From positions 928,001 through 992,000 of the forward strand of contig OZ241863.1 of NCBI GenBank assembly GCA_965203055.1: DNA of 64,000 nt, read 5' to 3'. This document shows positions 1 to 64,000 of the stretch, piece by piece; positions within the stretch are counted from its first letter, which is position 1; the number at the start of each line of letters is the position of its first letter. The notes beneath the pieces were generated by a model, which was not told the DNA's origin, searched no databases, and was given only the letters and a program-made list of their open reading frames with translations. This DNA comes from Spirochaetia bacterium (GTDB lineage: Bacteria; Spirochaetota; Spirochaetia; SZUA-6; Bin103). A program made the position numbers and the translations under genes.

Positions 1-276
1 CGCGGCCACCCACGCCTCCCAGTCCGGATGTGCGCGCTCATCTCTGCTGCCGAAGTCATAGGACGCCGGCGTATGCGCGTGGAGGTCGACGCGCCACCAG
101 CGCGAACCCGGCCCTTGCCATGATGCGGTCACGGTTGGTTCTTCATCGGATCGTGCCCAGCCTCGGCTCCATGATAGCCGGCCGCGCAGGGCTAAGCTAC
201 CGGATGGTCACCGGCGCCGCGGACCGGGGGCTGGACGGTGTACCGCGGCGGGCTTCTCCGATATATTGCGGCTGAC

Positions 277-735
277 ATGTTGCAGACAGGCGATCCCGCT
301 CCCGACTTCTCCCTCAGCGATCAGGATGGCGCCATCCACACCCTCGCCGACTACCGCGGCCGCAAGCTGTTGATCTACTTCTATCCGCGCGCCGACACTC
401 CCGGCTGCACCCGGCAGTCGTGCGCGGTGCGCGACGCGAGCAGCGAGTTGGAGGGCCGCAGCGTGGCGGCGGTGGGCATCAGCCCGGACACGCCGCAGGC
501 GCAGAAGAAGTTCGACGACAAATTCGAGCTGGGCTTTCCGCTGCTCGCCGACGCCGGCCATCAGGTCGCCGAAGCGTACGGTGTGTGGGGCGAGCGCAAG
601 CGCTACGGGCGCACCTACCTGGGGATCAACCGCTCGTCGTTCCTGGTGGATGAGGCCGGCAACCTGGAGGCGGTGTGGTACGGGGTGAAGCCGGAGGCGA
701 CCGTGCCCAACGTCCTGGCGCAGGTGGGCGGCTGA
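277..735 (+). CDS. bcp: Thioredoxin-dependent thiol peroxidase (BCP/PrxQ peroxiredoxin)
   Basis: YFYPRADTPGCTRQSC (PxxxTxxC, CxxxxC) motif; ATG at 277 in the ORF frame. Confidence 0.93.
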   Translation: MLQTGDPAPDFSLSDQDGAIHTLADYRGRKLLIYFYPRADTPGCTRQSCAVRDASSELEGRSVAAVGISPDTPQAQKKFDDKFELGFPLLADAGHQVAEAYGVWGERKRYGRTYLGINRSSFLVDEAGNLEAVWYGVKPEATVPNVLAQVGG

Positions 736-768
736 CCCTGGCCGCTTTGGCGCCGGCCGGTTGGCCGG

Positions 769-1146
769 TCAGCGCTCGCCGGCGATGAGTGGCCGCTGGT
801 TTCCGCCGGCGGCGTCCATCAGATAGAGCTCCACCGCGCCGTTGCGGTCCGAGCTGAACACGATGGCGGCGCCGTCCGGCGACCAGCTCGGGAAGAAGTC
901 CTGGTTGTCGTTGTCGGTGAGTTGGCGCGCGTCGGTTCCGTCGGCGTTGACGACGTAGATCTCCAGGTCGCCGTCATGGTTGGCGGCGTACAGGATCGTG
1001 GAGCCATCTGGCGAGAAGGAAGCGTCGGTCGAGGCCGGCTGCTGCGCTGCCTGACCGGTCGGCAGGCGCGGAAAGCAGCCGGCCAGAACCGCCGCGGCGA
1101 GTCCAAGCAGGAGGCAGCGCAAGAACCGTCCGGCCACGATGGTCAC
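769..1146 (-). CDS. Small lipoprotein with TolB-like PD40 repeats
   Basis: Lipobox LAGC; SFSPDG and SWSPDG...FSSDR repeats; start codon uncertain (GTG 1146 chosen). Confidence 0.75.
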   Translation of the reverse strand: MTIVAGRFLRCLLLGLAAAVLAGCFPRLPTGQAAQQPASTDASFSPDGSTILYAANHDGDLEIYVVNADGTDARQLTDNDNQDFFPSWSPDGAAIVFSSDRNGAVELYLMDAAGGNQRPLIAGER

Positions 1147-1210
1147 CGCGCCAGGCTGCCCGTTCGACCGCGGAGGTGCCAGCATCGGGGTATCGGCAGG
1201 CCGGTGCCTG

Positions 1211-1747
1211 CTACCGGGTCATCTCCGGCATGTCCGAGATTATGCCGCAGGCGATGCGGCCGCCCGCGCCGCCGATGGGTTGGGTCCGGTGGTCGTCCGG
1301 CAATTCATGGATGATCACCGCCGAACCGTCCGCGTCCAGCAGCGCCGGCAGGTCCCTGGCGCCGGCGAGCGAGACGCGCGTGGTGAAGAACTCGGCCAGC
1401 GCGGTGCCGTCGGCCGCCACGTACAGGTTGGGCAGGTCGCCGGCGTCCGGTCCATCGGGACTGCGCAGGCCGTGCGCCTTTCCGTGAGGGTTGATGTGGC
1501 CGCCGGCCGCCGTGAAGTCGGGAGCGCAGGCGCCAACGGCATGCAGGTGGATGCCGTGGGGGCCGGGCGGCAGGCCGTCGGCCGCGACGTAGATGAGCAC
1601 ACCAGAGGGCGTCTGCTCGAAATCGACCCGTCCGATGATTGCTCCGGCGGCGTCGATCAGGTCGGCCTCGGCTACGTCAGCCAAGGCCGCGGCGGGAGCG
1701 ATGACGATGGCCGCGATCGCCGCGGCTGCGCATGCAAGCGTCTTCAT
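1211..1747 (-). CDS. sodC: Periplasmic Cu/Zn superoxide dismutase family protein
   Basis: Signal peptide; HGIHLH, GGHINP, GDLPNL, IIH, GGRIACG motifs. Confidence 0.9.
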   Translation of the reverse strand: MKTLACAAAAIAAIVIAPAAALADVAEADLIDAAGAIIGRVDFEQTPSGVLIYVAADGLPPGPHGIHLHAVGACAPDFTAAGGHINPHGKAHGLRSPDGPDAGDLPNLYVAADGTALAEFFTTRVSLAGARDLPALLDADGSAVIIHELPDDHRTQPIGGAGGRIACGIISDMPEMTR

Positions 1748-1763
1748 ACGGATTCCTCCTGCC

Positions 1764-2264
1764 CTAGGGGAGCAACCATTCCATCACCCGCTGAAGAACC
1801 GGAATCAATACCGTAGCGCCGACCATGACGGCCAGGATCCAGCGGGTCTGCGTAGTAATTTCCTTGCGCACCTCGCCGATTTCCTTGCGTACGTCGGTGA
1901 TTTCCTTGGTGAATTCTCTGCGCAGATCGGCGATTTCGCCGGTGAATTCCTTGCGTAGATTGGCTGTCTCGTTGCGTACGCCGGCGATTTCGCCGGTGAA
2001 TTCCTTGCGCAGATCGGCGATTTCCTTGCTGACATCTGCGCGCAGGGCGCCCATCTGACGTTGGAGTTCCAGAAAGCCGGCCTGCATTTCGCTGCGCAGG
2101 CGGCCCTCGCTCTCCGCCACGTGGCGCAGGAACCGATCCTCGACCGACTGCAACAGCAGTTGTCTCTGGCCGTTTTGAGCCTCGTGCAGCAGGTCGATCA
2201 GCGCTGCGCTGGCGTCGTCCCCGAGCTTGTCCCGCAACAGAGGTGGTACCGTGAGCTTCGCCAC
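1764..2264 (-). CDS. Coiled-coil membrane-anchored protein (DUF1640/CCDC90-like) with 11-residue repeats
   Basis: EIADLRKEFTG-type repeats and a C-terminal TM segment (TRWILAVMVGATVLIPVL); GTG start at 2264 inferred. Confidence 0.7.
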   Translation of the reverse strand: MAKLTVPPLLRDKLGDDASAALIDLLHEAQNGQRQLLLQSVEDRFLRHVAESEGRLRSEMQAGFLELQRQMGALRADVSKEIADLRKEFTGEIAGVRNETANLRKEFTGEIADLRREFTKEITDVRKEIGEVRKEITTQTRWILAVMVGATVLIPVLQRVMEWLLP

Positions 2265-2347
2265 TGTTCGCCGAGCATACCGCGTGGTACGGAATCCGTC
2301 TACCTGCTTGGCGGAAGGGAAGGAACTGACACTGCGAAGGCGCCAAG

Positions 2348-3622
2348 CTAAGGCCAGGTGGATTCGGGGTCGTGGAGCCAGCGCCAGACCGGGAGCAGGC
2401 GAATGCGGCCCCGGTTGCCGTACCACTCCACCTCCTCATCGGAATCGGTGTCGGCGGTGAGCACCAGCAGCCGGTCGCAGGCAAGGTCGCGGCCGGCCTG
2501 AAGCAGGGCGCGGAGCTCGCGCTGCCGCGTGCGTTCCCCGCTAAGGTCCCAACAGACCTGGATGAGCTGCGTCACCTGCCGGCCCTCCTTGACCACGAAG
2601 TCAACCTCCCGTTGGCGGGCATCCTTCCAGAAGAACAGCTCGCATGCGCCGTCGAGCGCCCGCTTGCGGAGCGCGACGGCGACCAGGTTCTCGACCATTC
2701 TGCCGGTGTCCGGGCTAAACCGCACGCCGCGGGCACTCACCAGACCGTTGTCGATGCAATAGATCTTGCGGTTGGCCGCGGCCTGTTGCCGGGCCTTGAA
2801 GGAGAAGCGGGGCAGCGAAAAGAACAGGAATGCCTCCTCCAGGTGGCCGATGTACTTTGCCACCGTGTGGACGCTCTTGCAGCGGGTGACGGCGGTCAGG
2901 CGGTTCAGGGAGTACTCACGCGCGACGTTGGCGAGCAGGTAGCCGGCTAGGTCGTCGATGCCCGCCACCGAGCGAATGCGGCGCCGGCGCACGATGTCCT
3001 TGTAGAGGACGGCGTCCCACAGGGTCCGCAGGTAGTAGTCGCGGTCCACGTCGCGCAGCAGCGGCTCCGGGTAGCCGCCGCCGGCGGCGTAGCGGCGAAA
3101 CGCTTCCATCAGCTCCGGCCCGGTGCGGGTGGCCGGGAAGGCGCGCAGCGCTTCGGCGAACGAGAACGGAAACAGGACCAGGGGGAGATGGCGCCCGGTC
3201 AGGTGGGTCGCCAGCTCACTGCTCAGCAGGTGGGCGTTGCTCCCGGTGAGCAGCAACCGGAATCCCTGCCGTTGCAGCCGATTCACGAACAGCTCCCAAC
3301 GCGGCAGGTTCTGGATTTCATCCAGCAGCAGATGGCGTGGATTGCCGTATACCGCGTTGACCGCGGCGATGAGGCGGTCGTAGTCGGTCACGCCAACCAG
3401 CCGCTCGTCGTCGAAGTTGAGATACCCACGAGACTCTACCTGTCCCAGCAAGTGCATTGCCAGAAATGATTTTCCGCAGCGGCGGGGACCCATGATGACC
3501 GTGATCAACGGGTCGTCGCGGAGCGGCCGCGCGAGCTGGCGCGGGACGTACCGCTCGCCCAGGCGCGCGCGCAGTTCGCGGCGTTGCGTCTCGACCGCGT
3601 CGTGGAGCATCGAACCCTGCAT
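2348..3622 (-). CDS. AAA+ ATPase, AAA_14 + DUF4143 type
   Basis: GPRRCGKS, LLLDEIQ, LTGSNA, GGYPE, KIYCIDNG, REVDFV motifs. Confidence 0.88.
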   Translation of the reverse strand: MQGSMLHDAVETQRRELRARLGERYVPRQLARPLRDDPLITVIMGPRRCGKSFLAMHLLGQVESRGYLNFDDERLVGVTDYDRLIAAVNAVYGNPRHLLLDEIQNLPRWELFVNRLQRQGFRLLLTGSNAHLLSSELATHLTGRHLPLVLFPFSFAEALRAFPATRTGPELMEAFRRYAAGGGYPEPLLRDVDRDYYLRTLWDAVLYKDIVRRRRIRSVAGIDDLAGYLLANVAREYSLNRLTAVTRCKSVHTVAKYIGHLEEAFLFFSLPRFSFKARQQAAANRKIYCIDNGLVSARGVRFSPDTGRMVENLVAVALRKRALDGACELFFWKDARQREVDFVVKEGRQVTQLIQVCWDLSGERTRQRELRALLQAGRDLACDRLLVLTADTDSDEEVEWYGNRGRIRLLPVWRWLHDPESTWP

Positions 3623-3742
3623 GAGTGTGCCTTCGATACATCATAATGCACGAAACTTGCAACTTTCGTGCGTTACGATGCGACGGCCGCCACCGCCGGA
3701 CGCCGCAGTTCTCCGTACCCTGCGCAGTCAGGGCAGGGCCGC

Positions 3743-4645
3743 TCATCCGGCCACCAGAGTGGAGTAGGCGACGGTGATCTCCTGGCAGCGCCGGAGGCCG
3801 CGCGGGTTGACGTCGGGGTGGAACCGCTTCATCAGTTGCTTGTAGCGGGACTTCAGCCGCTCCGGGGTGAGCGGTCCCGGTTCGAGTCCCAGGGCCTCGC
3901 GCGCCTGATCGGCGGCTGAAGGGGCGGCATTGCCGCCTTCGCCGCCGTCAAGGCGGGCGCGCCGGGCGCGGCGCCGCGTATCGTCGGCGTAGCCCGCGCT
4001 GGCGGCGGCCGCGAGGAACGCCCCGCGCAGCGCGCCGAAGAGGTTCTCCGCGCGCAGCACGTGCTTCGAAAACAGGAAGCGGAGGACGCCTTCGGCGTTG
4101 CGCAACGCCAGCCCCGGAATGGTGAACTCCCGTCCGGCGCAGTAGCGGCGGGCGGCGCGCCGCCGGAGGGCCTCCAGGTCGAAGTAGTGCTCGAGGTATA
4201 CCCGGCGCGCGTGCGCGGCGCTGCCGAACGTGCGCAGCATGGCGGTGAACTCGTCGGCCCGGAACCGGTGCGCGCCAACCTCGTTGGCGGCGGCGCCCAG
4301 AAACTGCGCGGTGAGTTCCGCCTGCTGGTCACGGGAGAAGAAGATGCCGGCCCGTTCCAGAGCGGACTCGGTCCCGGCTCCGCAGAGATGTTCCAGCAGG
4401 TTGACCAGCGGGAGAATCGACGCCTGCGAAAATGATTCGGCGGCCAGGGCCAGCGAGATCAACGGATGGCCCGCCATCTGCGCGCCGTAGATGGCCCGGT
4501 AGTACTGCTCCGGGGTCAGGCCAAGGAGCCGCTGCAGGTCCGCCGGCGCCAACTGCCAGGCGCGCCCGGCGGCGTCCTGCCGCCCGATTTCGGCAATCAG
4601 TCCGGTCAGTCCGGCTGCAAGCGCCGTGCGCGCCGACCGGCTCAC
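3743..4645 (-). CDS. Protein with a C-terminal J-domain
   Basis: LKSRYKQLMKRFHPDVN HPD motif; GTG start overlaps the upstream stop (GTGA). Confidence 0.75.
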   Translation of the reverse strand: MSRSARTALAAGLTGLIAEIGRQDAAGRAWQLAPADLQRLLGLTPEQYYRAIYGAQMAGHPLISLALAAESFSQASILPLVNLLEHLCGAGTESALERAGIFFSRDQQAELTAQFLGAAANEVGAHRFRADEFTAMLRTFGSAAHARRVYLEHYFDLEALRRRAARRYCAGREFTIPGLALRNAEGVLRFLFSKHVLRAENLFGALRGAFLAAAASAGYADDTRRRARRARLDGGEGGNAAPSAADQAREALGLEPGPLTPERLKSRYKQLMKRFHPDVNPRGLRRCQEITVAYSTLVAG

Positions 4646-5910
4646 AGCGCGGCCAGCAGCTTGGAGCCGAACTCCGGCGGATCGCTGTGCTCGATTACCA
4701 AGTCGCCGGCGTCGTGGAAGCGCAGGAAGTCGCGCATGCCGCGCGCGACCGCGGTGACCAGCCGGGCGCCGGGTTTGACGCCCGGCTCCAGGTACAGATG
4801 CTTGAGCCGCAGCCGCCCCGCGGCCCGTTCCAGCTTGGGATCCAACCGCCCTACCAGCCGGTCGCGATGCAGGATCGGCAGGCAGAAGTAGCCCCACTCC
4901 CGCGCCGGTTGCGGTTTGTAGCACTCCAGCACCTGCCGGAACCCCCACCAGCTCAGAACCCGGTCCCTGACCCAGAACAGGTTGTCGAACGGACTGAGAA
5001 AGGTGGTCCGGCGCGGCTGCAGCGCGCCGTCCGCGGCCTGCTGCAGCCGCGCCGCGTGGTCGCGGTGCACCACCAACCGGTGCGCCTCGCCGTCGGCCAA
5101 CCGCGCCGTCACGGCCACGGCGCGGCCCTCGGCCAGTAGCCGGTCGATGCACCGCCTCGACTCGGCCCGCGGCAGGTAGAAGTAGTCGCCGACCTGGTGG
5201 GGAGCGCAGATCCCGAGCGCCTGCAGGGAGATCTCCAGCAGCGCCCGCCTGGCCTCCTCCGCGTCCGGCGCGCGGCGGTCGACCCACGCCGGCAGCACCC
5301 GCTCGCGGAGGTCGTAGACGCGCTGGAAGTTGACCCGGTTGCGAATGGCCAGCTCGCCGGTGTCGTACAGATGCTCCAGGGCGATCTTGGCGGCGTCCCA
5401 GTTCCACCAGGTGCCCGGCGGCTTCTTCTCGCTGCGTACGTCGGCCGGCCGGCACGGTCCGTCGGACTCGATCCGCGCCCGCACCGCCTGCAGCAGGCGG
5501 GCGTTGTCCGGGTCGCGCGCCCACCGGCGGTGCCAGCCGGCGCGGCCTTCCGCCCGCTGCCGCATCGTCGGCATCACTAGGCGGTAGTGGGCCAGCGGGA
5601 TGATGCAGGCCGCGTGCATCCAGTACTCGAACAACCTGCGGCCGTTGTCGGGTCCCGCGGCGCCGCCGGCGAACAGCAGGCGGTCGAGGTCGGCCGGGTC
5701 GTAGGCGCCGAGCCTGCTCCACAGGGTCAGGTACTGCGCTCGGCGCACCACCTGCAGGGTGTCGATCTGCACCCAGCCGAGGCGTTCGATGGCCGCGTAC
5801 ACGTCGTCGACTCCGGGCCGGGCGCGCGGCCGCGGCTCGCCCAACCCCTGGGCGTGCAGCGCGACGGCCCGCACCGCGGCCAGCGGATAGACGCCGGCCT
5901 GCCGGGTCAC
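4642..5910 (-). CDS. YcaQ/AlkZ-family DNA crosslink repair glycosylase (winged helix)
   Basis: VQIDTLQVVRR, FEYWMHAAC, FLSPFDNL, WGYFCLPILH motifs; start approximate. Confidence 0.85.
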   Translation of the reverse strand: MTRQAGVYPLAAVRAVALHAQGLGEPRPRARPGVDDVYAAIERLGWVQIDTLQVVRRAQYLTLWSRLGAYDPADLDRLLFAGGAAGPDNGRRLFEYWMHAACIIPLAHYRLVMPTMRQRAEGRAGWHRRWARDPDNARLLQAVRARIESDGPCRPADVRSEKKPPGTWWNWDAAKIALEHLYDTGELAIRNRVNFQRVYDLRERVLPAWVDRRAPDAEEARRALLEISLQALGICAPHQVGDYFYLPRAESRRCIDRLLAEGRAVAVTARLADGEAHRLVVHRDHAARLQQAADGALQPRRTTFLSPFDNLFWVRDRVLSWWGFRQVLECYKPQPAREWGYFCLPILHRDRLVGRLDPKLERAAGRLRLKHLYLEPGVKPGARLVTAVARGMRDFLRFHDAGDLVIEHSDPPEFGSKLLAAL

Positions 5911-6141
5911 GGCGCGCTGCTCCGCGGCCCGGCCGCCCGCCTGCCGGCTGCCCGCCGGCGGGCCGGGCGCGACCGCGGCCGGCACCGGATCGTTGCACGA
6001 CGCATCGCGGGCCAGAATAGCGCATCCGCGGCGGCCGCCGCGAGGAGCGCCGCCGCCGCGCACTCGGCGGAGCGGCCCGAACCGCGGGCCGGCCCGGCGC
6101 CGCGGTGGACACGGCGCCGGGCATTGCCCACTATCTGCGCG

Positions 6142-7137
6142 ATGACCCAGTACATCACGCGGCGGCTGTTCTACGTGGTGCTGTCGGCAGTCGCGCTGTC
6201 GATCGTCGCGTTCATCATCATCCAGCTTCCGCCGGGGGACTACGTCACGCAGTTCGTGTTTCAGATGGAGCAGCGCGGGCTGGTAGTGGACGAGGCGATG
6301 ATGCGCGCCCTGTACCAACGGTTCGCCTTCGATCGGCCCCTGCACGAGCAGTACCTCAGATGGATCGGGAACATCATCCTGCGCGGCGACTTCGGCGAAT
6401 CGATGGCGTTCAACGCGCCGGTGGCGGAGCTGATCGGGGAACGCATCGTGCTTTCCGTCACTATCTCCATCAGTACGCTCATCATCACCTACCTCATGGC
6501 TGCGCCGATCGGCATCTACTCGGCTACCCATCCCTATTCGGTGGGGGACTACGCGGCTACGGTGTTCGGGTTCATCGGTGTGGCGACGCCCAACTTCCTG
6601 CTGGCGCTGATCCTGATGTACCTGATGCACAGTCTGTTCGGGTGGAGTCCCGGCGGTCTGTTTTCGCGCGAATACCTGGCCGCTCCCTGGAGCTTCGGGC
6701 GGGTGATCGACCTGCTGAAGCACCTGCCGGTGCCGCTGATCGTGATCGGCACCGCCGGCACCGCCGGTTTGATCCGGGTCCTGCGCAGCTCCCTCGCCGA
6801 CGAGCTGGGCAGGCAATACGTCATCACCGCGCGCGCCAAGGGGGTGGGCGAGCGGCAGATCCTGTTCAAGTACCCGGTGCGCATCGCCATCAACCCGATC
6901 ATCAGCGACATCGCCTATCTGCTGCCGGCGATCGTCTCCGGCGAGGCGCTGGTGGCCATCGTGATGAATCTCCCCACCATCGGCCCGCTGCTGCTCGACG
7001 GACTGCGGCAACAGGACATGTTCCTGGCCAGCAGCGTGGTGCTGATGCTCGGCATGTTGGTCATGATAGGCACCCTGATATCCGACTTGATGCTGGTGGT
7101 CGTCGATCCCCGCATCCGCTTCGAGCGGAAGAACTGA
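6142..7137 (+). CDS. ABC transporter permease, DppB/OppB type
   Basis: LPPGDY, GDFGES, YVITARAKG (EAA loop), VDPRIR. Confidence 0.92.
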   Translation: MTQYITRRLFYVVLSAVALSIVAFIIIQLPPGDYVTQFVFQMEQRGLVVDEAMMRALYQRFAFDRPLHEQYLRWIGNIILRGDFGESMAFNAPVAELIGERIVLSVTISISTLIITYLMAAPIGIYSATHPYSVGDYAATVFGFIGVATPNFLLALILMYLMHSLFGWSPGGLFSREYLAAPWSFGRVIDLLKHLPVPLIVIGTAGTAGLIRVLRSSLADELGRQYVITARAKGVGERQILFKYPVRIAINPIISDIAYLLPAIVSGEALVAIVMNLPTIGPLLLDGLRQQDMFLASSVVLMLGMLVMIGTLISDLMLVVVDPRIRFERKN

Positions 7138-7138
7138 A

Positions 7139-8245
7139 GTGGCCAAACCAACCGTCGCCGACCGGACCGAGCAGTACTACGTCGCCTCGAGTTGGACCCT
7201 CATGCGGCGCAAGTTCGCCAGGCACCGCTTTGCCGTGGCCTCGGGTTGCGTGCTCGCGGCGTTGTACCTTGCCGCGGCGTTCGCCGGGTTCGTCGCCCCC
7301 TACGACCGGCTGGACAGCCGCACCGAGTTTGCGCTCGCCCCGCCCACGCGCCTGCGCCTGTTCCACGACGGCCAACTGCAGCGCCCGTTCGTGTACGGGC
7401 TCACCCGGCAACGCGATCCGGAGACGCTGCTGATGGTGTACCGGCAGGACCCGGAGCAACGGCACCCGCTGCGCCTGTTCGTGACCGGCGACGAGTACCG
7501 GGTGGTGGGCCTGTTCCGTTCCACCACGCACCTGTTCGGGGTGGATGAGCCGGGCGTGATGTTCCTGTTCGGCGCCGATCAGCTCGGGCGCGACATCCTC
7601 TCCCGCATCATCCACGGGGCGCGCGTTTCCCTCTCCATCGGACTGCTCGGCGTCGCCGTGAGCTTCATCCTGGGCTGCCTGCTCGGCGGGGTGTCCGGCC
7701 TGGTCGGAGGACCGGTCGACATGGCGATTCAGCGCGTCATCGAGTTCCTGCAGTCGCTGCCGCCTATCCCGCTGTGGATGGCGTTGAGCGCCGCCGTCCC
7801 CTTCGATTGGCCCGCGCTGCGCAAGTACTTCATGATCACCCTCATCCTGTCGATCATCGGCTGGACCGGGCTGGCGCGGGTGGTGCGCGGCAAGCTCCTC
7901 CAGCTCCGCGAGGAGGACTACGTGACCGCCGCCGGCGTGAGCGGTGCGACCCGTCTCAGCGTGATCGTACGCCACATGCTGCCCAACTTCCTGGGATACC
8001 TGATCGTCCATCTCACGCTGGCGGTGCCGGCGATGATCCTCGGCGAGACCGCGCTCAGCTTCCTGGGCCTCGGCCTGCAGGCGCCGGTGGTGAGCTGGGG
8101 CGTGGCCCTGCAGCAGGCGTTTAGCATTCGCGTCGTGGTGCTGTACCCGTGGTTGCTGATCCCGGCGCTGTTCGTGGTGCTCGCCGTGCTGTGCTTCAAC
8201 TTCGTCGGCGACGGCCTGCGCGACGCCGCCGACCCCTACCGCTAG
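7139..8245 (+). CDS. ABC transporter permease, DppC/OppC type
   Basis: FGADQLGRDILSR, ETALSFLGLG, GDGLRDAADP. Confidence 0.92.
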   Translation: MAKPTVADRTEQYYVASSWTLMRRKFARHRFAVASGCVLAALYLAAAFAGFVAPYDRLDSRTEFALAPPTRLRLFHDGQLQRPFVYGLTRQRDPETLLMVYRQDPEQRHPLRLFVTGDEYRVVGLFRSTTHLFGVDEPGVMFLFGADQLGRDILSRIIHGARVSLSIGLLGVAVSFILGCLLGGVSGLVGGPVDMAIQRVIEFLQSLPPIPLWMALSAAVPFDWPALRKYFMITLILSIIGWTGLARVVRGKLLQLREEDYVTAAGVSGATRLSVIVRHMLPNFLGYLIVHLTLAVPAMILGETALSFLGLGLQAPVVSWGVALQQAFSIRVVVLYPWLLIPALFVVLAVLCFNFVGDGLRDAADPYR

Positions 8246-8394
8246 CGGGCGGCGGGGGCGCTGCGCCGCCCGGCGTCAGCCCGCGGTCTCCTCTCTCTCG
8301 CGGCCGCGCTTGCGGGGGCACTCGGTTTGTGGGATAGTCGAACCGGTTGCGTGTCTACCCTCATACTTCACGCAAACACGCAAAAGGAGCAGCT

Positions 8395-10401
8395 ATGGAG
8401 ACTGCGAAAATGATCAAGAAGCTGATCCCCGCCCTGATAGGGGGGGGGGCATTTCTCATCGGTACGTTGGTCTGGGCCAGCGGGACCACCGACGCCGCGG
8501 CCGGCGAAGACGCCGCGATGGCCGCGGGCGGCCAATACCGGGAAGCGCCGATGCTGGCGGCGATGGTGGCGGCCGGGGAGCTGCCGCCGGTGGATGAGCG
8601 GCTGCCCATCGAACCGAAGGTGCTGGTACCGCTGGAGGAAGTGGGTACCTACGGCGGCACGCTGAACGTGATCGGCACCGGCGCCCATCCCTGGGTGGAC
8701 GGCGGCGATTCGCCCGAGCGCAGCCAGTACCCGCTGCGGATGAACTTCGACGGCTCGATCGAGCCGGACCAGGTGAAGGGCTACGAGCTGGCGCCTGACA
8801 ACATGACCTTCACGATGTACCTGCGCGAAGGAATGAAGTGGTCCAACGGCGACGACTTCACCGCCGAGGACTTCCGCTTCAAGCACGAGATGGACCGCGA
8901 CGAGGGAATCAGCACCTGGGGCTATCCCGAACAGCTCGAGTCGATCACCGCGGTCGACGACTACACGGTGCGCTACGACTTCCGGGTGCCCTATCCGCGC
9001 GTGATCCTCAACATGCTGCACTGGCGCGGCAGCGACTGGCGCGCCTACGCGCCGAGCAAGTGGCTCAAGCAGTGGCACATCGAGTACAACCCGAATGCGG
9101 ATGCCAAGGCCAAGGAGGAGGGCTTCGACAACTGGGCCGCGGCGTTCAACGACCACTACACCTTCTGCTGCCCGGCGAAGGACATCACCAAGCCCACCGT
9201 GCACGCCTGGCAGTGGGAGGAGCAGACCACGACCGTGCGCATCTGGGAGCGCAACCCCTATCACTACGCGGTCGACACCGCCGGACAGCAGCTCCCCTAC
9301 ATCGACCGCATCGTCAGCGAGACCGTCAACTTGGCGACCTACAAGCTGAAGGTGATCGCCGGCGAGGCCGACTACGCGACCAGCATGGCGCTCACCGACT
9401 ATCCGCTGCTCAAGCAGAACGAGGAACAGGGCAACTTCACCGCCACTCTGGTGGAGGGCGTGCAGGGCGCGAACGTGGCGTACACCTTCGGCGTCGCCCA
9501 TCTCGACCCGGTGAAGCGCGAGCTGTTCAACAACGTGGAGTTCAACCGCGCCATGTCGCTGGCGATCGACCGCGACACCGTCAACGAGACGGTGTGGCTG
9601 GGACAGGCGGTGCCGCGCCAGGCGACGGCGCGCAACGACGTGCGCTTCTACAAGTCGGAGTGGGGCGAGGAGCATCCCTACGCGCGCTACGATCCGGACG
9701 AGGCCAACCGGATTCTCGACTCGATCGGCCTCGACAAGCGCAACGGCGCCGGCGTGCGGCTGATGGCCAACGGCGAGCCGCTGAACCTGGTGCTGACCTT
9801 CGGCTCTCCCGATGACGGCGGTACCGCGGGCAGCAATCCCGAAGTGCTTACCCACGAGCTGGTCAAGGAATACTGGGGGGCCGTCGGCGTCGACGTCCGG
9901 CTCAACCCGTTGGACGGCGACTCGATCCGCGCCGCCGAGACCGACGGCAGCATGGACATCCGCGCCACCAGCACCTCGGGCATCGAGTTCTACGACTTCG
10001 TCTCCGGCAACAGCAGCCTGATGGGCGCCGGCCACCGCGGCGCGGGCCGCTATTACGCCTACTGGTCGGCGGAGAACAACGCGCGCAGCGCCGGCGTCCA
10101 GAACACCGACGGCACCGACCTGCCCGGCGAGAAGCCGCCGCCAGACTTCCAGCGTCTCTACGACATGGCCCGCGTCGAGATGCAGTCGACGGTCTACGGC
10201 AGCCCCGAGTACATGGACGTGCGTACCCGAATCTACGATCTGCATGCGGAGAAGCTGTGGACCATCGGCGTGGTGGGGCAGGCTCCCGCGCCGATCGTGG
10301 TGCGCAACAACCTGGGCAACGTGCCGCGCGAACTGCCGGCTTCGGCGGAAGGTATGTTGAGCTTCAACTACTACTTGAACATGGTCTTCTTCAAGAACTG
10401 A
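8395..10401 (+). CDS. ABC transporter substrate-binding protein, family 5
   Basis: AAGGAG RBS; signal peptide; LPPVDERLP, LREGMKWSNGDDFTAED, GQQLPYID. Confidence 0.92.
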   Translation: METAKMIKKLIPALIGGGAFLIGTLVWASGTTDAAAGEDAAMAAGGQYREAPMLAAMVAAGELPPVDERLPIEPKVLVPLEEVGTYGGTLNVIGTGAHPWVDGGDSPERSQYPLRMNFDGSIEPDQVKGYELAPDNMTFTMYLREGMKWSNGDDFTAEDFRFKHEMDRDEGISTWGYPEQLESITAVDDYTVRYDFRVPYPRVILNMLHWRGSDWRAYAPSKWLKQWHIEYNPNADAKAKEEGFDNWAAAFNDHYTFCCPAKDITKPTVHAWQWEEQTTTVRIWERNPYHYAVDTAGQQLPYIDRIVSETVNLATYKLKVIAGEADYATSMALTDYPLLKQNEEQGNFTATLVEGVQGANVAYTFGVAHLDPVKRELFNNVEFNRAMSLAIDRDTVNETVWLGQAVPRQATARNDVRFYKSEWGEEHPYARYDPDEANRILDSIGLDKRNGAGVRLMANGEPLNLVLTFGSPDDGGTAGSNPEVLTHELVKEYWGAVGVDVRLNPLDGDSIRAAETDGSMDIRATSTSGIEFYDFVSGNSSLMGAGHRGAGRYYAYWSAENNARSAGVQNTDGTDLPGEKPPPDFQRLYDMARVEMQSTVYGSPEYMDVRTRIYDLHAEKLWTIGVVGQAPAPIVVRNNLGNVPRELPASAEGMLSFNYYLNMVFFKN

Positions 10402-10431
10402 CCGCCGCGAACGACGGTCTTCGGAAAACTG

Positions 10432-10460
10432 GCGCCCCGCTTCGGCGGGGCGCTTTTTTT
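10432..10460 (+). terminator. Rho-independent terminator
   Basis: GCGCCCCGC-TTCG-GCGGGGCGC followed by T7. Confidence 0.9.
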
Positions 10461-10592
10461 GGTCGGCGGATCGCGGTGCGGGCTGAGCGGCGGCGCGGAG
10501 GCGGCGTAAGGGCGGCCGGCGCCTCCCGCAGGAGGGCGCAGTCAGCGGGGGAGCTTGCCGGTAAACCCGGCCGCGCCGTAGACTCGCGGCAT

Positions 10593-12482
10593 ATGAGCAA
10601 GGCGACCCCGTCCCTGGAGATCCGCGCCAGCCTGGAGCGCGAGTATGACGACGTATACACCCCCGCGGTGGTGGACGCGCTGCACGCCCTGGCCGGCTTC
10701 AACGGGCGCCGCCGGCGGCTGATGCGCGAGCGCATCGAGCGGCGCGCCCGGCGGGCGCGGGCCGGGGAGCGGATCGGCTTCCTCGACCCGGGGGCCGCCC
10801 TGGCCGGGACCGGCCTCAGCGTGCAGGCGGCGCGCGCCGGCGCCTTTGCCGGCAGTGAGATTCCGCCCGACCTGCAGCGCCAGTGGATTCAGGGCACGGG
10901 GCCGGGCGCCAAGCCCAACGCGCCGGTGCCCCGCAGCATCCGCAACGTCGCCTATGCCCTGCTGTCCGGCGCCGACGGCTGGATGTTCGACGGCGAGGAC
11001 GCGCTGGGGCAGATCACCACCATGTCGCTGGACAATCAGCGCAACCTGCGCCTAGCCTTCGCCCATGACCCGGTGTTTCTGCAGGCCGCTGAGGGGGTGG
11101 CCGCGGCGATGAACGCCTGGGGCGAGAGCTTCTTCGGGCGCGCCATCGTGCCCGACTGGAAGCGGCAGTTGGGGTTTACCACCAGGATCTTCCGCGCCCG
11201 CGGGTTGCACCTCGACGACCGCCACGTGCGCGAGACCGGCGGCACCGGGTTCTCGGCCTCGATCGTGGACACGGTCATGTACCTCGTGCACAACCAGCGG
11301 CGCCTGCGCGACGCCGGCTCCTCCCTGGTGCTCTACCTGCCGAAGATTCAGACCGCCGAGGAGGCGGCGTTGTGGAACGACCTGCTCGACGCGCTGGAGG
11401 GCCACCTGGGATTGAGCGCCGGCGCGATCAAGGCCTACGTGCTGGTGGAGCAGTTGGAGGCGGCGTTCCAGCTCATGGAAATCCGCGCCGCCCTCGGCCG
11501 CCACTTCGTCGGCTACAACACCGGCCGCTGGGACTACATCAACAGCGTGGCCGACGCCATGGCCTGGGACGCCGACTTCATCAACCCCAACATCGACGCC
11601 ATCCTCATGACCTACGGCTACATGCGCAACTACGAAGACCGCGTGCGGCGCGCCGTCAACACGCCGGACGCGAACGGCAACTGCGCCCTGTGGCAGGGCG
11701 GCATGGAGCCCAACATCCCGGTGGGCTCGGCCGCGGGCGTGGCGGCGTCGATGCGCAAGGCGGTGGCCGGCGGCGAGCGCGAGCAGCAGGCCGGCGCCAG
11801 CGGCAAGTGGGTGGCGCACTGGAAGATGGTGCGCATCGTGCGCCCGGTATGGGAACGGGCCGGCGCCGCCAACCAGCTCGGCCGCGAGTTCCCGCCGCTG
11901 ACCTACACCGCGGCGGACGCGGCGGGGCTGATCGAGCTGGAGGAGGCGCCGCGCACCGTGCGCGGGGCGCGGGACCTGCTGAGCGTGGCGCTGCAGTACG
12001 GCAACGCCTTCGGCCAGGGGATGCAGGCCGCGGCGCTGAAGCCGGCGGATTCGTTCGGCGATGACAACGTGCTCTACCTGATGGAAGACATGGCGACCGG
12101 CGAGATCCGCCTCAGCATCCTGTGGGAGTGGCTGCACAAGGGCGCCGCGCTCACCGAGGACGACCCGGAGACCGGCCTCCGCGCCGGTACGCGGTTCAAC
12201 TCCGAGCTCGTCGAGCGGCTGCTGGCCGAGGAGTACGCGAAGCTGCAGGCCGCGCGGAACCGCGACGTGCACGACGACTCCAAGCGCACCACGCTGCCGA
12301 TCGCGCGGGCGATCGCGGAGGTCTACGTGCGGGATGAGACCAAGCCGCCCTGGTACATCGATCTGCTCAACGTCAACCTCGACAACCACGACCTGACAGA
12401 GGCGCAGCGGCGCATCGACAGCTACGTGGACGCCTTTCGCCGCGACGGCACCCGCATCACCGAGAATCAGGACTTCGCATGA
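10593..12482 (+). CDS. Malate synthase
   Basis: MFDGED, LYLPK, YNTGRWDYINS, GGM, WVAH, LMEDMATGEI motifs. Confidence 0.88.
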   Translation: MSKATPSLEIRASLEREYDDVYTPAVVDALHALAGFNGRRRRLMRERIERRARRARAGERIGFLDPGAALAGTGLSVQAARAGAFAGSEIPPDLQRQWIQGTGPGAKPNAPVPRSIRNVAYALLSGADGWMFDGEDALGQITTMSLDNQRNLRLAFAHDPVFLQAAEGVAAAMNAWGESFFGRAIVPDWKRQLGFTTRIFRARGLHLDDRHVRETGGTGFSASIVDTVMYLVHNQRRLRDAGSSLVLYLPKIQTAEEAALWNDLLDALEGHLGLSAGAIKAYVLVEQLEAAFQLMEIRAALGRHFVGYNTGRWDYINSVADAMAWDADFINPNIDAILMTYGYMRNYEDRVRRAVNTPDANGNCALWQGGMEPNIPVGSAAGVAASMRKAVAGGEREQQAGASGKWVAHWKMVRIVRPVWERAGAANQLGREFPPLTYTAADAAGLIELEEAPRTVRGARDLLSVALQYGNAFGQGMQAAALKPADSFGDDNVLYLMEDMATGEIRLSILWEWLHKGAALTEDDPETGLRAGTRFNSELVERLLAEEYAKLQAARNRDVHDDSKRTTLPIARAIAEVYVRDETKPPWYIDLLNVNLDNHDLTEAQRRIDSYVDAFRRDGTRITENQDFA

Positions 12483-12928
12483 TCTACGGCGCGCTGGCCG
12501 ACGGCGTCCTCGTCTTCCACCTGGCGTTCATCGTGTTCGTCGTGCTGGGCGCCCTGCTGGTACTGCGCTGGCCGTGGGTGGCGTTGCTGCACGTGCCGTC
12601 GTTCCTGTGGGGAGCGCTGATGGAGTTCGCCGGCTGGATCTGCCCGCTCACCCCGCTGGAGTTGCACCTGCGGGCGCTGGCCGGCGCGTCCGGCTACGAG
12701 GTGCGCTTCCTCGAACACTACCTGCTGCGGCTGATCTACCCCGGCAGCCTGACACGCGGCATGCAGATCGCCATCGGCGCCGGCGTGCTGGCCGTGAACG
12801 GCCTCCTCTACGCCCGCGTGCTGCTCCGGGTCCTGGCGCTCAAGCGCATGGAATCCGCCGAATCCGGGCGCGCTTCCGTGCCTGAGGCGCGGCAGATCGG
12901 CAACGACCGGCGCGCCCGACCGGCATGA
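12479..12928 (+). CDS. DUF2784-like membrane protein
   Basis: HLAFIVFVVLG, WICPLTPLE, FLEHYL..LIYP motifs. Confidence 0.82.
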   Translation: MIYGALADGVLVFHLAFIVFVVLGALLVLRWPWVALLHVPSFLWGALMEFAGWICPLTPLELHLRALAGASGYEVRFLEHYLLRLIYPGSLTRGMQIAIGAGVLAVNGLLYARVLLRVLALKRMESAESGRASVPEARQIGNDRRARPA

Positions 12929-14406
12929 GTTCCCCGTCGGCCGCCGGCCCGGACGGCAACTACCGCATCGAGGTCGCCAACTTCGGACCAATCGGTCACG
13001 CCCGCGTCGACCTGCGGCCGCTCACGGTATTCGCCGGTCCGAGCAACACCGGCAAGTCCTACCTGGCGACGCTGGTGTACGCCCTGCATCGGTGCTTCGA
13101 CCCAATTAACCACGACGGCACGATCCAAAGGCTCAAATCGCTACCGGATCACAACGCCATCGCCAAGCGTGTGGAGGACTGGTGGTCCAACGGGACCGAG
13201 CGGGAACCGGCGCCGCTGCCGGACGACTTGGCGGCGGAGCTTCGCGCCGCGTTGGAGCAGACTGCCGGAGCCGAGCGCCATCTGGAGCAGGAAGTGCGCC
13301 GCTGCTTCGGCATTGATACGCTCGCCGAGCTGGTAAGCCAGGAAATTCCCGAAGCCGGAGCCGCGATTGAGCTGTGTGTACCGCAAGCACATGGTGGGGA
13401 GCCGTTCCGCTACCTTGTCGAGTTCGGACCGGAGCAGATAACGGCTTCGGGAAAGGTTTCTTCACTGCCCGAGCTATCAAGTACAATGGTTGAGGTTCAG
13501 AAATCCATTCCGGATTGGGTTGATACCGAACGATGGCCACTACTCCTGCACGAGGTCTTGGACGTCATGTTCAATTTGCTGACTGGCCCTCTGACCCCGC
13601 TAGCATACTACCTGCCGGCCGACCGCACCGGCGTGATGCACAGTCATCAGGTATTGGTCAGCACCCTGATCCAGAGCGCGACTACGGCAGGGGTGCGTCC
13701 GTCCACCAACGTTCCGCTGCTGTCGGGAGTGGTGGCTGACTTCCTGGAAGGCTTGATCGGAATGAGCCGAATGAAGAGGCCGGCGCGCGCGATGTCCGAG
13801 GTCGTGGAGCAGAATCTGCTTGCCGGCGCAATCCGGCTGCGGCACTCGGAGACGGGGTATCCTTCGTTCGCCTATCGACCGGCCAACTGGGACGCCGATC
13901 TGCCGCTGATGCGTACTTCTTCGATGGTGTCGGAACTCGCTCCCGTGGTCCTCTATCTGCGGTACCTCGTTCGGCCGGGCGACCTGCTGATCATCGAAGA
14001 GCCGGAGTCGCACCTGCATCCAGCGATGCAGGCGAGGTTCGCCCGCGAGCTGGCGCGTCTGGTCCGGTTCGGGGTCCGCATCATGTTGACCACGCACAGC
14101 GAATGGATGCTGGAAGCGCTGGCCAATCTGGTGCGCCTGTCGGACCTCCCGGAGCCGCAGCGCGAGGGAATACCGGGCGCGGACGTCGCACTCACTCCGG
14201 GCCAAGTGGGCGCGTGGTTGTTCAAGCCGAGTACCGGCGCCGCTGGCACCGTGGTCGAGGAGATCCCGCTAGACGTCGAGGTTGGAACCTATCCGGCCGG
14301 GTTCGACGAGGTTACCGAGTCGTTGTACAACGAATGGGTCGGAATCTCCAACCGCATCGAAGCCGCGCGAGCGGACCGGCGCGGCCGGCGCCGCGCTGCG
14401 TCTTAG
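12925..14406 (+). CDS. ABC-type ATPase of the AAA_15/AAA_21 (AbiEii/OLD-like) group
   Basis: NFGPI, GPSNTGKS, LPADRTG, SSMVSEL, IEEPESHLHP, TTHS. Confidence 0.85.
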   Translation: MSSPSAAGPDGNYRIEVANFGPIGHARVDLRPLTVFAGPSNTGKSYLATLVYALHRCFDPINHDGTIQRLKSLPDHNAIAKRVEDWWSNGTEREPAPLPDDLAAELRAALEQTAGAERHLEQEVRRCFGIDTLAELVSQEIPEAGAAIELCVPQAHGGEPFRYLVEFGPEQITASGKVSSLPELSSTMVEVQKSIPDWVDTERWPLLLHEVLDVMFNLLTGPLTPLAYYLPADRTGVMHSHQVLVSTLIQSATTAGVRPSTNVPLLSGVVADFLEGLIGMSRMKRPARAMSEVVEQNLLAGAIRLRHSETGYPSFAYRPANWDADLPLMRTSSMVSELAPVVLYLRYLVRPGDLLIIEEPESHLHPAMQARFARELARLVRFGVRIMLTTHSEWMLEALANLVRLSDLPEPQREGIPGADVALTPGQVGAWLFKPSTGAAGTVVEEIPLDVEVGTYPAGFDEVTESLYNEWVGISNRIEAARADRRGRRRAAS

Positions 14407-14468
14407 CTTAGCTGGCGGCAGGTGGACGGTGCCGGCCATTGGTGCAGGCAGAGAACAGGAGGTGCTGC

Positions 14469-15518
14469 GTGCCGTTGGAGTTGATTGCCACCGCGCCGCG
14501 AACGCCGGAGTTGCGTTCCTACGACGAACCGCCGCTGGAGACCGACGAGGTGCGCCTGCGCAGTACCTTTTCCACGGTCAAGCACGGCACCCAGCTCCGG
14601 GCGTACCGCGCCGACACCCGAGACGCGTCTGAGCCGTTCGATCCCGAGCTGCGCCTGCACCTGCGTGGCGGCGACCCGCCGCCGCAGGGCTGGCGGCCGC
14701 AGTTCCCGTTGGCCCTGGGCACGGCGACCGTGGGCGAGGTAATCGCCGTCGGCAGCGCGGTCGACACCTTCGCGGTCGGGGACGTGGTCTACGGAGACCT
14801 GCCGATTCGCGAGACCCACACCGTGCCGGCTGCCCGGCTGCGGCCGGTGCCGGCGGGGATGGACCCTCACGCGGTGGTGTGCGCGGACCCGGCCTGCGTC
14901 GCCCTGTCGGGGGTGCGCGACTCGGCGCTGGGGGTAGGGGACCGGGTGTTGGTGACCGGTCTCGGCGCCATCGGTCAGATGACGGTGCAGTTGGCGCGGC
15001 TGCAGGGCGCCGCCTGGGTAGCCGGCGCCGACCCCATCGCCCGCCGCCGCGCGCTGGCCGGCCGCCGCGGCGCCGACCTGGTGATCGACCCGGCCTCCCA
15101 GGACACCGGCCTGGTGGTAAAGAACGCGACCGATCGGGTGGGCGCCGACGCCGTGATCGAAACCAGCGGCAGCTATGCCGGCCTCAACGATGCCCTGCGC
15201 GCCGCCGCCTACGGCGCGACGGTGGTGTCGGTGGCCTACTACCCTGGGGATGGCCGCGGCCTCAGTCTGGAGGGCGAGTGGCACCGCAACCGCATCAATC
15301 TGCTCTCCAGTCGCGACGTCAGCGCGCCCCACCGCCTGAGCCCGCGGTGGGATGCCGGCCGGCTCTTTGCCGCCGCCTTCGCCTTGCTGGAGCGCGGACG
15401 CCTGCGGGTGGACGGGCTGCTCGATCCGGTGGTGCCGTTCGCGGACAGCGCCGCCGCTTACCGCCAAATCGACGCCGACCCGGCGTCCAGTATCAAGTTG
15501 GGCGTCACCTACCAGTAG
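14469..15518 (+). CDS. MDR-family (zinc-type) alcohol dehydrogenase-like oxidoreductase
   Basis: AGGAGG RBS; GroES-like N-terminus; VTGLGAIG Rossmann motif. Confidence 0.85.
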   Translation: MPLELIATAPRTPELRSYDEPPLETDEVRLRSTFSTVKHGTQLRAYRADTRDASEPFDPELRLHLRGGDPPPQGWRPQFPLALGTATVGEVIAVGSAVDTFAVGDVVYGDLPIRETHTVPAARLRPVPAGMDPHAVVCADPACVALSGVRDSALGVGDRVLVTGLGAIGQMTVQLARLQGAAWVAGADPIARRRALAGRRGADLVIDPASQDTGLVVKNATDRVGADAVIETSGSYAGLNDALRAAAYGATVVSVAYYPGDGRGLSLEGEWHRNRINLLSSRDVSAPHRLSPRWDAGRLFAAAFALLERGRLRVDGLLDPVVPFADSAAAYRQIDADPASSIKLGVTYQ

Positions 15519-15724
15519 ATGCGCTGAGCCCCCTGGGGTACGGCAGGCTTCCTGATCCAGGCCGGACAGCGGCAGCCGCGAGCGGGGTGAGTAAGGACAC
15601 CCCAAGCGGGTAACCGGCGCCGGCGTCCGCCGGCGGCGTTCGTCACCCGGGCGAGCGGGATGGGCATTTCCAAAAATGTAGGTAAGCGTCAGGCCGCTTG
15701 GCGGCCAAGCTCAAGTCCCAGTGA

Positions 15725-17074
15725 TCACCGGTCTACCGGCGCCTGCCGATCGTCGCCGGGGCGCCCGAATCCGGCGCCGACGTGGCGGTAGCGGTGATGG
15801 GCGGCGCACAGCAGGCGGAGATTGTTCGGCTCGGCGGCGGCGCCGCAGGCATACGGCACCACGTGATCGATCTGCAGCAGGTGTTGGGAGCCGCAGCGGC
15901 GCCCGCTGGTGCGGTCCACGTAGCGGCAGCGGCCCCGGTCGCGCCGCCAGATCTCGCGCTTGACCGCCGCCGGGATGGCGCGGCCGGTCAAGCCCGGCTT
16001 CGCTGCCGAAATCCGGGTCTGCGGCGGCGCAGCCGGCTGCGCGCACGCCGCAGCCGGCCGGTCGAGGCGCCGCGTCTTCGGCGCCGAAGTGGTGTCGCCC
16101 GCCGGCTTCGCTGCCGAAGTGTCCGGTCGGTCAGCGGCTTCCTCTCCCGGCTGAGCCGGCGCCTGAGCCGATACCTTCGCCGCCGAAGGATCGGCGCGGT
16201 CCGCGCTGGCGTCCTGCTTCGCTGCCGAGGCAGCGCCGCGAGCCGAGGCCGCCTGCGTCTTCGGCGCCGAAGTTTGCTCGGCGCCTTTGGCCGGCGCGGC
16301 GCGCCGCCCGCGCGGCGGCCGGGCCGGGTCGTGACGGTCGAGCCCTTCCCGCACCAGCCGCCCCATGAGCTGCCCCATCGTCAGGTGCGGGTCAACGTGG
16401 GACAGGAGGCCCTGGAGCCGCTCCAAGCCGCGCCGGCACTCATCGTCGATCACCGCCTTGAGTTCGCAGCGCCCGCCGCCCAGGGGCCGCACCCGATCCG
16501 CCGGCGCCGCCAGCTCCGGGTCCACCTCGGCCAGCAACTGCATCACCTCCCGGCTGCTCTTGCCGGACGCCTGCTCCACCAGCTCCCGCCGCGCCTCCGA
16601 GTCCAGCACCGGCGCCGGCTTCCGCTCCGCGGACCGCGGCGGCGCCGAACCCTCCTGCGACTGAGCGGCAGCCCCGAACCCGGCCCCGCGCGGCGCGCTA
16701 CGCGCCGCGCGTTCCTTCTTGCGCTCCTGCCGGTCGAAGGCGTTCTGCAACTGCGCCGCCGCGTTCAGCGTCATCGCGCCATTCTGCAGGCGCTCGCGCA
16801 CGCCGTCGACGTCGGCACAGAGCCGCATCGCCTTGATGCGCCGCCACGCTGCGGCGTCGCTGTAACCCAGCTCGCGCACCGCGTAATCGAACAGGCTCGA
16901 GAACCCGCGGCGCAGATACAGGCGGCGCTTCTGAATCTCGCGCAGGTGGTCGATGACGACCACTTCGAGATGGTGTTCGATGCCGGAAAGTTCCTTGGTC
17001 CGCTCCAGCAGACGGTCGTCTGAGAGGGCGGAAACGGTAGTGGTGACGGCCCCGTTGGAAGCATGATTGTTCAT
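15725..17074 (-). CDS. HNH endonuclease with a long N-terminal domain and low-complexity linker
   Basis: RDRGRCRY..RRCGS..QIDHVVP..NNLRLLCAAHH; ATG 6 nt downstream of the -10 box. Confidence 0.88.
   Translation of the reverse strand: MNNHASNGAVTTTVSALSDDRLLERTKELSGIEHHLEVVVIDHLREIQKRRLYLRRGFSSLFDYAVRELGYSDAAAWRRIKAMRLCADVDGVRERLQNGAMTLNAAAQLQNAFDRQERKKERAARSAPRGAGFGAAAQSQEGSAPPRSAERKPAPVLDSEARRELVEQASGKSSREVMQLLAEVDPELAAPADRVRPLGGGRCELKAVIDDECRRGLERLQGLLSHVDPHLTMGQLMGRLVREGLDRHDPARPPRGRRAAPAKGAEQTSAPKTQAASARGAASAAKQDASADRADPSAAKVSAQAPAQPGEEAADRPDTSAAKPAGDTTSAPKTRRLDRPAAACAQPAAPPQTRISAAKPGLTGRAIPAAVKREIWRRDRGRCRYVDRTSGRRCGSQHLLQIDHVVPYACGAAAEPNNLRLLCAAHHRYRHVGAGFGRPGDDRQAPVDR
15998..16272. 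repeat. Six in-frame 14-bp quasi-palindromes CTTCG-N4-CGA(A/G)(G/A)
   Basis: Starts at 15998, 16076, 16106, 16175, 16217, 16259; they encode SAPK/SAAK motifs. Confidence 0.85.
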
Positions 17075-17080
17075 GACATA

Positions 17081-17109
17081 AGTATAATCATGGAACGTAT
17101 TTGAGTCAA
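17081..17109 (-). promoter_or_regulatory. Sigma70 promoter of the HNH gene (probably leaderless)
   Basis: TTGACT-17 bp-TATACT-6 nt-ATG; both boxes are conserved in copy 2. Confidence 0.8.
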
Positions 17110-17244
17110 GTTTTTTCGTCCGGTACGATGCCACCTGCGGGCGTGACTCGGCGGCACATTTCCAAGCGGCTGGGCGTTCCGTCAGATGCTACTGCCGAGA
17201 ATGTCGCCGGCGTCGACAGGGCGCGATTTGCCGGGTCTGCCGGG

Positions 17245-17358
17245 TACCGAGGGGCCGGCTTCGGCGCCGGCGCGGGCGGCGCTGAGGGCGAGCAGGCGGG
17301 CGAGCACTTCGTCGCGGACTTCGTCGGGCCAACGCCAACGGTAGGGTTTCTTACGGCC
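17245..17358 (-). pseudogene. Remnant of the Eco57I-like methyltransferase C-terminus, part B
   Basis: Translates GRKKPYRWRWPDEVRDEVLARLLALSA, matching ~56164-56250. Confidence 0.85.
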
Positions 17359-17487
17359 ACTGGCAGATGATCAGCGACCACTCGGCCTGGCGCCCGGCCC
17401 CTGGCCGCCAGCCGCCGAGATCATCGGCGAAGTGCGCTGGATGGCCCGCGTACTCTAGTTCAAGCGGGAGGACGGCTGCTTTCGTCC

Positions 17488-17742
17488 TTATTTCATCGAC
17501 CGGCCGGGGCCCTCCGCTATGGAGCGGTCGACCGGATTGTCCCAGTCCGGGTGGCCGTCATCCTTGATCGGATAGTACTTGCCTCCGGTGTAGGCGAGCT
17601 CAGTACCATCCGGCAGAACCGCTACCATGTCATACGATGGCCGCCTCGGAGGCCCGGCCGCGGCGGCTGCTATCGCTTCTGCGACGGTGGCCCGTCGGAT
17701 CGGACGTCCGGACATGTCGGTCGCGAGGTTCTGCTCAGCCAT
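17488..17742 (-). CDS. Hypothetical 84-aa protein
   Basis: GAGGAG RBS 5 nt upstream of the ATG; lower-GC segment lying between the two methyltransferase remnants. Confidence 0.55.
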   Translation of the reverse strand: MAEQNLATDMSGRPIRRATVAEAIAAAAAGPPRRPSYDMVAVLPDGTELAYTGGKYYPIKDDGHPDWDNPVDRSIAEGPGRSMK

Positions 17743-17837
17743 CCCAACTCCTCGAACAAGACATCGAACGCTTCCACTATAGGCAGAAACTCCTCGTACG
17801 GCCAGTGCTCGAGATGTGTCCTCGGGTCACCGTCGGT

Positions 17838-17993
17838 CCCAGGCGGCCTCGTCGATCTCGTAGTCGAGGAGGAGTCGCAGGCGATGGAAATGTCGCTCCC
17901 AGCCGCAGGCGTCGAGCACGGCGCGGTCCATGGCGGCGTGCAGCGCCGCGCGGTACTCGTAGTACGCCTTCCGGCGGCTTCGAGGGCGGGATC
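17838..17993 (-). pseudogene. Remnant of the Eco57I-like methyltransferase C-terminus, part A (frameshifted, internally deleted)
   Basis: DPALEAAG/AYYEYRAAL/HAAMDRAVLDA/LLLDYEIDEAAW matches 55915-56163. Confidence 0.85.
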
Positions 17994-18042
17994 GGTACCA
18001 ACAAATTGGAAATGCGCCCTGCGGGCGGGCGGGATCCGTGGG

Positions 18043-18071
18043 TTGTCAGCGTTGGGAGCGCGTGCTACCAT
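18043..18071 (+). promoter_or_regulatory. Putative sigma70 promoter of the repeat lipoprotein gene
   Basis: TTGTCA-17 bp-TACCAT with a TGn extension. Confidence 0.55.
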
Positions 18072-18117
18072 CGCGCCGTCCGGCTCGCGGGCCCAATCGC
18101 CCGGCAGCGGCCGGCGC

Positions 18118-19869
18118 GTGATCGACGGGCGGACACGCCACCGGAGGGGAATCTTGGGTAGAGCATCGCTGGGATCGCTGTTGCTGGCCGCCGGCATCGC
18201 CGCGTTGATGGCGTGCGCGCCCGCGGCGCGCCCCTCCGCCGCGCCCGCCGCCCCGGCCCAAGGGGGGGGGGGTAATCCGCCGAGCGAGCCGCTACCGCCG
18301 CCCTCGCAGCCGGCCGAGAAGACCTGGACGATCAGCGCGGCTGACTTTGGTGACGATGAACCGGACCTGACGGGCGCCGCGTCCAGCCGTTCCGCGCCGT
18401 ATGCCTGGGAGCGGCTCACCGGCGGCAAGGTGCGCGTTTCGATCGGCGGACAGGAGCTGCCGTTCACGAGCACGAGCGCCAAGCCGGTCTTCGCGTCCGA
18501 CATCTCCGGCGCGGAGTGGACGGTTGCCGCCGAGGTCCGGGCAGGCGCAGTGGTGCTGGTGCTCACCGCCCAGGATCGGTTGGTCGTCGGCGACACGGTT
18601 GAATCGGTAGACATCACCAACCCGGGGAGCGGCTACGCGGCGGACCCGACCGTGACGTTTTCGGCGCCGCCGGCCGGTACCACCGCGACCGGCACCGCGG
18701 TGAGGCCCAGCGGCGTTGATTCGGTAGACATTACGACTGCCGGGACCGGCTACACGGCGGTTCCAACCGTGACGTTTTCGGCGCCGCCGTCCGGCGGCAC
18801 CACCGCAACCGGCGCCGCAGTGGGGTCCGGGTACGTCGATTCCGTGACGGTCGGGACTGCGGGGAGCGGCTACACTTCTGCCCCTTCCGTGACGTTTTCG
18901 AGCGGCGGCGGCAACAGCGCAGCCGGCACCGCGGTGCTGCAAAGCGGCGTAGCGTCAGTGACGATCACGAACCGGGGGGTCGGCTATACCTCTGATCCCA
19001 CCGTGACGTTTGGGGCGGCGCCGTCCGGCGGCACCACGGCGACCGGCACCGCAACGCGGCGCACCGAATTGGGTCAATTGCTGATTACGAACACGGGGAG
19101 CGGTTACACGTCTGCCCCGACCGTGACGATTGGCGCTCCGCCGGCCGGTGGCACCCAGGCAACCGCAACAGCAAGTATAAGTGGCGCCGGTACAGTGCAA
19201 GCCCTGAGCTGGGAGAACCGGGGGAGCGGCTACACCTCCGCCCCTTCCGTCACGTTGTCGGGCGGAGGGGGCAGCGGTGCGGCCGCGAGGGCGACGATAT
19301 TGACGACCAGGGTAGAGGAAGTGAGGATCACGAACCGGGGGAGCGGCTACACCTCTGCCCCAACCGTCACGTTTTCGGCGGCGCCGGGCGGCGGCACCAC
19401 GGCCGTCGGCACCGCGGTGCTGCAAAGCGGCGTAGCGTCGGTGATGGTCACGACCGGGGGAAGCGGCTACACCTCCGCCCCGACCGTGGCCTTTGGGGCA
19501 GCGCCGAGTAGCGGCGCCACGGCCGCCGGAACCGCGGTCATACGCTACGGCGTAGCGTCGGTGAGGTTCACCAACCGCGGGAGCGGCTACACGTCTGCCC
19601 CAACCGTGACGTTTTCGGCGGCGCCGGGCGGCGGCACCACGGCCGTCGGCACCGCGGTGCTGCAAAGCGGCATAGCGTCGGTAAGGGTCACCAACGGCGG
19701 AAGCGGCTACACGTCTGCCCCGACCGTGACGTTTTCGGCGCCAGCCAGCGGTACCCGCGCGACCGGCACGGCACGACTGGCGGAGAGCGGCTACGATCCA
19801 TACCAGAACCTGTATTGGGCGCGCCAAACGCTGGCGGGCAAGCCGCTTCTGGTGCGGCTGGCGGATTAG
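18118..19869 (+). CDS. Surface lipoprotein with ten ~40-aa GSGYTSAPTVTF repeats
   Basis: Lipobox LMAC, Pro-rich tether, ten repeats; start approximate. Confidence 0.78.
   Translation: MIDGRTRHRRGILGRASLGSLLLAAGIAALMACAPAARPSAAPAAPAQGGGGNPPSEPLPPPSQPAEKTWTISAADFGDDEPDLTGAASSRSAPYAWERLTGGKVRVSIGGQELPFTSTSAKPVFASDISGAEWTVAAEVRAGAVVLVLTAQDRLVVGDTVESVDITNPGSGYAADPTVTFSAPPAGTTATGTAVRPSGVDSVDITTAGTGYTAVPTVTFSAPPSGGTTATGAAVGSGYVDSVTVGTAGSGYTSAPSVTFSSGGGNSAAGTAVLQSGVASVTITNRGVGYTSDPTVTFGAAPSGGTTATGTATRRTELGQLLITNTGSGYTSAPTVTIGAPPAGGTQATATASISGAGTVQALSWENRGSGYTSAPSVTLSGGGGSGAAARATILTTRVEEVRITNRGSGYTSAPTVTFSAAPGGGTTAVGTAVLQSGVASVMVTTGGSGYTSAPTVAFGAAPSSGATAAGTAVIRYGVASVRFTNRGSGYTSAPTVTFSAAPGGGTTAVGTAVLQSGIASVRVTNGGSGYTSAPTVTFSAPASGTRATGTARLAESGYDPYQNLYWARQTLAGKPLLVRLAD
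18598..19790 (+). repeat. Intragenic tandem repeats, ~120-bp period, 10 copies
   Basis: Recurrent GGGAGCGGCTACAC...CCGTGACGTTTTCG; boundaries approximate. Confidence 0.85.
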
Positions 19870-20098
19870 GCGCCGGCGGAGCCGGCCGGCGGAGCCGGCC
19901 GCCGCCATCCGTGCCGGCCTCAGCCGCCCCGGCCTCAGCCGCCCCGGCAAAGCGGGGACGGCTGCGGAAGTCGGTCGCCCTGCCGGCCCGGTGCGGGCGG
20001 CGCCGCCGCAACCCAAATGGCTGCGCCACCTTGTGGCTTGTGGCGGCGTTGCCGCGGTGCTCATTACGCGTTAGAATCCGAAGCGGCGAACGACACGT

Positions 20099-20620
20099 AT
20101 GGCGCTTAACGATGAACGGCAGCACGTGCTGCGCATGATCGAGGAAGGCAACGTCTCTCCCCGAGACGGGGCGCGGCTGCTGATGGCGCTTGGCGAGCTC
20201 GGCGACAGCGAGCCGCTGAGCGGCGAGCCGCAACAGGTGCTGCGCATGGTGGAGGAGTCCAAGATCTCCGTCGATGACGGCGCGCGGCTGCTCATCGCAC
20301 TGGGCGGAATCAACGACAACGAACCGGCGGCGCCGAGCGCGGCCCCGGCGGCGGCACCTGCTTCGGACCCGCGCGACGATGGGATGCTGGTACACATCAC
20401 CGTGAAGCGCAAGGACGGCAAGATGGTCAGACTGTCCATACCGTTGGAGGGCGCCCGCATGGTGTTGCCGCTGTTCGACCTGCCGCACGCCGCGCTGCTC
20501 GGCGAGCATGGCCGCGACGTCAACCGGATTCGAGACGCGCTGCGCTCAGGCGAGCCGGGTGAGATCATGGACTATCACGACGCGGAGTCCGGGCACAGCG
20601 TACACATCGCCATCGGCTGA
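20099..20620 (+). CDS. Protein with two SHOCT-like (YvlB/LiaX N-terminal-like) motifs
   Basis: VLRMIEEGNVSPRDGARLL and VLRMVEESKISVDDGARLL. Confidence 0.7.
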   Translation: MALNDERQHVLRMIEEGNVSPRDGARLLMALGELGDSEPLSGEPQQVLRMVEESKISVDDGARLLIALGGINDNEPAAPSAAPAAAPASDPRDDGMLVHITVKRKDGKMVRLSIPLEGARMVLPLFDLPHAALLGEHGRDVNRIRDALRSGEPGEIMDYHDAESGHSVHIAIG

Positions 20621-20721
20621 AGCCCTGCGCCGGGACGAACGGAGGCAAGCTGCTGCCACCGGGCCGATCTGCGATGATACCACCAAGCTCATTTCCAGTG
20701 CCCTTAGGCTAGAGAGACACA

Positions 20722-21345
20722 GTGCCTATCACCAGGAGCCAAGTCGATCGGAACAGCTTCAATCTCGCGTATCGGTTCCCTTATGAGCTTCGGATCAGCG
20801 ACTTCGATTCGGCGATGCAGGACGTTTATGACTTCTTCTTTGATGTCAATTCTCATTTGGTAGGCAAAGGGTTGCAGCGGCTCGACGACATGCTGCGGCC
20901 GGCAATCATGTCCGGCATGCTGTCCGACATGGTAACGGCGAGTCTGGCGAAGCACTCTCGGGTGCTTACGGAGAACACCTATTTCAACGGCCACCCCGAC
21001 CTCGTTGTACGGGGCGTCTACGCTCAAAACGCTGTCAAGGCCGGTAGCCAGGGCGTCGAGATCAAGACGACTAGAAAGAAGGGAGGCGCCGTCGACACGC
21101 ACGGAGCCCGTGATCAGTGGATGTGTGTGTTCGTCTACGATATAGACAGCGAAACGGAACCGGCGATCGACAGAAATCCGATGACGTTTACTGAAGTCTA
21201 TCTGGCCAACGTAACGGTCAATGACTTCAGAAGGAATCCAAGAGGCGAACTCGGGACACGGACCGCTACGTTGCACCGGCACGGGGTGGAGAAGCTGCGC
21301 GCGAATTGGCTCTATCGCGTACCGGGTGTCATGCTGGGCCGTTGA
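20722..21345 (+). CDS. Putative type II restriction endonuclease (PD-(D/E)XK)
   Basis: GHPDLV...GVEIK motif; lower GC; converges on and overlaps a DNA methyltransferase gene. Confidence 0.65.
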   Translation: MPITRSQVDRNSFNLAYRFPYELRISDFDSAMQDVYDFFFDVNSHLVGKGLQRLDDMLRPAIMSGMLSDMVTASLAKHSRVLTENTYFNGHPDLVVRGVYAQNAVKAGSQGVEIKTTRKKGGAVDTHGARDQWMCVFVYDIDSETEPAIDRNPMTFTEVYLANVTVNDFRRNPRGELGTRTATLHRHGVEKLRANWLYRVPGVMLGR

Positions 21346-22477
21346 CCGGAAGCTCGGCCAGGAGCGGCATCGCTCTGGCGGCCATCTCGAAATAGTGATG
21401 GTCCTTTTCGACGCCCACCGAGGCATAGCCCACGGCCTGCGCCGCCGCGAGCGTCGATCCCGCTCCGGCGAAGGGATCGACCACCACGCCTTCGCCGAGG
21501 GGCAGCACGCTGCGCACGAGTTGCCGGAGAAACGCCTGCGGCTTCAGACTGGGGTGAGGAGCGATGCCCCTCTCCCGCTTTCCGGTCGGGGCCGACCTGA
21601 TGACGTCGCCGAACGGCGACCGGTCCGACGGCCGGCGAAATCCTCCGGTACGCCATTTCCGCAGGTTGTCCTGAACCCTGCCTTCGACCGGTTTGCGAAA
21701 CAGTACCCACGGTTCCCACATCGACCTCGGCAGCACGCTGACGCCTTCGAACTCCTCGTGGGCGCCCTTGGGGCGATCCCCGCCGCGCATGGTCATGACC
21801 AGCCTGATGATCTCGCCCCTTCGTTGCAGCCCGCCGCCCGCCAAGGCCGCGGACACGATGTGCGACAGCAGCGGACTGGAGGCGACCACGACATTCGCCC
21901 CCGGTACCAGCTTCGGGATCAGAAGGCGCGTCCAGATGAAGAAGAACTCATGGAGATACTTCTTCTGCGAATCGGTCAGCGTGGTGAATCGCGGCAGCGG
22001 AGATCGCGCGTGACCGTCGAACGATGGCGGCAGTCTCCAAACTCCTCCCCGGCCTGCTCTCAGCTTCGACTGTTCTTTCGGCGTGTACTCCTGAAGCCCG
22101 TACGGCGGGTCGGTGACCACCGCATGGATCGTATTGTCTTCTCGCTCATCCAACCAGTCGAAGCAATCGCCGTGAACCAGCGTAGCCTTGCCGTGGTGGT
22201 ATGGTTCCTGCCACAGGGACAGCCCCGGCAGCAGGCGCTGCACGCCGCTTGCGGATTCCGTTCTCAACCGATAGACGCCGCGCCGTTCTTTGACGAAGAG
22301 CGAAGGAGTGTTCAGGCGCAGAAACGACCGAACGGAGGACTCGGGTGTCGGGCCGTTTACTTTGGCGACCCGCTGCGCGACCTGCTTGGCTGACAGGCCC
22401 TCGGAGGTGAGGCTCAGGATATCGAGAATCGCGTCTCGTACCTGGCCGGGAGCGTATCTGAGAGCCTGCTCACTCAT
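21329..22477 (-). CDS. Beta-class N4/N6 DNA methyltransferase with a putative N-terminal winged HTH
   Basis: VTDPPY precedes HPSLKP and DPFAGAGST; ~70-aa HTH-like N-terminal extension. Confidence 0.88.
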   Translation of the reverse strand: MSEQALRYAPGQVRDAILDILSLTSEGLSAKQVAQRVAKVNGPTPESSVRSFLRLNTPSLFVKERRGVYRLRTESASGVQRLLPGLSLWQEPYHHGKATLVHGDCFDWLDEREDNTIHAVVTDPPYGLQEYTPKEQSKLRAGRGGVWRLPPSFDGHARSPLPRFTTLTDSQKKYLHEFFFIWTRLLIPKLVPGANVVVASSPLLSHIVSAALAGGGLQRRGEIIRLVMTMRGGDRPKGAHEEFEGVSVLPRSMWEPWVLFRKPVEGRVQDNLRKWRTGGFRRPSDRSPFGDVIRSAPTGKRERGIAPHPSLKPQAFLRQLVRSVLPLGEGVVVDPFAGAGSTLAAAQAVGYASVGVEKDHHYFEMAARAMPLLAELPVNGPA

Positions 22478-22484
22478 TCGGAGG

Positions 22485-22514
22485 ATTATATGACGTCCGG
22501 ACGTCTAGGATCAA
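22485..22514 (-). promoter_or_regulatory. Methyltransferase promoter with a 14-bp palindrome in the spacer
   Basis: TTGATC-18 bp-TATAAT-7 nt-ATG; spacer contains GACGTCCGGACGTC (22492-22505). Confidence 0.75.
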
Positions 22515-22653
22515 GCGGCGGTGCCCGGTGCCCTTGGCTTGGCCGGCCTGGCCGGCCTTGGCCGGTGGCCCTTGTGAGAAGGGCGCGGATTCTGTTATAT
22601 GAGGACCTGCCGAGGCGGCGCCTTCACGTCTTGGTGCGGAGAGGCAGGAGCAG

Positions 22654-23451
22654 GTGGGTTTGGCAGAGATAGAGATCGGCGATCTTCTTGGACAGTGGGA
22701 CGGCTACGAAGTGGTGGCCGCCGCGCGGCGCCGCGGAATGGTCGAGATCGAGTTGGAACCGATCGCCGGGGAGCCTGGTATCTGCACCGGCTGCGGCCAG
22801 GAGGTGGCCGCCGTCCACGGGTACGAGCGGCGCCGGGTGCGCGATCTTCCGGTCCTCAACGCGCCGACCAGTCTGCTCCTGCGGCGGCGGCGGCTGGCCT
22901 GTCAGCGCTGTGGGCCAAAGCTGGAACGGTTGAGCTGGCTGGTCCGCTATGCGCGGGTAACCCAGCGGCTGGCCGACAACGTGACGCAGTTGTGCGCGGT
23001 GATGACGATCAAGCAGGTGGCCGAGTTCTACCGGTTGGGTTGGGACACCGTGAGGGACCTTGACAAGCGGTACCTGCAGCGTTCCTTTGGGCCGGTCGAT
23101 ATGCAAGGGGTGACCCAGTTGGTGCTGGACGAGTTCGTGCTGCTCGCCGGCAAGAAGTACGCCACGGTGATCACCGACGCGGTGACCAAGCGCGTCTTGT
23201 GGGTGAGCCGCGGGCATCGGCGCGAGAACGTGCGGCCGTTCTTCGAGGCGGTGGGCAGCGCCGGCTGCCACGCCGTCAGAGCGGTCGCAATGGACATCAA
23301 CAGCACCTACGAACAGGAAGTGCGGCGCCACTGCCCGCGCGCCAGGATCGTGTACAACCTGTTCCAGGTAGCGGCCGAGCACGGCGCGCGGCGCGATCGG
23401 GCGGACGCGCGCCGGTTGAAGCCGGGAAGCCCGCGCGGGAACGACGCATAG
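22654..23451 (+). pseudogene. Truncated ISL3-family transposase
   Basis: CTGC..RRVRDLP..CQRC zinc finger, LDEF, VAMD; canonical DRFHV reads NLFQV; ends at 265 aa. Confidence 0.85.
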
Positions 23452-23485
23452 GCCATTTCCGTCCGGTCGGCCCGGCCCGTTCGCG

Positions 23486-23515
23486 TTGACACTCCGGCCG
23501 GCGCTAGCCGATACT
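23486..23515 (+). promoter_or_regulatory. Putative promoter of the NHLP precursor gene
   Basis: TTGACA-18 bp-GATACT. Confidence 0.5.
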
Positions 23516-23565
23516 GTTTACCGCAGTGGAGTAGAACTCAAATTGGGAGGTGAAGAAGCAAGGTC

Positions 23566-23868
23566 ATGGATAGCAAAGCCCGGACCATCGACGATCTTCG
23601 AGAACACGTGGGCGAGAAGGCGACCACCGACGAAGCGTTCCGCGCTCGGTTGATCGCGGATCCAAAGGCCGCCATCGAGGAAGAACTGGGTCTGACGATA
23701 CCCGACGGCTTCAGCATCAAGGTGCACGAGGACCACGTGGACACCAGTCACATGGTGCTGCCGCCGGCCACCCAACTCACGCCGTCGGACCTGGAACACG
23801 CGGCCGGCGGAGCCGGGCAACACGCCGGCGACGCCCCCCAGACCTTCTGGGACGACCAACCCAAGTAG
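23566..23868 (+). CDS. NHLP (nitrile hydratase-like leader peptide) RiPP precursor
   Basis: KATTDEAFRARLIADPKAAIEEELG, VLPP and LEHAAGG double-glycine site; adjacent to NHLM exporter genes. Confidence 0.88.
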   Translation: MDSKARTIDDLREHVGEKATTDEAFRARLIADPKAAIEEELGLTIPDGFSIKVHEDHVDTSHMVLPPATQLTPSDLEHAAGGAGQHAGDAPQTFWDDQPK

Positions 23869-23875
23869 TAGTCCG

Positions 23876-26800
23876 TCAGGCCATCTGCCGCAGGGCCAGG
23901 TTGCGGAACGGCCCCTCCGCCTCAATCAACTCATCGAAGGTGCCGGTCTGGACTACCCGGCCGCCCTGCAGCACGTAGATGCTGTCGGCCCGGCGGATGG
24001 TCGACAGGCGGTGCGCGCTTACGAAGCGGGTAATCGCAAGGTCCGCCACGCTTTGCATCACCTGCGCCTGGCTGTTGTTGTCGAGCCAGTTGGTGGCCTC
24101 GTCCAGGAACAGGATGCTCGGATCGCGTACCAGCGCCGCGGCCAGCATGATGCGCTGGATCTGCCCGCCCGCAAACGTTCCCGAGCCGGCGACCGTGTGC
24201 ATTCCCATCGGCATGGCGGCGATGTCCTGGTCGATGGCGGCCAGGGCGGCGGCGCGCCACGCGTCCTGTTCGGTGAGATCGGTGGCCAGTCCGACGATGT
24301 TCTCCAGCACGGTGCCGGGACGCATCGACGCGTCCTGCACCACCATGCTGATTTGGCTGCGCACCGCGCGCCGGTTGAGGCGCGCCAAGTCGCGCCCGTC
24401 GTAGTAGACGGCGCCCGACAGGGGCGACTCCAGTCCCAGCGCGAGCCGGAACAGGGTGCTCTTGCCGGCTCCGGACTCGCCGACGATGGCCACGAACTCG
24501 CCCGCGCGGGCACGGATCGAGACGTCGTCGACGACCGGGGGGCCGTCGTCGGCGTAGCGGAAGCTCACGTGATCGATGAGCACGTCGCCGCTCAGATCCG
24601 GCGGCGGCTCGCCTTCCGTAGCGGCGCCCGGTACCGCCTCCAGGATCGGCGTCGCCTGCTCGTACGCGGGCAGGATGGAGGCTATCGCCGAGAACGAGCC
24701 GCCGAGCCGGGCGACCGCCATGTAAAACACCATGAAGGCGGCGTAGATGGTCAGGAAGTCGCCGGTGGCGAGCGTTCCGCCGGCGCCCAACGCGACCGCG
24801 AATACCGCCGCCACGGCCAGCAGCGGAGCCGCGGCGAGGAAGGCGCCAAGGTGTTCGCCCAGCATGCCCAGCCGCATCTCGGTCCGCTTCTGGTCCCGGT
24901 AACCCTTCGCCCATTCGGCAAAGCCGATGCCTTCCGATCCCGTAGACCGCAGCTTGCCGACGCCGTTGAGCAGTTGCAGCACGTCTCCTGCCAGCTTCCG
25001 GGTGGTCTCCAGCAGGCGCCGAATGATGGGGAGCTGCAGGATGCCGATGACTGACGTCACTCCCAGGGAGAGCGTGCCCAGCCCCAGCCCCAGCCAGCCG
25101 ATCCGGTTGTCGTAGAGAAACAGCAGAATGAACGTCGGCAGCAGGAAGATCACCGACAGGATGGCGCTGGCGACCACGCCGGAGACCTGATCGCGCAGTC
25201 CCTGCAAGGCCATGGCGCGCATCGCCAGGTCGCCGGAGGCGAAGCGGCGGAAGAACCGCTGCGGCAGACCGAGCATACGGTCCCAGACCGCGGCGCCGAC
25301 GCGGGCGGAAGCAAGCGCTTCCAGCCGCATCAGGGCCGTTCCCTGCAGGACCTGCAGGAGCGCCGTGAGGAACGCCAGCAGCACCAGCGCCAGCGCCACC
25401 TCCAGGAGCCGCCCGCCGGAGCCGCTCGGAATCACGCTGTCCACGACCGCGCCAAGCAGGATCGACGGGGCCAGCATCAGCAGGCCGACGACCATCCCGG
25501 CAAGGATGAAGCGGGCGAGCTCCCGGCCGAGCCCGCGGCATGCAAAGCGCAACAACGGGACGACGCGGACCGGTTCCTCCGGCGGCAGTGAGCGGTAGAA
25601 GAAGCGCCCCTCGGCCTCCAGGCTGCGCGCCAGGCGCGCGTCGACTCGTTCCGTGCCGCCCGTCGCCGGGTCGATCATGCGGTAGCGCCCCGACAATCCC
25701 GGCAGCAACGCTACCGGCGCGCCCGACTCGCGGCGGAACGCCAGCAGCGCGCCGCTGTCGCCGAGCCACCAGCGGTCGTCCGGGGCCAGCTTGATCTGGC
25801 GCGCGCGGACCCCCGACACGCGCTGGATCTCGGCCAGATCGAGATTGCCATCCTCGCCCTCGCGCCAGCGGGGCGGAACGCGGAATTGGATGCCCTCGTG
25901 GTCGCCGACCAGCTTGAGAGCGCTCAGCAGGGCCGACCCCTCGTCCGCGGCGAGGGGCCGGCGCGTGTCCAGGACGCCGAACAGGCTGTCGCGGGCGCGT
26001 TCCTCGCTCTGGCGCCGGTGCTGGACCTGCGCGCGCTGCAGGTTGGCCATGTCGACCAGCATCAGGCGCTGGTTCATCTCGTCGACCGACAGCGCCAGCC
26101 GATGGAACTCGGCCAGAGCGTCGAACAGCAGCCCGCGCGCTTCGAGCCCCCGGGAGGAGGTGGCCTTTACCGGGGAGGGGCTGAACAGCGTGATCCAGCT
26201 ATGGACCGACATGGGAATGAAACCGGGCCCGTCGCCGGTTGGCTCACCGGTGTCGAGGAACGCTCCGCCGTTCGGGCAGTGGGCCCAGACCACGCCCTGC
26301 CGGGTCGACAGAATCCGTTCGCTCACGCTGTCTACTTCTTCACCGGCGGTCAGGAAGCGCTCGGGGCGCGGGCGCGGCACCACCTCGCGGGCAATGGTGG
26401 CGGCGACGTCGGTGATCCAGGCGTCGACCTGCGCGGTCAGCAGCTCGGCCGCCTCCGGGGCGGTGAACGCGCTGCGCGGGACGCGGCGCAGATGCGTGTC
26501 CGGCAGCCCCTTGCCGATGTATACCGACGACGACAGGGTATCGTCGCTGCCGACGCCGAAGATCAGCCGGCCCGGCCCCGCGCGCAGGAGTTGCCTGAAG
26601 TTCGATGCCGACTCCTCTTCCGAGTACTCGGCTACGAACACGTCCACCGCGCCTTCCACGACGTACCACACCAGTTCCGGATCGGACAGGCTGATGGGCC
26701 GGTTGCCGCCGCCGACGAACTCCTCGCCCTGCGCGAGCGCGATCGTCGCGATCGGGTCCTGCGCCGGCTGCTGCGCGTCATCCTCCCTTCCGCGTTGGGG

Positions 26801-26878
26801 GCGCAGGCCGATTCCCTCATCCGTATCGATCTGATCCATCATCCTCCCTTCCGCGTTGGGGGGCGCATGCCCATTCAC
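23876..26878 (-). CDS. NHLM bacteriocin-system ABC transporter, permease/ATPase subunit without peptidase
   Basis: N-terminal domain, WW..DSGALLAF, ABC membrane domain, GESGAGKST, FLDEAT; start may be ATG 26842. Confidence 0.88.
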   Translation of the reverse strand: MNGHAPPNAEGRMMDQIDTDEGIGLRPQRGREDDAQQPAQDPIATIALAQGEEFVGGGNRPISLSDPELVWYVVEGAVDVFVAEYSEEESASNFRQLLRAGPGRLIFGVGSDDTLSSSVYIGKGLPDTHLRRVPRSAFTAPEAAELLTAQVDAWITDVAATIAREVVPRPRPERFLTAGEEVDSVSERILSTRQGVVWAHCPNGGAFLDTGEPTGDGPGFIPMSVHSWITLFSPSPVKATSSRGLEARGLLFDALAEFHRLALSVDEMNQRLMLVDMANLQRAQVQHRRQSEERARDSLFGVLDTRRPLAADEGSALLSALKLVGDHEGIQFRVPPRWREGEDGNLDLAEIQRVSGVRARQIKLAPDDRWWLGDSGALLAFRRESGAPVALLPGLSGRYRMIDPATGGTERVDARLARSLEAEGRFFYRSLPPEEPVRVVPLLRFACRGLGRELARFILAGMVVGLLMLAPSILLGAVVDSVIPSGSGGRLLEVALALVLLAFLTALLQVLQGTALMRLEALASARVGAAVWDRMLGLPQRFFRRFASGDLAMRAMALQGLRDQVSGVVASAILSVIFLLPTFILLFLYDNRIGWLGLGLGTLSLGVTSVIGILQLPIIRRLLETTRKLAGDVLQLLNGVGKLRSTGSEGIGFAEWAKGYRDQKRTEMRLGMLGEHLGAFLAAAPLLAVAAVFAVALGAGGTLATGDFLTIYAAFMVFYMAVARLGGSFSAIASILPAYEQATPILEAVPGAATEGEPPPDLSGDVLIDHVSFRYADDGPPVVDDVSIRARAGEFVAIVGESGAGKSTLFRLALGLESPLSGAVYYDGRDLARLNRRAVRSQISMVVQDASMRPGTVLENIVGLATDLTEQDAWRAAALAAIDQDIAAMPMGMHTVAGSGTFAGGQIQRIMLAAALVRDPSILFLDEATNWLDNNSQAQVMQSVADLAITRFVSAHRLSTIRRADSIYVLQGGRVVQTGTFDELIEAEGPFRNLALRQMA

Positions 26879-29106
26879 GACGACTCCACGAGCCGATAAT
26901 AGCGACCGCCCTTGTCCTGCATCAGGTCCTGGTGGGTGCCGCGCTGCACCTCGCGCCCGTGTTCCAGGACCACGATCAAGTCACTGTCGCGGATGGTGCT
27001 CAGCCGATGGGCCACGATGATGCAGGTGCAACCCCGGCGCCGCAACGCGTCGTCGATGCGCACCTCGGTGATCGTGTCGAGCGACGAGGTAGCCTCGTCC
27101 AGGATCAGCACCGACGGGTTGTTGACCAGCGAGCGCGCGATCTCCAGCCGCTGCCGCTGGCCGCCGCTGAAGTTGCGCCCCTCCTCGTCGACCGGCGAGT
27201 CGTAGCCGAGCGGCCGGGAGATGATCTCTTCGTGGATGTACGCGTCTTGCGCGGCCGCCAGCAGGGTATGGTCCGGCACGTCCGGGATCCACATGGTCAG
27301 GTTGTCGCGGACCGTGTCCGCGAACAGGAAGATATGCTGGTCGACCAGAGACACGGAGCTGGTCAGCAGCTCGCGCGGGATTGCGCTGCGCGGGAGCCCG
27401 TCGATCAGGATCTCGCCGGACCACGGCTGATAGATGCCGGCCACCAGCGCCGACAGCGTCGACTTGCCGGAGCCGCTGGGGCCGACGATCGCCACCCGCT
27501 GGCCCGGCTCGATGGTCAGGCTGAAGTCCTTGAGCAGGGGCTCGCGGTTGCCCTGGTAGCCGAAGGTGACGTTGCGCAGCTCGATCCGCCCCTTCAGCCG
27601 CAGCCGCCCGGCCAAGGTCGAGACCCGGCCGCCGGAGGTGTCGGCAGCCGTCTCGTAGGTGCGGTCCTCGGGCGCGTCGAGCACGTCGTCCAGGCGCTGC
27701 AGATCCGCTTCCAGAATCTGAAACTGATCCGCGAACTGGATGAAGCGTCCGATCGGCAGCAGGAAGTTGGCCGCCGCCATGTAGAACGCCGTCAGCATGC
27801 CGACGGTCATGTCGCCGGCCATGACGCGCCAACCGCCGATGCCGAGCACGGCTGCGTTGCCGAGGACCAGGAACAACATCGGCAGGGCGGCGTTCACGTA
27901 GCCCAGCTCGGCGAACCGTTGCCGGGCGAGCAGCTCGCGCGCCTGATACCCGGTCCAGCGGGCGAAGAAGTGGTCCTCGGCGGCGGTCGCCTGCAGGGTG
28001 TCGATCTTGCCGACGCCGAACATGCCGATCCCGTAGAGCATGCCCTGCTCGCGTCGGAGGCGGCGGTTTTCGTCCACCCGGGCGCGCGCCAGCAGGCGCA
28101 TGGCGAGGGCGCTCGACGCGCCGATCGCCACCACCACCGCGCACAGCAGCGGGTCGTACACCAGCATGAGCGCGAGGAACGCCAGGCTGGTGACCAGCTC
28201 GAGGGCGATGCCGAGGAGGTGGCGCGTGGCGACGTTCGACACCGAGTCGAGAAGCTGGATGCGGGAGGTCAGGTCGCCGGCCAGGCGGTCCGCGAAGAAC
28301 CGCATCGGCAGCCGGAACATCCGGGTCATGAAGTGCGTGGCGTGATCGATGGAGAGGCGCACGGCGAGCAGCCGGAGGCAGCGCTCCCGGAGCCAGGTGA
28401 GGAGGTAGAGCAGGCCGGCGGCGCCGACGAGAGTGCCGGCCAGCACCGCGCCCCAGGACGGTTCGTGCCCGGGGAGCACGTAGTCGACGAACAGGCTCAC
28501 CAGGAACGGCAGCGCAAGGGAGGGCAGGGCCAGCAGCAGCCCGCAGCACATCGCGTACGCCATCGGTTTCTTGACGTCGCGCAGCCACGGCAGGATGCGG
28601 TACAGGAGGCCGGGGCGGGTGCCGCCGGGCTGGAACTCCGGCTCCGGCTCGAACGTCAGCGTGACCCCGGTGAACGCCTGGTCGAACTCCTCCGCGCTGA
28701 CCGAGCGGTGGCCGCTGGCCGGGTCGTTGATCAGGTAGCGGTCGCCGCGAAACCCTTCGAGGACCACGAAGTGGTGGAACTCCCAGAACAGGATCATCGG
28801 CAGCGGCGAGCCGCGCAGTTGGTGCGGCTGCTTGCGCCATCCCCTGGCCTTGAGACCGTAGCGGCGCGCCGCGCGGAAGATGTCGGCCGCCGAGCAGCCG
28901 TCGCGGCCGACCGAGCACGCGTCCCGCAGCTCCTCGATGGATACCCAGCGCCCGAAGTGCGACAGCACGATTCCCAGGCACGCGGCGCCGCACTCCGTCT
29001 CGGTGAGCTGCAGCAGCACGGAGGTGCGCACCCGCTGCCGCGCCGGGACCGCGCGCGTGGCCCTGATCCGTTTCAGCGCCTGATCGAGCGCAGCTTGAGA
29101 GCTCAT
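26875..29106 (-). CDS. NHLM bacteriocin-system ABC transporter, C39 peptidase/ATPase subunit
   Basis: QLTETECGAACL, HHFVV, NDPA catalytic residues; GPSGSGKST, FSGGQRQR. Confidence 0.92.
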   Translation of the reverse strand: MSSQAALDQALKRIRATRAVPARQRVRTSVLLQLTETECGAACLGIVLSHFGRWVSIEELRDACSVGRDGCSAADIFRAARRYGLKARGWRKQPHQLRGSPLPMILFWEFHHFVVLEGFRGDRYLINDPASGHRSVSAEEFDQAFTGVTLTFEPEPEFQPGGTRPGLLYRILPWLRDVKKPMAYAMCCGLLLALPSLALPFLVSLFVDYVLPGHEPSWGAVLAGTLVGAAGLLYLLTWLRERCLRLLAVRLSIDHATHFMTRMFRLPMRFFADRLAGDLTSRIQLLDSVSNVATRHLLGIALELVTSLAFLALMLVYDPLLCAVVVAIGASSALAMRLLARARVDENRRLRREQGMLYGIGMFGVGKIDTLQATAAEDHFFARWTGYQARELLARQRFAELGYVNAALPMLFLVLGNAAVLGIGGWRVMAGDMTVGMLTAFYMAAANFLLPIGRFIQFADQFQILEADLQRLDDVLDAPEDRTYETAADTSGGRVSTLAGRLRLKGRIELRNVTFGYQGNREPLLKDFSLTIEPGQRVAIVGPSGSGKSTLSALVAGIYQPWSGEILIDGLPRSAIPRELLTSSVSLVDQHIFLFADTVRDNLTMWIPDVPDHTLLAAAQDAYIHEEIISRPLGYDSPVDEEGRNFSGGQRQRLEIARSLVNNPSVLILDEATSSLDTITEVRIDDALRRRGCTCIIVAHRLSTIRDSDLIVVLEHGREVQRGTHQDLMQDKGGRYYRLVESS

Positions 29107-29110
29107 GGCG

Positions 29111-30013
29111 TCAACCGCTCCGGCCGAACAGCAGGGCCGCCGGCGACCGCCTGCCCAGCGCGATCCGCACCCGCCCGCCGGTGCCGTCGGCGAGCGGCGG
29201 GGCCGGCGGGTCGTCCAGCACCAGCCGCAGCAGGTACGCCGGGGCGGGCGGCGCCAGCCCCAGGTCGGCCAGCCACTCGGGGGCCGCGACCGGCCCCGGC
29301 GACACCGTCTCCACGCGCGCCGGCAGCGTGCCGGAACCGGGCTGCTCCGGCTGCGCCACCAGCACCTCCGCGGGCATGCCGTCCTCCAGCCGCTCGGCCT
29401 CCTGCGGCGACAGGAAGGCCAGCGCCTGCCAGGCGTCGGCGGACCTGCCGCGCACCTGCGCGACCGTCTCTCCGGCGCGCACCGGCTGGCCCGGAACCAG
29501 ACGGTGCGCCACCAGCGTGCCCGGGTGGGTGGCGGCGATCGTCTCTCCCGCGCGGACTTCGATCTCTCCCAGCTCGTCCCGCGCCGCCGCGACCAGTGCG
29601 TCGCGGAGCGCCGCGGCGGCGGCCTCGGCGGGCCGCGGCTCCTCCTCGACCACTCCTACGATGGTGCGCGTGATCCGCGCCTGGCGCTCCGCTTCCGGCA
29701 GGCGCACGCGGGCGATCGCCTGCCCCGCCTCCAGCGTGTCGCCGGCGTCGGCCAGTATCTCGATGACGGTACCGGTCACCGGGGACACGATGGCGTAGCG
29801 CTCGCCCGGCCGGACCAGCACCGCGTTGGCCGAGAGGTGGCGCTCCACGCTGCCGAACATCGCCCAGACGAGGAACACGAGCAGCGCCGCGCCGAGTCCG
29901 GCCAGCACCATCCACTCATGGGGCGCGGTGACCTGCAGCCGCCCGTCGAGCGGCTCCGGGCGCGACCGGCGGGCCACCGCCTCTTCCCTGAAAACCTTGC
30001 TATAGAATAACAA
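29111..30013 (-). CDS. NHLM bacteriocin-system secretion protein (HlyD-like)
   Basis: FREEA..RSRPEPLDGRLQVT, a single TM segment, SPVTGTV lipoyl-like motif; TTG start inferred. Confidence 0.85.
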   Translation of the reverse strand: MLFYSKVFREEAVARRSRPEPLDGRLQVTAPHEWMVLAGLGAALLVFLVWAMFGSVERHLSANAVLVRPGERYAIVSPVTGTVIEILADAGDTLEAGQAIARVRLPEAERQARITRTIVGVVEEEPRPAEAAAAALRDALVAAARDELGEIEVRAGETIAATHPGTLVAHRLVPGQPVRAGETVAQVRGRSADAWQALAFLSPQEAERLEDGMPAEVLVAQPEQPGSGTLPARVETVSPGPVAAPEWLADLGLAPPAPAYLLRLVLDDPPAPPLADGTGGRVRIALGRRSPAALLFGRSG

Positions 30014-30164
30014 CGAGCGTGCCCCCCGACTCCTTGATCTGGCTCCGACCACGCGCGGCAGCCGCCGGGCGGCTGCCGCGCGCCGGTATCGGCTACCGGC
30101 CTGGCAGGTTTATGGCGGCCGCAGTATAACCGCTTGCCGCATGCGTTTGTAGTAGTAGCGCTAC

Positions 30165-31691
30165 CTAATGGGTGGCGGGTTCCCAGATGCGGTTCCGGCG
30201 CGCCTCGAAGAAGCCCTGGTTGGTGGGCCGCAGCTTCCACAGCTCGACCTTGCGCAGCGTCAGCGGCGGCGTGGCGCGCGCCCGGCTCCCGAAGAGATAG
30301 GCGCGCAGCTCGGCGCCGCGGCTGGGGTACGGCATGAACGCGGTCAGCGCCGCCTGGCGGTCGTTGACGAACACCTCCACCAGGTACTTGTCGACGAAGA
30401 CGCGCAGCTCCAGGTCTTCGCCCGGAGGCAGCTCGGCCACCGCGAACGGCGCCTCGGTGCCGCCGACGCTGATGGTGCCCGACTCCGGCCGGATCAGAAT
30501 CGGCAGCCCCTCGTGGATGTCGCTGGAGAACAGCAGCAGGCCGAAGCGGCGGCGCTCGGCCTGGGCGCGGTCGACGGTGACCCGTATCTCCAACGCGTCG
30601 TGGTACATCTCGGCGAGCGTGGTGGCGGCGTAGGGGCGATCTCCCTTGGAGACGGTGTACGGCTGCACCGCCACGTCGCGCAACTCCACCGGATCGTAGC
30701 GCAACGACTCCAGCTCGCGCAGCGGCGCGATTCGCAGGCTGCCGTCGTCGTGCAGGCTCAGCTCGCGCGGCAGCGACTGCACCGTCTTCAGGTCGATCTC
30801 CTCGTCGGCGGTGGCCAGCCAGGCCCACATCACCCGCCGCCCGTCCGCGGTGAGCACGCTCTCCGGCGCGAAGAAGTCGCGGTAGGCCGGCGCGGTGATC
30901 GACTGGACGGCGCGCCGCCAGTTCATCCGCCCGTGAGTCTGCGGCACGAACTGTTCCGCCTGCGCGTCCCAGTCGCCGAGGTAGTAGCGGCAGCCGATCT
31001 GGTGGCTGATGCACAGCAGCATCCACTTGTCGCCGAGCGGGAACAGGTTGGCGCACGAGGTGTCCTCGCCCATGGCGACGGCGGGCAGCTCGTGCTTGAG
31101 GAGCGGCCCGACGTAGCGCCAGTTCACCAGGTCGGTGGACTTGACCAGCTCCAGGTTGTCGCCCGCGGAATAGGCGTAGTAGGCGTCGCCGACGCGGAAC
31201 AGGTCGGGGTCGCCGCTCAGGATCACCCGCTTGCCGGGAGGCACGCCGGCCGGAAGGATCGGGTAGGGCTTGCCCCAGCGGCTGAGCTGGTTGTCCTCGG
31301 CTACGGTGACGTAGGTGCGGCCCGGATCGGACAGGCCGGGATAGATCGCCGCCGGCTTGCCCTCCTTGGTGATGAAGCCGGTGCCGCTGAAGGTGCCGTG
31401 GCCGGTAAAGCTTGGCTGCAGCTTGGTGGTCTGCCACTTCCAGTGCAGCATGTCGGTGCTGGTCACGTGGATGAAGCAGAACGAATGCTTGCCGTCCCGG
31501 AGCCGCGCCGTGCCGCCCTGCCACGGGTGGCGCAGGATGTAGTGCAGGTGATAGACGCCGTCCAGGCAGTAGGCGAGGTTGGGGTCGCCGGGCTGGCTGT
31601 CCTCGCCGGGGTGCATCAGATGGAAGTTGAGGGCCAAGTCGTAGGTTACGGTGGTGGCGGCATCGAAGCCGGGTGATGGTGATGGTAGCAT
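30165..31691 (-). CDS. Glycoside hydrolase family 32-like protein
   Basis: DPN, YHLHY, FSGTG, FFAPES, DGRRVMWAW, SLPREL, LRVFVDKYLVEVFVN; start uncertain. Confidence 0.82.
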   Translation of the reverse strand: MLPSPSPGFDAATTVTYDLALNFHLMHPGEDSQPGDPNLAYCLDGVYHLHYILRHPWQGGTARLRDGKHSFCFIHVTSTDMLHWKWQTTKLQPSFTGHGTFSGTGFITKEGKPAAIYPGLSDPGRTYVTVAEDNQLSRWGKPYPILPAGVPPGKRVILSGDPDLFRVGDAYYAYSAGDNLELVKSTDLVNWRYVGPLLKHELPAVAMGEDTSCANLFPLGDKWMLLCISHQIGCRYYLGDWDAQAEQFVPQTHGRMNWRRAVQSITAPAYRDFFAPESVLTADGRRVMWAWLATADEEIDLKTVQSLPRELSLHDDGSLRIAPLRELESLRYDPVELRDVAVQPYTVSKGDRPYAATTLAEMYHDALEIRVTVDRAQAERRRFGLLLFSSDIHEGLPILIRPESGTISVGGTEAPFAVAELPPGEDLELRVFVDKYLVEVFVNDRQAALTAFMPYPSRGAELRAYLFGSRARATPPLTLRKVELWKLRPTNQGFFEARRNRIWEPATH

Positions 31692-31724
31692 GATTGACTG
31701 CGAATGTATCATATTGTCGTCATC

Positions 31725-32960
31725 ATGTACTTGAATCGGATTACCTCTCGACTGGGGCCGGCGCTGGCGGCGGCGCTGTTGATGGTTCCCGCGGCCGGGT
31801 TTGCGCGGGTCAGCGACGACACCATAACGCTGGGCGCCGCGGTGTCGCTGACCGGCAAGTACACCACCGCCGGCAACCACACCCGCAAGGGCTACGACCT
31901 TGCCGTCGATCTGATCAACCGGGCCGGCGGCGTGCGCGTCGCCGGCAAGGACTATCGGCTCGAAATCCTCTATTACGACGACGAGTCGACGCCCGCGCGC
32001 GGCGCCCAGTTGGCCGAGCGTCTGATCCGCCAGGATGGGGTGCGCTTCATGCTCGGCCCCTACAGTTCCGGCCTGACTCAGGCGATCGCACCGGTTACCG
32101 AGCGCTACCAGGTGCCGATGGTGGAGGGCAACGGCGCCTCCCGCGAGCTGTTCAACAAGGGGTACCGCTATCTGTTCGCGGTGCTGTCCACCTCCGAGCA
32201 GTACCTGCGGGACGTGCTGCGCCTGGCCGCCGCGCAGGCCGCCGCGCAGGGCCGGGAGCCGGCCTCGCTGAAGATCGCCATCGCCACCGAGAACGATCCG
32301 TTCTCCCAGGACGTGCGCGCCGGAATCGTCGACGACGCCGGAAGCCGCGGCATGCGGGTGGTGATCGACGACAAGCTGCCGCGCGACCTGAACGACATGA
32401 CCTCCACCCTGATCAAGGTCAAGGCGGTGCGGCCCGACGTGTTGATGGTGTCGGGCCACTCCAAGGGCGCCGCGCTGCTGGTACGGCAGGCGGAGAGCAT
32501 GCGGGTGAACGCCCCGATCATCGCGCTGACGCACTGCGAGTCGGCCGAGGTTACCGACCGGACGCGGTTCGGCAGCGCCGCCGAGGGGATGTTGTGCGCG
32601 ACCCAGTGGGCGCCGACCCTCGCCTACGAGGACGACCTGTTCGGCAGCGCCGCCGACTACGCCGCGCTGTTCGAGCAGGAGTACGGCTATACGCCGCCCT
32701 ACCAGGCCGCCGAGTCCTCCGCCTCGGTGATGGTGTGGGTGGACGCGCTGCAGCGCGCCGGTTCATTCGACGCCGAGGCGGTGCGCGCCGCGCTGGCGGC
32801 GACCGATCTGCAAACCTTCTACGGCCAGGTGCGGTTCGACGAGACCGGCAAGAACATCGCCAAGCCGATGGTGCTGCGCCAGATCCAGGACGGCGCCTAC
32901 CAGATCGTGGCGCCCGACCACCTGGCATCCCGTGAACTGGTGTACCCGCGGCGCGGCTGA
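31725..32960 (+). CDS. Branched-chain amino acid-type ABC substrate-binding protein
   Basis: Signal peptide; SLTGKY, YYDDES, LGPYSSG. Confidence 0.9.
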   Translation: MYLNRITSRLGPALAAALLMVPAAGFARVSDDTITLGAAVSLTGKYTTAGNHTRKGYDLAVDLINRAGGVRVAGKDYRLEILYYDDESTPARGAQLAERLIRQDGVRFMLGPYSSGLTQAIAPVTERYQVPMVEGNGASRELFNKGYRYLFAVLSTSEQYLRDVLRLAAAQAAAQGREPASLKIAIATENDPFSQDVRAGIVDDAGSRGMRVVIDDKLPRDLNDMTSTLIKVKAVRPDVLMVSGHSKGAALLVRQAESMRVNAPIIALTHCESAEVTDRTRFGSAAEGMLCATQWAPTLAYEDDLFGSAADYAALFEQEYGYTPPYQAAESSASVMVWVDALQRAGSFDAEAVRAALAATDLQTFYGQVRFDETGKNIAKPMVLRQIQDGAYQIVAPDHLASRELVYPRRG

Positions 32961-33001
32961 GCCGCTTCCCGGCGCGGCGCCGCAGGGACGACCGGACCGC
33001 G

Positions 33002-33901
33002 ATGGATAACCTGCTCCTTCTGTTCCAGTTCTGGCCGCTGTCCGCGCAGTTGCTGTTGGACGGATTGCTGGTGGGCGCGATCTTCGCGCTCGCCGCCTAC
33101 GGCATGGCGCTGGTATGGGGGGTGATGAACATCATCAACGTGGCGCAGGGCGAGCTGGTGATCCTGGGCGGCTTCGTCACCTGGCAGGTAGCGGCGCTCG
33201 GCCTCCACCCGTTGTTCGGCATTCCGCTGTCCGCCGCGGCGCTGTTCGTGGTCGGCTGGGCGCTGTACCGGGCGGTGGTGTTCCGCCTGGTGGACCGCGA
33301 CCTGTTCGTGTCGCTGCTGGCCACCTTCGGCCTGTCGATCCTGCTGCAGCAGTTGATGAATCAGGTATTCGGCGCCGACATCCGCAGCGCCAACGCCGAG
33401 ATCGGCGCGACCCTCCTGTGGGGCGGCAACGTGGTGCTGGACAACGTCAAGCTGGCGGCGTTCGCCGCGGCGCTGGCCGCCGGCGGGGCGATGATCCTGT
33501 TCCTGCGCCGCAGCCGCGTGGGGCGCGCGCTGCGGGCAACCGCGCAGAACGCGCGCGCCGCGCGCCTGGTCGGCGTGCAGACCGACCGCGTCTACGCGCT
33601 GGCGTATGCGTTGAACGCCGCGTTGTGCGGCGTCGCCGGGTCGCTGGTGGCGATGGTGTGGGTGGTGCATCCATTCATCGGCATCACCTACACGGTGCGC
33701 TCGTTCATGATCGCGGTGGTCGCGGGGCTGGGCAACGTGGCCGCGGTGGTGATCGCCGGGTCGGCCCTGGGGGTGGTGGAGAACTTCGCCGGCTTCATCC
33801 TCGGCGTGGAGTTTCAGACCGCGTTCGTGTTTTCGCTGCTGGTGGTGATCCTGCTGCTGCGCAGCTTGCTGCTCGCCCGCCGCCGCAAGGTGCTGGAGTG
33901 A
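33002..33901 (+). CDS. livH: Branched-chain amino acid ABC permease, LivH type
   Basis: GVMNIINVAQGE, GRALRATAQN motifs. Confidence 0.88.
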   Translation: MDNLLLLFQFWPLSAQLLLDGLLVGAIFALAAYGMALVWGVMNIINVAQGELVILGGFVTWQVAALGLHPLFGIPLSAAALFVVGWALYRAVVFRLVDRDLFVSLLATFGLSILLQQLMNQVFGADIRSANAEIGATLLWGGNVVLDNVKLAAFAAALAAGGAMILFLRRSRVGRALRATAQNARAARLVGVQTDRVYALAYALNAALCGVAGSLVAMVWVVHPFIGITYTVRSFMIAVVAGLGNVAAVVIAGSALGVVENFAGFILGVEFQTAFVFSLLVVILLLRSLLLARRRKVLE

Positions 33902-34947
33902 ATCCCCGGGCGCGGAAGTGGTGGGGGCCGCTGCTGGTGGCGGCGGCCGGTATTGCGGGGCCGTTCATTGCGCCGCAGTTCCAGTCGCAGATGGCGGTGC
34001 TGTGGGTGATGGTGATTCTGGCGCTGACCTGGGACGTCGCCGGCGGCCAGATGGGCTACAACTCGTTCGGCAACGTGGTGTTCTTCGGCGTCGGAATGTA
34101 CGCCTCCGCGGTGGTGCAGCGCGAGTTGGCCGGCGGCGCGGGGGAGGTGGCGAACTTGGCGCCGGCGGTCTACCTGGGCGGCCTGGGGCTGGGGCTGGCG
34201 TGCGCGCTGCTGGCGGCGGTGCCGCTGGCGGTGCTGCTGGGCGGCGGCATCCTGCGCCTGCGCGGCCATTACTTCGCGATCTGCACGCTGGGGCTGGGGG
34301 TGGCGGCGGGCGAAATCGCCAACGGCATCGACTTCCTGGGCGCCGGCTCGGGGCTGGTCACGCCGCTGCTGCCGGCCGCGCTGGGCGACCGCAACCGCTT
34401 CTTCTGCTTCTATTTTCTGGCGCTGGCGGGGGTCTGCTTCGGCGTGCTGCGGCTGCTGTACCGGCGCCGCTTCGGGCTGCTGCTCAACGCCATCCGCGAC
34501 CACGAGGACAAGGCGGAGGCGATGGGGCTGCCCACCACGCGCTGCAAGATCGTGGCGTGGGCCGTGGCCGCGGCGTTCCTGGCCCTGGCCGGCGGCGCCT
34601 ACGGCAACTTCGTCGGCTTCATCGATCCGCTCGACGTTGCCTTCTCCGGCGCCACCTTCGGCGTGTGGATGGTGCTGATGGCGATCATGGGCGGGCGCGG
34701 CACGTTGTGGGGGCCGGTGCTGGGGGCGATGGTGTTCCACGTCACGCAGGAGTTGTTCTGGACCTACCTGCTCGGCTGGCACCGCGTGGCGATGGGGCTG
34801 CTCATCGTGGTGATCGTGATGTTCCTGCCGGAGGGGTTCCTGGGCTGGTTCCGGGAGCGCCGCGCCGGCGCCGCGGCGGGCTCCCCGCCGGGCTCGCCCG
34901 CCGCTCCCGCCGCGCCGGCCGCGCCGGCCGGAGGAACCGGAGCGTGA
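33898..34947 (+). CDS. livM: Branched-chain amino acid ABC permease, LivM type
   Basis: GYNSFGN, LRLRGHYFAICTL, GGRGTLWGP; GTGA overlap with the upstream gene. Confidence 0.88.
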   Translation: MNPRARKWWGPLLVAAAGIAGPFIAPQFQSQMAVLWVMVILALTWDVAGGQMGYNSFGNVVFFGVGMYASAVVQRELAGGAGEVANLAPAVYLGGLGLGLACALLAAVPLAVLLGGGILRLRGHYFAICTLGLGVAAGEIANGIDFLGAGSGLVTPLLPAALGDRNRFFCFYFLALAGVCFGVLRLLYRRRFGLLLNAIRDHEDKAEAMGLPTTRCKIVAWAVAAAFLALAGGAYGNFVGFIDPLDVAFSGATFGVWMVLMAIMGGRGTLWGPVLGAMVFHVTQELFWTYLLGWHRVAMGLLIVVIVMFLPEGFLGWFRERRAGAAAGSPPGSPAAPAAPAAPAGGTGA

Positions 34948-35690
34948 AGCCGCTGCTCGAGGTCGACGGGGTCAGCAAGTCGTTTGGCGGAGTGCAGGCC
35001 AACCGTGACATCAGCATCAGCGTGGCGGACGGCGCCGTGCACGGGCTGATCGGTCCCAACGGTTCCGGCAAGACCACGTTGTTCAACAGCATTGCCGGCG
35101 CCCATCCGGTAGACCGGGGGAGGGTGACCTTCGCCGGCGTGCGCATCGAGCGGCTGCGGGTGGCGCGCATCTCGCGCCTCGGTCTGGTGCGTACCTTCCA
35201 GCAGACTCACGTGTACGGCGGCATCAGTTGCCTGCAGAACATGCAGATCAGCGCGCCCCACGGCAACGGCCGCGGCGGCACGCTGTTCGGGCGCGTGCCG
35301 GACGCGGTTACCGAGCGCGCCGCGGCGCTGCTGGAGTTCGTCGGCCTCTACGGGTTGCGCCGCGAACCCGCCGCCAGCCTGTCGTTCGGCCAGCAGAAGT
35401 TGCTGGAGTTCGCCATGGCGCTGATGTACGAGCCGAAGATGCTGCTGCTCGACGAGCCCACCGCGGGCATCAACCCGACCCTGATCAACGGCATGATCGA
35501 TCGCCTGCTGCGCGCCAACGCGGAGCTGGGAATCACGCTGCTGGTGATCGAACACAACATGCGGGTGATCATGAATCTGGCCACCCACATCTACTGTCTG
35601 GCGCACGGCCGGCTGCTGGCTGCCGGCACGCCGGAGCAGGTGCGCGCCGACCCGCGCGTCGTGGACGCGTATCTGGGGGGCGGCTCATGA
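34944..35690 (+). CDS. livG: Branched-chain amino acid ABC ATPase, LivG type
   Basis: GPNGSGKTT, RTFQ, LSFGQQK, DEPTAG, AYLG. Confidence 0.88.
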   Translation: MKPLLEVDGVSKSFGGVQANRDISISVADGAVHGLIGPNGSGKTTLFNSIAGAHPVDRGRVTFAGVRIERLRVARISRLGLVRTFQQTHVYGGISCLQNMQISAPHGNGRGGTLFGRVPDAVTERAAALLEFVGLYGLRREPAASLSFGQQKLLEFAMALMYEPKMLLLDEPTAGINPTLINGMIDRLLRANAELGITLLVIEHNMRVIMNLATHIYCLAHGRLLAAGTPEQVRADPRVVDAYLGGGS

Positions 35691-36553
35691 CGGAATCCAC
35701 GACCGGCGCCGGCACCTCCGGGTATGGCGGCGGCGAGCTGGGCGCCGCGGTGTCGGTGGAGCAGGTGGCCCGCGAGAGCGCGTCGCTGCTGGAGCTCAGC
35801 GTGCCGCGCGCAACGCTGGCCGCGCTCGCCGGCGGCGACGACTTCCTGCGCATCGACCGCCTGACCGCCGGCTACGGCCGCATGGAGATCCTGCACGGCA
35901 TCGACCTGCAGGTGGGGCGCGGGCAGTCGTTGTGCCTGATCGGTCCCAACGGCGCCGGCAAGTCCACCGTGCTGCACTCCATCTACGGGTTCACGACCAT
36001 CACCGGCGGGGCGATCCGCAAGCAGGGCAGCGACATCACCCGCCTGCGCCCCGCCGACAAGCTGAAGCAGGCCGGCATTGCCTACATCCTGCAGGACAAT
36101 TCGGTGTTTCCCGACATGACGGTCGAGGAGAACCTGCGGATGGGCGCCTACCTGATGCGCGACAAGGCCGCGGCGCGGCGCGCCGTAGCCGCGGTGTTCG
36201 ACCGCTATCCGCGCCTCGCCGCGCGCCGCGCGCAGCCGGCGCGGGTGCTGTCGGGCGGGGAGCGGCGGCTGCTGGAGATTTCGCGCGCGCTGGTGATGGA
36301 ACCCGACGTGCTGCTGGTGGACGAGCCGTCCATCGGCCTGGAGCCGCGCTACATCGACATGGTGTTCGAGATCCTCGTCGAGCTGCGCGACCGGGAGCGC
36401 AAGACGATCATCATGGTGGAGCAGAACGCCCGCAAGGGGCTGGAGTTCGCCGATCTCGGCTACGTGCTGGTGGCCGGCGAGCTGGCGCTGGCCGCGCGCG
36501 GCGCCGAGCTGCTGCAGGACCCGCGGGTGGGCCGGTTGTTTCTCGGCGGGTAG
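35687..36553 (+). CDS. livF: Branched-chain amino acid ABC ATPase, LivF type
   Basis: GPNGAGKST, LSGGERR, DEPSIGL, VEQN. Confidence 0.88.
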   Translation: MTESTTGAGTSGYGGGELGAAVSVEQVARESASLLELSVPRATLAALAGGDDFLRIDRLTAGYGRMEILHGIDLQVGRGQSLCLIGPNGAGKSTVLHSIYGFTTITGGAIRKQGSDITRLRPADKLKQAGIAYILQDNSVFPDMTVEENLRMGAYLMRDKAAARRAVAAVFDRYPRLAARRAQPARVLSGGERRLLEISRALVMEPDVLLVDEPSIGLEPRYIDMVFEILVELRDRERKTIIMVEQNARKGLEFADLGYVLVAGELALAARGAELLQDPRVGRLFLGG

Positions 36554-36636
36554 GCCGCGCAGGCGAATCGGCGGCGGCGCGGGCGGGCCGCCCCATGCAA
36601 CGCCGCGCCGCAAGCCCGCGGGCGGGCCGCCGCGGG

Positions 36637-38445
36637 TCAGCAATCCAGGAGTTGCTCCAGTTGGCCCACCAGCGAGCCGAAGACCTGCAATGCCTGCCTG
36701 ACCGGCTCCGGGCTGCTCATGTCCACTCCGGCAAGCTGCAGCGACTGCAACGGGTAGCGGGAGCCGCCGGACCGCAGGAACGCCATGTACCGGTCGCGCG
36801 CCTCCGTACCGCCGGCCAGCACGCCCTCCGCCAGGGCCACGGCCGCGGCCAGGCCGGTGGCGTACTTGTACACGTAGAAGGCGTTGTAGAAGTGGGGGAT
36901 GCGCAGCCCCTCCAGGTCGCTCACCTCCTCCAGCTTCAGTTCCGGCCCGAAGTAGCGCTCAAGCAACTGCCGGTAGGCGGCGCGCAGCGATTCCACCGTC
37001 AGCGGCTCGCCCCGCTCCGCCATGGCGTGGGTCTGGTGCTCGAATTCGGCGAACATGGTCTGGCGGTAGACGGTGGCGATGATGTCGTCCACCCGCTTGC
37101 CGACCAGGTAGGAGCGCATCTCCCGGTTGCCGGCGCGCTCCAGCAGGTAGTGGAACAGGAGCTGCTCGTTGAACGTCGACGCCACCTCGGCCTCGAAGAT
37201 GCTGTAGCCGTAGTGCTGGATCGGGTTGTGGCGCACGCTGTGCCAGGAGTGCATCGAGTGCCCTGCCTCATGGGCCAGGGTGAACACGTCGCGCAGCACG
37301 TCCTCCTTGAAGTTCATCAGGATGTAGGGATCGCCGGCGAAGGAGCCGGCGGAGAACGCGCCGGAGCGCTTGCCCTTGTTCTCGTAGCGGTCCACCCAGC
37401 CGCCGCGCAGCCCGGCGCCCAGGGTGGCGCAGTAGTCGGAGCCGAGGGGGGCCAGCGCGGCAAGCACCACCTCCACCGCCTGGTCGTAGGTGTGCCGCAC
37501 CCGCACGTCGCCGGTCAGCGGCGCGTAGACGTCGTAGTGGCGCAACTCCGCCACGCCGAGGGCGCGCCGCCGCAGGGCGTAGTAGGCGTGGAGCCGGTCC
37601 AGATTCTCATGCACCGCGGCGATCAGGTTGTCGTACACCGTGGCCGCGACCTGATCGGGAAACAGCGCCGCCTCCCGCGCCGACGGATAGTTGCGCACCC
37701 GGGCGCGGTACAGGTCGAGCTGCACGCTGCCGTCGTAGAGCGCGGCGAGCGTGTTCTTGTGCTGCTCGAAGTGGCCGTAGAACTGGTGGTAGGCGCGCCG
37801 CCGCACGTCGCGCTCGGGGTGGATCATGAACTGCGACCACGACGCCTGGCTGAGCGGCTGCGCCCCCTCCGGGGTATCGACGGCGCCGAAGTCGAGGTCC
37901 ACGTCGGTCAGGGCGGCGAACGTCTTGCGCGCGGTCTGATTGGCTTCGAGCTGCAGCGCCAGCAGCCGTTCCTGCGCCGCCGGCAGGACGTGCGGCTTGA
38001 ACCGCAGCAACTTGCGCAGGGCGATGGCGAACTCGGCCAGCGACTCGTCGGCCAACATCCGCTCCATGACGGCGTCGGGAATCGCCTGAATCTCCGGCGT
38101 GACGTAGCTCTTCTCGGCCTCGGCGCGGCTGGCGGCGTTGAGGTAGCGCGCGAAGCGGCCCTGGTGTTCGCTGTCGCCGGCGTCCTCGCTGGTGCGCAGG
38201 TGGGCGTAGTAGCCGACCCGCTCATCCAGCAGCTCCAGCTCGTTCAGGAACTCCAGGCAGGCGCGCAGGGCGGCCGCTGACTGCCCCAGGGTGCCCTTGA
38301 AGGCGGCGATGCGGGGCACCAGCTCCTGGTACTGGCGCAAGCCCCGCTCCCAGGCGTCCTCGTCGGGATACAGCTTCCCCAGGTCCCACTGATCGGCGGC
38401 GGCAATCTGGCTGCGTTGCGGAATGGCGGTGGTAGCGTGGCTCAT
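36637..38445 (-). CDS. pepF: Oligoendopeptidase F (M3B)
   Basis: GKRSGAFS, TLAHEAGHSMH, AEVAST, IPHFY. Confidence 0.93.
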   Translation of the reverse strand: MSHATTAIPQRSQIAAADQWDLGKLYPDEDAWERGLRQYQELVPRIAAFKGTLGQSAAALRACLEFLNELELLDERVGYYAHLRTSEDAGDSEHQGRFARYLNAASRAEAEKSYVTPEIQAIPDAVMERMLADESLAEFAIALRKLLRFKPHVLPAAQERLLALQLEANQTARKTFAALTDVDLDFGAVDTPEGAQPLSQASWSQFMIHPERDVRRRAYHQFYGHFEQHKNTLAALYDGSVQLDLYRARVRNYPSAREAALFPDQVAATVYDNLIAAVHENLDRLHAYYALRRRALGVAELRHYDVYAPLTGDVRVRHTYDQAVEVVLAALAPLGSDYCATLGAGLRGGWVDRYENKGKRSGAFSAGSFAGDPYILMNFKEDVLRDVFTLAHEAGHSMHSWHSVRHNPIQHYGYSIFEAEVASTFNEQLLFHYLLERAGNREMRSYLVGKRVDDIIATVYRQTMFAEFEHQTHAMAERGEPLTVESLRAAYRQLLERYFGPELKLEEVSDLEGLRIPHFYNAFYVYKYATGLAAAVALAEGVLAGGTEARDRYMAFLRSGGSRYPLQSLQLAGVDMSSPEPVRQALQVFGSLVGQLEQLLDC

Positions 38446-39500
38446 TTGACGGCGACCCAGGAGTCGCGGTCCGAGGCCGCGTAGACGGCTTCGAACAGCG
38501 CCACCGTGCGGCGGCCCTCGCGCCCGTCGCACTGCAGGTCGGTGCCGTTGCGCAGCGCGCTCACCAGGTCCTGAAAGATGTTCTCCGGCAGGTCGTCCGG
38601 CACCGGGTACGCAATCAGGTCGCCGGCAGCCACGGCCGGCGCGGCGGCCGCGCCGGCGGCGCGAAATGCGTCGCTGCCGGTGCGCGCGGCCGGAGGCACG
38701 TGTTTGAGGCGCGGCACGTCTTCGTCCTTCCAGTGCAGGGTGCCCCAACTGCCGTTGACGCTCATCTCGGCTTCGGCGCCGGGAACGCTGCAGGTCGTGG
38801 TCAGCACCGAGCCCACCGCGCCGCCGCGGAACTGCACCACCGCCGCGGCGGCGTCTTCGGTCCGGATGTCGTGCCCGTAGGTGCCGCGGCGTCCGGCTAC
38901 CCGCTCGGCGTCTCCCACCCACCACAGCATCAGGTCCAGGAAGTGCACCGCCTGATTGGCCAGCGAGCCTCCCTCGGTGTCGAGCCGGCTGCGCCAGCGT
39001 TGCGGCACCCCGGCGTCGTAGTAGGACTGCGCCCGGTACCACTTCATGCGCAGGTCGGCGAGCAGCGGGCGGCCGACGGCGCCGGCGTCGAGGGCGCGCT
39101 TGACGCGGTGGTTGCGCGGCTGGTAGCGCTGCTCGAAGTCCACCGCCAGCAGCAGCCCGCGCTTCTGCGCTTCGTGAATCGCCGCATCGCACGCCGCGGT
39201 GGTGATGTCCATCGGCTTGGTCATGCACACGTGCTTGCCGGCGCGCAGCGCCTGCAGCGCCATCCCGGCGTGGGAGCCGCTCGGCGTCCACAGACCGACC
39301 ACGTCCACGTCGGCGCGCTTCAGCAGTTCGTCGTAGCTGTCGAGCCACGGCACGCCCAAGTCGCGCTCCGCCTCCCGCCCGCGCGCGGCCGACAGGTCGC
39401 ACACCGCCACCAGGTCGGCTCCGGGGGTCTGGGCGCAGAGCGACGCGCGTCCCTCGCCCATGCCCAGTCCTACGATTGCGAACCGTATCGTCGCCGCCAC
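38442..39500 (-). CDS. Gfo/Idh/MocA-family oxidoreductase
   Basis: IVGLGMG, GKHVCMTKP, GGSLANQAVHFLD; GGAGG RBS before the GTG. Confidence 0.9.
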   Translation of the reverse strand: MAATIRFAIVGLGMGEGRASLCAQTPGADLVAVCDLSAARGREAERDLGVPWLDSYDELLKRADVDVVGLWTPSGSHAGMALQALRAGKHVCMTKPMDITTAACDAAIHEAQKRGLLLAVDFEQRYQPRNHRVKRALDAGAVGRPLLADLRMKWYRAQSYYDAGVPQRWRSRLDTEGGSLANQAVHFLDLMLWWVGDAERVAGRRGTYGHDIRTEDAAAAVVQFRGGAVGSVLTTTCSVPGAEAEMSVNGSWGTLHWKDEDVPRLKHVPPAARTGSDAFRAAGAAAAPAVAAGDLIAYPVPDDLPENIFQDLVSALRNGTDLQCDGREGRRTVALFEAVYAASDRDSWVAVK

Positions 39501-39540
39501 ATTTCCTCCCCGCGCATGGTAGCCGAAACGCCGCCCCGCG

Positions 39541-40701
39541 TCAGGGGGGCTGATCGCCGGCGGCGGTGATGACCGGAGGATGCGCCCAGTCCAGGTAGCG
39601 CTCGCCGACCCGCGCCGCGGCGCAGCCGCCGGCATGCCACAGCACGCGGTAGCGAAACGTGGCCCGCGCGCCGGCCTCCAGAGTCCAGTCGCCGCGCCGG
39701 CGGTGGCCGCTGCGGTAGTCGGCCAACCCGAATGGATTGGCGGCGAACAGACCGTAGCCGCGCACGTGCCAGTGGGTGGGGTAGAGCGGGTTGCGCGGAT
39801 GATCGAATATCGCCGCGCCCACGGTACGGGGCGTGCCCGCGGCATCGGTCACGGCGCCCGAATAGTCCACCCACGGCGCGCGCTGCCCCCAGGTCTCCGC
39901 TTCATGGAGCGCGCCGTAGGCGTTGCTGATGGTACCGCCGCGGCTCTCCTTGATCGCTTCGTGGACGCGCAGGGCGCAGAGTCCGCCCTCCTTGGTGTCG
40001 CCGAAGGTCACCGCGCCGCGGGCGGCGTGGAAGGTGACGGTCAGGTCCAGCAGCCGCGCCGCGGCGGGCGTGTTCCAGAACGTCAGGGTACGGCGTTCTT
40101 CCAGCAGCGGCGGGCTGGCGGCGCCGCCCGCCCGCCAGTTCACGCGCTGCACGATGCGCCCGAACGCCGGGCCGCTTTGCACCGCCTCGAAGCCGTCGTG
40201 GACCTGGCAGCCGTGCCCGTCGGCCTCGCTCCAGAAGTCGACCCCGTTCACCAAGCCGTGGGCCACCCAGAACGAGCGGTGGTGCACGTGGTCGGTCGCT
40301 TCGCCGGGCACGTCGGCAAGCGGCCAGGCGCGCGTCATCGGCAAGCCGTACGGCCCGATCACGGGATGCAGGAAGGAACGCACCGGATGCGCGGCATAGT
40401 GGTAGCGGCACCACAGCGCCCCGTCGACGGTCACCTCCAGGTGCGCCCCGCGGTCGCTGATCCGCACCCCGCCGGCGGGCGCGGCGCCGCCGCCTGTCAC
40501 CTCGACCCGCTCTCGGGCCGCAGCCGCCAAGTAGGGGAGTACGCACCACCGCGCCCCGTCGTCGCCCGCCTGCAGCGGCACGGCCGGCGCGCCGCCCGCG
40601 ATGCGCAATGCCGCGCCGCCGCCCTCCACCGCCGCCGGCGGCAGCTCCACCGGGCAGTGGACCCGCTCGTGCGGTCCGGCCTGAATCTCCAGCTTCCCCA
40701 C
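39541..40701 (-). CDS. PmoA-like (DUF6807-type) family protein
   Basis: FLHPV, DHVHHRSFW, GDTKEGG, DHPRNP..WHVRGYGLFAANPF; start approximate. Confidence 0.7.
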   Translation of the reverse strand: MGKLEIQAGPHERVHCPVELPPAAVEGGGAALRIAGGAPAVPLQAGDDGARWCVLPYLAAAARERVEVTGGGAAPAGGVRISDRGAHLEVTVDGALWCRYHYAAHPVRSFLHPVIGPYGLPMTRAWPLADVPGEATDHVHHRSFWVAHGLVNGVDFWSEADGHGCQVHDGFEAVQSGPAFGRIVQRVNWRAGGAASPPLLEERRTLTFWNTPAAARLLDLTVTFHAARGAVTFGDTKEGGLCALRVHEAIKESRGGTISNAYGALHEAETWGQRAPWVDYSGAVTDAAGTPRTVGAAIFDHPRNPLYPTHWHVRGYGLFAANPFGLADYRSGHRRRGDWTLEAGARATFRYRVLWHAGGCAAARVGERYLDWAHPPVITAAGDQPP

Positions 40702-40973
40702 CGTCCGGGCGACGATAGCCCAAAACCGCGCCCGGCGCCACCGCGCCGACAGGAAATACGCTATCATGTCGCCCGCAGGACATGGCATACCGTAGTAGCG
40801 CAGCATGGGAGACGATTTGTCTTGGGGACGTTGCGGCTATCACCATGGGCCAGTCACCGCCGACGAGCTGCTCGCAACGAATGGGGCGCATTTCCCAAAT
40901 GTAGGTAAGCGACAGGCCGCTTGGCGGCCAAGCCCAAGTCCCAGTGTAAGATGACGTTTCTCGGCGATCTTGA

Positions 40974-42378
40974 TCACCGGTCTACCGGCGCCTGACGATC
41001 CTCGCTGGGGCGCCCGAATCCGGCGCCGGCGTGGCGGTAGCGGTGATGGGCGGCGCACAGCAGCCGGAGATTGTTCGGCTCGGCGGCGCCGCCGCAGGCA
41101 TACGGCACGACGTGATCGATCTGCAGCAGGTGTTCGGAGCCGCAGCGGCGCCCGCTGGTGCGGTCCACGTAGCGGCAACGGCCCCGGTCGCGCCGCCACA
41201 CCTCGCGCTTGACCGCCGCCGGGATGGCGCGGCCGGTCACGCCGCCGGCCTTCGCTGCCGAAGTTTCGGTCCGCGCCGGCGGCGCGGGCTGCGTCGCGCC
41301 CGCCGTCGCAGCCTGACGGCCGGGGCGCCGCGTCTTCGGCGCCGAAGTGGTGTCGCCCGCCGGTTTCACTGCCGGTTTCACCGCCGAAGTGTCCGGGCGG
41401 TCCGGGCCGCGGTTCGCCTGCAGCGGCGAAGCGGCTTCGTCTCCCGGCTGCGCCGGCGTCTGAGCCGATACCTTCGCCGCCGAAAGAGCGGCGCGGTTCG
41501 CGCTGACCTCCTGCTTCGCTGCCGAGGCGGCGCTGCGAGCCGAGGCCGCCTGCGTCTTCGGCGCCGAAGTTTGCTCGGCGCCTTTGGCCGGCGCGGTGCG
41601 CCGTCCGCGCGGCGGCCGGGCCGGATCGTGGCGGTCGAGACCTTCCCATACCAGCCGCCCCATGAGCTGCCCCATCGTCAGGTGCGGATCGACGTGGGAC
41701 AGGAGGCCCTTGAGCCGCTCCAAGCCGCGCCGGCACTCATCGTCGATCACCGCCTTGAGTTCCCAACGCCCGCCGCCCAGAGGCCGCACCCGATCCGCCG
41801 GCGCCGCCAGCTCCGGGTCCACCTCGGCCAGCAACTGCATCACCTCCCGGCTGCTCTTGCCGGACGCCTGCTCCACCAGCTCCCGCCGCGCCTCCGGGTC
41901 CAGCACCGCCGCCGGCGCCGGCTTCCGCTCCGCCGGCCGCGGCGGCGCCGAGCCGTTCTGCGACTGGGCGGCAGCCCCGAACCCGGCCCCGCCCGGCGCG
42001 CTACGCGCCGCCCGTTCCTTCTTGCGCTCCTGCCGGTCGAACGCATGCTGCAACTAGGCGGCCGCGTTCAGCGTCATCGAGCCATTCCCGCAGGCGCTCG
42101 CGCACGCCCTCCACGTCCGCGCAGAGGCGCATCGCCTTGATGCGCCGCCACGCCGCGGCGTCGCTGTAACCCAGCTCGCGCACCGCGTAATCGAACAGGC
42201 TCGAGAACCCGCGGCGCAGATACAGGCGGCGCTTATGAATCTCGCGCAGGTGGTCGATCACGACCACTTCGAGATGGTGTTCGATGCGGGAAAGTTCCTT
42301 GGTCCGCTCCAGCAGGCGGTCGTCTGAGAGGGCGGAAACGGTAGTGGTGACGGCCCCGACCGAACCCTGATTGTTCAT
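40974..42378 (-). pseudogene. HNH endonuclease pseudogene, paralog of 15725-17074
   Basis: +1 frameshift near 42087-42090 and CAG>TAG at 42054-42056 relative to copy 1. Confidence 0.85.
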
Positions 42379-42384
42379 GACATA

Positions 42385-42413
42385 AGTATAACCATGGAAA
42401 CCACTTGAGTCAA
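42385..42413 (-). promoter_or_regulatory. Sigma70 promoter of HNH copy 2
   Basis: TTGACT-17 bp-TATACT-6 nt-ATG. Confidence 0.78.
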
Positions 42414-42495
42414 GTTCTTCGGCCTGGAATATGCCACCTGCGGGAGTGACTCGGCGGCGCATTTCCAAGCGGCTAGACGTTCCGTCAGATGCTGC

Positions 42496-42571
42496 TCGTT
42501 GTTGTTTCACCATGAGCGCGGCGCGGTACTCGTGGTACGCCTTTCCCGGCGGCGGCTTCGAGGGCGGGATC
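42496..42571 (-). pseudogene. Short remnant of the Eco57I-like methyltransferase C-terminus
   Basis: DPALEAA/KAYHEYRAALMV matches HPDLEAAGKAYYEYRAALMV at 55915-55975. Confidence 0.8.
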
Positions 42572-42677
42572 GGTACCAACAAATTGGAAGTGCGCCCCAA
42601 CGAATGGGTGCCCGTGACGCGGACCATGAGCGGTGCTATCATCGGGTAGCGATGAAGCAGCTTGATCGAGGTTCGTC

Positions 42678-43778
42678 ATGACCAGCTATCAGGTGGTGGC
42701 GTGGGGCCGGCCGCTGGAGCGGCGCACCTGCCCGACGCCCGACCCGCAGGGCACTGAAGTGCTGTTGCAGGTGGAGATGTGCGGGGTGTGCCACAGCGAC
42801 CTGCACATCCACGAGGGGTATTTCGACATGGGCGGCGGGCGCCGGCGCATGCTCACCGATCTGGGGGTGCAACTGCCGCTCACCCTGGGTCACGAGCCGG
42901 TCGGCACCGTGGCCGCGGTCGGCCCGGAGGTGGATGACCCGCAGGCCGCGGGGGTGCCGGTCGGCGCGCGCCGGGTGGTGTGGCCGTGGGTCGGGTGCCG
43001 GCAATGCGCGGCCTGCCGGCGCGAAGAGGACATCCTGTGCGAGCGCGGGCGCTACCTGGGGGCGCGGGTCGACGGCGGCTTCAGCGACCACCTGCTGGTG
43101 CCGCATCCGCGCTACCTGCTGCCCTGCGCCGGCATCGCGCCGGAGGTGGCGGCCACCTACGCCTGCGCCGGCATTACCGGCTACGCGGCGGTGAAGCGCG
43201 CCCTCACCACCTACCCGGAGAGCGCCGGCACGCTGGGCCGGATCGGTTCCGGCGACACCCTGCTGCTGGTGGGCGCCGGCGGCGTCGGGTTGAGCGCGCT
43301 GCGCGCGGCCCGCGCCCTCACCGCGGCGCGCATCGTGGTGGCGGACATCAGCGCCGAGAAACGGGCGCTGGCCGAGGCCAACGGCGCCGACGCCGCCATC
43401 GACGCCGCCGACCCGGACGCCGGGCGCCGGCTCAAGGAGCGGAGCGGCGCCGGCGTCGCCGCGGCGGTGGACTTCGTCGGCCGGCCGGAGACGTCGCAGA
43501 TGGCGATCGACTCGCTGCGCCGCGGCGGCACCCACGTCGTCGTGGGCATGTTCGGGGGCGCGCTGACGGTGTCTATACCCGACTACGTCTACAAGCTGCT
43601 GGCGGTACGCGGCTCGCACCTGGGGACGCCGCAGGACCTGCGCGAACTGATCGAGCTGCGCCGCGCCGGCCACATCGAGCCGCCGCCGATCGCGCGCCGG
43701 CCGCTGGCGGAGATAGACGAGGTGTTCACCGATCTGCACGCCGGCCGCATCCCCGGCCGCGTGGTGCTGGTACCGTAG
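42678..43778 (+). CDS. Zinc-dependent alcohol dehydrogenase
   Basis: CGVCHSD, GHE, CRQCAAC..C, GAGGVG. Confidence 0.92.
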   Translation: MTSYQVVAWGRPLERRTCPTPDPQGTEVLLQVEMCGVCHSDLHIHEGYFDMGGGRRRMLTDLGVQLPLTLGHEPVGTVAAVGPEVDDPQAAGVPVGARRVVWPWVGCRQCAACRREEDILCERGRYLGARVDGGFSDHLLVPHPRYLLPCAGIAPEVAATYACAGITGYAAVKRALTTYPESAGTLGRIGSGDTLLLVGAGGVGLSALRAARALTAARIVVADISAEKRALAEANGADAAIDAADPDAGRRLKERSGAGVAAAVDFVGRPETSQMAIDSLRRGGTHVVVGMFGGALTVSIPDYVYKLLAVRGSHLGTPQDLRELIELRRAGHIEPPPIARRPLAEIDEVFTDLHAGRIPGRVVLVP

Positions 43779-43780
43779 CG

Positions 43781-44677
43781 ATGGGCGGCCGAAGCGCGGC
43801 GGCCGCGGCGCCGCGGCGGGTGGTGATCACCGGCGCCGCCGGCTACGTCGCCGGCCTCATGCTGCCGGACCTGCGCCGCCGCTATGACCTGACGCTGCTC
43901 GACGTGCGCCGGGACAATCGCGGCGGCGCGGCGGTGGACGGCGTGACGCTCGCGGACCTGACGGAGAAGGACCGCGACCGCTACCGCGCTCATTTCGCCG
44001 GCGCGGACGCGGTGGTGCATACCGCCTTCGTGCGCCCGCGCGGCGGCGCCGCCAACCTCGGCGCCATCGCCTCCCGGAGCGAAGCGCGGTTCCGCTCCGA
44101 GTTCGCCAACGTGGCGATGGCCTACAACATCTATCAGACGGCGCGCGAGGAAGGGGTGCGGCGGGTGGTGATGATCAGCTCCAATCATGCCGCGGACTTC
44201 TACGAGCCGCTGATCCTCGACGGCGCCTGGGACTTGGTCACCCCGGAGATGCAGGAGCGCGCGGTGGGCTACTACGGCTGGGCCAAGGCCTCCTACGAGC
44301 ACCTGGGGTTCATCTTCGCCCAGGGCGGCCCGGGCGAGGCGCCGCTGGAGAACGTGCAGATTCGCATCGGCGGCCCGCGCGAGGATGACCTGGAGCGCGC
44401 CGAACCGGGCAACATGCGCCAGGTGCGGCGCGGGTTGGCGGTGTACCTGAGCCGCCGCGATCTGGTGCAACTGATCGTCAAGAGCGTCGAGACCTCCGAC
44501 ATCCGCGACCGCCACGGGGTGCCGTTTCAAGTGTTCTACGGCATCAGCGACAACTCGCACGCCTTCTGGAGCATCGCCAACGCGCGCCGCGTCATCGGCT
44601 ACGCGCCGCGCGACAACAGCGAGGTGCGCTTCCGGGAGCAGCTTGCCCGCCATCTGGCCGCGGCCGGCGGCGAGTGA
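43781..44677 (+). CDS. NAD(P)-dependent epimerase/dehydratase-family oxidoreductase (uronate dehydrogenase-like)
   Basis: ITGAAGYVA, SSNHA, YGWAK. Confidence 0.85.
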   Translation: MGGRSAAAAAPRRVVITGAAGYVAGLMLPDLRRRYDLTLLDVRRDNRGGAAVDGVTLADLTEKDRDRYRAHFAGADAVVHTAFVRPRGGAANLGAIASRSEARFRSEFANVAMAYNIYQTAREEGVRRVVMISSNHAADFYEPLILDGAWDLVTPEMQERAVGYYGWAKASYEHLGFIFAQGGPGEAPLENVQIRIGGPREDDLERAEPGNMRQVRRGLAVYLSRRDLVQLIVKSVETSDIRDRHGVPFQVFYGISDNSHAFWSIANARRVIGYAPRDNSEVRFREQLARHLAAAGGE

Positions 44678-46518
44678 GCACTTTCGCCCCAATGGCTGAG
44701 GCGGCGCCGCGCGCCCGCGTAGCCGACCTGTTCCGCGACCACCTGCCGCTGATCGGATGGTCGGCGGCCTGCGGTCTGCTGTTCGCCGGGACCACGTTGA
44801 TCCCGCCGCTGTACGTGCGCGGCCTCATCGCCGCCATCACCGAACCGCCCGCCGGCGCCGCCGGCGGCCCGGACGGCGTCTCGCTGGCGGTGGTGGCCGC
44901 GGCGCTGGTCGGGGTGTTCCTGCTGCGCGGCGCGGCGCGCTACCTGTACGGCCTCACCTCGCATCATGCCGCCTACGCGCTGCTGGCCGACCTGCTGCAG
45001 CGGGTCTATCGTCACCTGCAGCAACTCTCGCACCGCTTCTTCGCCGGCAACCGCACCGGGACGCTGATCGCGCGTTCGGTCAGCGACGTGGAGGCGCTGG
45101 AAGACTTCGTCGCGCACGGCGTGCCGGAGCTGGTGCAGGCGGTCGCCATTCCGCTGGCGATGATCGTGGTGCTGGTCAGCATCGATCCATCGCTCACCCT
45201 GGTGGTGCTCAGCCCGCTGCCGGTTGCCGCGCTGGTGATCTATCTCCTAACCCGCAACGTGCGCGGCAAGTGGCGCGGCGTGCGCGAACAATACGCGCGG
45301 GTAGTGGCCCTGGTGGAGGACAACCTGCAGGGGATGAGCGAGATCAAGTCGTTCACCCGCGAGGCCGAGCAGGAGCGGCGCGTGGCGCGGCTGGCCGGAG
45401 ATTACCGCGACGCCATCATCCGCGCTACCCACCGCTCGCTGCTGCCCTCCGGCATCGTGGAGATGACCGGCGGCGTGGGCGTGATCCTGGCGGTGGCCGC
45501 CGGCGGCGCCACCGCCCTGCGCGGCGGGCTGGAGGTGGCCGATCTGTACCTGTTCCTCGCCTACCTGACGTTCATCTACCAGCCGTTCCTCAAGCTGGCG
45601 GACATCGGCGAGGTGCTGCACCGCGCCGTGGCCAGCTACCAGCGCATCGACGAGCTGCTCGCCGTCGAGCCGGACATCGTCAGCCCGCCGCACGCCGTGC
45701 TGCCGGCGTCCTGCTCCGGCTCGGTGGAACTGGATGCGGTGACGTTTTCCTACGGTCCGGGAGCGCCGGCGCTGCGCGGGATCAGTCTGGCGGCGGCGCC
45801 GGGGGAGGTGGTTTCCCTGGCCGGACCCACGGGCGCCGGTAAGACCACGGTCACGCGGCTGGTGCCGCGCTTCTACGACTCCGACGCGGGCCGCGTGCTG
45901 GTCGGCGGCCACGACGTCCGCACGCTCGATCTGGCGTACCTGCGCCGGCAGGTGGCGGTGGTCAGCCAGGAGGTGTTCCTGTTCCATGGCAGCGTGCGCG
46001 ACAACATCCTGTTCGGGCGGCCCGACGCCGGCGAACAGGCGTTCCGGGCCGCCGCCCGCGCGGCCAACGCCGACCCGTTCATCCGCCGGCTGCCGGATGG
46101 CTACGACACGGTGGTGGGCGACCGCGGCGTGCGCCTCTCCGGCGGCCAGCGCCAGCGCGTGGCGATTGCCCGCGCGCTGCTCAAGGACGCGCCGATCCTG
46201 ATCCTGGACGAGGCCACCTCGTCGGTGGACGCCGAAACCGAAGAGCTGATTCAACAGGCGATGCAGCGGCTGCTGTCCGGGCGCACCGCGCTGATCATCG
46301 CCCACCGCCGCTCCACCCTGGAGCGCGCCGACCGGCTGATCGTGCTGGAGGCCGGCCGCGTCATCGAAAGCGGCTCCGCGGCCGAACTGCTCGCCGCCGG
46401 CAGCCGCTATCGCAGTCTCGTCGACGCCCAACTGGAAGCGGCGCCGTTCGCCGCCGGCCGGCAGCCCGGCGCCGCGGTCGGCGGCGGCCGCGCGTTGGCC
46501 GCCGCCGCGGCGCGGTAG
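44674..46518 (+). CDS. ABC exporter, fused permease/ATPase
   Basis: TM domain; [25 protein letters not shown]. Confidence 0.9.
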
Positions 46519-46532
46519 GTACGGTCCGGACG

Positions 46533-46913
46533 ATGCCGAAGCGCAAGCGCACCTTTCCCTGTGGTCACCGGGGATATGGGCAATTCTGTCACCAGTGCGC
46601 CGAGGAGGAGCGCCGCCGGGGCCGGAAGCGACAACAGAAGGAGGAGTGGAAGCAGACCTTCGCCGCGGACCCGATCGACCTGCGGGGGTTGCCCAGAGCG
46701 ATCGTGGTAAAGGCGCGGCAAACGATCCAGGGGCTGGCGGAGGGACGCGACTACCGCGAATTTTCGGGCAAGCGGCTGGAGCATGACCGCTCCGTCATCA
46801 GCATTCCGGTTACGCGCAGCTACCGCCTGCTGTGCCGCGCTTCCGGCGGCGCGTTGACGCCGGTACGAGTCGTTACCCACGAAGAATACAACGTCCGCAA
46901 GCCGCTGGACTGA
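46533..46913 (+). CDS. Hypothetical protein with an N-terminal Cys/His zinc-binding motif and a possible RelE/ParE-like C-terminus
   Basis: CGH..GQFCHQC; GKRL...ISIPV..YRLL...THEEYN. Confidence 0.6.
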   Translation: MPKRKRTFPCGHRGYGQFCHQCAEEERRRGRKRQQKEEWKQTFAADPIDLRGLPRAIVVKARQTIQGLAEGRDYREFSGKRLEHDRSVISIPVTRSYRLLCRASGGALTPVRVVTHEEYNVRKPLD

Positions 46914-46935
46914 GCCGCCGTACCGATCCTCCGGA

Positions 46936-48063
46936 TCATCGATAGGGGTCGGCCGCATCTCTGAGACCGTCTCCCAGGAAATTGAAGGCCAGGACGGTAA
47001 CGATGACGAGAATGCCGGGGATCAACAACCACGGATACATGGCCACGACGTTCACCTGCTGAGCGGAGGTGAGCAGCGCCCCCCAACTCACCGCCGGCGG
47101 GCGAATGCCCAATCCCAGGAAGCTGAGCGCAGTCTCGCCTAGAATCATCGACGGAACGGCCAGCGTTACGTTCACCACAAGGTAGCTCATGAAAGAGGGA
47201 AGCAGGTGCCGCAGTATGATTGATCCGCTCCGCATCCCGGAAATCCTTGCCGCCAGGACGAAGTCCTCTTCCCGCAGACTGATGAGCTTGCCTCGCACCA
47301 CCCGCGCCAGCGTAGTCCAACCGATAAGGGAAAGTATGACGGTGATCGCGAAGTAGGTCTTGATCACTGACCAATCCCGCGGAAGCGCCGCGGCCAGCGC
47401 GATCCACAGCGGGATCTGCGGAAGACTCATGAATATCTCGATGATACGCTGGATGATCAAGTCAGGCTTGGAGCCGAAGTAGCCGGAAATCCCGCCCAGT
47501 ATGCAGCCCAATACAAAGCTGAAGGCGACACCGACGAGACCGATCGACAGCGAGACTCTCGCCGCGTAGACCGTGCGGGAGAACAGGTCTCGGCCAAGCC
47601 GGTCGGTGCCGAACAGAAATATCCTGCCCGGTTCCGCCACGCCGAACAGGCGCCGGTTGAGCGGAACGAACGACCACAGCTCGTAGGAGGCGCCCCGGGT
47701 AAAGAGACGAATGGGGTAGCGCTGGCTTTGGTCCTCGGAATATACCAACTCCCACGTTTCCGGATCCCGCCGCCGCTCCATGCCATATACGAACGGTTGA
47801 AAGTGGAACCTGCCATTGTCATCGACCAGACGAATACGGTGCGGAGGACTATACCTGAGCCGCGAGCGCTCGGAGATGTCATAAGGGCTTATGAACTCCG
47901 CAAACGCCGCAAAGACGTAGAGTATCCCCAGGACCACGGCGCCGGCCGCCGCCAGCTTGTGCCGCTTGAACTTGCGAAAGATCAACTGCCACTGCGAGGC
48001 CACGTAGAACCTCTCCGCGGCCGTCGACTCTCGTTCCTGTTCGCGGCCTGCCAGGCTTGTCAT
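46936..48063 (-). CDS. ABC transporter permease, DppC/OppC type
   Basis: FGTDRLGRDLFSR, ETALSFLGLG, GDGLRDAADP. Confidence 0.92.
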   Translation of the reverse strand: MTSLAGREQERESTAAERFYVASQWQLIFRKFKRHKLAAAGAVVLGILYVFAAFAEFISPYDISERSRLRYSPPHRIRLVDDNGRFHFQPFVYGMERRRDPETWELVYSEDQSQRYPIRLFTRGASYELWSFVPLNRRLFGVAEPGRIFLFGTDRLGRDLFSRTVYAARVSLSIGLVGVAFSFVLGCILGGISGYFGSKPDLIIQRIIEIFMSLPQIPLWIALAAALPRDWSVIKTYFAITVILSLIGWTTLARVVRGKLISLREEDFVLAARISGMRSGSIILRHLLPSFMSYLVVNVTLAVPSMILGETALSFLGLGIRPPAVSWGALLTSAQQVNVVAMYPWLLIPGILVIVTVLAFNFLGDGLRDAADPYR

Positions 48064-49043
48064 TCGTGCCGTATTCGTGGATCTATGAACATCAACAGCA
48101 GATCGGACACCAGCGTCCCTACCACGGTCAGAAAGCTGAGGAACATCACCGTGCTGCCGGCTAGGTAACTGTCCTGGCTGATCAGCGCGCCGTACAGGAG
48201 AGGACCGGTGGTTGGCAGGTTCAGCACGATCGCGGTGATGGTCTCCCCGGAAACGATGGCCGGAAGGGTCCAGCCTATGGTGCTGACAATGGGATTGATC
48301 GCGACCCGTACCGGATACTTGAAGGTGAGCCGCCGCTCCGGCAGGCCCTTCGACCGGGCCGTTATCACGTATTGCCGCCGCAGCTCATCCAGCAGGCAGC
48401 CGCGCATCACCCGAATCAGGGCCGCGGTACCGGCGGTCCCGATGACGATGACGGGGACCGGAAGATGCTTCAACATGTCGACCAGCTTGGCAAAGCTCCA
48501 GGCCTGAATCTGATACTCGGTGGAAAACAACCCGCCCGGACTCCAGCCTAGATACTTGAAGAAGAAGAACATGAGCATCAGGGCCAGCAGAAAGTTGGGG
48601 ACTGCCAGCCCGATGAAGCCCAGGGCGGTGACGACGTAGTCTCCGCCGGAATACTGCCTGAGCCCCGAATATATGCCCATCGGTACCGCTACGCCGTAGG
48701 TGAATCCCAGGGTAACGGTCGATATGATGATCGTAAGCGGCAGCCGCTCGGCGATCAGGTCGGATACCGGCCTGTTCCACTCGAAAGACCGGCCAAGATC
48801 GCCGCGCAGAAAATTCGCCATCCACTTTCGGTAGCGCGCCGGCAGGTTCAGGTCGAGCCCGTACTGCCGGCGCAGGCTTTCAAGGGCTTCCCGACTGATC
48901 GCCTGTCCGCTCTGCTCCAGTCTCATGACGTAGCTGGCCAGGTAATCGCCGGGTGGAAGATCGATGATGAGAAACGCCAGAATCGAAACCACGAACATGG
49001 TCACGAGCATGAAGATCACGCGGCGCGTAGTATAGATCAGCAC
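48060..49043 (-). CDS. ABC transporter permease, DppB/OppB type
   Basis: LPPGDY, GDLGRSF, YVITARSKG, IDPRIR. Confidence 0.92.
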   Translation of the reverse strand: MLIYTTRRVIFMLVTMFVVSILAFLIIDLPPGDYLASYVMRLEQSGQAISREALESLRRQYGLDLNLPARYRKWMANFLRGDLGRSFEWNRPVSDLIAERLPLTIIISTVTLGFTYGVAVPMGIYSGLRQYSGGDYVVTALGFIGLAVPNFLLALMLMFFFFKYLGWSPGGLFSTEYQIQAWSFAKLVDMLKHLPVPVIVIGTAGTAALIRVMRGCLLDELRRQYVITARSKGLPERRLTFKYPVRVAINPIVSTIGWTLPAIVSGETITAIVLNLPTTGPLLYGALISQDSYLAGSTVMFLSFLTVVGTLVSDLLLMFIDPRIRHE

Positions 49044-49078
49044 GTTGCTGCTGCCTGCCGGCTGCGGCGAGGCGAACG

Positions 49079-49114
49079 CCGTCCTCCCCGTCAGCGAGCG
49101 ACCGGGGAGGACGG
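49079..49114 (-). other. Intercistronic hairpin after the solute-binding protein gene
   Basis: CCGTCCTCCCC...GGGGAGGACGG 11-bp stem; no U-tract. Confidence 0.6.
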
Positions 49115-49127
49115 GTTCCGATGCCGC

Positions 49128-51209
49128 CTACTGCTCAAAGTACCATTGTTCGTGCAGGTACGGCGCGGTGAACATGTTGGCCCAGATGCCCCAAAGCCTG
49201 CCATCTTCGAGGGGAACGTTCTTGAGCTTCTTGTTGAGCGGAATGACGCGCCCCATCATGCCGACGGTACCTATCTGGTACACGTTTTCGCTGTGCAGGT
49301 CGAAAATCGCGTGCATGTGGTCGACGTACTCCTGCGTCCCCGACGTAAGGTACATCATGTCTTCGAGGCGCTGGTAGTATTCTTTGATCTCCTCGGGAGG
49401 CTCCTCTCCGCTGTCTCCCTTCGTGTTCCACCACTGTTCCCACTTCGGGGCGGCTCCGGTACTCATCGCGCCCAAACGCAGATTCCAGAACTTGAGCATT
49501 CGCCCGGTGGCTTCCAACTCCGCCGCGGAGAAGGACCAGATCGTTACCTCAGTCTCGGCATTGCCGATCATGGTGTGATAGAGGCCGCGTTCCGTGGTCT
49601 TCACGTTCGTACGAATTCCGACCTCGTCCCAGTACTCCTTGACCAGCTCAGCCTGCGCCTCCCACGAAGGAACCTCACCGGTGTGCTGTATCATGACGCT
49701 GAACTTGTTACCGTCAGGCCCAAGACGAAATCCGTCGGCGTCCCGCTCGTTCAGTCCCATTTCGTCGAGCAGCGCTGCCGCGGCATCGGGATCGAACCGC
49801 GCGTAGGGATGCCGCTCACCCCATTCGGGCTTGTAGAACGAGACGGCAGGATGGAGCGCCGCGGCGCGCGGGGTGCCGGTGTCCTGAAACACGATCTCGT
49901 TGATTTCGTCCCGATCTATCGCCACTGACAGCGCCCGGCGAAACCGAACATCCTGGAACACCTGGCGCTTGATCGGGTCCACTTGATTGAGATTGAACGT
50001 GAAAATCGCGTCTGACCCCTGCGTATCCTTCAGCAGAACGACCCGGTAACCGCCGGCTTCTTCATTGTTCTTGAACAACGGATAATCTTCCAGGCTCGTG
50101 TACGAATTGTAGTCGATCTCACCGGCAATCGTCTTCAGTTTCCGCACTTCCGAATCGGCGATGATGAGCCTCATGATCCGGTCTATGTAGGGCAACTGGT
50201 TGCCCGCGGTATCAACCGCGAAGTAGTACGGATTACGCACGTACAACCCATGATCCGGGTTTATCTCACCGAGCAGCCACGGTCCGGCATGGGGAAGGTC
50301 CGGATCACCCTGAGCGGCGTGGGTGTTCGCATGGAAGTTGAACGCCTGCGACCAGTTATCGTAACCTTCTTCCTTCGCTACTTCCTCAGCATCGGCATTG
50401 TAGGCGGGATGCCACTTCCGTAGATAATGCTTGGGATTGTAGAACCCGGCCGACCATTTCTTCTGCGATCCCTCGTGATGGCCAAGTCCGATGAGCGCAA
50501 GCTGGTACGGGACTTGAAAGCTCAGTTGAACACTGTAGTCGTCGAGTTTTACCAGCTCGGCGACTTCCCCGCCCGGAGTCCAGAAGCTCGGCGTCGCCGG
50601 CGTCAGCGTTTCGTTCAGCACGATGTCGTTCCAGGTGAAGAGTACGTCGTCGGCCGTAAAGGGGGCGCCGTCGGACCACTTCAACCCCTGTCGCAGCGTG
50701 ATCGTGAGGGTCTTGTAGTCATCAGAGAATGCGTAGCCCTTCGCGATGTTCGGCAGGACCTCGGTGGCCGCGGTATTCAACCTGAATATGGACGCCTTCT
50801 TGAAGAAGTAGGGGTCGTTCGCGCAAGCCTGGCAAGTGGTGACGGTTCGTAGTATGCCGCCGTACTGACCCACCTGCTCGTACGGCTTGACCACCATGAC
50901 GTCGCCGCCGGCGGGCAGCCGCTGCTCCACGGGAGGCAGTTCGCCGGCATTCACCTGTTCGCGCAGCATGGGAGCTTCGTCGAACTCGGAGATGGTGTTG
51001 CCGGTGGCCTGTTCATAATCTCCAAGGGTTGCCCAAAGGTAGTCGCCGGTCACGAATTCGCCGGTTCTCACCGGGCCTTCAGCCTCGCGGGAAGAGGCAG
51101 CCGGTGCTTCCTCTGCTCCTTCTTCGCCGCCGGCGGCCCAGAGGCCGGTCGCGGCAAGGGTCAAGCCAAACAGTACCGCAAGGCTCGTCCTGAACGTTCT
51201 TTCTCTCAT
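49128..51209 (-). CDS. ABC transporter substrate-binding protein, family 5
   Basis: Signal peptide; LPPVEQRLP, LRQGLKWSDGAPFTADD, GNQLPYID. Confidence 0.92.
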   Translation of the reverse strand: MRERTFRTSLAVLFGLTLAATGLWAAGGEEGAEEAPAASSREAEGPVRTGEFVTGDYLWATLGDYEQATGNTISEFDEAPMLREQVNAGELPPVEQRLPAGGDVMVVKPYEQVGQYGGILRTVTTCQACANDPYFFKKASIFRLNTAATEVLPNIAKGYAFSDDYKTLTITLRQGLKWSDGAPFTADDVLFTWNDIVLNETLTPATPSFWTPGGEVAELVKLDDYSVQLSFQVPYQLALIGLGHHEGSQKKWSAGFYNPKHYLRKWHPAYNADAEEVAKEEGYDNWSQAFNFHANTHAAQGDPDLPHAGPWLLGEINPDHGLYVRNPYYFAVDTAGNQLPYIDRIMRLIIADSEVRKLKTIAGEIDYNSYTSLEDYPLFKNNEEAGGYRVVLLKDTQGSDAIFTFNLNQVDPIKRQVFQDVRFRRALSVAIDRDEINEIVFQDTGTPRAAALHPAVSFYKPEWGERHPYARFDPDAAAALLDEMGLNERDADGFRLGPDGNKFSVMIQHTGEVPSWEAQAELVKEYWDEVGIRTNVKTTERGLYHTMIGNAETEVTIWSFSAAELEATGRMLKFWNLRLGAMSTGAAPKWEQWWNTKGDSGEEPPEEIKEYYQRLEDMMYLTSGTQEYVDHMHAIFDLHSENVYQIGTVGMMGRVIPLNKKLKNVPLEDGRLWGIWANMFTAPYLHEQWYFEQ

Positions 51210-51323
51210 GGAACAGGTCTCCTTCGATCCTTTCTCAAGAGCGCTGAGGTCACCGCCGGCCTCTTCTGCGCTAGTCGGAGTTGAGGACGGTAGCGGCGAG
51301 GTTGCCCGGTCACCCGCGCGTTG

Positions 51324-52184
51324 TCAAGCGCTCGCGCTCCTCCACAGGCGATCCAACGCTTCCGAGACCTCGGCTGCGGCCTGCTTCGGGTCTTGTTCGG
51401 CGACCGCGTTGATGCGCGCGTTGAACGGTTCGGTCGTCACCGGCCCGTCGTAGCCCCGCGCGCGCAGCTTCCGCAGAAAACCGGGAAGGTCGATCTGGCC
51501 GGTTTCCAGGGGCAGGAATCGCTCGTTGTCGATGAGCTGATCCAGCGGAGTGTCGGCCGGAGCATCGCTTACGTGAACCGTCACGACGTCGCCGGCAGAG
51601 ATGCGGTCGAGGTCGGCCGGCGAACCGCCCGAGGAATAGAGGTGCCAGGCGTCCAGCAGCAGGCCCACGTTGCCGGTGCCGATTTCCTCCGCCAGCTCGA
51701 TCATCCGGTCCATGGTATGGATGAACTCGTAGCGGCGCCCGGCGCGCAGCGTCGATGGGCCAAGGAATTCGAGCCCGAGCCGGCAGTCGTACTCGCGCAG
51801 AATCTCGGCGATGGCGCGGAATCGTTCGGTATGCCAACGCAGGTTCTCGGCGTAATCCAACTCGTCGGACCAGGAGAGGCACCACGTCGCCGTGCGCCTG
51901 CACCCGAGCTCGCGGCCGAGCTCGGCAAGCCGCGGCAACTCGATCAGGTCGCGCCGCCACTCGTCGGTCCGCCACGCCACCGGCAACGACCAGAGACCGG
52001 GGCGCACGCCCGCCCCGGAGAAGAGCGACCGCACGTGTTCGACGCCGTGCGCGCCGGAGAGCGTTCGCGCCTCACGGATGTCGAAATCGATTCCGGAGTA
52101 GCCCGTTGCTGCGGCCAGCTCGACGGTCTCGGCAAGTGAGATTCCGCGAATGCCAATCGCTCGGGCGTTGAGATTCTTGAACAT
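51324..52184 (-). CDS. Sugar phosphate isomerase/epimerase (xylose isomerase-like TIM barrel)
   Basis: LGLEF, LLLDAWH, VHVSDA, GYDGPVTTEP. Confidence 0.87.
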   Translation of the reverse strand: MFKNLNARAIGIRGISLAETVELAAATGYSGIDFDIREARTLSGAHGVEHVRSLFSGAGVRPGLWSLPVAWRTDEWRRDLIELPRLAELGRELGCRRTATWCLSWSDELDYAENLRWHTERFRAIAEILREYDCRLGLEFLGPSTLRAGRRYEFIHTMDRMIELAEEIGTGNVGLLLDAWHLYSSGGSPADLDRISAGDVVTVHVSDAPADTPLDQLIDNERFLPLETGQIDLPGFLRKLRARGYDGPVTTEPFNARINAVAEQDPKQAAAEVSEALDRLWRSASA

Positions 52185-52287
52185 CGCCGGTCACCTATAG
52201 CCGCGGCCGACGGCCTCGTCAAGGAGAGCTTTGGGCTGGGGAGGGGCCTTTGGCCGCCGGGTAGTCTATGATGAAGGCTGCTGAACG

Positions 52288-55200
52288 ATGCCTGCATCTG
52301 ATCCGAACACGCGCGCGCACCTGGAATGGCTGGGGTTCATCCAGCCGCACGGTCTGGTGGTGTCGCCGCCGGCGCTGCTCAAGGCGGGCGCGTTCGTCAA
52401 CCGGCAGGATACCCACCGGCAAGCGCTGCTCGCCGGCTGCGCCGAGGAACGCGAGCTCGCTCCCGACCGGCCGCCCACCGCGTGCATCCGCGACTTCCGC
52501 GAGTTCGCCGGTACGGTGCTCGGCTGGGGATTCTCGCCCCGGGGCTACGCCGGCTTCACTGAAGAAACTCCGATCCCTGAAGAACTCACGCTGCCGCTGC
52601 CCGATTACGGCGAGACCCTGCGCCCCGACTTCGCGGTGCGCGAACGCGACCCGGCGAACGGCGACTCGCCGTGGCAACTGCTGGTGCAGGTGCTGGCCGC
52701 CGGCCAGGAGTTCGACCGTCCGGCGCCCGGCCCCGGCGGGCTGGACGCATCCGCCCAGGGGCGCGCGGAACGCCTGCTGCGCGCCACCGGGGTGCGCGCC
52801 GGCGTGCTGGTCAACGGAGTTGCGCTGCGCCTGATCTCCGCCCCGCACGGCGAGAGTTCCGGCTGGATGGATTTCCGCTTCGCCGACCTGCTCACCACCG
52901 CCGGACGCCCGCTCTGCTCCGCCCTGCACCTGCTTCTGTCCGAACAGCGCCTGCTGGCGTTGCCGCGCCATGAACGCCTCACCGCCGTGCTGGCCGACAG
53001 CCGCCTCTACCAGAACGAGGTCTCCGAGCGCTTGGCCGAGCAGGTGCTGCATGCGTTGTACGAACTGGTACGCGGCTTCCAGAACGCCCATGCCGCCACC
53101 GACGGCGCGCTGCTGAGCGAGCCGCTGGCCGCCGGCGGGGACCGCAACGCCATCTACCGCGGGCTGCTGACCGTGATCCTGCGGCTGGTGTTCCTGCTGT
53201 ACGCGGAGGAGCGCGGCCTGCTGCCGAAGGACGAGACCTTTGCGCGCCACTACTTGCTGGGAGGCCTCTACCGGCGGCTGCGCAAGGACGCTGCGGCCTA
53301 CCCGGACACGATGGATCAGCGCTATGGCGCCTGGGCGCAGTTGGTGGTGCTGTTTCGCCTGCTCCACGACGGGGTTGCGGCGGACCGCACCGGCGGCGCG
53401 GTGAGTCTGCCGGAGCGCCGCGGTGCGCTGTTCGATCCGGACCGCTACCGGTTCCTGGAAGGCCGTAGCGGCGGCGGGTCGCGGCAGCGGCATGCGCGGC
53501 TGGAGCCGCCGCGGGTGTCGGACGGGGTGGTCTACCGGGTGCTGGAAAAGCTGCTGGTGCTGGACGGGGAGCGGCTCTCCTACCGGACGCTGGACGTGGA
53601 GCAGATCGGCTCGGTGTACGAGACGATCATGGGGTTTCGGCTGGAGACCGCGACCGGGCGCTCGCTGGCGGTCAAGCCGGGCAAGAAGCTGGGCGCGCCC
53701 ACCACCATCGACCTCGACGCGCTGCTGGCGCAGCCTTCGGGGCGCCGCGGGCGCTGGCTGCAGGAGCGCGCCGACCGCCCCGTCAGCGCCGCGGTCGCCA
53801 AGGGGCTGCGCGCCGCGCGGACGGTGAACGACCTGCACGCGGCGCTGGACCGGGTGCTGGACCACGCTGCGACGCCGGACCTGGTGCCGCGCGGCGGGCT
53901 GGTGCTGCAGCCCAACGAGGAGCGGCGCCGTTCCGGCTCGCACTACACGCCGCGCGAGCTGACCGAGCCGATCGTGCGCCACACCCTGGCGCCGCTGCTG
54001 GAGCGGCTACGCGCCGCGGACGGCGGCGCGCCGCGCCCGGAGCAGGTGCTCGAACTCAAGATCTGCGATCCGGCGATGGGCTCGGGGGCGTTTCTGGTGG
54101 AGACCTGCCGCCAGCTTGCCGACGCGCTGATCGAGGCGTGGGCCGCGCACGGCGCCGCGCCCGACGTTCCGCCGGACGAGGACGAGGTGACCTTCGCGCG
54201 CCGGCTGGTGGCGCAGAAGTGTCTGTACGGCATCGACCGCAACCCGATGGCGGTGGACTTGGCCAAGGTGTCGCTGTGGCTGAGCACGCTGGCGCGCGAC
54301 CATCCGTTCACCTTCGTGGACCACGCCTTCCGCCGCGGCGATTCGCTCCTCGGGCTGACGCGGCGGCAGCTCGAAGCGCTGCACTGGCAGGGCGGGCAGC
54401 CGATCCTGGCCGGCTTCGGGGTGCGCGAGGCGATGGAACAGGCCGCGGCGTTGCGGCGCCGGATTCGGGAAGCGGACGACACCGTGACCGACCGGCAGTT
54501 GCAGCGTCTGTGGCGCCGCGCGCAGGACGCGCTGGCCGAGGTGCGGCGGTTCGGCGATCTGACGCTGGCGGCGTTCTTCGAGGGCTCGAAGCCGAAGGAG
54601 CGCGCGGCGCGTCTGGAGGCATATCAGGAAGCGATCCTGACGCGGCAGGCGCGGCGCTACGCCGCGGAGTTGAAGGCGCGCCGTAACGCCGAGGTGCCGT
54701 TTGCGCCGTTTCACTGGGAGATCGAGTTTCCGGAGGTGTTCGAGCGGGAGAACCCCGGCTTCGACGGCTTCGTCGGCAACCCGCCGTTCGCGGGCAAGAA
54801 CAACGTTGCCGCCGGCAACGTCGCCGGCTATCCGAGCTGGCTGAAGGAACTACACGCGCGGAGCCACGGCAACGCCGACCTGGTGGCGCACTTCTACCGG
54901 CGCGCGTTCGACCTGCTGCGCGGCGGCGGCGCGTTCGGTCTGATCGCCACCAACACGATCGCCCAGGGTGACACCCGTTCCAGCGGCCTGCGCTGGATCT
55001 GCGAACGGGGCGGGGAAATCTACCGCGCCGTCAAGCGCGTCAAATGGCCGGGCGATGCGGCGGTGGTGGTCAGTGTGGTGCACGTGGAGAAGGGGCAAGT
55101 TTGTCGGCAGAAGATGCTCGACGGCGTCCCGGTGGACCGCATCACCGCGTTCCTGTTCCATCGCGGCGGTCACGCCGACCCGGTGCGGCTTGCGGCGAAC

Positions 55201-56340
55201 GCCGGCAAGAGCTTTGTCGGGAGCTACATACTCGGCATGGGATTCACCTTCGACGACACCGACCGGAAGGGAGTCGCGTCATCGCTCGCCGAGATGCGGC
55301 GGCTGGTCGCTCAGGAACCGCGCAATCGGGAAGTGATCTTCCCCTACATCGGCGGCGAGGAGTTGAACACCGGCCCCACTCACGCGCCTCATCGCTACGT
55401 CATCAACTTTCACGACTGGCCCCTGCACCGGGCGAAGATCGGAGAATCGTGGGCCGCGGCTGACGCGGAGCGAAGGCGAGCGTTACGGCGCCGTCCGCTC
55501 GTGCCGCACGACTACCCCGGCCCGGTTGCGGCCGATTGGCCGGACCTGCTGAGAATCGTCGAGTCGAAGGCCAAGCCAGAGCGCGACGTTCAGAACCGTA
55601 AAGCACTTCGAGAGCGTTGGTGGCATTACGCCGAAAAGCGACCGGGCCTCTACGCCGCCATCGCTGGCCTGGACCGAGTGCTGGTAGTCTCCCGTGTCGG
55701 CCAACACGCGGCATTTACCTTCCTCCCAAGAGACATGGTGTACGCGGAATCCATGATCGTCTTTCCGTTGACTTCGTACGCCGCACTCTGCGCATTACAA
55801 TCCCGCCCTCACGAAGTTTGGGTCCGTTTCTTCGGATCGTCGCTGGAAGAACGGCTCCGCTACACCCCTTCCGACTGCTTCGAGACCTTCCCGTTCCCGG
55901 AAGGCTGGGAAACTCATCCCGACCTCGAAGCCGCCGGCAAGGCGTATTACGAGTACCGCGCCGCGCTCATGGTGGACAACGGCGAAGGCATGACCGGCAC
56001 CTACAACCGCTTCCACGACCTCTACGAGACCGACCCGCGCATCGCCGAGCTCCGCGAGATGCACACCGCCATGGACCGCGCCGTGCTCGACGCCTACGGC
56101 TGGACCGACATTCCCACCGCCTGCGGCCTCCTCCTCGACTACGCGATCGACGAAGCCTCCTGGGGCCGCAAGAAGAAGCCGTACCGCTGGCGTTGGCCCG
56201 ACGAAGTCCGCGACGAAGTGCTCGCCCGCCTCCTCGCCCTCAACGCCGACCGCGCCGCCGCCGAAGCCCGCGCCGGCACCGCCGCCGGCCCCTCGCCCGC
56301 TGCCGAAGGCGGAAGTGGACCGGATCATGCTATCGTCTGA
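52288..56340 (+). CDS. Large N6-adenine DNA methyltransferase (Eco57I / DISARM DrmMI-like)
   Basis: EQIGSVYE, GSHYTP, CDPAMGSGAFL, YGID, FHWEIEFPEVF, GNPPF, RYTPSDCFETFPFP. Confidence 0.88.
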   Translation: MPASDPNTRAHLEWLGFIQPHGLVVSPPALLKAGAFVNRQDTHRQALLAGCAEERELAPDRPPTACIRDFREFAGTVLGWGFSPRGYAGFTEETPIPEELTLPLPDYGETLRPDFAVRERDPANGDSPWQLLVQVLAAGQEFDRPAPGPGGLDASAQGRAERLLRATGVRAGVLVNGVALRLISAPHGESSGWMDFRFADLLTTAGRPLCSALHLLLSEQRLLALPRHERLTAVLADSRLYQNEVSERLAEQVLHALYELVRGFQNAHAATDGALLSEPLAAGGDRNAIYRGLLTVILRLVFLLYAEERGLLPKDETFARHYLLGGLYRRLRKDAAAYPDTMDQRYGAWAQLVVLFRLLHDGVAADRTGGAVSLPERRGALFDPDRYRFLEGRSGGGSRQRHARLEPPRVSDGVVYRVLEKLLVLDGERLSYRTLDVEQIGSVYETIMGFRLETATGRSLAVKPGKKLGAPTTIDLDALLAQPSGRRGRWLQERADRPVSAAVAKGLRAARTVNDLHAALDRVLDHAATPDLVPRGGLVLQPNEERRRSGSHYTPRELTEPIVRHTLAPLLERLRAADGGAPRPEQVLELKICDPAMGSGAFLVETCRQLADALIEAWAAHGAAPDVPPDEDEVTFARRLVAQKCLYGIDRNPMAVDLAKVSLWLSTLARDHPFTFVDHAFRRGDSLLGLTRRQLEALHWQGGQPILAGFGVREAMEQAAALRRRIREADDTVTDRQLQRLWRRAQDALAEVRRFGDLTLAAFFEGSKPKERAARLEAYQEAILTRQARRYAAELKARRNAEVPFAPFHWEIEFPEVFERENPGFDGFVGNPPFAGKNNVAAGNVAGYPSWLKELHARSHGNADLVAHFYRRAFDLLRGGGAFGLIATNTIAQGDTRSSGLRWICERGGEIYRAVKRVKWPGDAAVVVSVVHVEKGQVCRQKMLDGVPVDRITAFLFHRGGHADPVRLAANAGKSFVGSYILGMGFTFDDTDRKGVASSLAEMRRLVAQEPRNREVIFPYIGGEELNTGPTHAPHRYVINFHDWPLHRAKIGESWAAADAERRRALRRRPLVPHDYPGPVAADWPDLLRIVESKAKPERDVQNRKALRERWWHYAEKRPGLYAAIAGLDRVLVVSRVGQHAAFTFLPRDMVYAESMIVFPLTSYAALCALQSRPHEVWVRFFGSSLEERLRYTPSDCFETFPFPEGWETHPDLEAAGKAYYEYRAALMVDNGEGMTGTYNRFHDLYETDPRIAELREMHTAMDRAVLDAYGWTDIPTACGLLLDYAIDEASWGRKKKPYRWRWPDEVRDEVLARLLALNADRAAAEARAGTAAGPSPAAEGGSGPDHAIV

Positions 56341-56362
56341 GCGCTTGGAGGGATTAGGCGCC

Positions 56363-57199
56363 ATGACCAGCTCTACGCTCGCTCCCGCTGCTATCGAGTA
56401 CCCCACCGAGGACGGTGTCCCTATGGCCGAAACCGATGCCCAGGGCATCCCGCTCATGTACGCGGTCACCGGACTGCGCGATTTCTTCCTCTGCCGTCCC
56501 GACGTCTATGTTTCCGGCAACCTGCTGATCTACTACCAGGAGGGCAACTTCGATGCCTCGGTAGCGCCCGACGTGTTCGTGGTGTTCGGGGTGCCGAACC
56601 ACATCCGGCCGACGTACAAGGTGTGGGAGGAGGGCAAGAGCCCGGACTTCGTAATGGAGATCACCTCGCGCCACACGCGGCGCAAGGATCAGGGGGCGAA
56701 GCGGGAGTTGTACGAGTCGCTGGGGGTGCAGGAGTACTGGCAGTACGATCCGACGGGAGACTACCTGGAGCCGCGGTTGCGCGGCATGCGTCTGATGGGC
56801 GGAGAGTACGAGGAGCTGACGGAGACCCGGCTGGGGGACGGAACGCTGGTGATGTACAGCGCGGTGCTGGGGCTGGAAGTACGGATCGAGGAAGGGGAGC
56901 TGCGCTTTCACGACCCTGAGACGGGAGAGAGCATATCGACGTTCACCGAGCAACGACAGGGGCGGCAGCAGGCCGAACGGGAGTGGCAGCAGGAGCGGTT
57001 GGCGCGACAGCAGGCCGAACGGGAGCGGCAGCAGGAGCGGAAGGCACGGCGGCAGGCGGAGCGGGAGCGGCAGCAGGCGGAACAGGCACGGCAGCAGGCG
57101 GAAGCCGCGCGTCATGCGGCGGAAGCGCAGGTGGCAGAGCTGCGGGCACTGCTGGCGCGGCAGCACGATCCCGGCGCTGACTCCGGTCCGGGGCGGTAA
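56363..57199 (+). CDS. Uma2-family endonuclease with a C-terminal coiled-coil
   Basis: VAPDVFVV, PDFVMEITS, GVQEYWQYDP; QAERERQQ repeats. Confidence 0.88.
   Translation: MTSSTLAPAAIEYPTEDGVPMAETDAQGIPLMYAVTGLRDFFLCRPDVYVSGNLLIYYQEGNFDASVAPDVFVVFGVPNHIRPTYKVWEEGKSPDFVMEITSRHTRRKDQGAKRELYESLGVQEYWQYDPTGDYLEPRLRGMRLMGGEYEELTETRLGDGTLVMYSAVLGLEVRIEEGELRFHDPETGESISTFTEQRQGRQQAEREWQQERLARQQAERERQQERKARRQAERERQQAEQARQQAEAARHAAEAQVAELRALLARQHDPGADSGPGR
56962..57103 (+). repeat. 21/42-bp intragenic tandem repeats encoding a heptad coiled coil
   Basis: Recurrent CGGCAGCAGG(C/A)..GA units. Confidence 0.7.
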
Positions 57200-57289
57200 A
57201 ACGCACTCTGCGGCCACCGACGGCGAAGCCGCCGGCAGTCTCGCTTCTTGCTTGACCGGCCGCCGGGGCGGACCTAATCTGCCTTGGAG

Positions 57290-58324
57290 ATGCGAATAAG
57301 CAACCGCAAGATCGTCTTTGCCGCGCCGCAGACGGTGGAGGTTCAGCAAGAAGAGGTCAGTACCGATGATCTTGGACCTGACGAGCTGCTCGTCGAGTCC
57401 CTCTACTCGGTGGTGAGCGCGGGTACCGAGCTCGCCTGCCTGTCGGGTCGGGAAGCCTGGTTCTCGTTGCCGCGGGTGCCGGGCTACGCCGCGGTCGGAC
57501 GCGTCGCGGCGGCGGGCAGCTCGGTGACCGAAGCGCGCGAGGGCGACGTGGTTCTGCACTACGGCGGTCACCAGTCCTGCAATCGAAGAAAGCGGGGCGA
57601 CTTCCTGCTGCCGGTGCCGCCGGGAATCGACGGGAAGGTGGCCGCGATGACCCGGCTTGCCACGGTCGCCTTCACCAGCATACGGGTTTCCGGCATCGAA
57701 GCGGGCGACTTCGTGGTGGTGGCCGGTCTCGGCCCGGTGGGCAATCTGGCCGCCCAGCTCGCCCAGATCCAGGGCGGCCGCGTGATCGGGGTGGACGTGA
57801 GCGCCGGGCGCATCGACCTTGCCAGGAAGTGCGGCATCGAGCAGACCATAGACGCCTCGCAGGAGGACGCGGCGGAACGGATCGCGGAGCTGACCGGCGG
57901 CGCCGGCGCCGCCTCGGTGATCGACGCCACCGGGAACCCGCGGGCGATCGTCGCCGAGCTGGATTGGGTGGCCAAGCAGGGGGAGCTGATTCTCCTGGGC
58001 ACGCCGCGCGGCGAGGTCCGGGGCGACCTGACGGAGTTGCTGAGCAGGGTGCATCTCTGGCCGCACGGCTGCGTCACGCTCAAGGGAGCGCACGAGTGGC
58101 GCTATCCCGTCATGCACGACCCCAACGCGAAGCACTCCCTGGAGCGCAACTCCCGCGTCGCGTGGTGGCTGCAACAGACCGGCAGGCTGCGGATGCACCA
58201 GTTGATCACCCACGTCGTGAGCCCCGACGACGCACCTGCGGTCTACGACGGCCTGCGGACGCGCAAGGACGAGTACCTGGGCGTGGTCTTCGATTGGTCG
58301 GCCGGCGCAAAGGAGCGCAATTAG
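57290..58324 (+). CDS. MDR-family alcohol dehydrogenase-like oxidoreductase
   Basis: SAGTE, PGYAAVG, GLGPVG. Confidence 0.85.
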   Translation: MRISNRKIVFAAPQTVEVQQEEVSTDDLGPDELLVESLYSVVSAGTELACLSGREAWFSLPRVPGYAAVGRVAAAGSSVTEAREGDVVLHYGGHQSCNRRKRGDFLLPVPPGIDGKVAAMTRLATVAFTSIRVSGIEAGDFVVVAGLGPVGNLAAQLAQIQGGRVIGVDVSAGRIDLARKCGIEQTIDASQEDAAERIAELTGGAGAASVIDATGNPRAIVAELDWVAKQGELILLGTPRGEVRGDLTELLSRVHLWPHGCVTLKGAHEWRYPVMHDPNAKHSLERNSRVAWWLQQTGRLRMHQLITHVVSPDDAPAVYDGLRTRKDEYLGVVFDWSAGAKERN

Positions 58325-58372
58325 GTCACAGACAACCAGTTAAACACGCATCTTATCCGGCTGTTCGGCGCG

Positions 58373-58462
58373 ATGATGATGACGGCCTCCGTGCTCGTGG
58401 TGTTCGTCGCGCTGCAGCGCTACTTCACGCAGGGCATCGTGCTCTCCGGCCTCAAGGGATAG
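58373..58462 (+). pseudogene. Isolated C-terminal fragment of a carbohydrate ABC permease (MalG/UgpE type)
   Basis: MMMTASVLVVFVALQRYFTQGIVLSGLKG-stop, a canonical permease ending with no upstream gene body. Confidence 0.75.
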
Positions 58463-58480
58463 TCCGGGACGCAGCGCCGG

Positions 58481-59383
58481 TCATCCCTCGTATTCGCCGC
58501 GCTCGCGGGCGAAGCGCTTGAGCTTGGCGAAGAAATCCTCGTGGATGAACCGCGCGTCGATGTCTTCGTAGACGCGAATCGGCCGATGCTCTCCGGTGTG
58601 CCGGTAATGCATGGTGGGCTCGAACTCCGGCGCCGGGCGCCAGCTCCATGCGCCGCAGTCCGGGTACATCAGCACGCCGACGCACGGGGAGTCGCCCAGC
58701 GAGCGGTACGGCATGGCGGTTGGCCGCGTGTTGCTGTTGTGCTCCACCAGTTGTTCGACCAGGTAGCGGCCGATCTTGCCGCACGGATATACCTTGTCGG
58801 CCAGCTCGGCGTAGCTTACCGGCATCCTCCGGTACACGGGCTGCGGGATCTGCCACACCTCGAGCCGGGACCGCATGATGACGTTGGCGGCGTTCACGTC
58901 GTTGGACAGGTTGTACTCGCGGCCGCCTTGCGGCCACTTCCCGCCGCCAATCCAGATCACGGTTACGTTGCGCGCTTCGATCGCCGGCTCCAGCAGCAGC
59001 GCGGACGCCATGTCGGTGAGCGGGCCGTAGAAGGCGACGTGCAAGGGCCGCGGATCGTCCCTCAGAGCCTGTTCGATGATCAGGCGCGCGCCCGGCGACT
59101 CGACCGGGGTGCGCTCGTCGGGCAGGGCACGTTCGCCGCCGTCGGCAACGTGGACCCGGCCGCGGAGGTCCATGAGATCGAGCAGCAGCATGGTCTCGTC
59201 GTGGCTGTCGCGCAGACTGTGGGCTGACTTTCCGGTCCCGAAGTGGGCGGGAATTACGCCGTGCAGCTCGAACGCGGGCGTAAGTATCGCGTGCACGATG
59301 GCGAACTGATCATCCGCTTCGTTCTTTGCGTCGGTGTTCACGATAACCCGAATCTTCTTGTCGGCCGGGAACTCGTACTGCAT
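58481..59383 (-). CDS. Nucleoside hydrolase family protein
   Basis: NTDAKNEADD, GPLTD, EYN, LGD motifs; AGGAG RBS. Confidence 0.85.
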   Translation of the reverse strand: MQYEFPADKKIRVIVNTDAKNEADDQFAIVHAILTPAFELHGVIPAHFGTGKSAHSLRDSHDETMLLLDLMDLRGRVHVADGGERALPDERTPVESPGARLIIEQALRDDPRPLHVAFYGPLTDMASALLLEPAIEARNVTVIWIGGGKWPQGGREYNLSNDVNAANVIMRSRLEVWQIPQPVYRRMPVSYAELADKVYPCGKIGRYLVEQLVEHNSNTRPTAMPYRSLGDSPCVGVLMYPDCGAWSWRPAPEFEPTMHYRHTGEHRPIRVYEDIDARFIHEDFFAKLKRFARERGEYEG

Positions 59384-59423
59384 TGATCTTCTCCTGTTCA
59401 GGCGCGGTATCGACGGGATCCAC

Positions 59424-60290
59424 TCACTCTCTCGGCGGAATCCCCTTGCTCGCGGACTTCGTCAGTGGCTCGCGCGTTGCCGCGCCGGCGTTGGCAACGA
59501 CGACCTCGATCCCGCGGCGCTCGAACTCGGCGCGGTCGTCCGCGCCGATGCCGTCGTCGGTGATGAAGGTGTGAATCAGGTCCAGCCCGCCGAGCGCCGC
59601 AAGGGCGGACGTGCCGAGCTTCGTGGAATCGGCCACCAGATACACCTGATCTGCTGAAGCGATCATCGCGCGCTTCACCTGGATGTCGTTGAACCCCGGG
59701 TACGTAAGACCGGCGGCGAAGGAGATCCCCCCGGCGGCGAGGAAGAGCTTGTCCACGTGAACCTTGTCGAAGAACGCGGCGGCCCGCTCGCCGGTCAGAG
59801 ACAGCGTCGGACCCTTGAACTCACCGCCCGTGACCATGACCTCGAAACCGAAGTGCCCTCCCAGGAGCAGCGCGATGTTCAAGGCATTGGTGACGATCGT
59901 GAGGTTGCGCTTGCCCTCCAGGTTCTTGGCTACTTCGGTAACCGTAGAACCTGCGTCCAGGATGATGGTGTCACCGTCACCCACGAACTCCGCGACCTTG
60001 CGGCCAATCGCGCTCTTGCGCTGCATGTTCTCGGTGTGTTGCAGGCTGAGACTCCGCACCTGGTCGGGGATGCTCTTGAGGAACGCGCCGCCGTACTCGC
60101 GTATGATCAGGCCATCCTCCTGCAGACGCTCCAGGTCCTGGCGGATCGTTGGTTCCGAGACGGAGAACACCCGGCTGAGTTCGCTGACCCGCGCGCTGCC
60201 CTCCTCCTGCAGCAGCTCGAGGATTCTCACCCGCCGCTGCTGGCCAAGAAGATTCGATGGCCCTTTGCTCGAATTCGCTTTGGTTGCCAT
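59424..60290 (-). CDS. DeoR/GlpR-family transcriptional regulator
   Basis: VSEPTIRQDL HTH; LDAGST, VTNAL, LVADSTK. Confidence 0.92.
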   Translation of the reverse strand: MATKANSSKGPSNLLGQQRRVRILELLQEEGSARVSELSRVFSVSEPTIRQDLERLQEDGLIIREYGGAFLKSIPDQVRSLSLQHTENMQRKSAIGRKVAEFVGDGDTIILDAGSTVTEVAKNLEGKRNLTIVTNALNIALLLGGHFGFEVMVTGGEFKGPTLSLTGERAAAFFDKVHVDKLFLAAGGISFAAGLTYPGFNDIQVKRAMIASADQVYLVADSTKLGTSALAALGGLDLIHTFITDDGIGADDRAEFERRGIEVVVANAGAATREPLTKSASKGIPPRE

Positions 60291-60576
60291 GTGGATGAGT
60301 ATGCCGTGACCTCCAGTCTTGAGAATGCCCGGATTACGCGTGAAGCGCAACCGGGGAGGCAAGCGGGACGCCGATTTCGACGCCGAGATCAGACGGCTGA
60401 AGTTCATATCCAATAATGATTTGCTGGCAAACGATCGCGCCCGGCCGATAGCCTGCGACTCGCTCGTCTCGGCCAGCTGCGCGGGTATACTATAGGCGAA
60501 CGAAGAATAACGTGCAACAATGAGTTGACCATCACCAGAGGATCACTTACGATGATCTGCGGATTTCAGACGGAGC

Positions 60577-61431
60577 GTGCAGATGACGAATCGAGAGTTG
60601 GCTCTGAAGTCGGTCCGCTACCGCCAGACGGTGCTGCGGATCATCAAGGAGGCCGGGGCAGGCCACACCGGGGGCAGCCTGTCGTGTATCGACATTCTCA
60701 ACGTCTTGTACAACGAGGTGTTGAACGTCTCCCCCGCTACCGTTTCGGCCCCCGCCCGGGATCGGTACGTCCACAGCAAGGGTCACTCCGTCGAGGCGCT
60801 CTACACCGTCCTCGCCGACCGGGGGTTCTTCCCCGATTCGCAGTTGCGCACGTTGAGCCGCTACCGGTCGCACTTCGTCGGGCACCCGACCCGGAAGGTC
60901 AACGGCATCGAGCACAACACCGGCGCCCTCGGGCACGGCCTGTCGGTGGCGGTGGGGATGGCGCTGGCCGGCGCGAGGAGCGGGCTTCGATTCCGGGTGT
61001 TCGCGCTGCTGGGCGACGGTGAGCTTACCGAGGGTTCGGTCTGGGAGGCGGCGATGGCGGCGGCTCATTATCGGCTGGACAACCTGGTCGTCATCGTCGA
61101 TCGCAACGGACTGCAGATCACCGGGCGCACGGAGGAGGTGATGGGTCTGGAGCCGTTGGCGCAGCGGTTCTCCGCGTTCGGCCTGGAGGTGCGCGCCTGC
61201 GACGGCAATGACATCGCGGAGCTGCGTACCGCGTTCGAGGAGATTCCCTTTGCTTCGGGACGGCCTGGCTTGCTGCTCGCCCGCACGGTCAAGGGCAAGG
61301 GGGTGAGCTTCATGGAGGACCGGGCCCGGTGGCACCACCACGTGCCGAGTGACGAGGAGCTCCGGTTGGCGTTGCGAGAGCTGCGGAGTGCCGCGGCTGA
61401 GTTGCAGGCAGGGCACCCTCTGAGCAGATAA
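60577..61431 (+). CDS. Transketolase N-terminal subunit (probably apulose-4-phosphate transketolase subunit A)
   Basis: GHTGGSLS, SKGH, TGALGHG, GDGELTEGSVWEA. Confidence 0.88.
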   Translation: MQMTNRELALKSVRYRQTVLRIIKEAGAGHTGGSLSCIDILNVLYNEVLNVSPATVSAPARDRYVHSKGHSVEALYTVLADRGFFPDSQLRTLSRYRSHFVGHPTRKVNGIEHNTGALGHGLSVAVGMALAGARSGLRFRVFALLGDGELTEGSVWEAAMAAAHYRLDNLVVIVDRNGLQITGRTEEVMGLEPLAQRFSAFGLEVRACDGNDIAELRTAFEEIPFASGRPGLLLARTVKGKGVSFMEDRARWHHHVPSDEELRLALRELRSAAAELQAGHPLSR

Positions 61432-61445
61432 ACGAAAGGAAACGG

Positions 61446-61474
61446 TTGACATCGACAGTAGTCGAGTCTATAGT
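61446..61474 (+). promoter_or_regulatory. Near-consensus sigma70 promoter
   Basis: TTGACA-17 bp-TATAGT. Confidence 0.75.
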
Positions 61475-61497
61475 GTTCGGAGACTATCGGTAAGGAG

Positions 61498-62835
61498 ATG
61501 CGTATGGTCAAACCAAGCATGGTACTCGTTCTGGCGCTCCTGGTTGGGGCGCTGGCGTTTGCGTCCGGCGCAGAGGAGTCGAGCGCAGGCGCTTCCGGCG
61601 CGGAGGAGTTGACGTACTGGTTCTCTGCCTCGGAGCCGGAGATCGCGTATATGCGCGCAGCCGTGGACGAGTACAACGCGCAGTCCGGCGGCCCGCACAT
61701 CGAGTTCGTCGAACGCCCGGACAGCAACGAGGCGATGGCGACCGCCATTGCCGGCGGTCAGGGTCCGGACATTCTTCACTACAACCACAACACGGTGTGG
61801 TTCTTCGGTCTGGATTCCATCTACGACATACAGGAGTTCGTCCTGGACGACGAGATCGGGCTATCCTCAGAGTCGTTCATGCCGGCCCCGCGCATGTCGG
61901 TCAACTACGGCGGCAAGGTGATCGCGCTGCCGATCTCCTTCGGTCTCGGAGCGGTCATGTACAACGCCCGACTGATCGAAGAGGCGGGCCTCGATGCCAG
62001 CGATCCGCCGCAGACCTGGGCGGAATTCGAACAGTGGGCGGAGGCCTTGACGATTCGCGAAGGTGAGGAGACCGTGCAGTGGGCCGTCACCGCGGACTCG
62101 GTGGACTGGCTCCTGCAGGAGGTGATGTTCGCCAACGGCGGCGACTGGAACAACGACGACATGTCCGAGTACGCGCCATACAAGGAAGAGCTGATCGGCG
62201 GAGTCGCGTGGATCGACCGACTGGTCAACGAGTTGCAGGTCATGCCGATCCCCCGCGGGGTTACCTGGACCGGAACGTCACAGATGCTTGCCGGCGAACA
62301 GGGCTTCGAAAACGAGACGATCGCGATGAAGATCGGTTCGAGCGGGTTTGCTGATGAGATGGCAAGGAATCCTGATCTCCGCATCGGGCTGTTCCCGATC
62401 CCGCGCGGCCCGATGGCCGGCGACACGGTACGGATCAGCACCGGCTACAACGGCCTCCACGTGATGTTCAACTCAGCCGACCCGCGCGAGAGCTATCTGT
62501 TCATGAAGTGGATGGTGGAGAACAAGGCCGCGGACTACGCTTCCATCAACACGAGCTTTCCCGCATACGCCGGAAACCTGGATCGGTATCGGAACGATCC
62601 TACCTATGCGGCGATGGTGGATCACCTGCTGAAGAGCCCGGTGCGGCGGTTCCACGTCTTTCCCGCCCGGCTTGACGTACGCTCGCAAGAACCGGCCGTG
62701 GTGGAGAACGTGCTTCTGGGCCGCTTGACACCGCGCGAGTCGGTCGAGCAGTTCAAGGAGCATGCCAGGCGGGTGTTCAGCGAGAACCGCCGTGAGCTCG
62801 ACGAGTTCATCGCGATTCAGGAGCCAGTCTGGTAG
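61498..62835 (+). CDS. Extracellular sugar-binding protein, family 1
   Basis: Signal peptide ending AFASG; GPDI, YGGKVIALP, MYN, PPQTWAE. Confidence 0.88.
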   Translation: MRMVKPSMVLVLALLVGALAFASGAEESSAGASGAEELTYWFSASEPEIAYMRAAVDEYNAQSGGPHIEFVERPDSNEAMATAIAGGQGPDILHYNHNTVWFFGLDSIYDIQEFVLDDEIGLSSESFMPAPRMSVNYGGKVIALPISFGLGAVMYNARLIEEAGLDASDPPQTWAEFEQWAEALTIREGEETVQWAVTADSVDWLLQEVMFANGGDWNNDDMSEYAPYKEELIGGVAWIDRLVNELQVMPIPRGVTWTGTSQMLAGEQGFENETIAMKIGSSGFADEMARNPDLRIGLFPIPRGPMAGDTVRISTGYNGLHVMFNSADPRESYLFMKWMVENKAADYASINTSFPAYAGNLDRYRNDPTYAAMVDHLLKSPVRRFHVFPARLDVRSQEPAVVENVLLGRLTPRESVEQFKEHARRVFSENRRELDEFIAIQEPVW

Positions 62836-62935
62836 ACCCGCGTCTCGCGCAGGAGTGGGATGACGGAAACCGGCGCCTGTCCCGTAAGCAGAGACGAGGG
62901 CAGGCGCCTTCTCGACCGCAGGTGCGGAGGCTGAG

Positions 62936-63925
62936 TTGCAGGCGGCAGGTTTGAGCAGCCAAGTCGATGGCTGGCGGCACCTTCCCGCTCTGCCGGCCGG
63001 CCGGCCGAACCAGGAGGTCTTTGCCGAGACGTTGCTGGAGGCGGCGCGGCGCGACCCGACCATCCTGGTAGTCACCAGCGATTCGCGAGGCTCGGCCCGG
63101 CTCGTGGAGTTCGCCAACGAGCTCCCCGACCGCATCGTGGAGGTCGGCATCGCGGAGCAGAACGTGGTCGGTATCGGGGCCGGTCTGGCCGCCGCGGGCC
63201 ACAAGGTCTTCGCCGTCTCGCCGGCATGCTTTCTCACCACCCGGGCGCTGGAGCAGATCAAGAACGACGTCGCCTATTCCGGTCACAAGGTAGTCCTGGT
63301 GGGGATCAGCGCCGGGGTGAGCTACGGCGCCTTGGGCTCGACCCACCACTCCCTCAACGATCTGGCATCGCTCAGGGCACTGCACAACCTTGACATCGTC
63401 GTGCCGGCTGACAACCGTCAGACGCGCCAGGCGGTGTTGGCGGCGCTCGACCACCCGCGCCCCCTCTACTTGCGATTTGGCAAGCGTCCGGTCCCGGATC
63501 TGCCCGCCGGCGCCGGCGAGTTCTCCATCGGACGCGGAGAATGCCTTGCCGGGGGTGCGGATGCCGCGCTGGTGGCCACCGGGGAGACGGTGTGGCGAGC
63601 CATGGCGGCGCGCTCGGCCCTCGCCGAGGAGGGGATCTCCTGCCGAGTTCTGAGTATGCACTCCATTCGCCCGTTCGACGGCGCCGCGCTTCTGGAAGCG
63701 GCGCGGTCGGTACGCGCAATAGTATGCATCGAGGAGCACTCGGTGCACGGCGGGCTTGGCGAGCAATGCGCGGCGTTGCTCATGCAGGAAGGGGCTCAGG
63801 TCCCCTATCGGATCATCGGCATTCCGGACGAGTACACGGTGACCGGCAGTCAAGAGGAGATTCTGTCGCACTACGGTATCTCGGCGACGGGCATCGCCGG
63901 CGAGATTCGCCGGCTGTTAGGTTAG
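62936..63925 (+). CDS. Transketolase C-terminal subunit (probably apulose-4-phosphate transketolase subunit B)
   Basis: SDSRGSA, EVGIAEQN, GSTHH, EEHSVHGGLG; start uncertain. Confidence 0.88.
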   Translation: MQAAGLSSQVDGWRHLPALPAGRPNQEVFAETLLEAARRDPTILVVTSDSRGSARLVEFANELPDRIVEVGIAEQNVVGIGAGLAAAGHKVFAVSPACFLTTRALEQIKNDVAYSGHKVVLVGISAGVSYGALGSTHHSLNDLASLRALHNLDIVVPADNRQTRQAVLAALDHPRPLYLRFGKRPVPDLPAGAGEFSIGRGECLAGGADAALVATGETVWRAMAARSALAEEGISCRVLSMHSIRPFDGAALLEAARSVRAIVCIEEHSVHGGLGEQCAALLMQEGAQVPYRIIGIPDEYTVTGSQEEILSHYGISATGIAGEIRRLLG

Positions 63926-63940
63926 GTTAGGAGGAACGAC

Positions 63941-64000
63941 ATGGCAGAGTTGAGATTCGGTGCGGGGCTGTGGATGTTCGGTCAGTTCGTAGACCGCTAC
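63941..64000 (+). CDS. Start of a xylose-isomerase-like protein, probably D-apiose isomerase (cut by the window edge)
   Basis: AGGAGG RBS; MAELRFGAGLWMFGQFVDRY resembles the FGAGLW.F...DRY N-terminus I recall for ApsI; only 20 codons are visible. Confidence 0.55.
   Translation, partial: MAELRFGAGLWMFGQFVDRY

Follow-up and report, generated by a model that had tools for sequence, protein, structure and literature searches.

The mobile insertion cassette (MIC) MIC231 is mobilised by the insertion sequence (IS) IS231 in Bacillus cereus, and MICs usually occur at few copies per genome. Other repeated units carry HNH nucleases. Homing endonucleases target one conserved sequence, and homing leaves behind neither inverted ends nor target duplications. 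The REP13E12/DUF222-HNH repeats are multi-copy units of ~1.4-1.7 kb with a single gene, whose product is alpha-helical in its N-terminal region and has its HNH domain at the C-terminus; we know of no IS-type ends or partner IS for REP13E12. REP13E12 of Mycobacterium tuberculosis is named among repetitive elements in PMC10589994. As defined for ISfinder/ISsaga, a MIC is a cassette with the ends of an IS and no transposase, which a cognate transposase can activate (PMC3129680, citing De Palmenaer et al. 2004). ISKra4 and IS256 are placed within the same Mutator-like superfamily, whose members show inverted repeats that are 18-39 bp long and direct repeats of either 8 or 9 bp, and for a number of ISKra4-group members insertion 13-17 bp from sigma-A promoters, in a set orientation, is given as a trait (Guerillot et al. 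2014, PMC3942029).

Here we analysed a 64,000-nucleotide window of a Spirochaetia genome (G000), in which positions 40884-42597 hold an element that we consider, with a probability of roughly 85%, to be a MIC: a non-autonomous unit with 24-bp ISKra4-family ends and an HNH gene in place of a transposase gene, which, to judge from its sequence, would be moved in trans. The initial annotation knew of no described family with this architecture; the term mobile insertion cassette, as defined in PMC3129680, already covers it. Like MIC231, the element has the inverted ends of an IS, no transposase gene, a passenger gene, a target duplication of the length made by its cognate IS, and that cognate IS in the same genome. 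It differs from MIC231 in its partner, which belongs to the ISKra4 family (Mutator-like) and not to IS4/IS231, in its cargo, an HNH nuclease gene under purifying selection, and in its very high copy number (38 large copies, 67 loci). The likeness to the ISKra4 group (p-MULT 4 of PMC3942029) extends to a partner transposase that scores above the family cut-off, 24-bp repeats, 8-9-bp duplications and an oriented, promoter-proximal insertion, here 14-16 bp upstream of -35 boxes against the 13-17 bp given in that paper. The element here is transposase-less, whereas the text of PMC3942029 on this group describes ISs and transposons with extra genes. Full-text searches of the literature listed no prior description of an HNH-carrying ISKra4 cassette.

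Structure of the two copies in the window

The focal copy (copy 1) is bounded by 24-bp terminal inverted repeats (TIRs) that are identical at 19/24 positions in a position-by-position count, as first annotated. The left TIR (40884-40907, plus strand) reads GGGCGCATTTCCCAAATGTAGGTA and is an IRR-type end, matching the right end of the partner IS at 21/24 positions with a similarity that extends to ~40 nt. The right TIR (42574-42597, minus strand), which reads GGGCGCACTTCCAATTTGTTGGTA as its reverse complement, is an IRL-type end that matches the left end of the IS at 23/24. The deviations of the MIC ends from the IS ends thus amount to 1 and 3 of 24 positions. An exact 9-bp direct repeat, CAACGAATG, had also been claimed, and by direct read it abuts both ends of the element, at 40875-40883 and at 42598-42606, as a target-site duplication. 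None of 100 shuffles contained a match to the end 24-mers at ≤3 mismatches, which excludes chance occurrence of either end.

The interior of copy 1 is read from the minus strand and comprises an HNH endonuclease gene (40974-42378), its sigma-70-type promoter (42385-42413) and a short stretch left over from a DrmMI/MmeI-like methyltransferase gene, namely its 3' end from ~codon 1209, that abuts the right TIR (42495-42573). A promoter scan picked up two promoter-like sites, where shuffled sequence gave 0.2 on average. The HNH gene is a pseudogene in copy 1, broken by a 1-nt insertion near 42089 and then a TAG at 42056-42058; the C-terminal HNH domain is recognised by Pfam (E 1.6e-6) in a 359-aa C-terminal ORF. 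Beyond the right end lies a host promoter (GTGACG-17-TATCAT, with TG ahead of the -10 box; 42614-42642, plus strand) that serves an alcohol-dehydrogenase-like gene at 42678-43778. Its -35 box begins 16 nt from the end of the element, a distance that matches the 13-17 bp stated for the ISKra4 group in PMC3942029. The orientation of copy 1 is atypical, with the promoter past the right (IRL-type) end, the left end being the usual side.

The second copy (~15657/15662 to 18019) had been described as sharing the HNH gene, its promoter and both ends with copy 1, between different flanks. All of this holds with the exception of the left end, which is altered (GGGATGGGCATTTCC...) and occupies 15657-15685 on the plus strand (GGGATGGGCATTTCCAAAAATGTAGGTA, by direct read and comparison with other ends). 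The right TIR (GGGCGCATTTCCAATTTGTTGGTA; 17996-18019, minus strand) differs from that of copy 1 by one mismatch, the flanks of the two copies are unrelated, and identity between them is 88% over the aligned element and 92.8% over the HNH gene. In copy 2 this gene is intact (15725-17074, minus strand) and encodes 449 aa from its ATG at 17072-17074; called mechanically from a GTG further upstream, the ORF reaches 469 aa and has the Pfam HNH match at residues 413-450. The promoter common to both copies, read in copy 2 at 17081-17109 of the minus strand, consists of TTGACT, a 17-nt spacer and TATACT, with the start codon 6 nt on. As the ATG follows the -10 box so closely, the HNH mRNA is probably leaderless. 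Copy 2 is longer because it has retained more of the methyltransferase-derived segment and because it holds a unique 481-bp insert (17354-17834), with the distal part of the remnant (...KKPYRWRWPDEVRDEVLARLL... region; 17190-17353, minus strand) on one side and the proximal part (17835-17995, minus strand) on the other. The insert has no other match across the genome, and its 84-aa ORF (17488-17742, minus strand) has no family match. In a Pfam search at E ≤ 0.001, HNH was the sole match among nine ORFs of the two window copies, with no hit to a transposase or recombinase domain, in agreement with the claim that neither copy encodes a mobility enzyme.

A genome-wide family of copies

While the initial annotation counted two copies, and the second is real, the family comprises 67 BLAST clusters that together span 72,643 bp, or 1.6% of the 4,557,819 bp genome, and 38 of these have at least 1000 bp aligned. 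The other copies stop at the motifs that bound copy 1: BLASTN matches begin at element base 1-3 and end at 1711-1714 in copy after copy, and 34 left and 24 right ends were located among the 67 clusters. Target duplications recur as well. Allowing at most one mismatch and a boundary shift of up to 2, we found an 8-9-bp flank repeat in 10/16 complete copies, compared to 13/240 control pairings of mismatched left and right flanks (binomial P = 1.3e-9), an enrichment of ~12-fold. Exact 9/9 duplications were seen in three copies at the boundary and in one further copy after a 1-nt shift, and the remaining 6/16 complete copies have no recognisable duplication. The MIC copies are old: they are about 4-15% diverged, with terminal branches of ~0.025-0.07 substitutions per site, and nearly identical pairs are absent from G000.

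In principle, segmental duplication and recombination could have multiplied these copies as they do an ordinary gene family, with no transposition at all. The same genome does hold other multi-copy genes, the eight methyltransferase paralogues and the Uma2-family genes, for which no ends of a repeat unit are visible, and four copies in the related genome G011 lie within longer segments common to G000, one of which spans 5.5 kb at 95% overall identity and includes a 2-kb flank at 99.4%. The G011 segments indicate that some copies travel together with their flanks. As an account of the family as a whole, however, such duplication is extremely improbable, given that homology ends at the same base on both sides at dozens of loci with unrelated flanks, that target duplications exceed the controls so clearly, and that insertion points lie at a fixed distance from promoters.

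Relatives and public sequencing runs were also examined for an unoccupied site. In G009, a genome of the same genus, the two flanking genes lie 158 bp apart and the element is absent. The exact empty CAACGAATG site called for by the initial annotation was found neither in G009, where the intergenic DNA is too diverged for base-by-base alignment, nor in contigs of the four public runs X1, X3, X4 and X11, which contain no joint skipping 40884-42606. Contigs of X1 and X3 bridge both junctions of copy 1, and one of X4 bridges the right junction, so the copy 1 insertion is common to the sampled populations. In the X4 contig, 12 other letters replace 40862-40941. None of the public runs listed as containing this DNA is recorded as RNA.

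Partner insertion sequence and insertion beside promoters

The initial annotation had proposed looking for an autonomous IS with the same TIRs, and the genome contains one. This IS is 1523 bp long and is present in eight full copies, seven of them at ≥99.9% identity, along with one internally deleted copy and two fragments. Its ends are GGGCGCACTTCCAATTTGTAGGTA and GGGCGCACTTCCAAAACGTAGGTA, and 8-9-bp duplications flank all eight full copies. The eight transposase genes are open and encode 467-aa proteins that score 216.8 bits against the NCBIfam ISKra4 model (NF033572; cut-off 205). IS256 had been offered as an example of the kind of family involved; an NCBIfam scan (E ≤ 0.01) gave matches to ISKra4, ISLre2, ISH6 and ICE_Mbov_0401 and to no IS256 model; by PMC3942029, IS256 is kin to the partner at the superfamily level only.

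The IS and the MIC both insert 14-16 bp upstream of promoter -35 boxes, and they do so in the same orientation. A TTG is found 14-16 nt outward of the right end of the IS in 6/8 copies (2.2% in control windows) and at the same distance outward of the left, IRR-type end of the MIC in 12/34 (control 3.8%, P = 2.4e-9). At the opposite ends, the corresponding counts are 0/8 for the left end of the IS and 2/24 for the right end of the MIC. Within one MIC, a copy of the IS has itself inserted 16 nt upstream of the HNH promoter and is flanked by its own 8-bp duplication.

These observations are consistent with a mechanism in which the 1523-bp IS would supply, in trans, a DDE (Mutator-like) transposase that recognises the ends of the cassette, moves it and inserts it 14-16 bp upstream of sigma-70-type -35 boxes, yielding 8-9-bp target duplications. 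The ends, the duplications and the resident IS likewise support the earlier proposal of a non-autonomous passenger transposon, the movement of which in trans we infer. As the MIC copies are old and the IS copies almost identical, the present IS population may postdate the burst of the MIC. Fragments of an older relative of the IS, 85-89% identical to it, remain in the genome, and this relative may have been the actual mobiliser.

Probable methyltransferase ancestry, HNH cargo and relatives

The remnant beside the right TIR derives from a family of eight methyltransferase paralogues, one of which lies in the window as a full-length DrmMI/MmeI-like type IIG methyltransferase gene (52288-56340, plus strand; 1350-aa). 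Its product scores 1306 bits against the PADLOC model PDLC02643 (DrmMI-type) over residues 7-1333. We considered a DISARM system at this locus and rejected it: the DrmMI-type enzyme is present, but none of drmA, drmB, drmC or drmD occurs in the six neighbouring ORFs, and the downstream gene is Uma2-family. An HNH gene follows four of the eight methyltransferase paralogues, and two of those four have a right-type TIR ~95 bp upstream of their ATG, pointing inward. A subterminal similarity between the right end of this long form and the left end of the IS was also considered and set aside, as 12/49 aligned bases inside the TIR is chance level.

A longer element, ordered TIR / DrmMI-like methyltransferase / HNH / TIR, seems to have given rise to the short cassette by deletion. 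One deletion event, with one breakpoint just inside the right TIR and the other at ~codon 1209 of the methyltransferase, would have produced the short form, which would then have burst to at least 38 large copies. Nearly all of the short copies compared share one TIR/methyltransferase junction, which points to one origin followed by amplification of a form already without a transposase. This bears on the alternative that each copy is what remains of an autonomous transposon with both a transposase and an HNH gene, the transposase having been lost independently from copy to copy. Four ISKra4 elements with extra genes beside the transposase are reported in the text of Guerillot et al. 2014 (PMC3942029), and in the congener G010 one IS copy directly adjoins an HNH cassette. 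Yet no transposase remnant lies between the ends in any of the 67 clusters, the only IS found within a MIC has the 8-bp duplication of a separate insertion, and the single junction implies one origin, so that repeated loss is highly improbable.

Returning to the MIC and its cargo, 20 of the 38 large copies have an intact HNH gene (an ORF of ≥420 aa with both motifs). Among 19 intact copies, the Nei-Gojobori method gives an overall dN/dS of 0.43, falling to 0.15 for the N-terminal 125 codons, which shows that the gene has been kept under purifying selection; it is predicted to be expressed from its own consensus promoter. Such selection is unexpected for a passive passenger, and the cargo may not be passive. 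The HNH protein has a C-terminal Pfam HNH domain (E 5.7e-5), the fold of which, in a predicted model, matches the HNH domains of McrA, IscB and Cas9 (Z 6.5-7.4). Over residues 32-254, VIA-align gave leads to ParB/KorB DNA-binding domains (Z 5.5-6.1) and to ribbon-helix-helix domains (Z 4.6-5.3), both below the level at which the tool is trustworthy. Foldseek against the PDB returned nothing for the model at E ≤ 0.001, and a sequence search of solved structures gave marginal HNH-domain matches alone (E 0.29-0.56). PADLOC had no match for the protein, and a search of viral_contigs for phage relatives gave 33 pattern matches, with 0 confirmed. The predicted layout comprises DNA-binding-like helical domains, a linker that is disordered and, at the C-terminus, an HNH nuclease. 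Our best guess for its role is that of a selfish or defence-type DNA nuclease that was formerly paired with the methyltransferase.

In size (~1.4-1.7 kb), multi-copy occurrence and the combination of a helical N-terminal region with a C-terminal HNH domain, the cassette resembles the REP13E12/DUF222-HNH repeats. Pfam DUF222 (PF02720) has no match in the HNH protein even at E ≤ 10, and it appears in 2/12 distant relatives at E 0.0014-0.0049, short of the cut-off. In a protein atlas, a 'DUF222' cluster emerged as a lead at a score of 0.94; 12% of its members bear the family.

A search of 18 other genomes of the family found related HNH genes in multiple copies in every one, and relatives of the protein include 792 cluster representatives at E ≤ 1e-30. 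The related HNH cassettes of G010 have, as read directly from the sequence, ends that belong to another ISKra4-like IS, and they have the same HNH promoter motif. Between G000 and G010, identity is 57% for the HNH proteins but only 36% for the transposases of the two ISKra4-like ISs; together with the different ends, this suggests that the module has probably switched partner at least once.

These data also allow us to weigh whether the spread is driven by the HNH protein, acting either as a homing endonuclease or as the element's own nuclease for transposition, with the IS-like ends being secondary. In being multi-copy and selfish-looking and in having its own promoter, the HNH nuclease gene does resemble free-standing HNH homing endonuclease genes; the low dN/dS of the N-terminal domain, the 20 intact large copies, the DNA-binding-like and nuclease domains of the model and the multi-copy relatives in 18/18 genomes would all fit, as would the HNH repeats of G012 and G018, for which no convincing inverted ends were found. 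We nonetheless regard HNH-driven spread as very unlikely. Homing to a single conserved target is contradicted by the unrelated flanks and would not yield 24-bp inverted ends or 8-9-bp duplications at unrelated sites, and the ends, duplication length and oriented promoter-proximal target are the signature of a DDE IS. Moreover, copies with a broken HNH gene, such as the focal copy, have complete ends and a perfect duplication, and the HNH cassettes of G010 likewise bear the ends of a resident IS.

Within the reading of the element as a MIC, a broader and rather doubtful extension is that this family of helical DNA-binding and HNH proteins habitually parasitises ISKra4-like transposases from between borrowed ends, and is selected because the nuclease aids the spread or persistence of the cassette, for example through cleavage of unoccupied sites or as a module for addiction or defence. 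The probable change of partner between G000 and G010 speaks for this extension. Mycobacterial REP13E12/DUF222 repeats may be of this same type.

Three independent signatures, in the ends, the length of the duplication and the oriented targeting of promoters, tie the cassette to the IS, and trans-parasitism among bacterial transposons is seldom this clear. At 1.6% of the genome, a 1.7-kb gene-carrying non-autonomous element lies far above the usual copy numbers of MICs, and the locus suggests that a defence-type transposon with a methyltransferase and a nuclease can shrink to a nuclease-only cassette and then multiply. Because the cassette lands just upstream of promoters and has a strong outward-facing promoter, it may alter the expression of dozens of host genes. 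The system suggests a route to asking why DUF222-like HNH genes repeat in many genomes, and if the parasitism proposed here were true generally, it would explain multi-copy HNH genes in many bacteria.

Ends, duplications and copies of the HNH cassette

Direct reading of the window places the left end of the focal element (copy 1, 40884-42597) at 40884-40907 (GGGCGCATTTCCCAAATGTAGGTA) and its right end at 42574-42597, the reverse complement of which (GGGCGCACTTCCAATTTGTTGGTA) matches the left end at 19 of 24 positions. As the initial annotation had described, CAACGAATG directly flanks the element on both sides (40875-40883 and 42598-42606), and the 24-mer ends are above chance, with a match in 0 of 100 shuffles. 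The diverged second copy proposed there was located at ~15657-18019 between unrelated flanks, with a right end differing from that of copy 1 by 1 mismatch and an altered left end. Both copies carry the HNH promoter TTGACT-17-TATACT, and their HNH genes are 92.8% identical over the gene. HNH is the sole Pfam domain in the open reading frames (ORFs) of the two copies, and the same search found no transposase or recombinase domain in either, which agrees with the claimed lack of a mobility enzyme. The HNH gene is intact in copy 2 (449 aa); in copy 1 it is disrupted, with a 1-nt insertion near 42089 and a TAG after it. An insert unique to copy 2 (17354-17834, 481 bp) interrupts a methyltransferase remnant and contains a minus-strand ORF (17488-17742, 84 aa) with no Pfam or PADLOC match. 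Separately, a plus-strand ORF of 772 aa (17551-19869) contains a long array of in-frame 117-120-nt repeats (18582-19765) positioned just past the right end of copy 2.

When BLASTN was run with the element against the single 4,557,819-bp contig in which the window lies (genome G000), 67 clusters were identified, which together cover 72,643 bp (1.6% of the genome), among which 38 had an aligned length of 1000 bp or more and 16 had both ends. Most are 84-95% identical to copy 1. Other copies end at the same motifs: the first aligned element base is repeatedly 1-3 and the last 1711-1714, and the flanks are unrelated. Target duplications likewise recur, with an 8-9-bp flank repeat (at most one mismatch, boundary shift up to 2 nt) in 10 of 16 complete copies, compared with 13 of 240 control pairings of mismatched left and right flanks (P = 1.3e-9); it is absent from the remaining 6. 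The duplication is exact (9/9) at the boundary in three complete copies, and in one more after a 1-nt shift.

In the related genome G009, the two flanking genes lie 158 bp apart, versus 1913 bp in the window; the spacer aligns too poorly to reveal the insertion site, and an exact empty site was not found in this genome. In public sequencing runs that come from three studies, contigs span one junction of the element or both, and none in those runs skips the element; thus the copy 1 insertion is old and shared. On a contig from one run, X4, 12 other letters replace 40862-40941, a stretch that includes the left duplication and left terminal inverted repeat (TIR); this contig represents a strain variant whose cassette lost its left end.

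An ISKra4-family partner and its target choice

A fuzzy search for the cassette ends in G000 returned extra sites outside the HNH copies, all belonging to a 1523-bp repeat that represents the autonomous insertion sequence (IS) the initial annotation had suggested seeking. Eight full copies are present, 7 of them at least 99.9% identical, along with one internally deleted copy and two fragments 85-89% identical. The IS has the ends GGGCGCACTTCCAATTTGTAGGTA and GGGCGCACTTCCAAAACGTAGGTA, 8-9-bp duplications at all 8 full copies (e.g. CGGCTCAAC), and a single 467-aa ORF, open in 8 loci, whose product matches the NCBIfam ISKra4 model (216.8 bits, cut-off 205) as well as Pfam UPF0236. Of the 24 bases at the cassette right end, 23 are the same as in the IS left end; between the cassette left end and the IS right end 21 of 24 agree, and for this second pair the similarity extends to ~40 nt.

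Guerillot et al. 2014 (PMC3942029) describe these Mutator-like elements as having inverted repeats of 18-39 bp and direct repeats of 8 or 9 bp, and several ISKra4-group members as inserting 13-17 bp from sigma-A promoters. In G000, the TTG with which a -35 box starts is found 14-16 nt outward of the IS right end in 6 of the 8 copies (2.2% of control windows) and of its homologue, the cassette left end, in 12 of 34 (3.8% of controls, P = 2.4e-9). At the opposite ends the counts are 0 of 8 for the IS and 2 of 24 for the cassette. The focal copy has the rarer orientation, with a promoter (GTGACG-17-TATCAT) beginning 16 nt past its right end. One IS copy (G000 623721-625243, outside the window) is nested in an HNH cassette with an 8-bp duplication, TTCCGGGC, the remaining cassette copies providing its empty site; its distance upstream of the HNH promoter is exactly 16 nt, which suggests that the strong promoter of the cassette itself attracts the IS.

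Given that ends, duplication length and target choice are common to both elements, we infer that the cassette is moved in trans by the IS transposase, in support of the non-autonomous, passenger-carrying transposon originally postulated. We put at roughly 85% the probability that the element is a mobile insertion cassette of the ISKra4 family, with HNH cargo, mobilised in trans. Its architecture, which the initial annotation did not tie to a described family, is the same as that of mobile insertion cassettes, which PMC3129680 already names as an IS derivative.

Origin of the cassette and its cargo

Between its right end and the HNH promoter, the element's DNA shows homology with the 3' end of a methyltransferase gene at 52288-56340, which encodes 1350 aa. 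The protein has the Pfam domains Eco57I and MmeI, its full length is matched by PADLOC DrmMI (1306 bits), and it has no DISARM neighbours within the window. G000 has 8 paralogues (proteins 84-92% and nucleotides 91-94% identical), the others lying near 1.40, 1.77, 2.07, 2.49, 2.60, 2.84 and 4.39 Mb, and homology among them starts ~45 bp before the ATG and stops near the stop codon. Several copies are likewise found in relatives, and the region around residues 1043-1083 is variable. The HNH gene directly follows the methyltransferase in 4 of the 8 paralogues, and in two of these four the methyltransferase ATG is preceded, ~95 bp upstream, by an inward-pointing right-type end, which defines a longer form, TIR/methyltransferase/HNH/TIR. 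Because nearly all short copies have a single junction, TIR against ~codon 1209, we infer that one deletion in this longer transposon yielded the short HNH cassette, which was then amplified; the star-like tree of 33 G000 copies (median terminal branch 0.041) fits a burst.

A Uma2-family gene (putative restriction endonuclease) downstream of the methyltransferase (56315-57199) is multi-copy, 70-85% identical, and its copies adjoin cassette or methyltransferase copies elsewhere (e.g. G000 1194924-1195788 and 2486774-2487736). At 44674-46518 an ORF matches two PADLOC models for the methylation-associated defence system, mad3 (E 3.7e-29) and mad8, which places defence-type genes between the focal cassette and the methyltransferase.

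Of the 38 large copies, 20 retain an HNH ORF that is 420 aa or longer and has both the N-terminal and the HNH motifs. Across 19 intact copies dN/dS (Nei-Gojobori) is 0.43 overall; the N-terminal 125 codons give 0.15, the low-complexity middle 0.69 and the C-terminal part 0.46. The protein family is large (15,254 cluster representatives at E <= 0.001; 792 at E <= 1e-30), with no relatives found among viral contigs and no PADLOC match for the HNH protein. An AlphaFold model from a 35-sequence alignment (mean pLDDT 78) is confident at residues ~10-130, 150-255 and 365-435 and disordered at ~260-355; its C-terminal domain resembles the HNH domains of McrA, IscB and Cas9 (Z 6.5-7.4), and residues 32-190 show a weak likeness to ParB/KorB DNA-binding domains (Z 5.5-6.1). 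As DUF222 has no match in the HNH protein, is sub-threshold in 2 of 12 distant relatives and appears also as an atlas lead, likeness to mycobacterial REP13E12 genes is a lead, not membership.

Cassettes in related genomes

Among 31 genomes, G000 included, cassettes of the same type (84-93% identical, same ends) were found only in G000 and its relative G011, where a search using the G000 IS transposase as query found no transposase. Four G011 copies are placed among G000 copies in the tree, and at least two lie within segments common to G000 at 94-99% identity; since the genome backbones are 77-82% identical, these copies moved together with their flanks. For L015 against G000 2789267-2795226, and for window 20723-22520 against G011, the segments common to G000 and G011 are 92-99% identical. 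Set against the same backbone values, such identities suggest recent DNA exchange between the two lineages.

The congener G010 has HNH cassettes of ~2.0 kb with other ends (GGGTGCGAACGTCTGAAACGGTATTGA and GGGGTGCGAACGCCGAAAGCGGTATTGA), 8-9-bp duplications and the internal layout of the G000 cassettes; the HNH proteins of G010 and G000 share 57% identity. A second IS, present in G010, has a left end 97% identical over 33 nt to the right end of the G010 cassettes; its 434-aa transposase is 36% identical to that of the G000 IS and matches the ISKra4 model along its whole length with 193.7 bits, slightly below the cut-off. In G012 and G018, ends were also sought for the HNH repeats, and none was definable. 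The HNH module is thus paired with two different ISKra4-like ISs, which is the basis for reading the HNH cargo as non-passive and borrowing the ends of such ISs, a reading we consider unlikely. Within the literature searched, the new features are the ISKra4 partner, an HNH cargo on which selection acts, the probable descent from a methyltransferase-plus-HNH transposon, the copy number, and the parallel HNH cassette in a congener.
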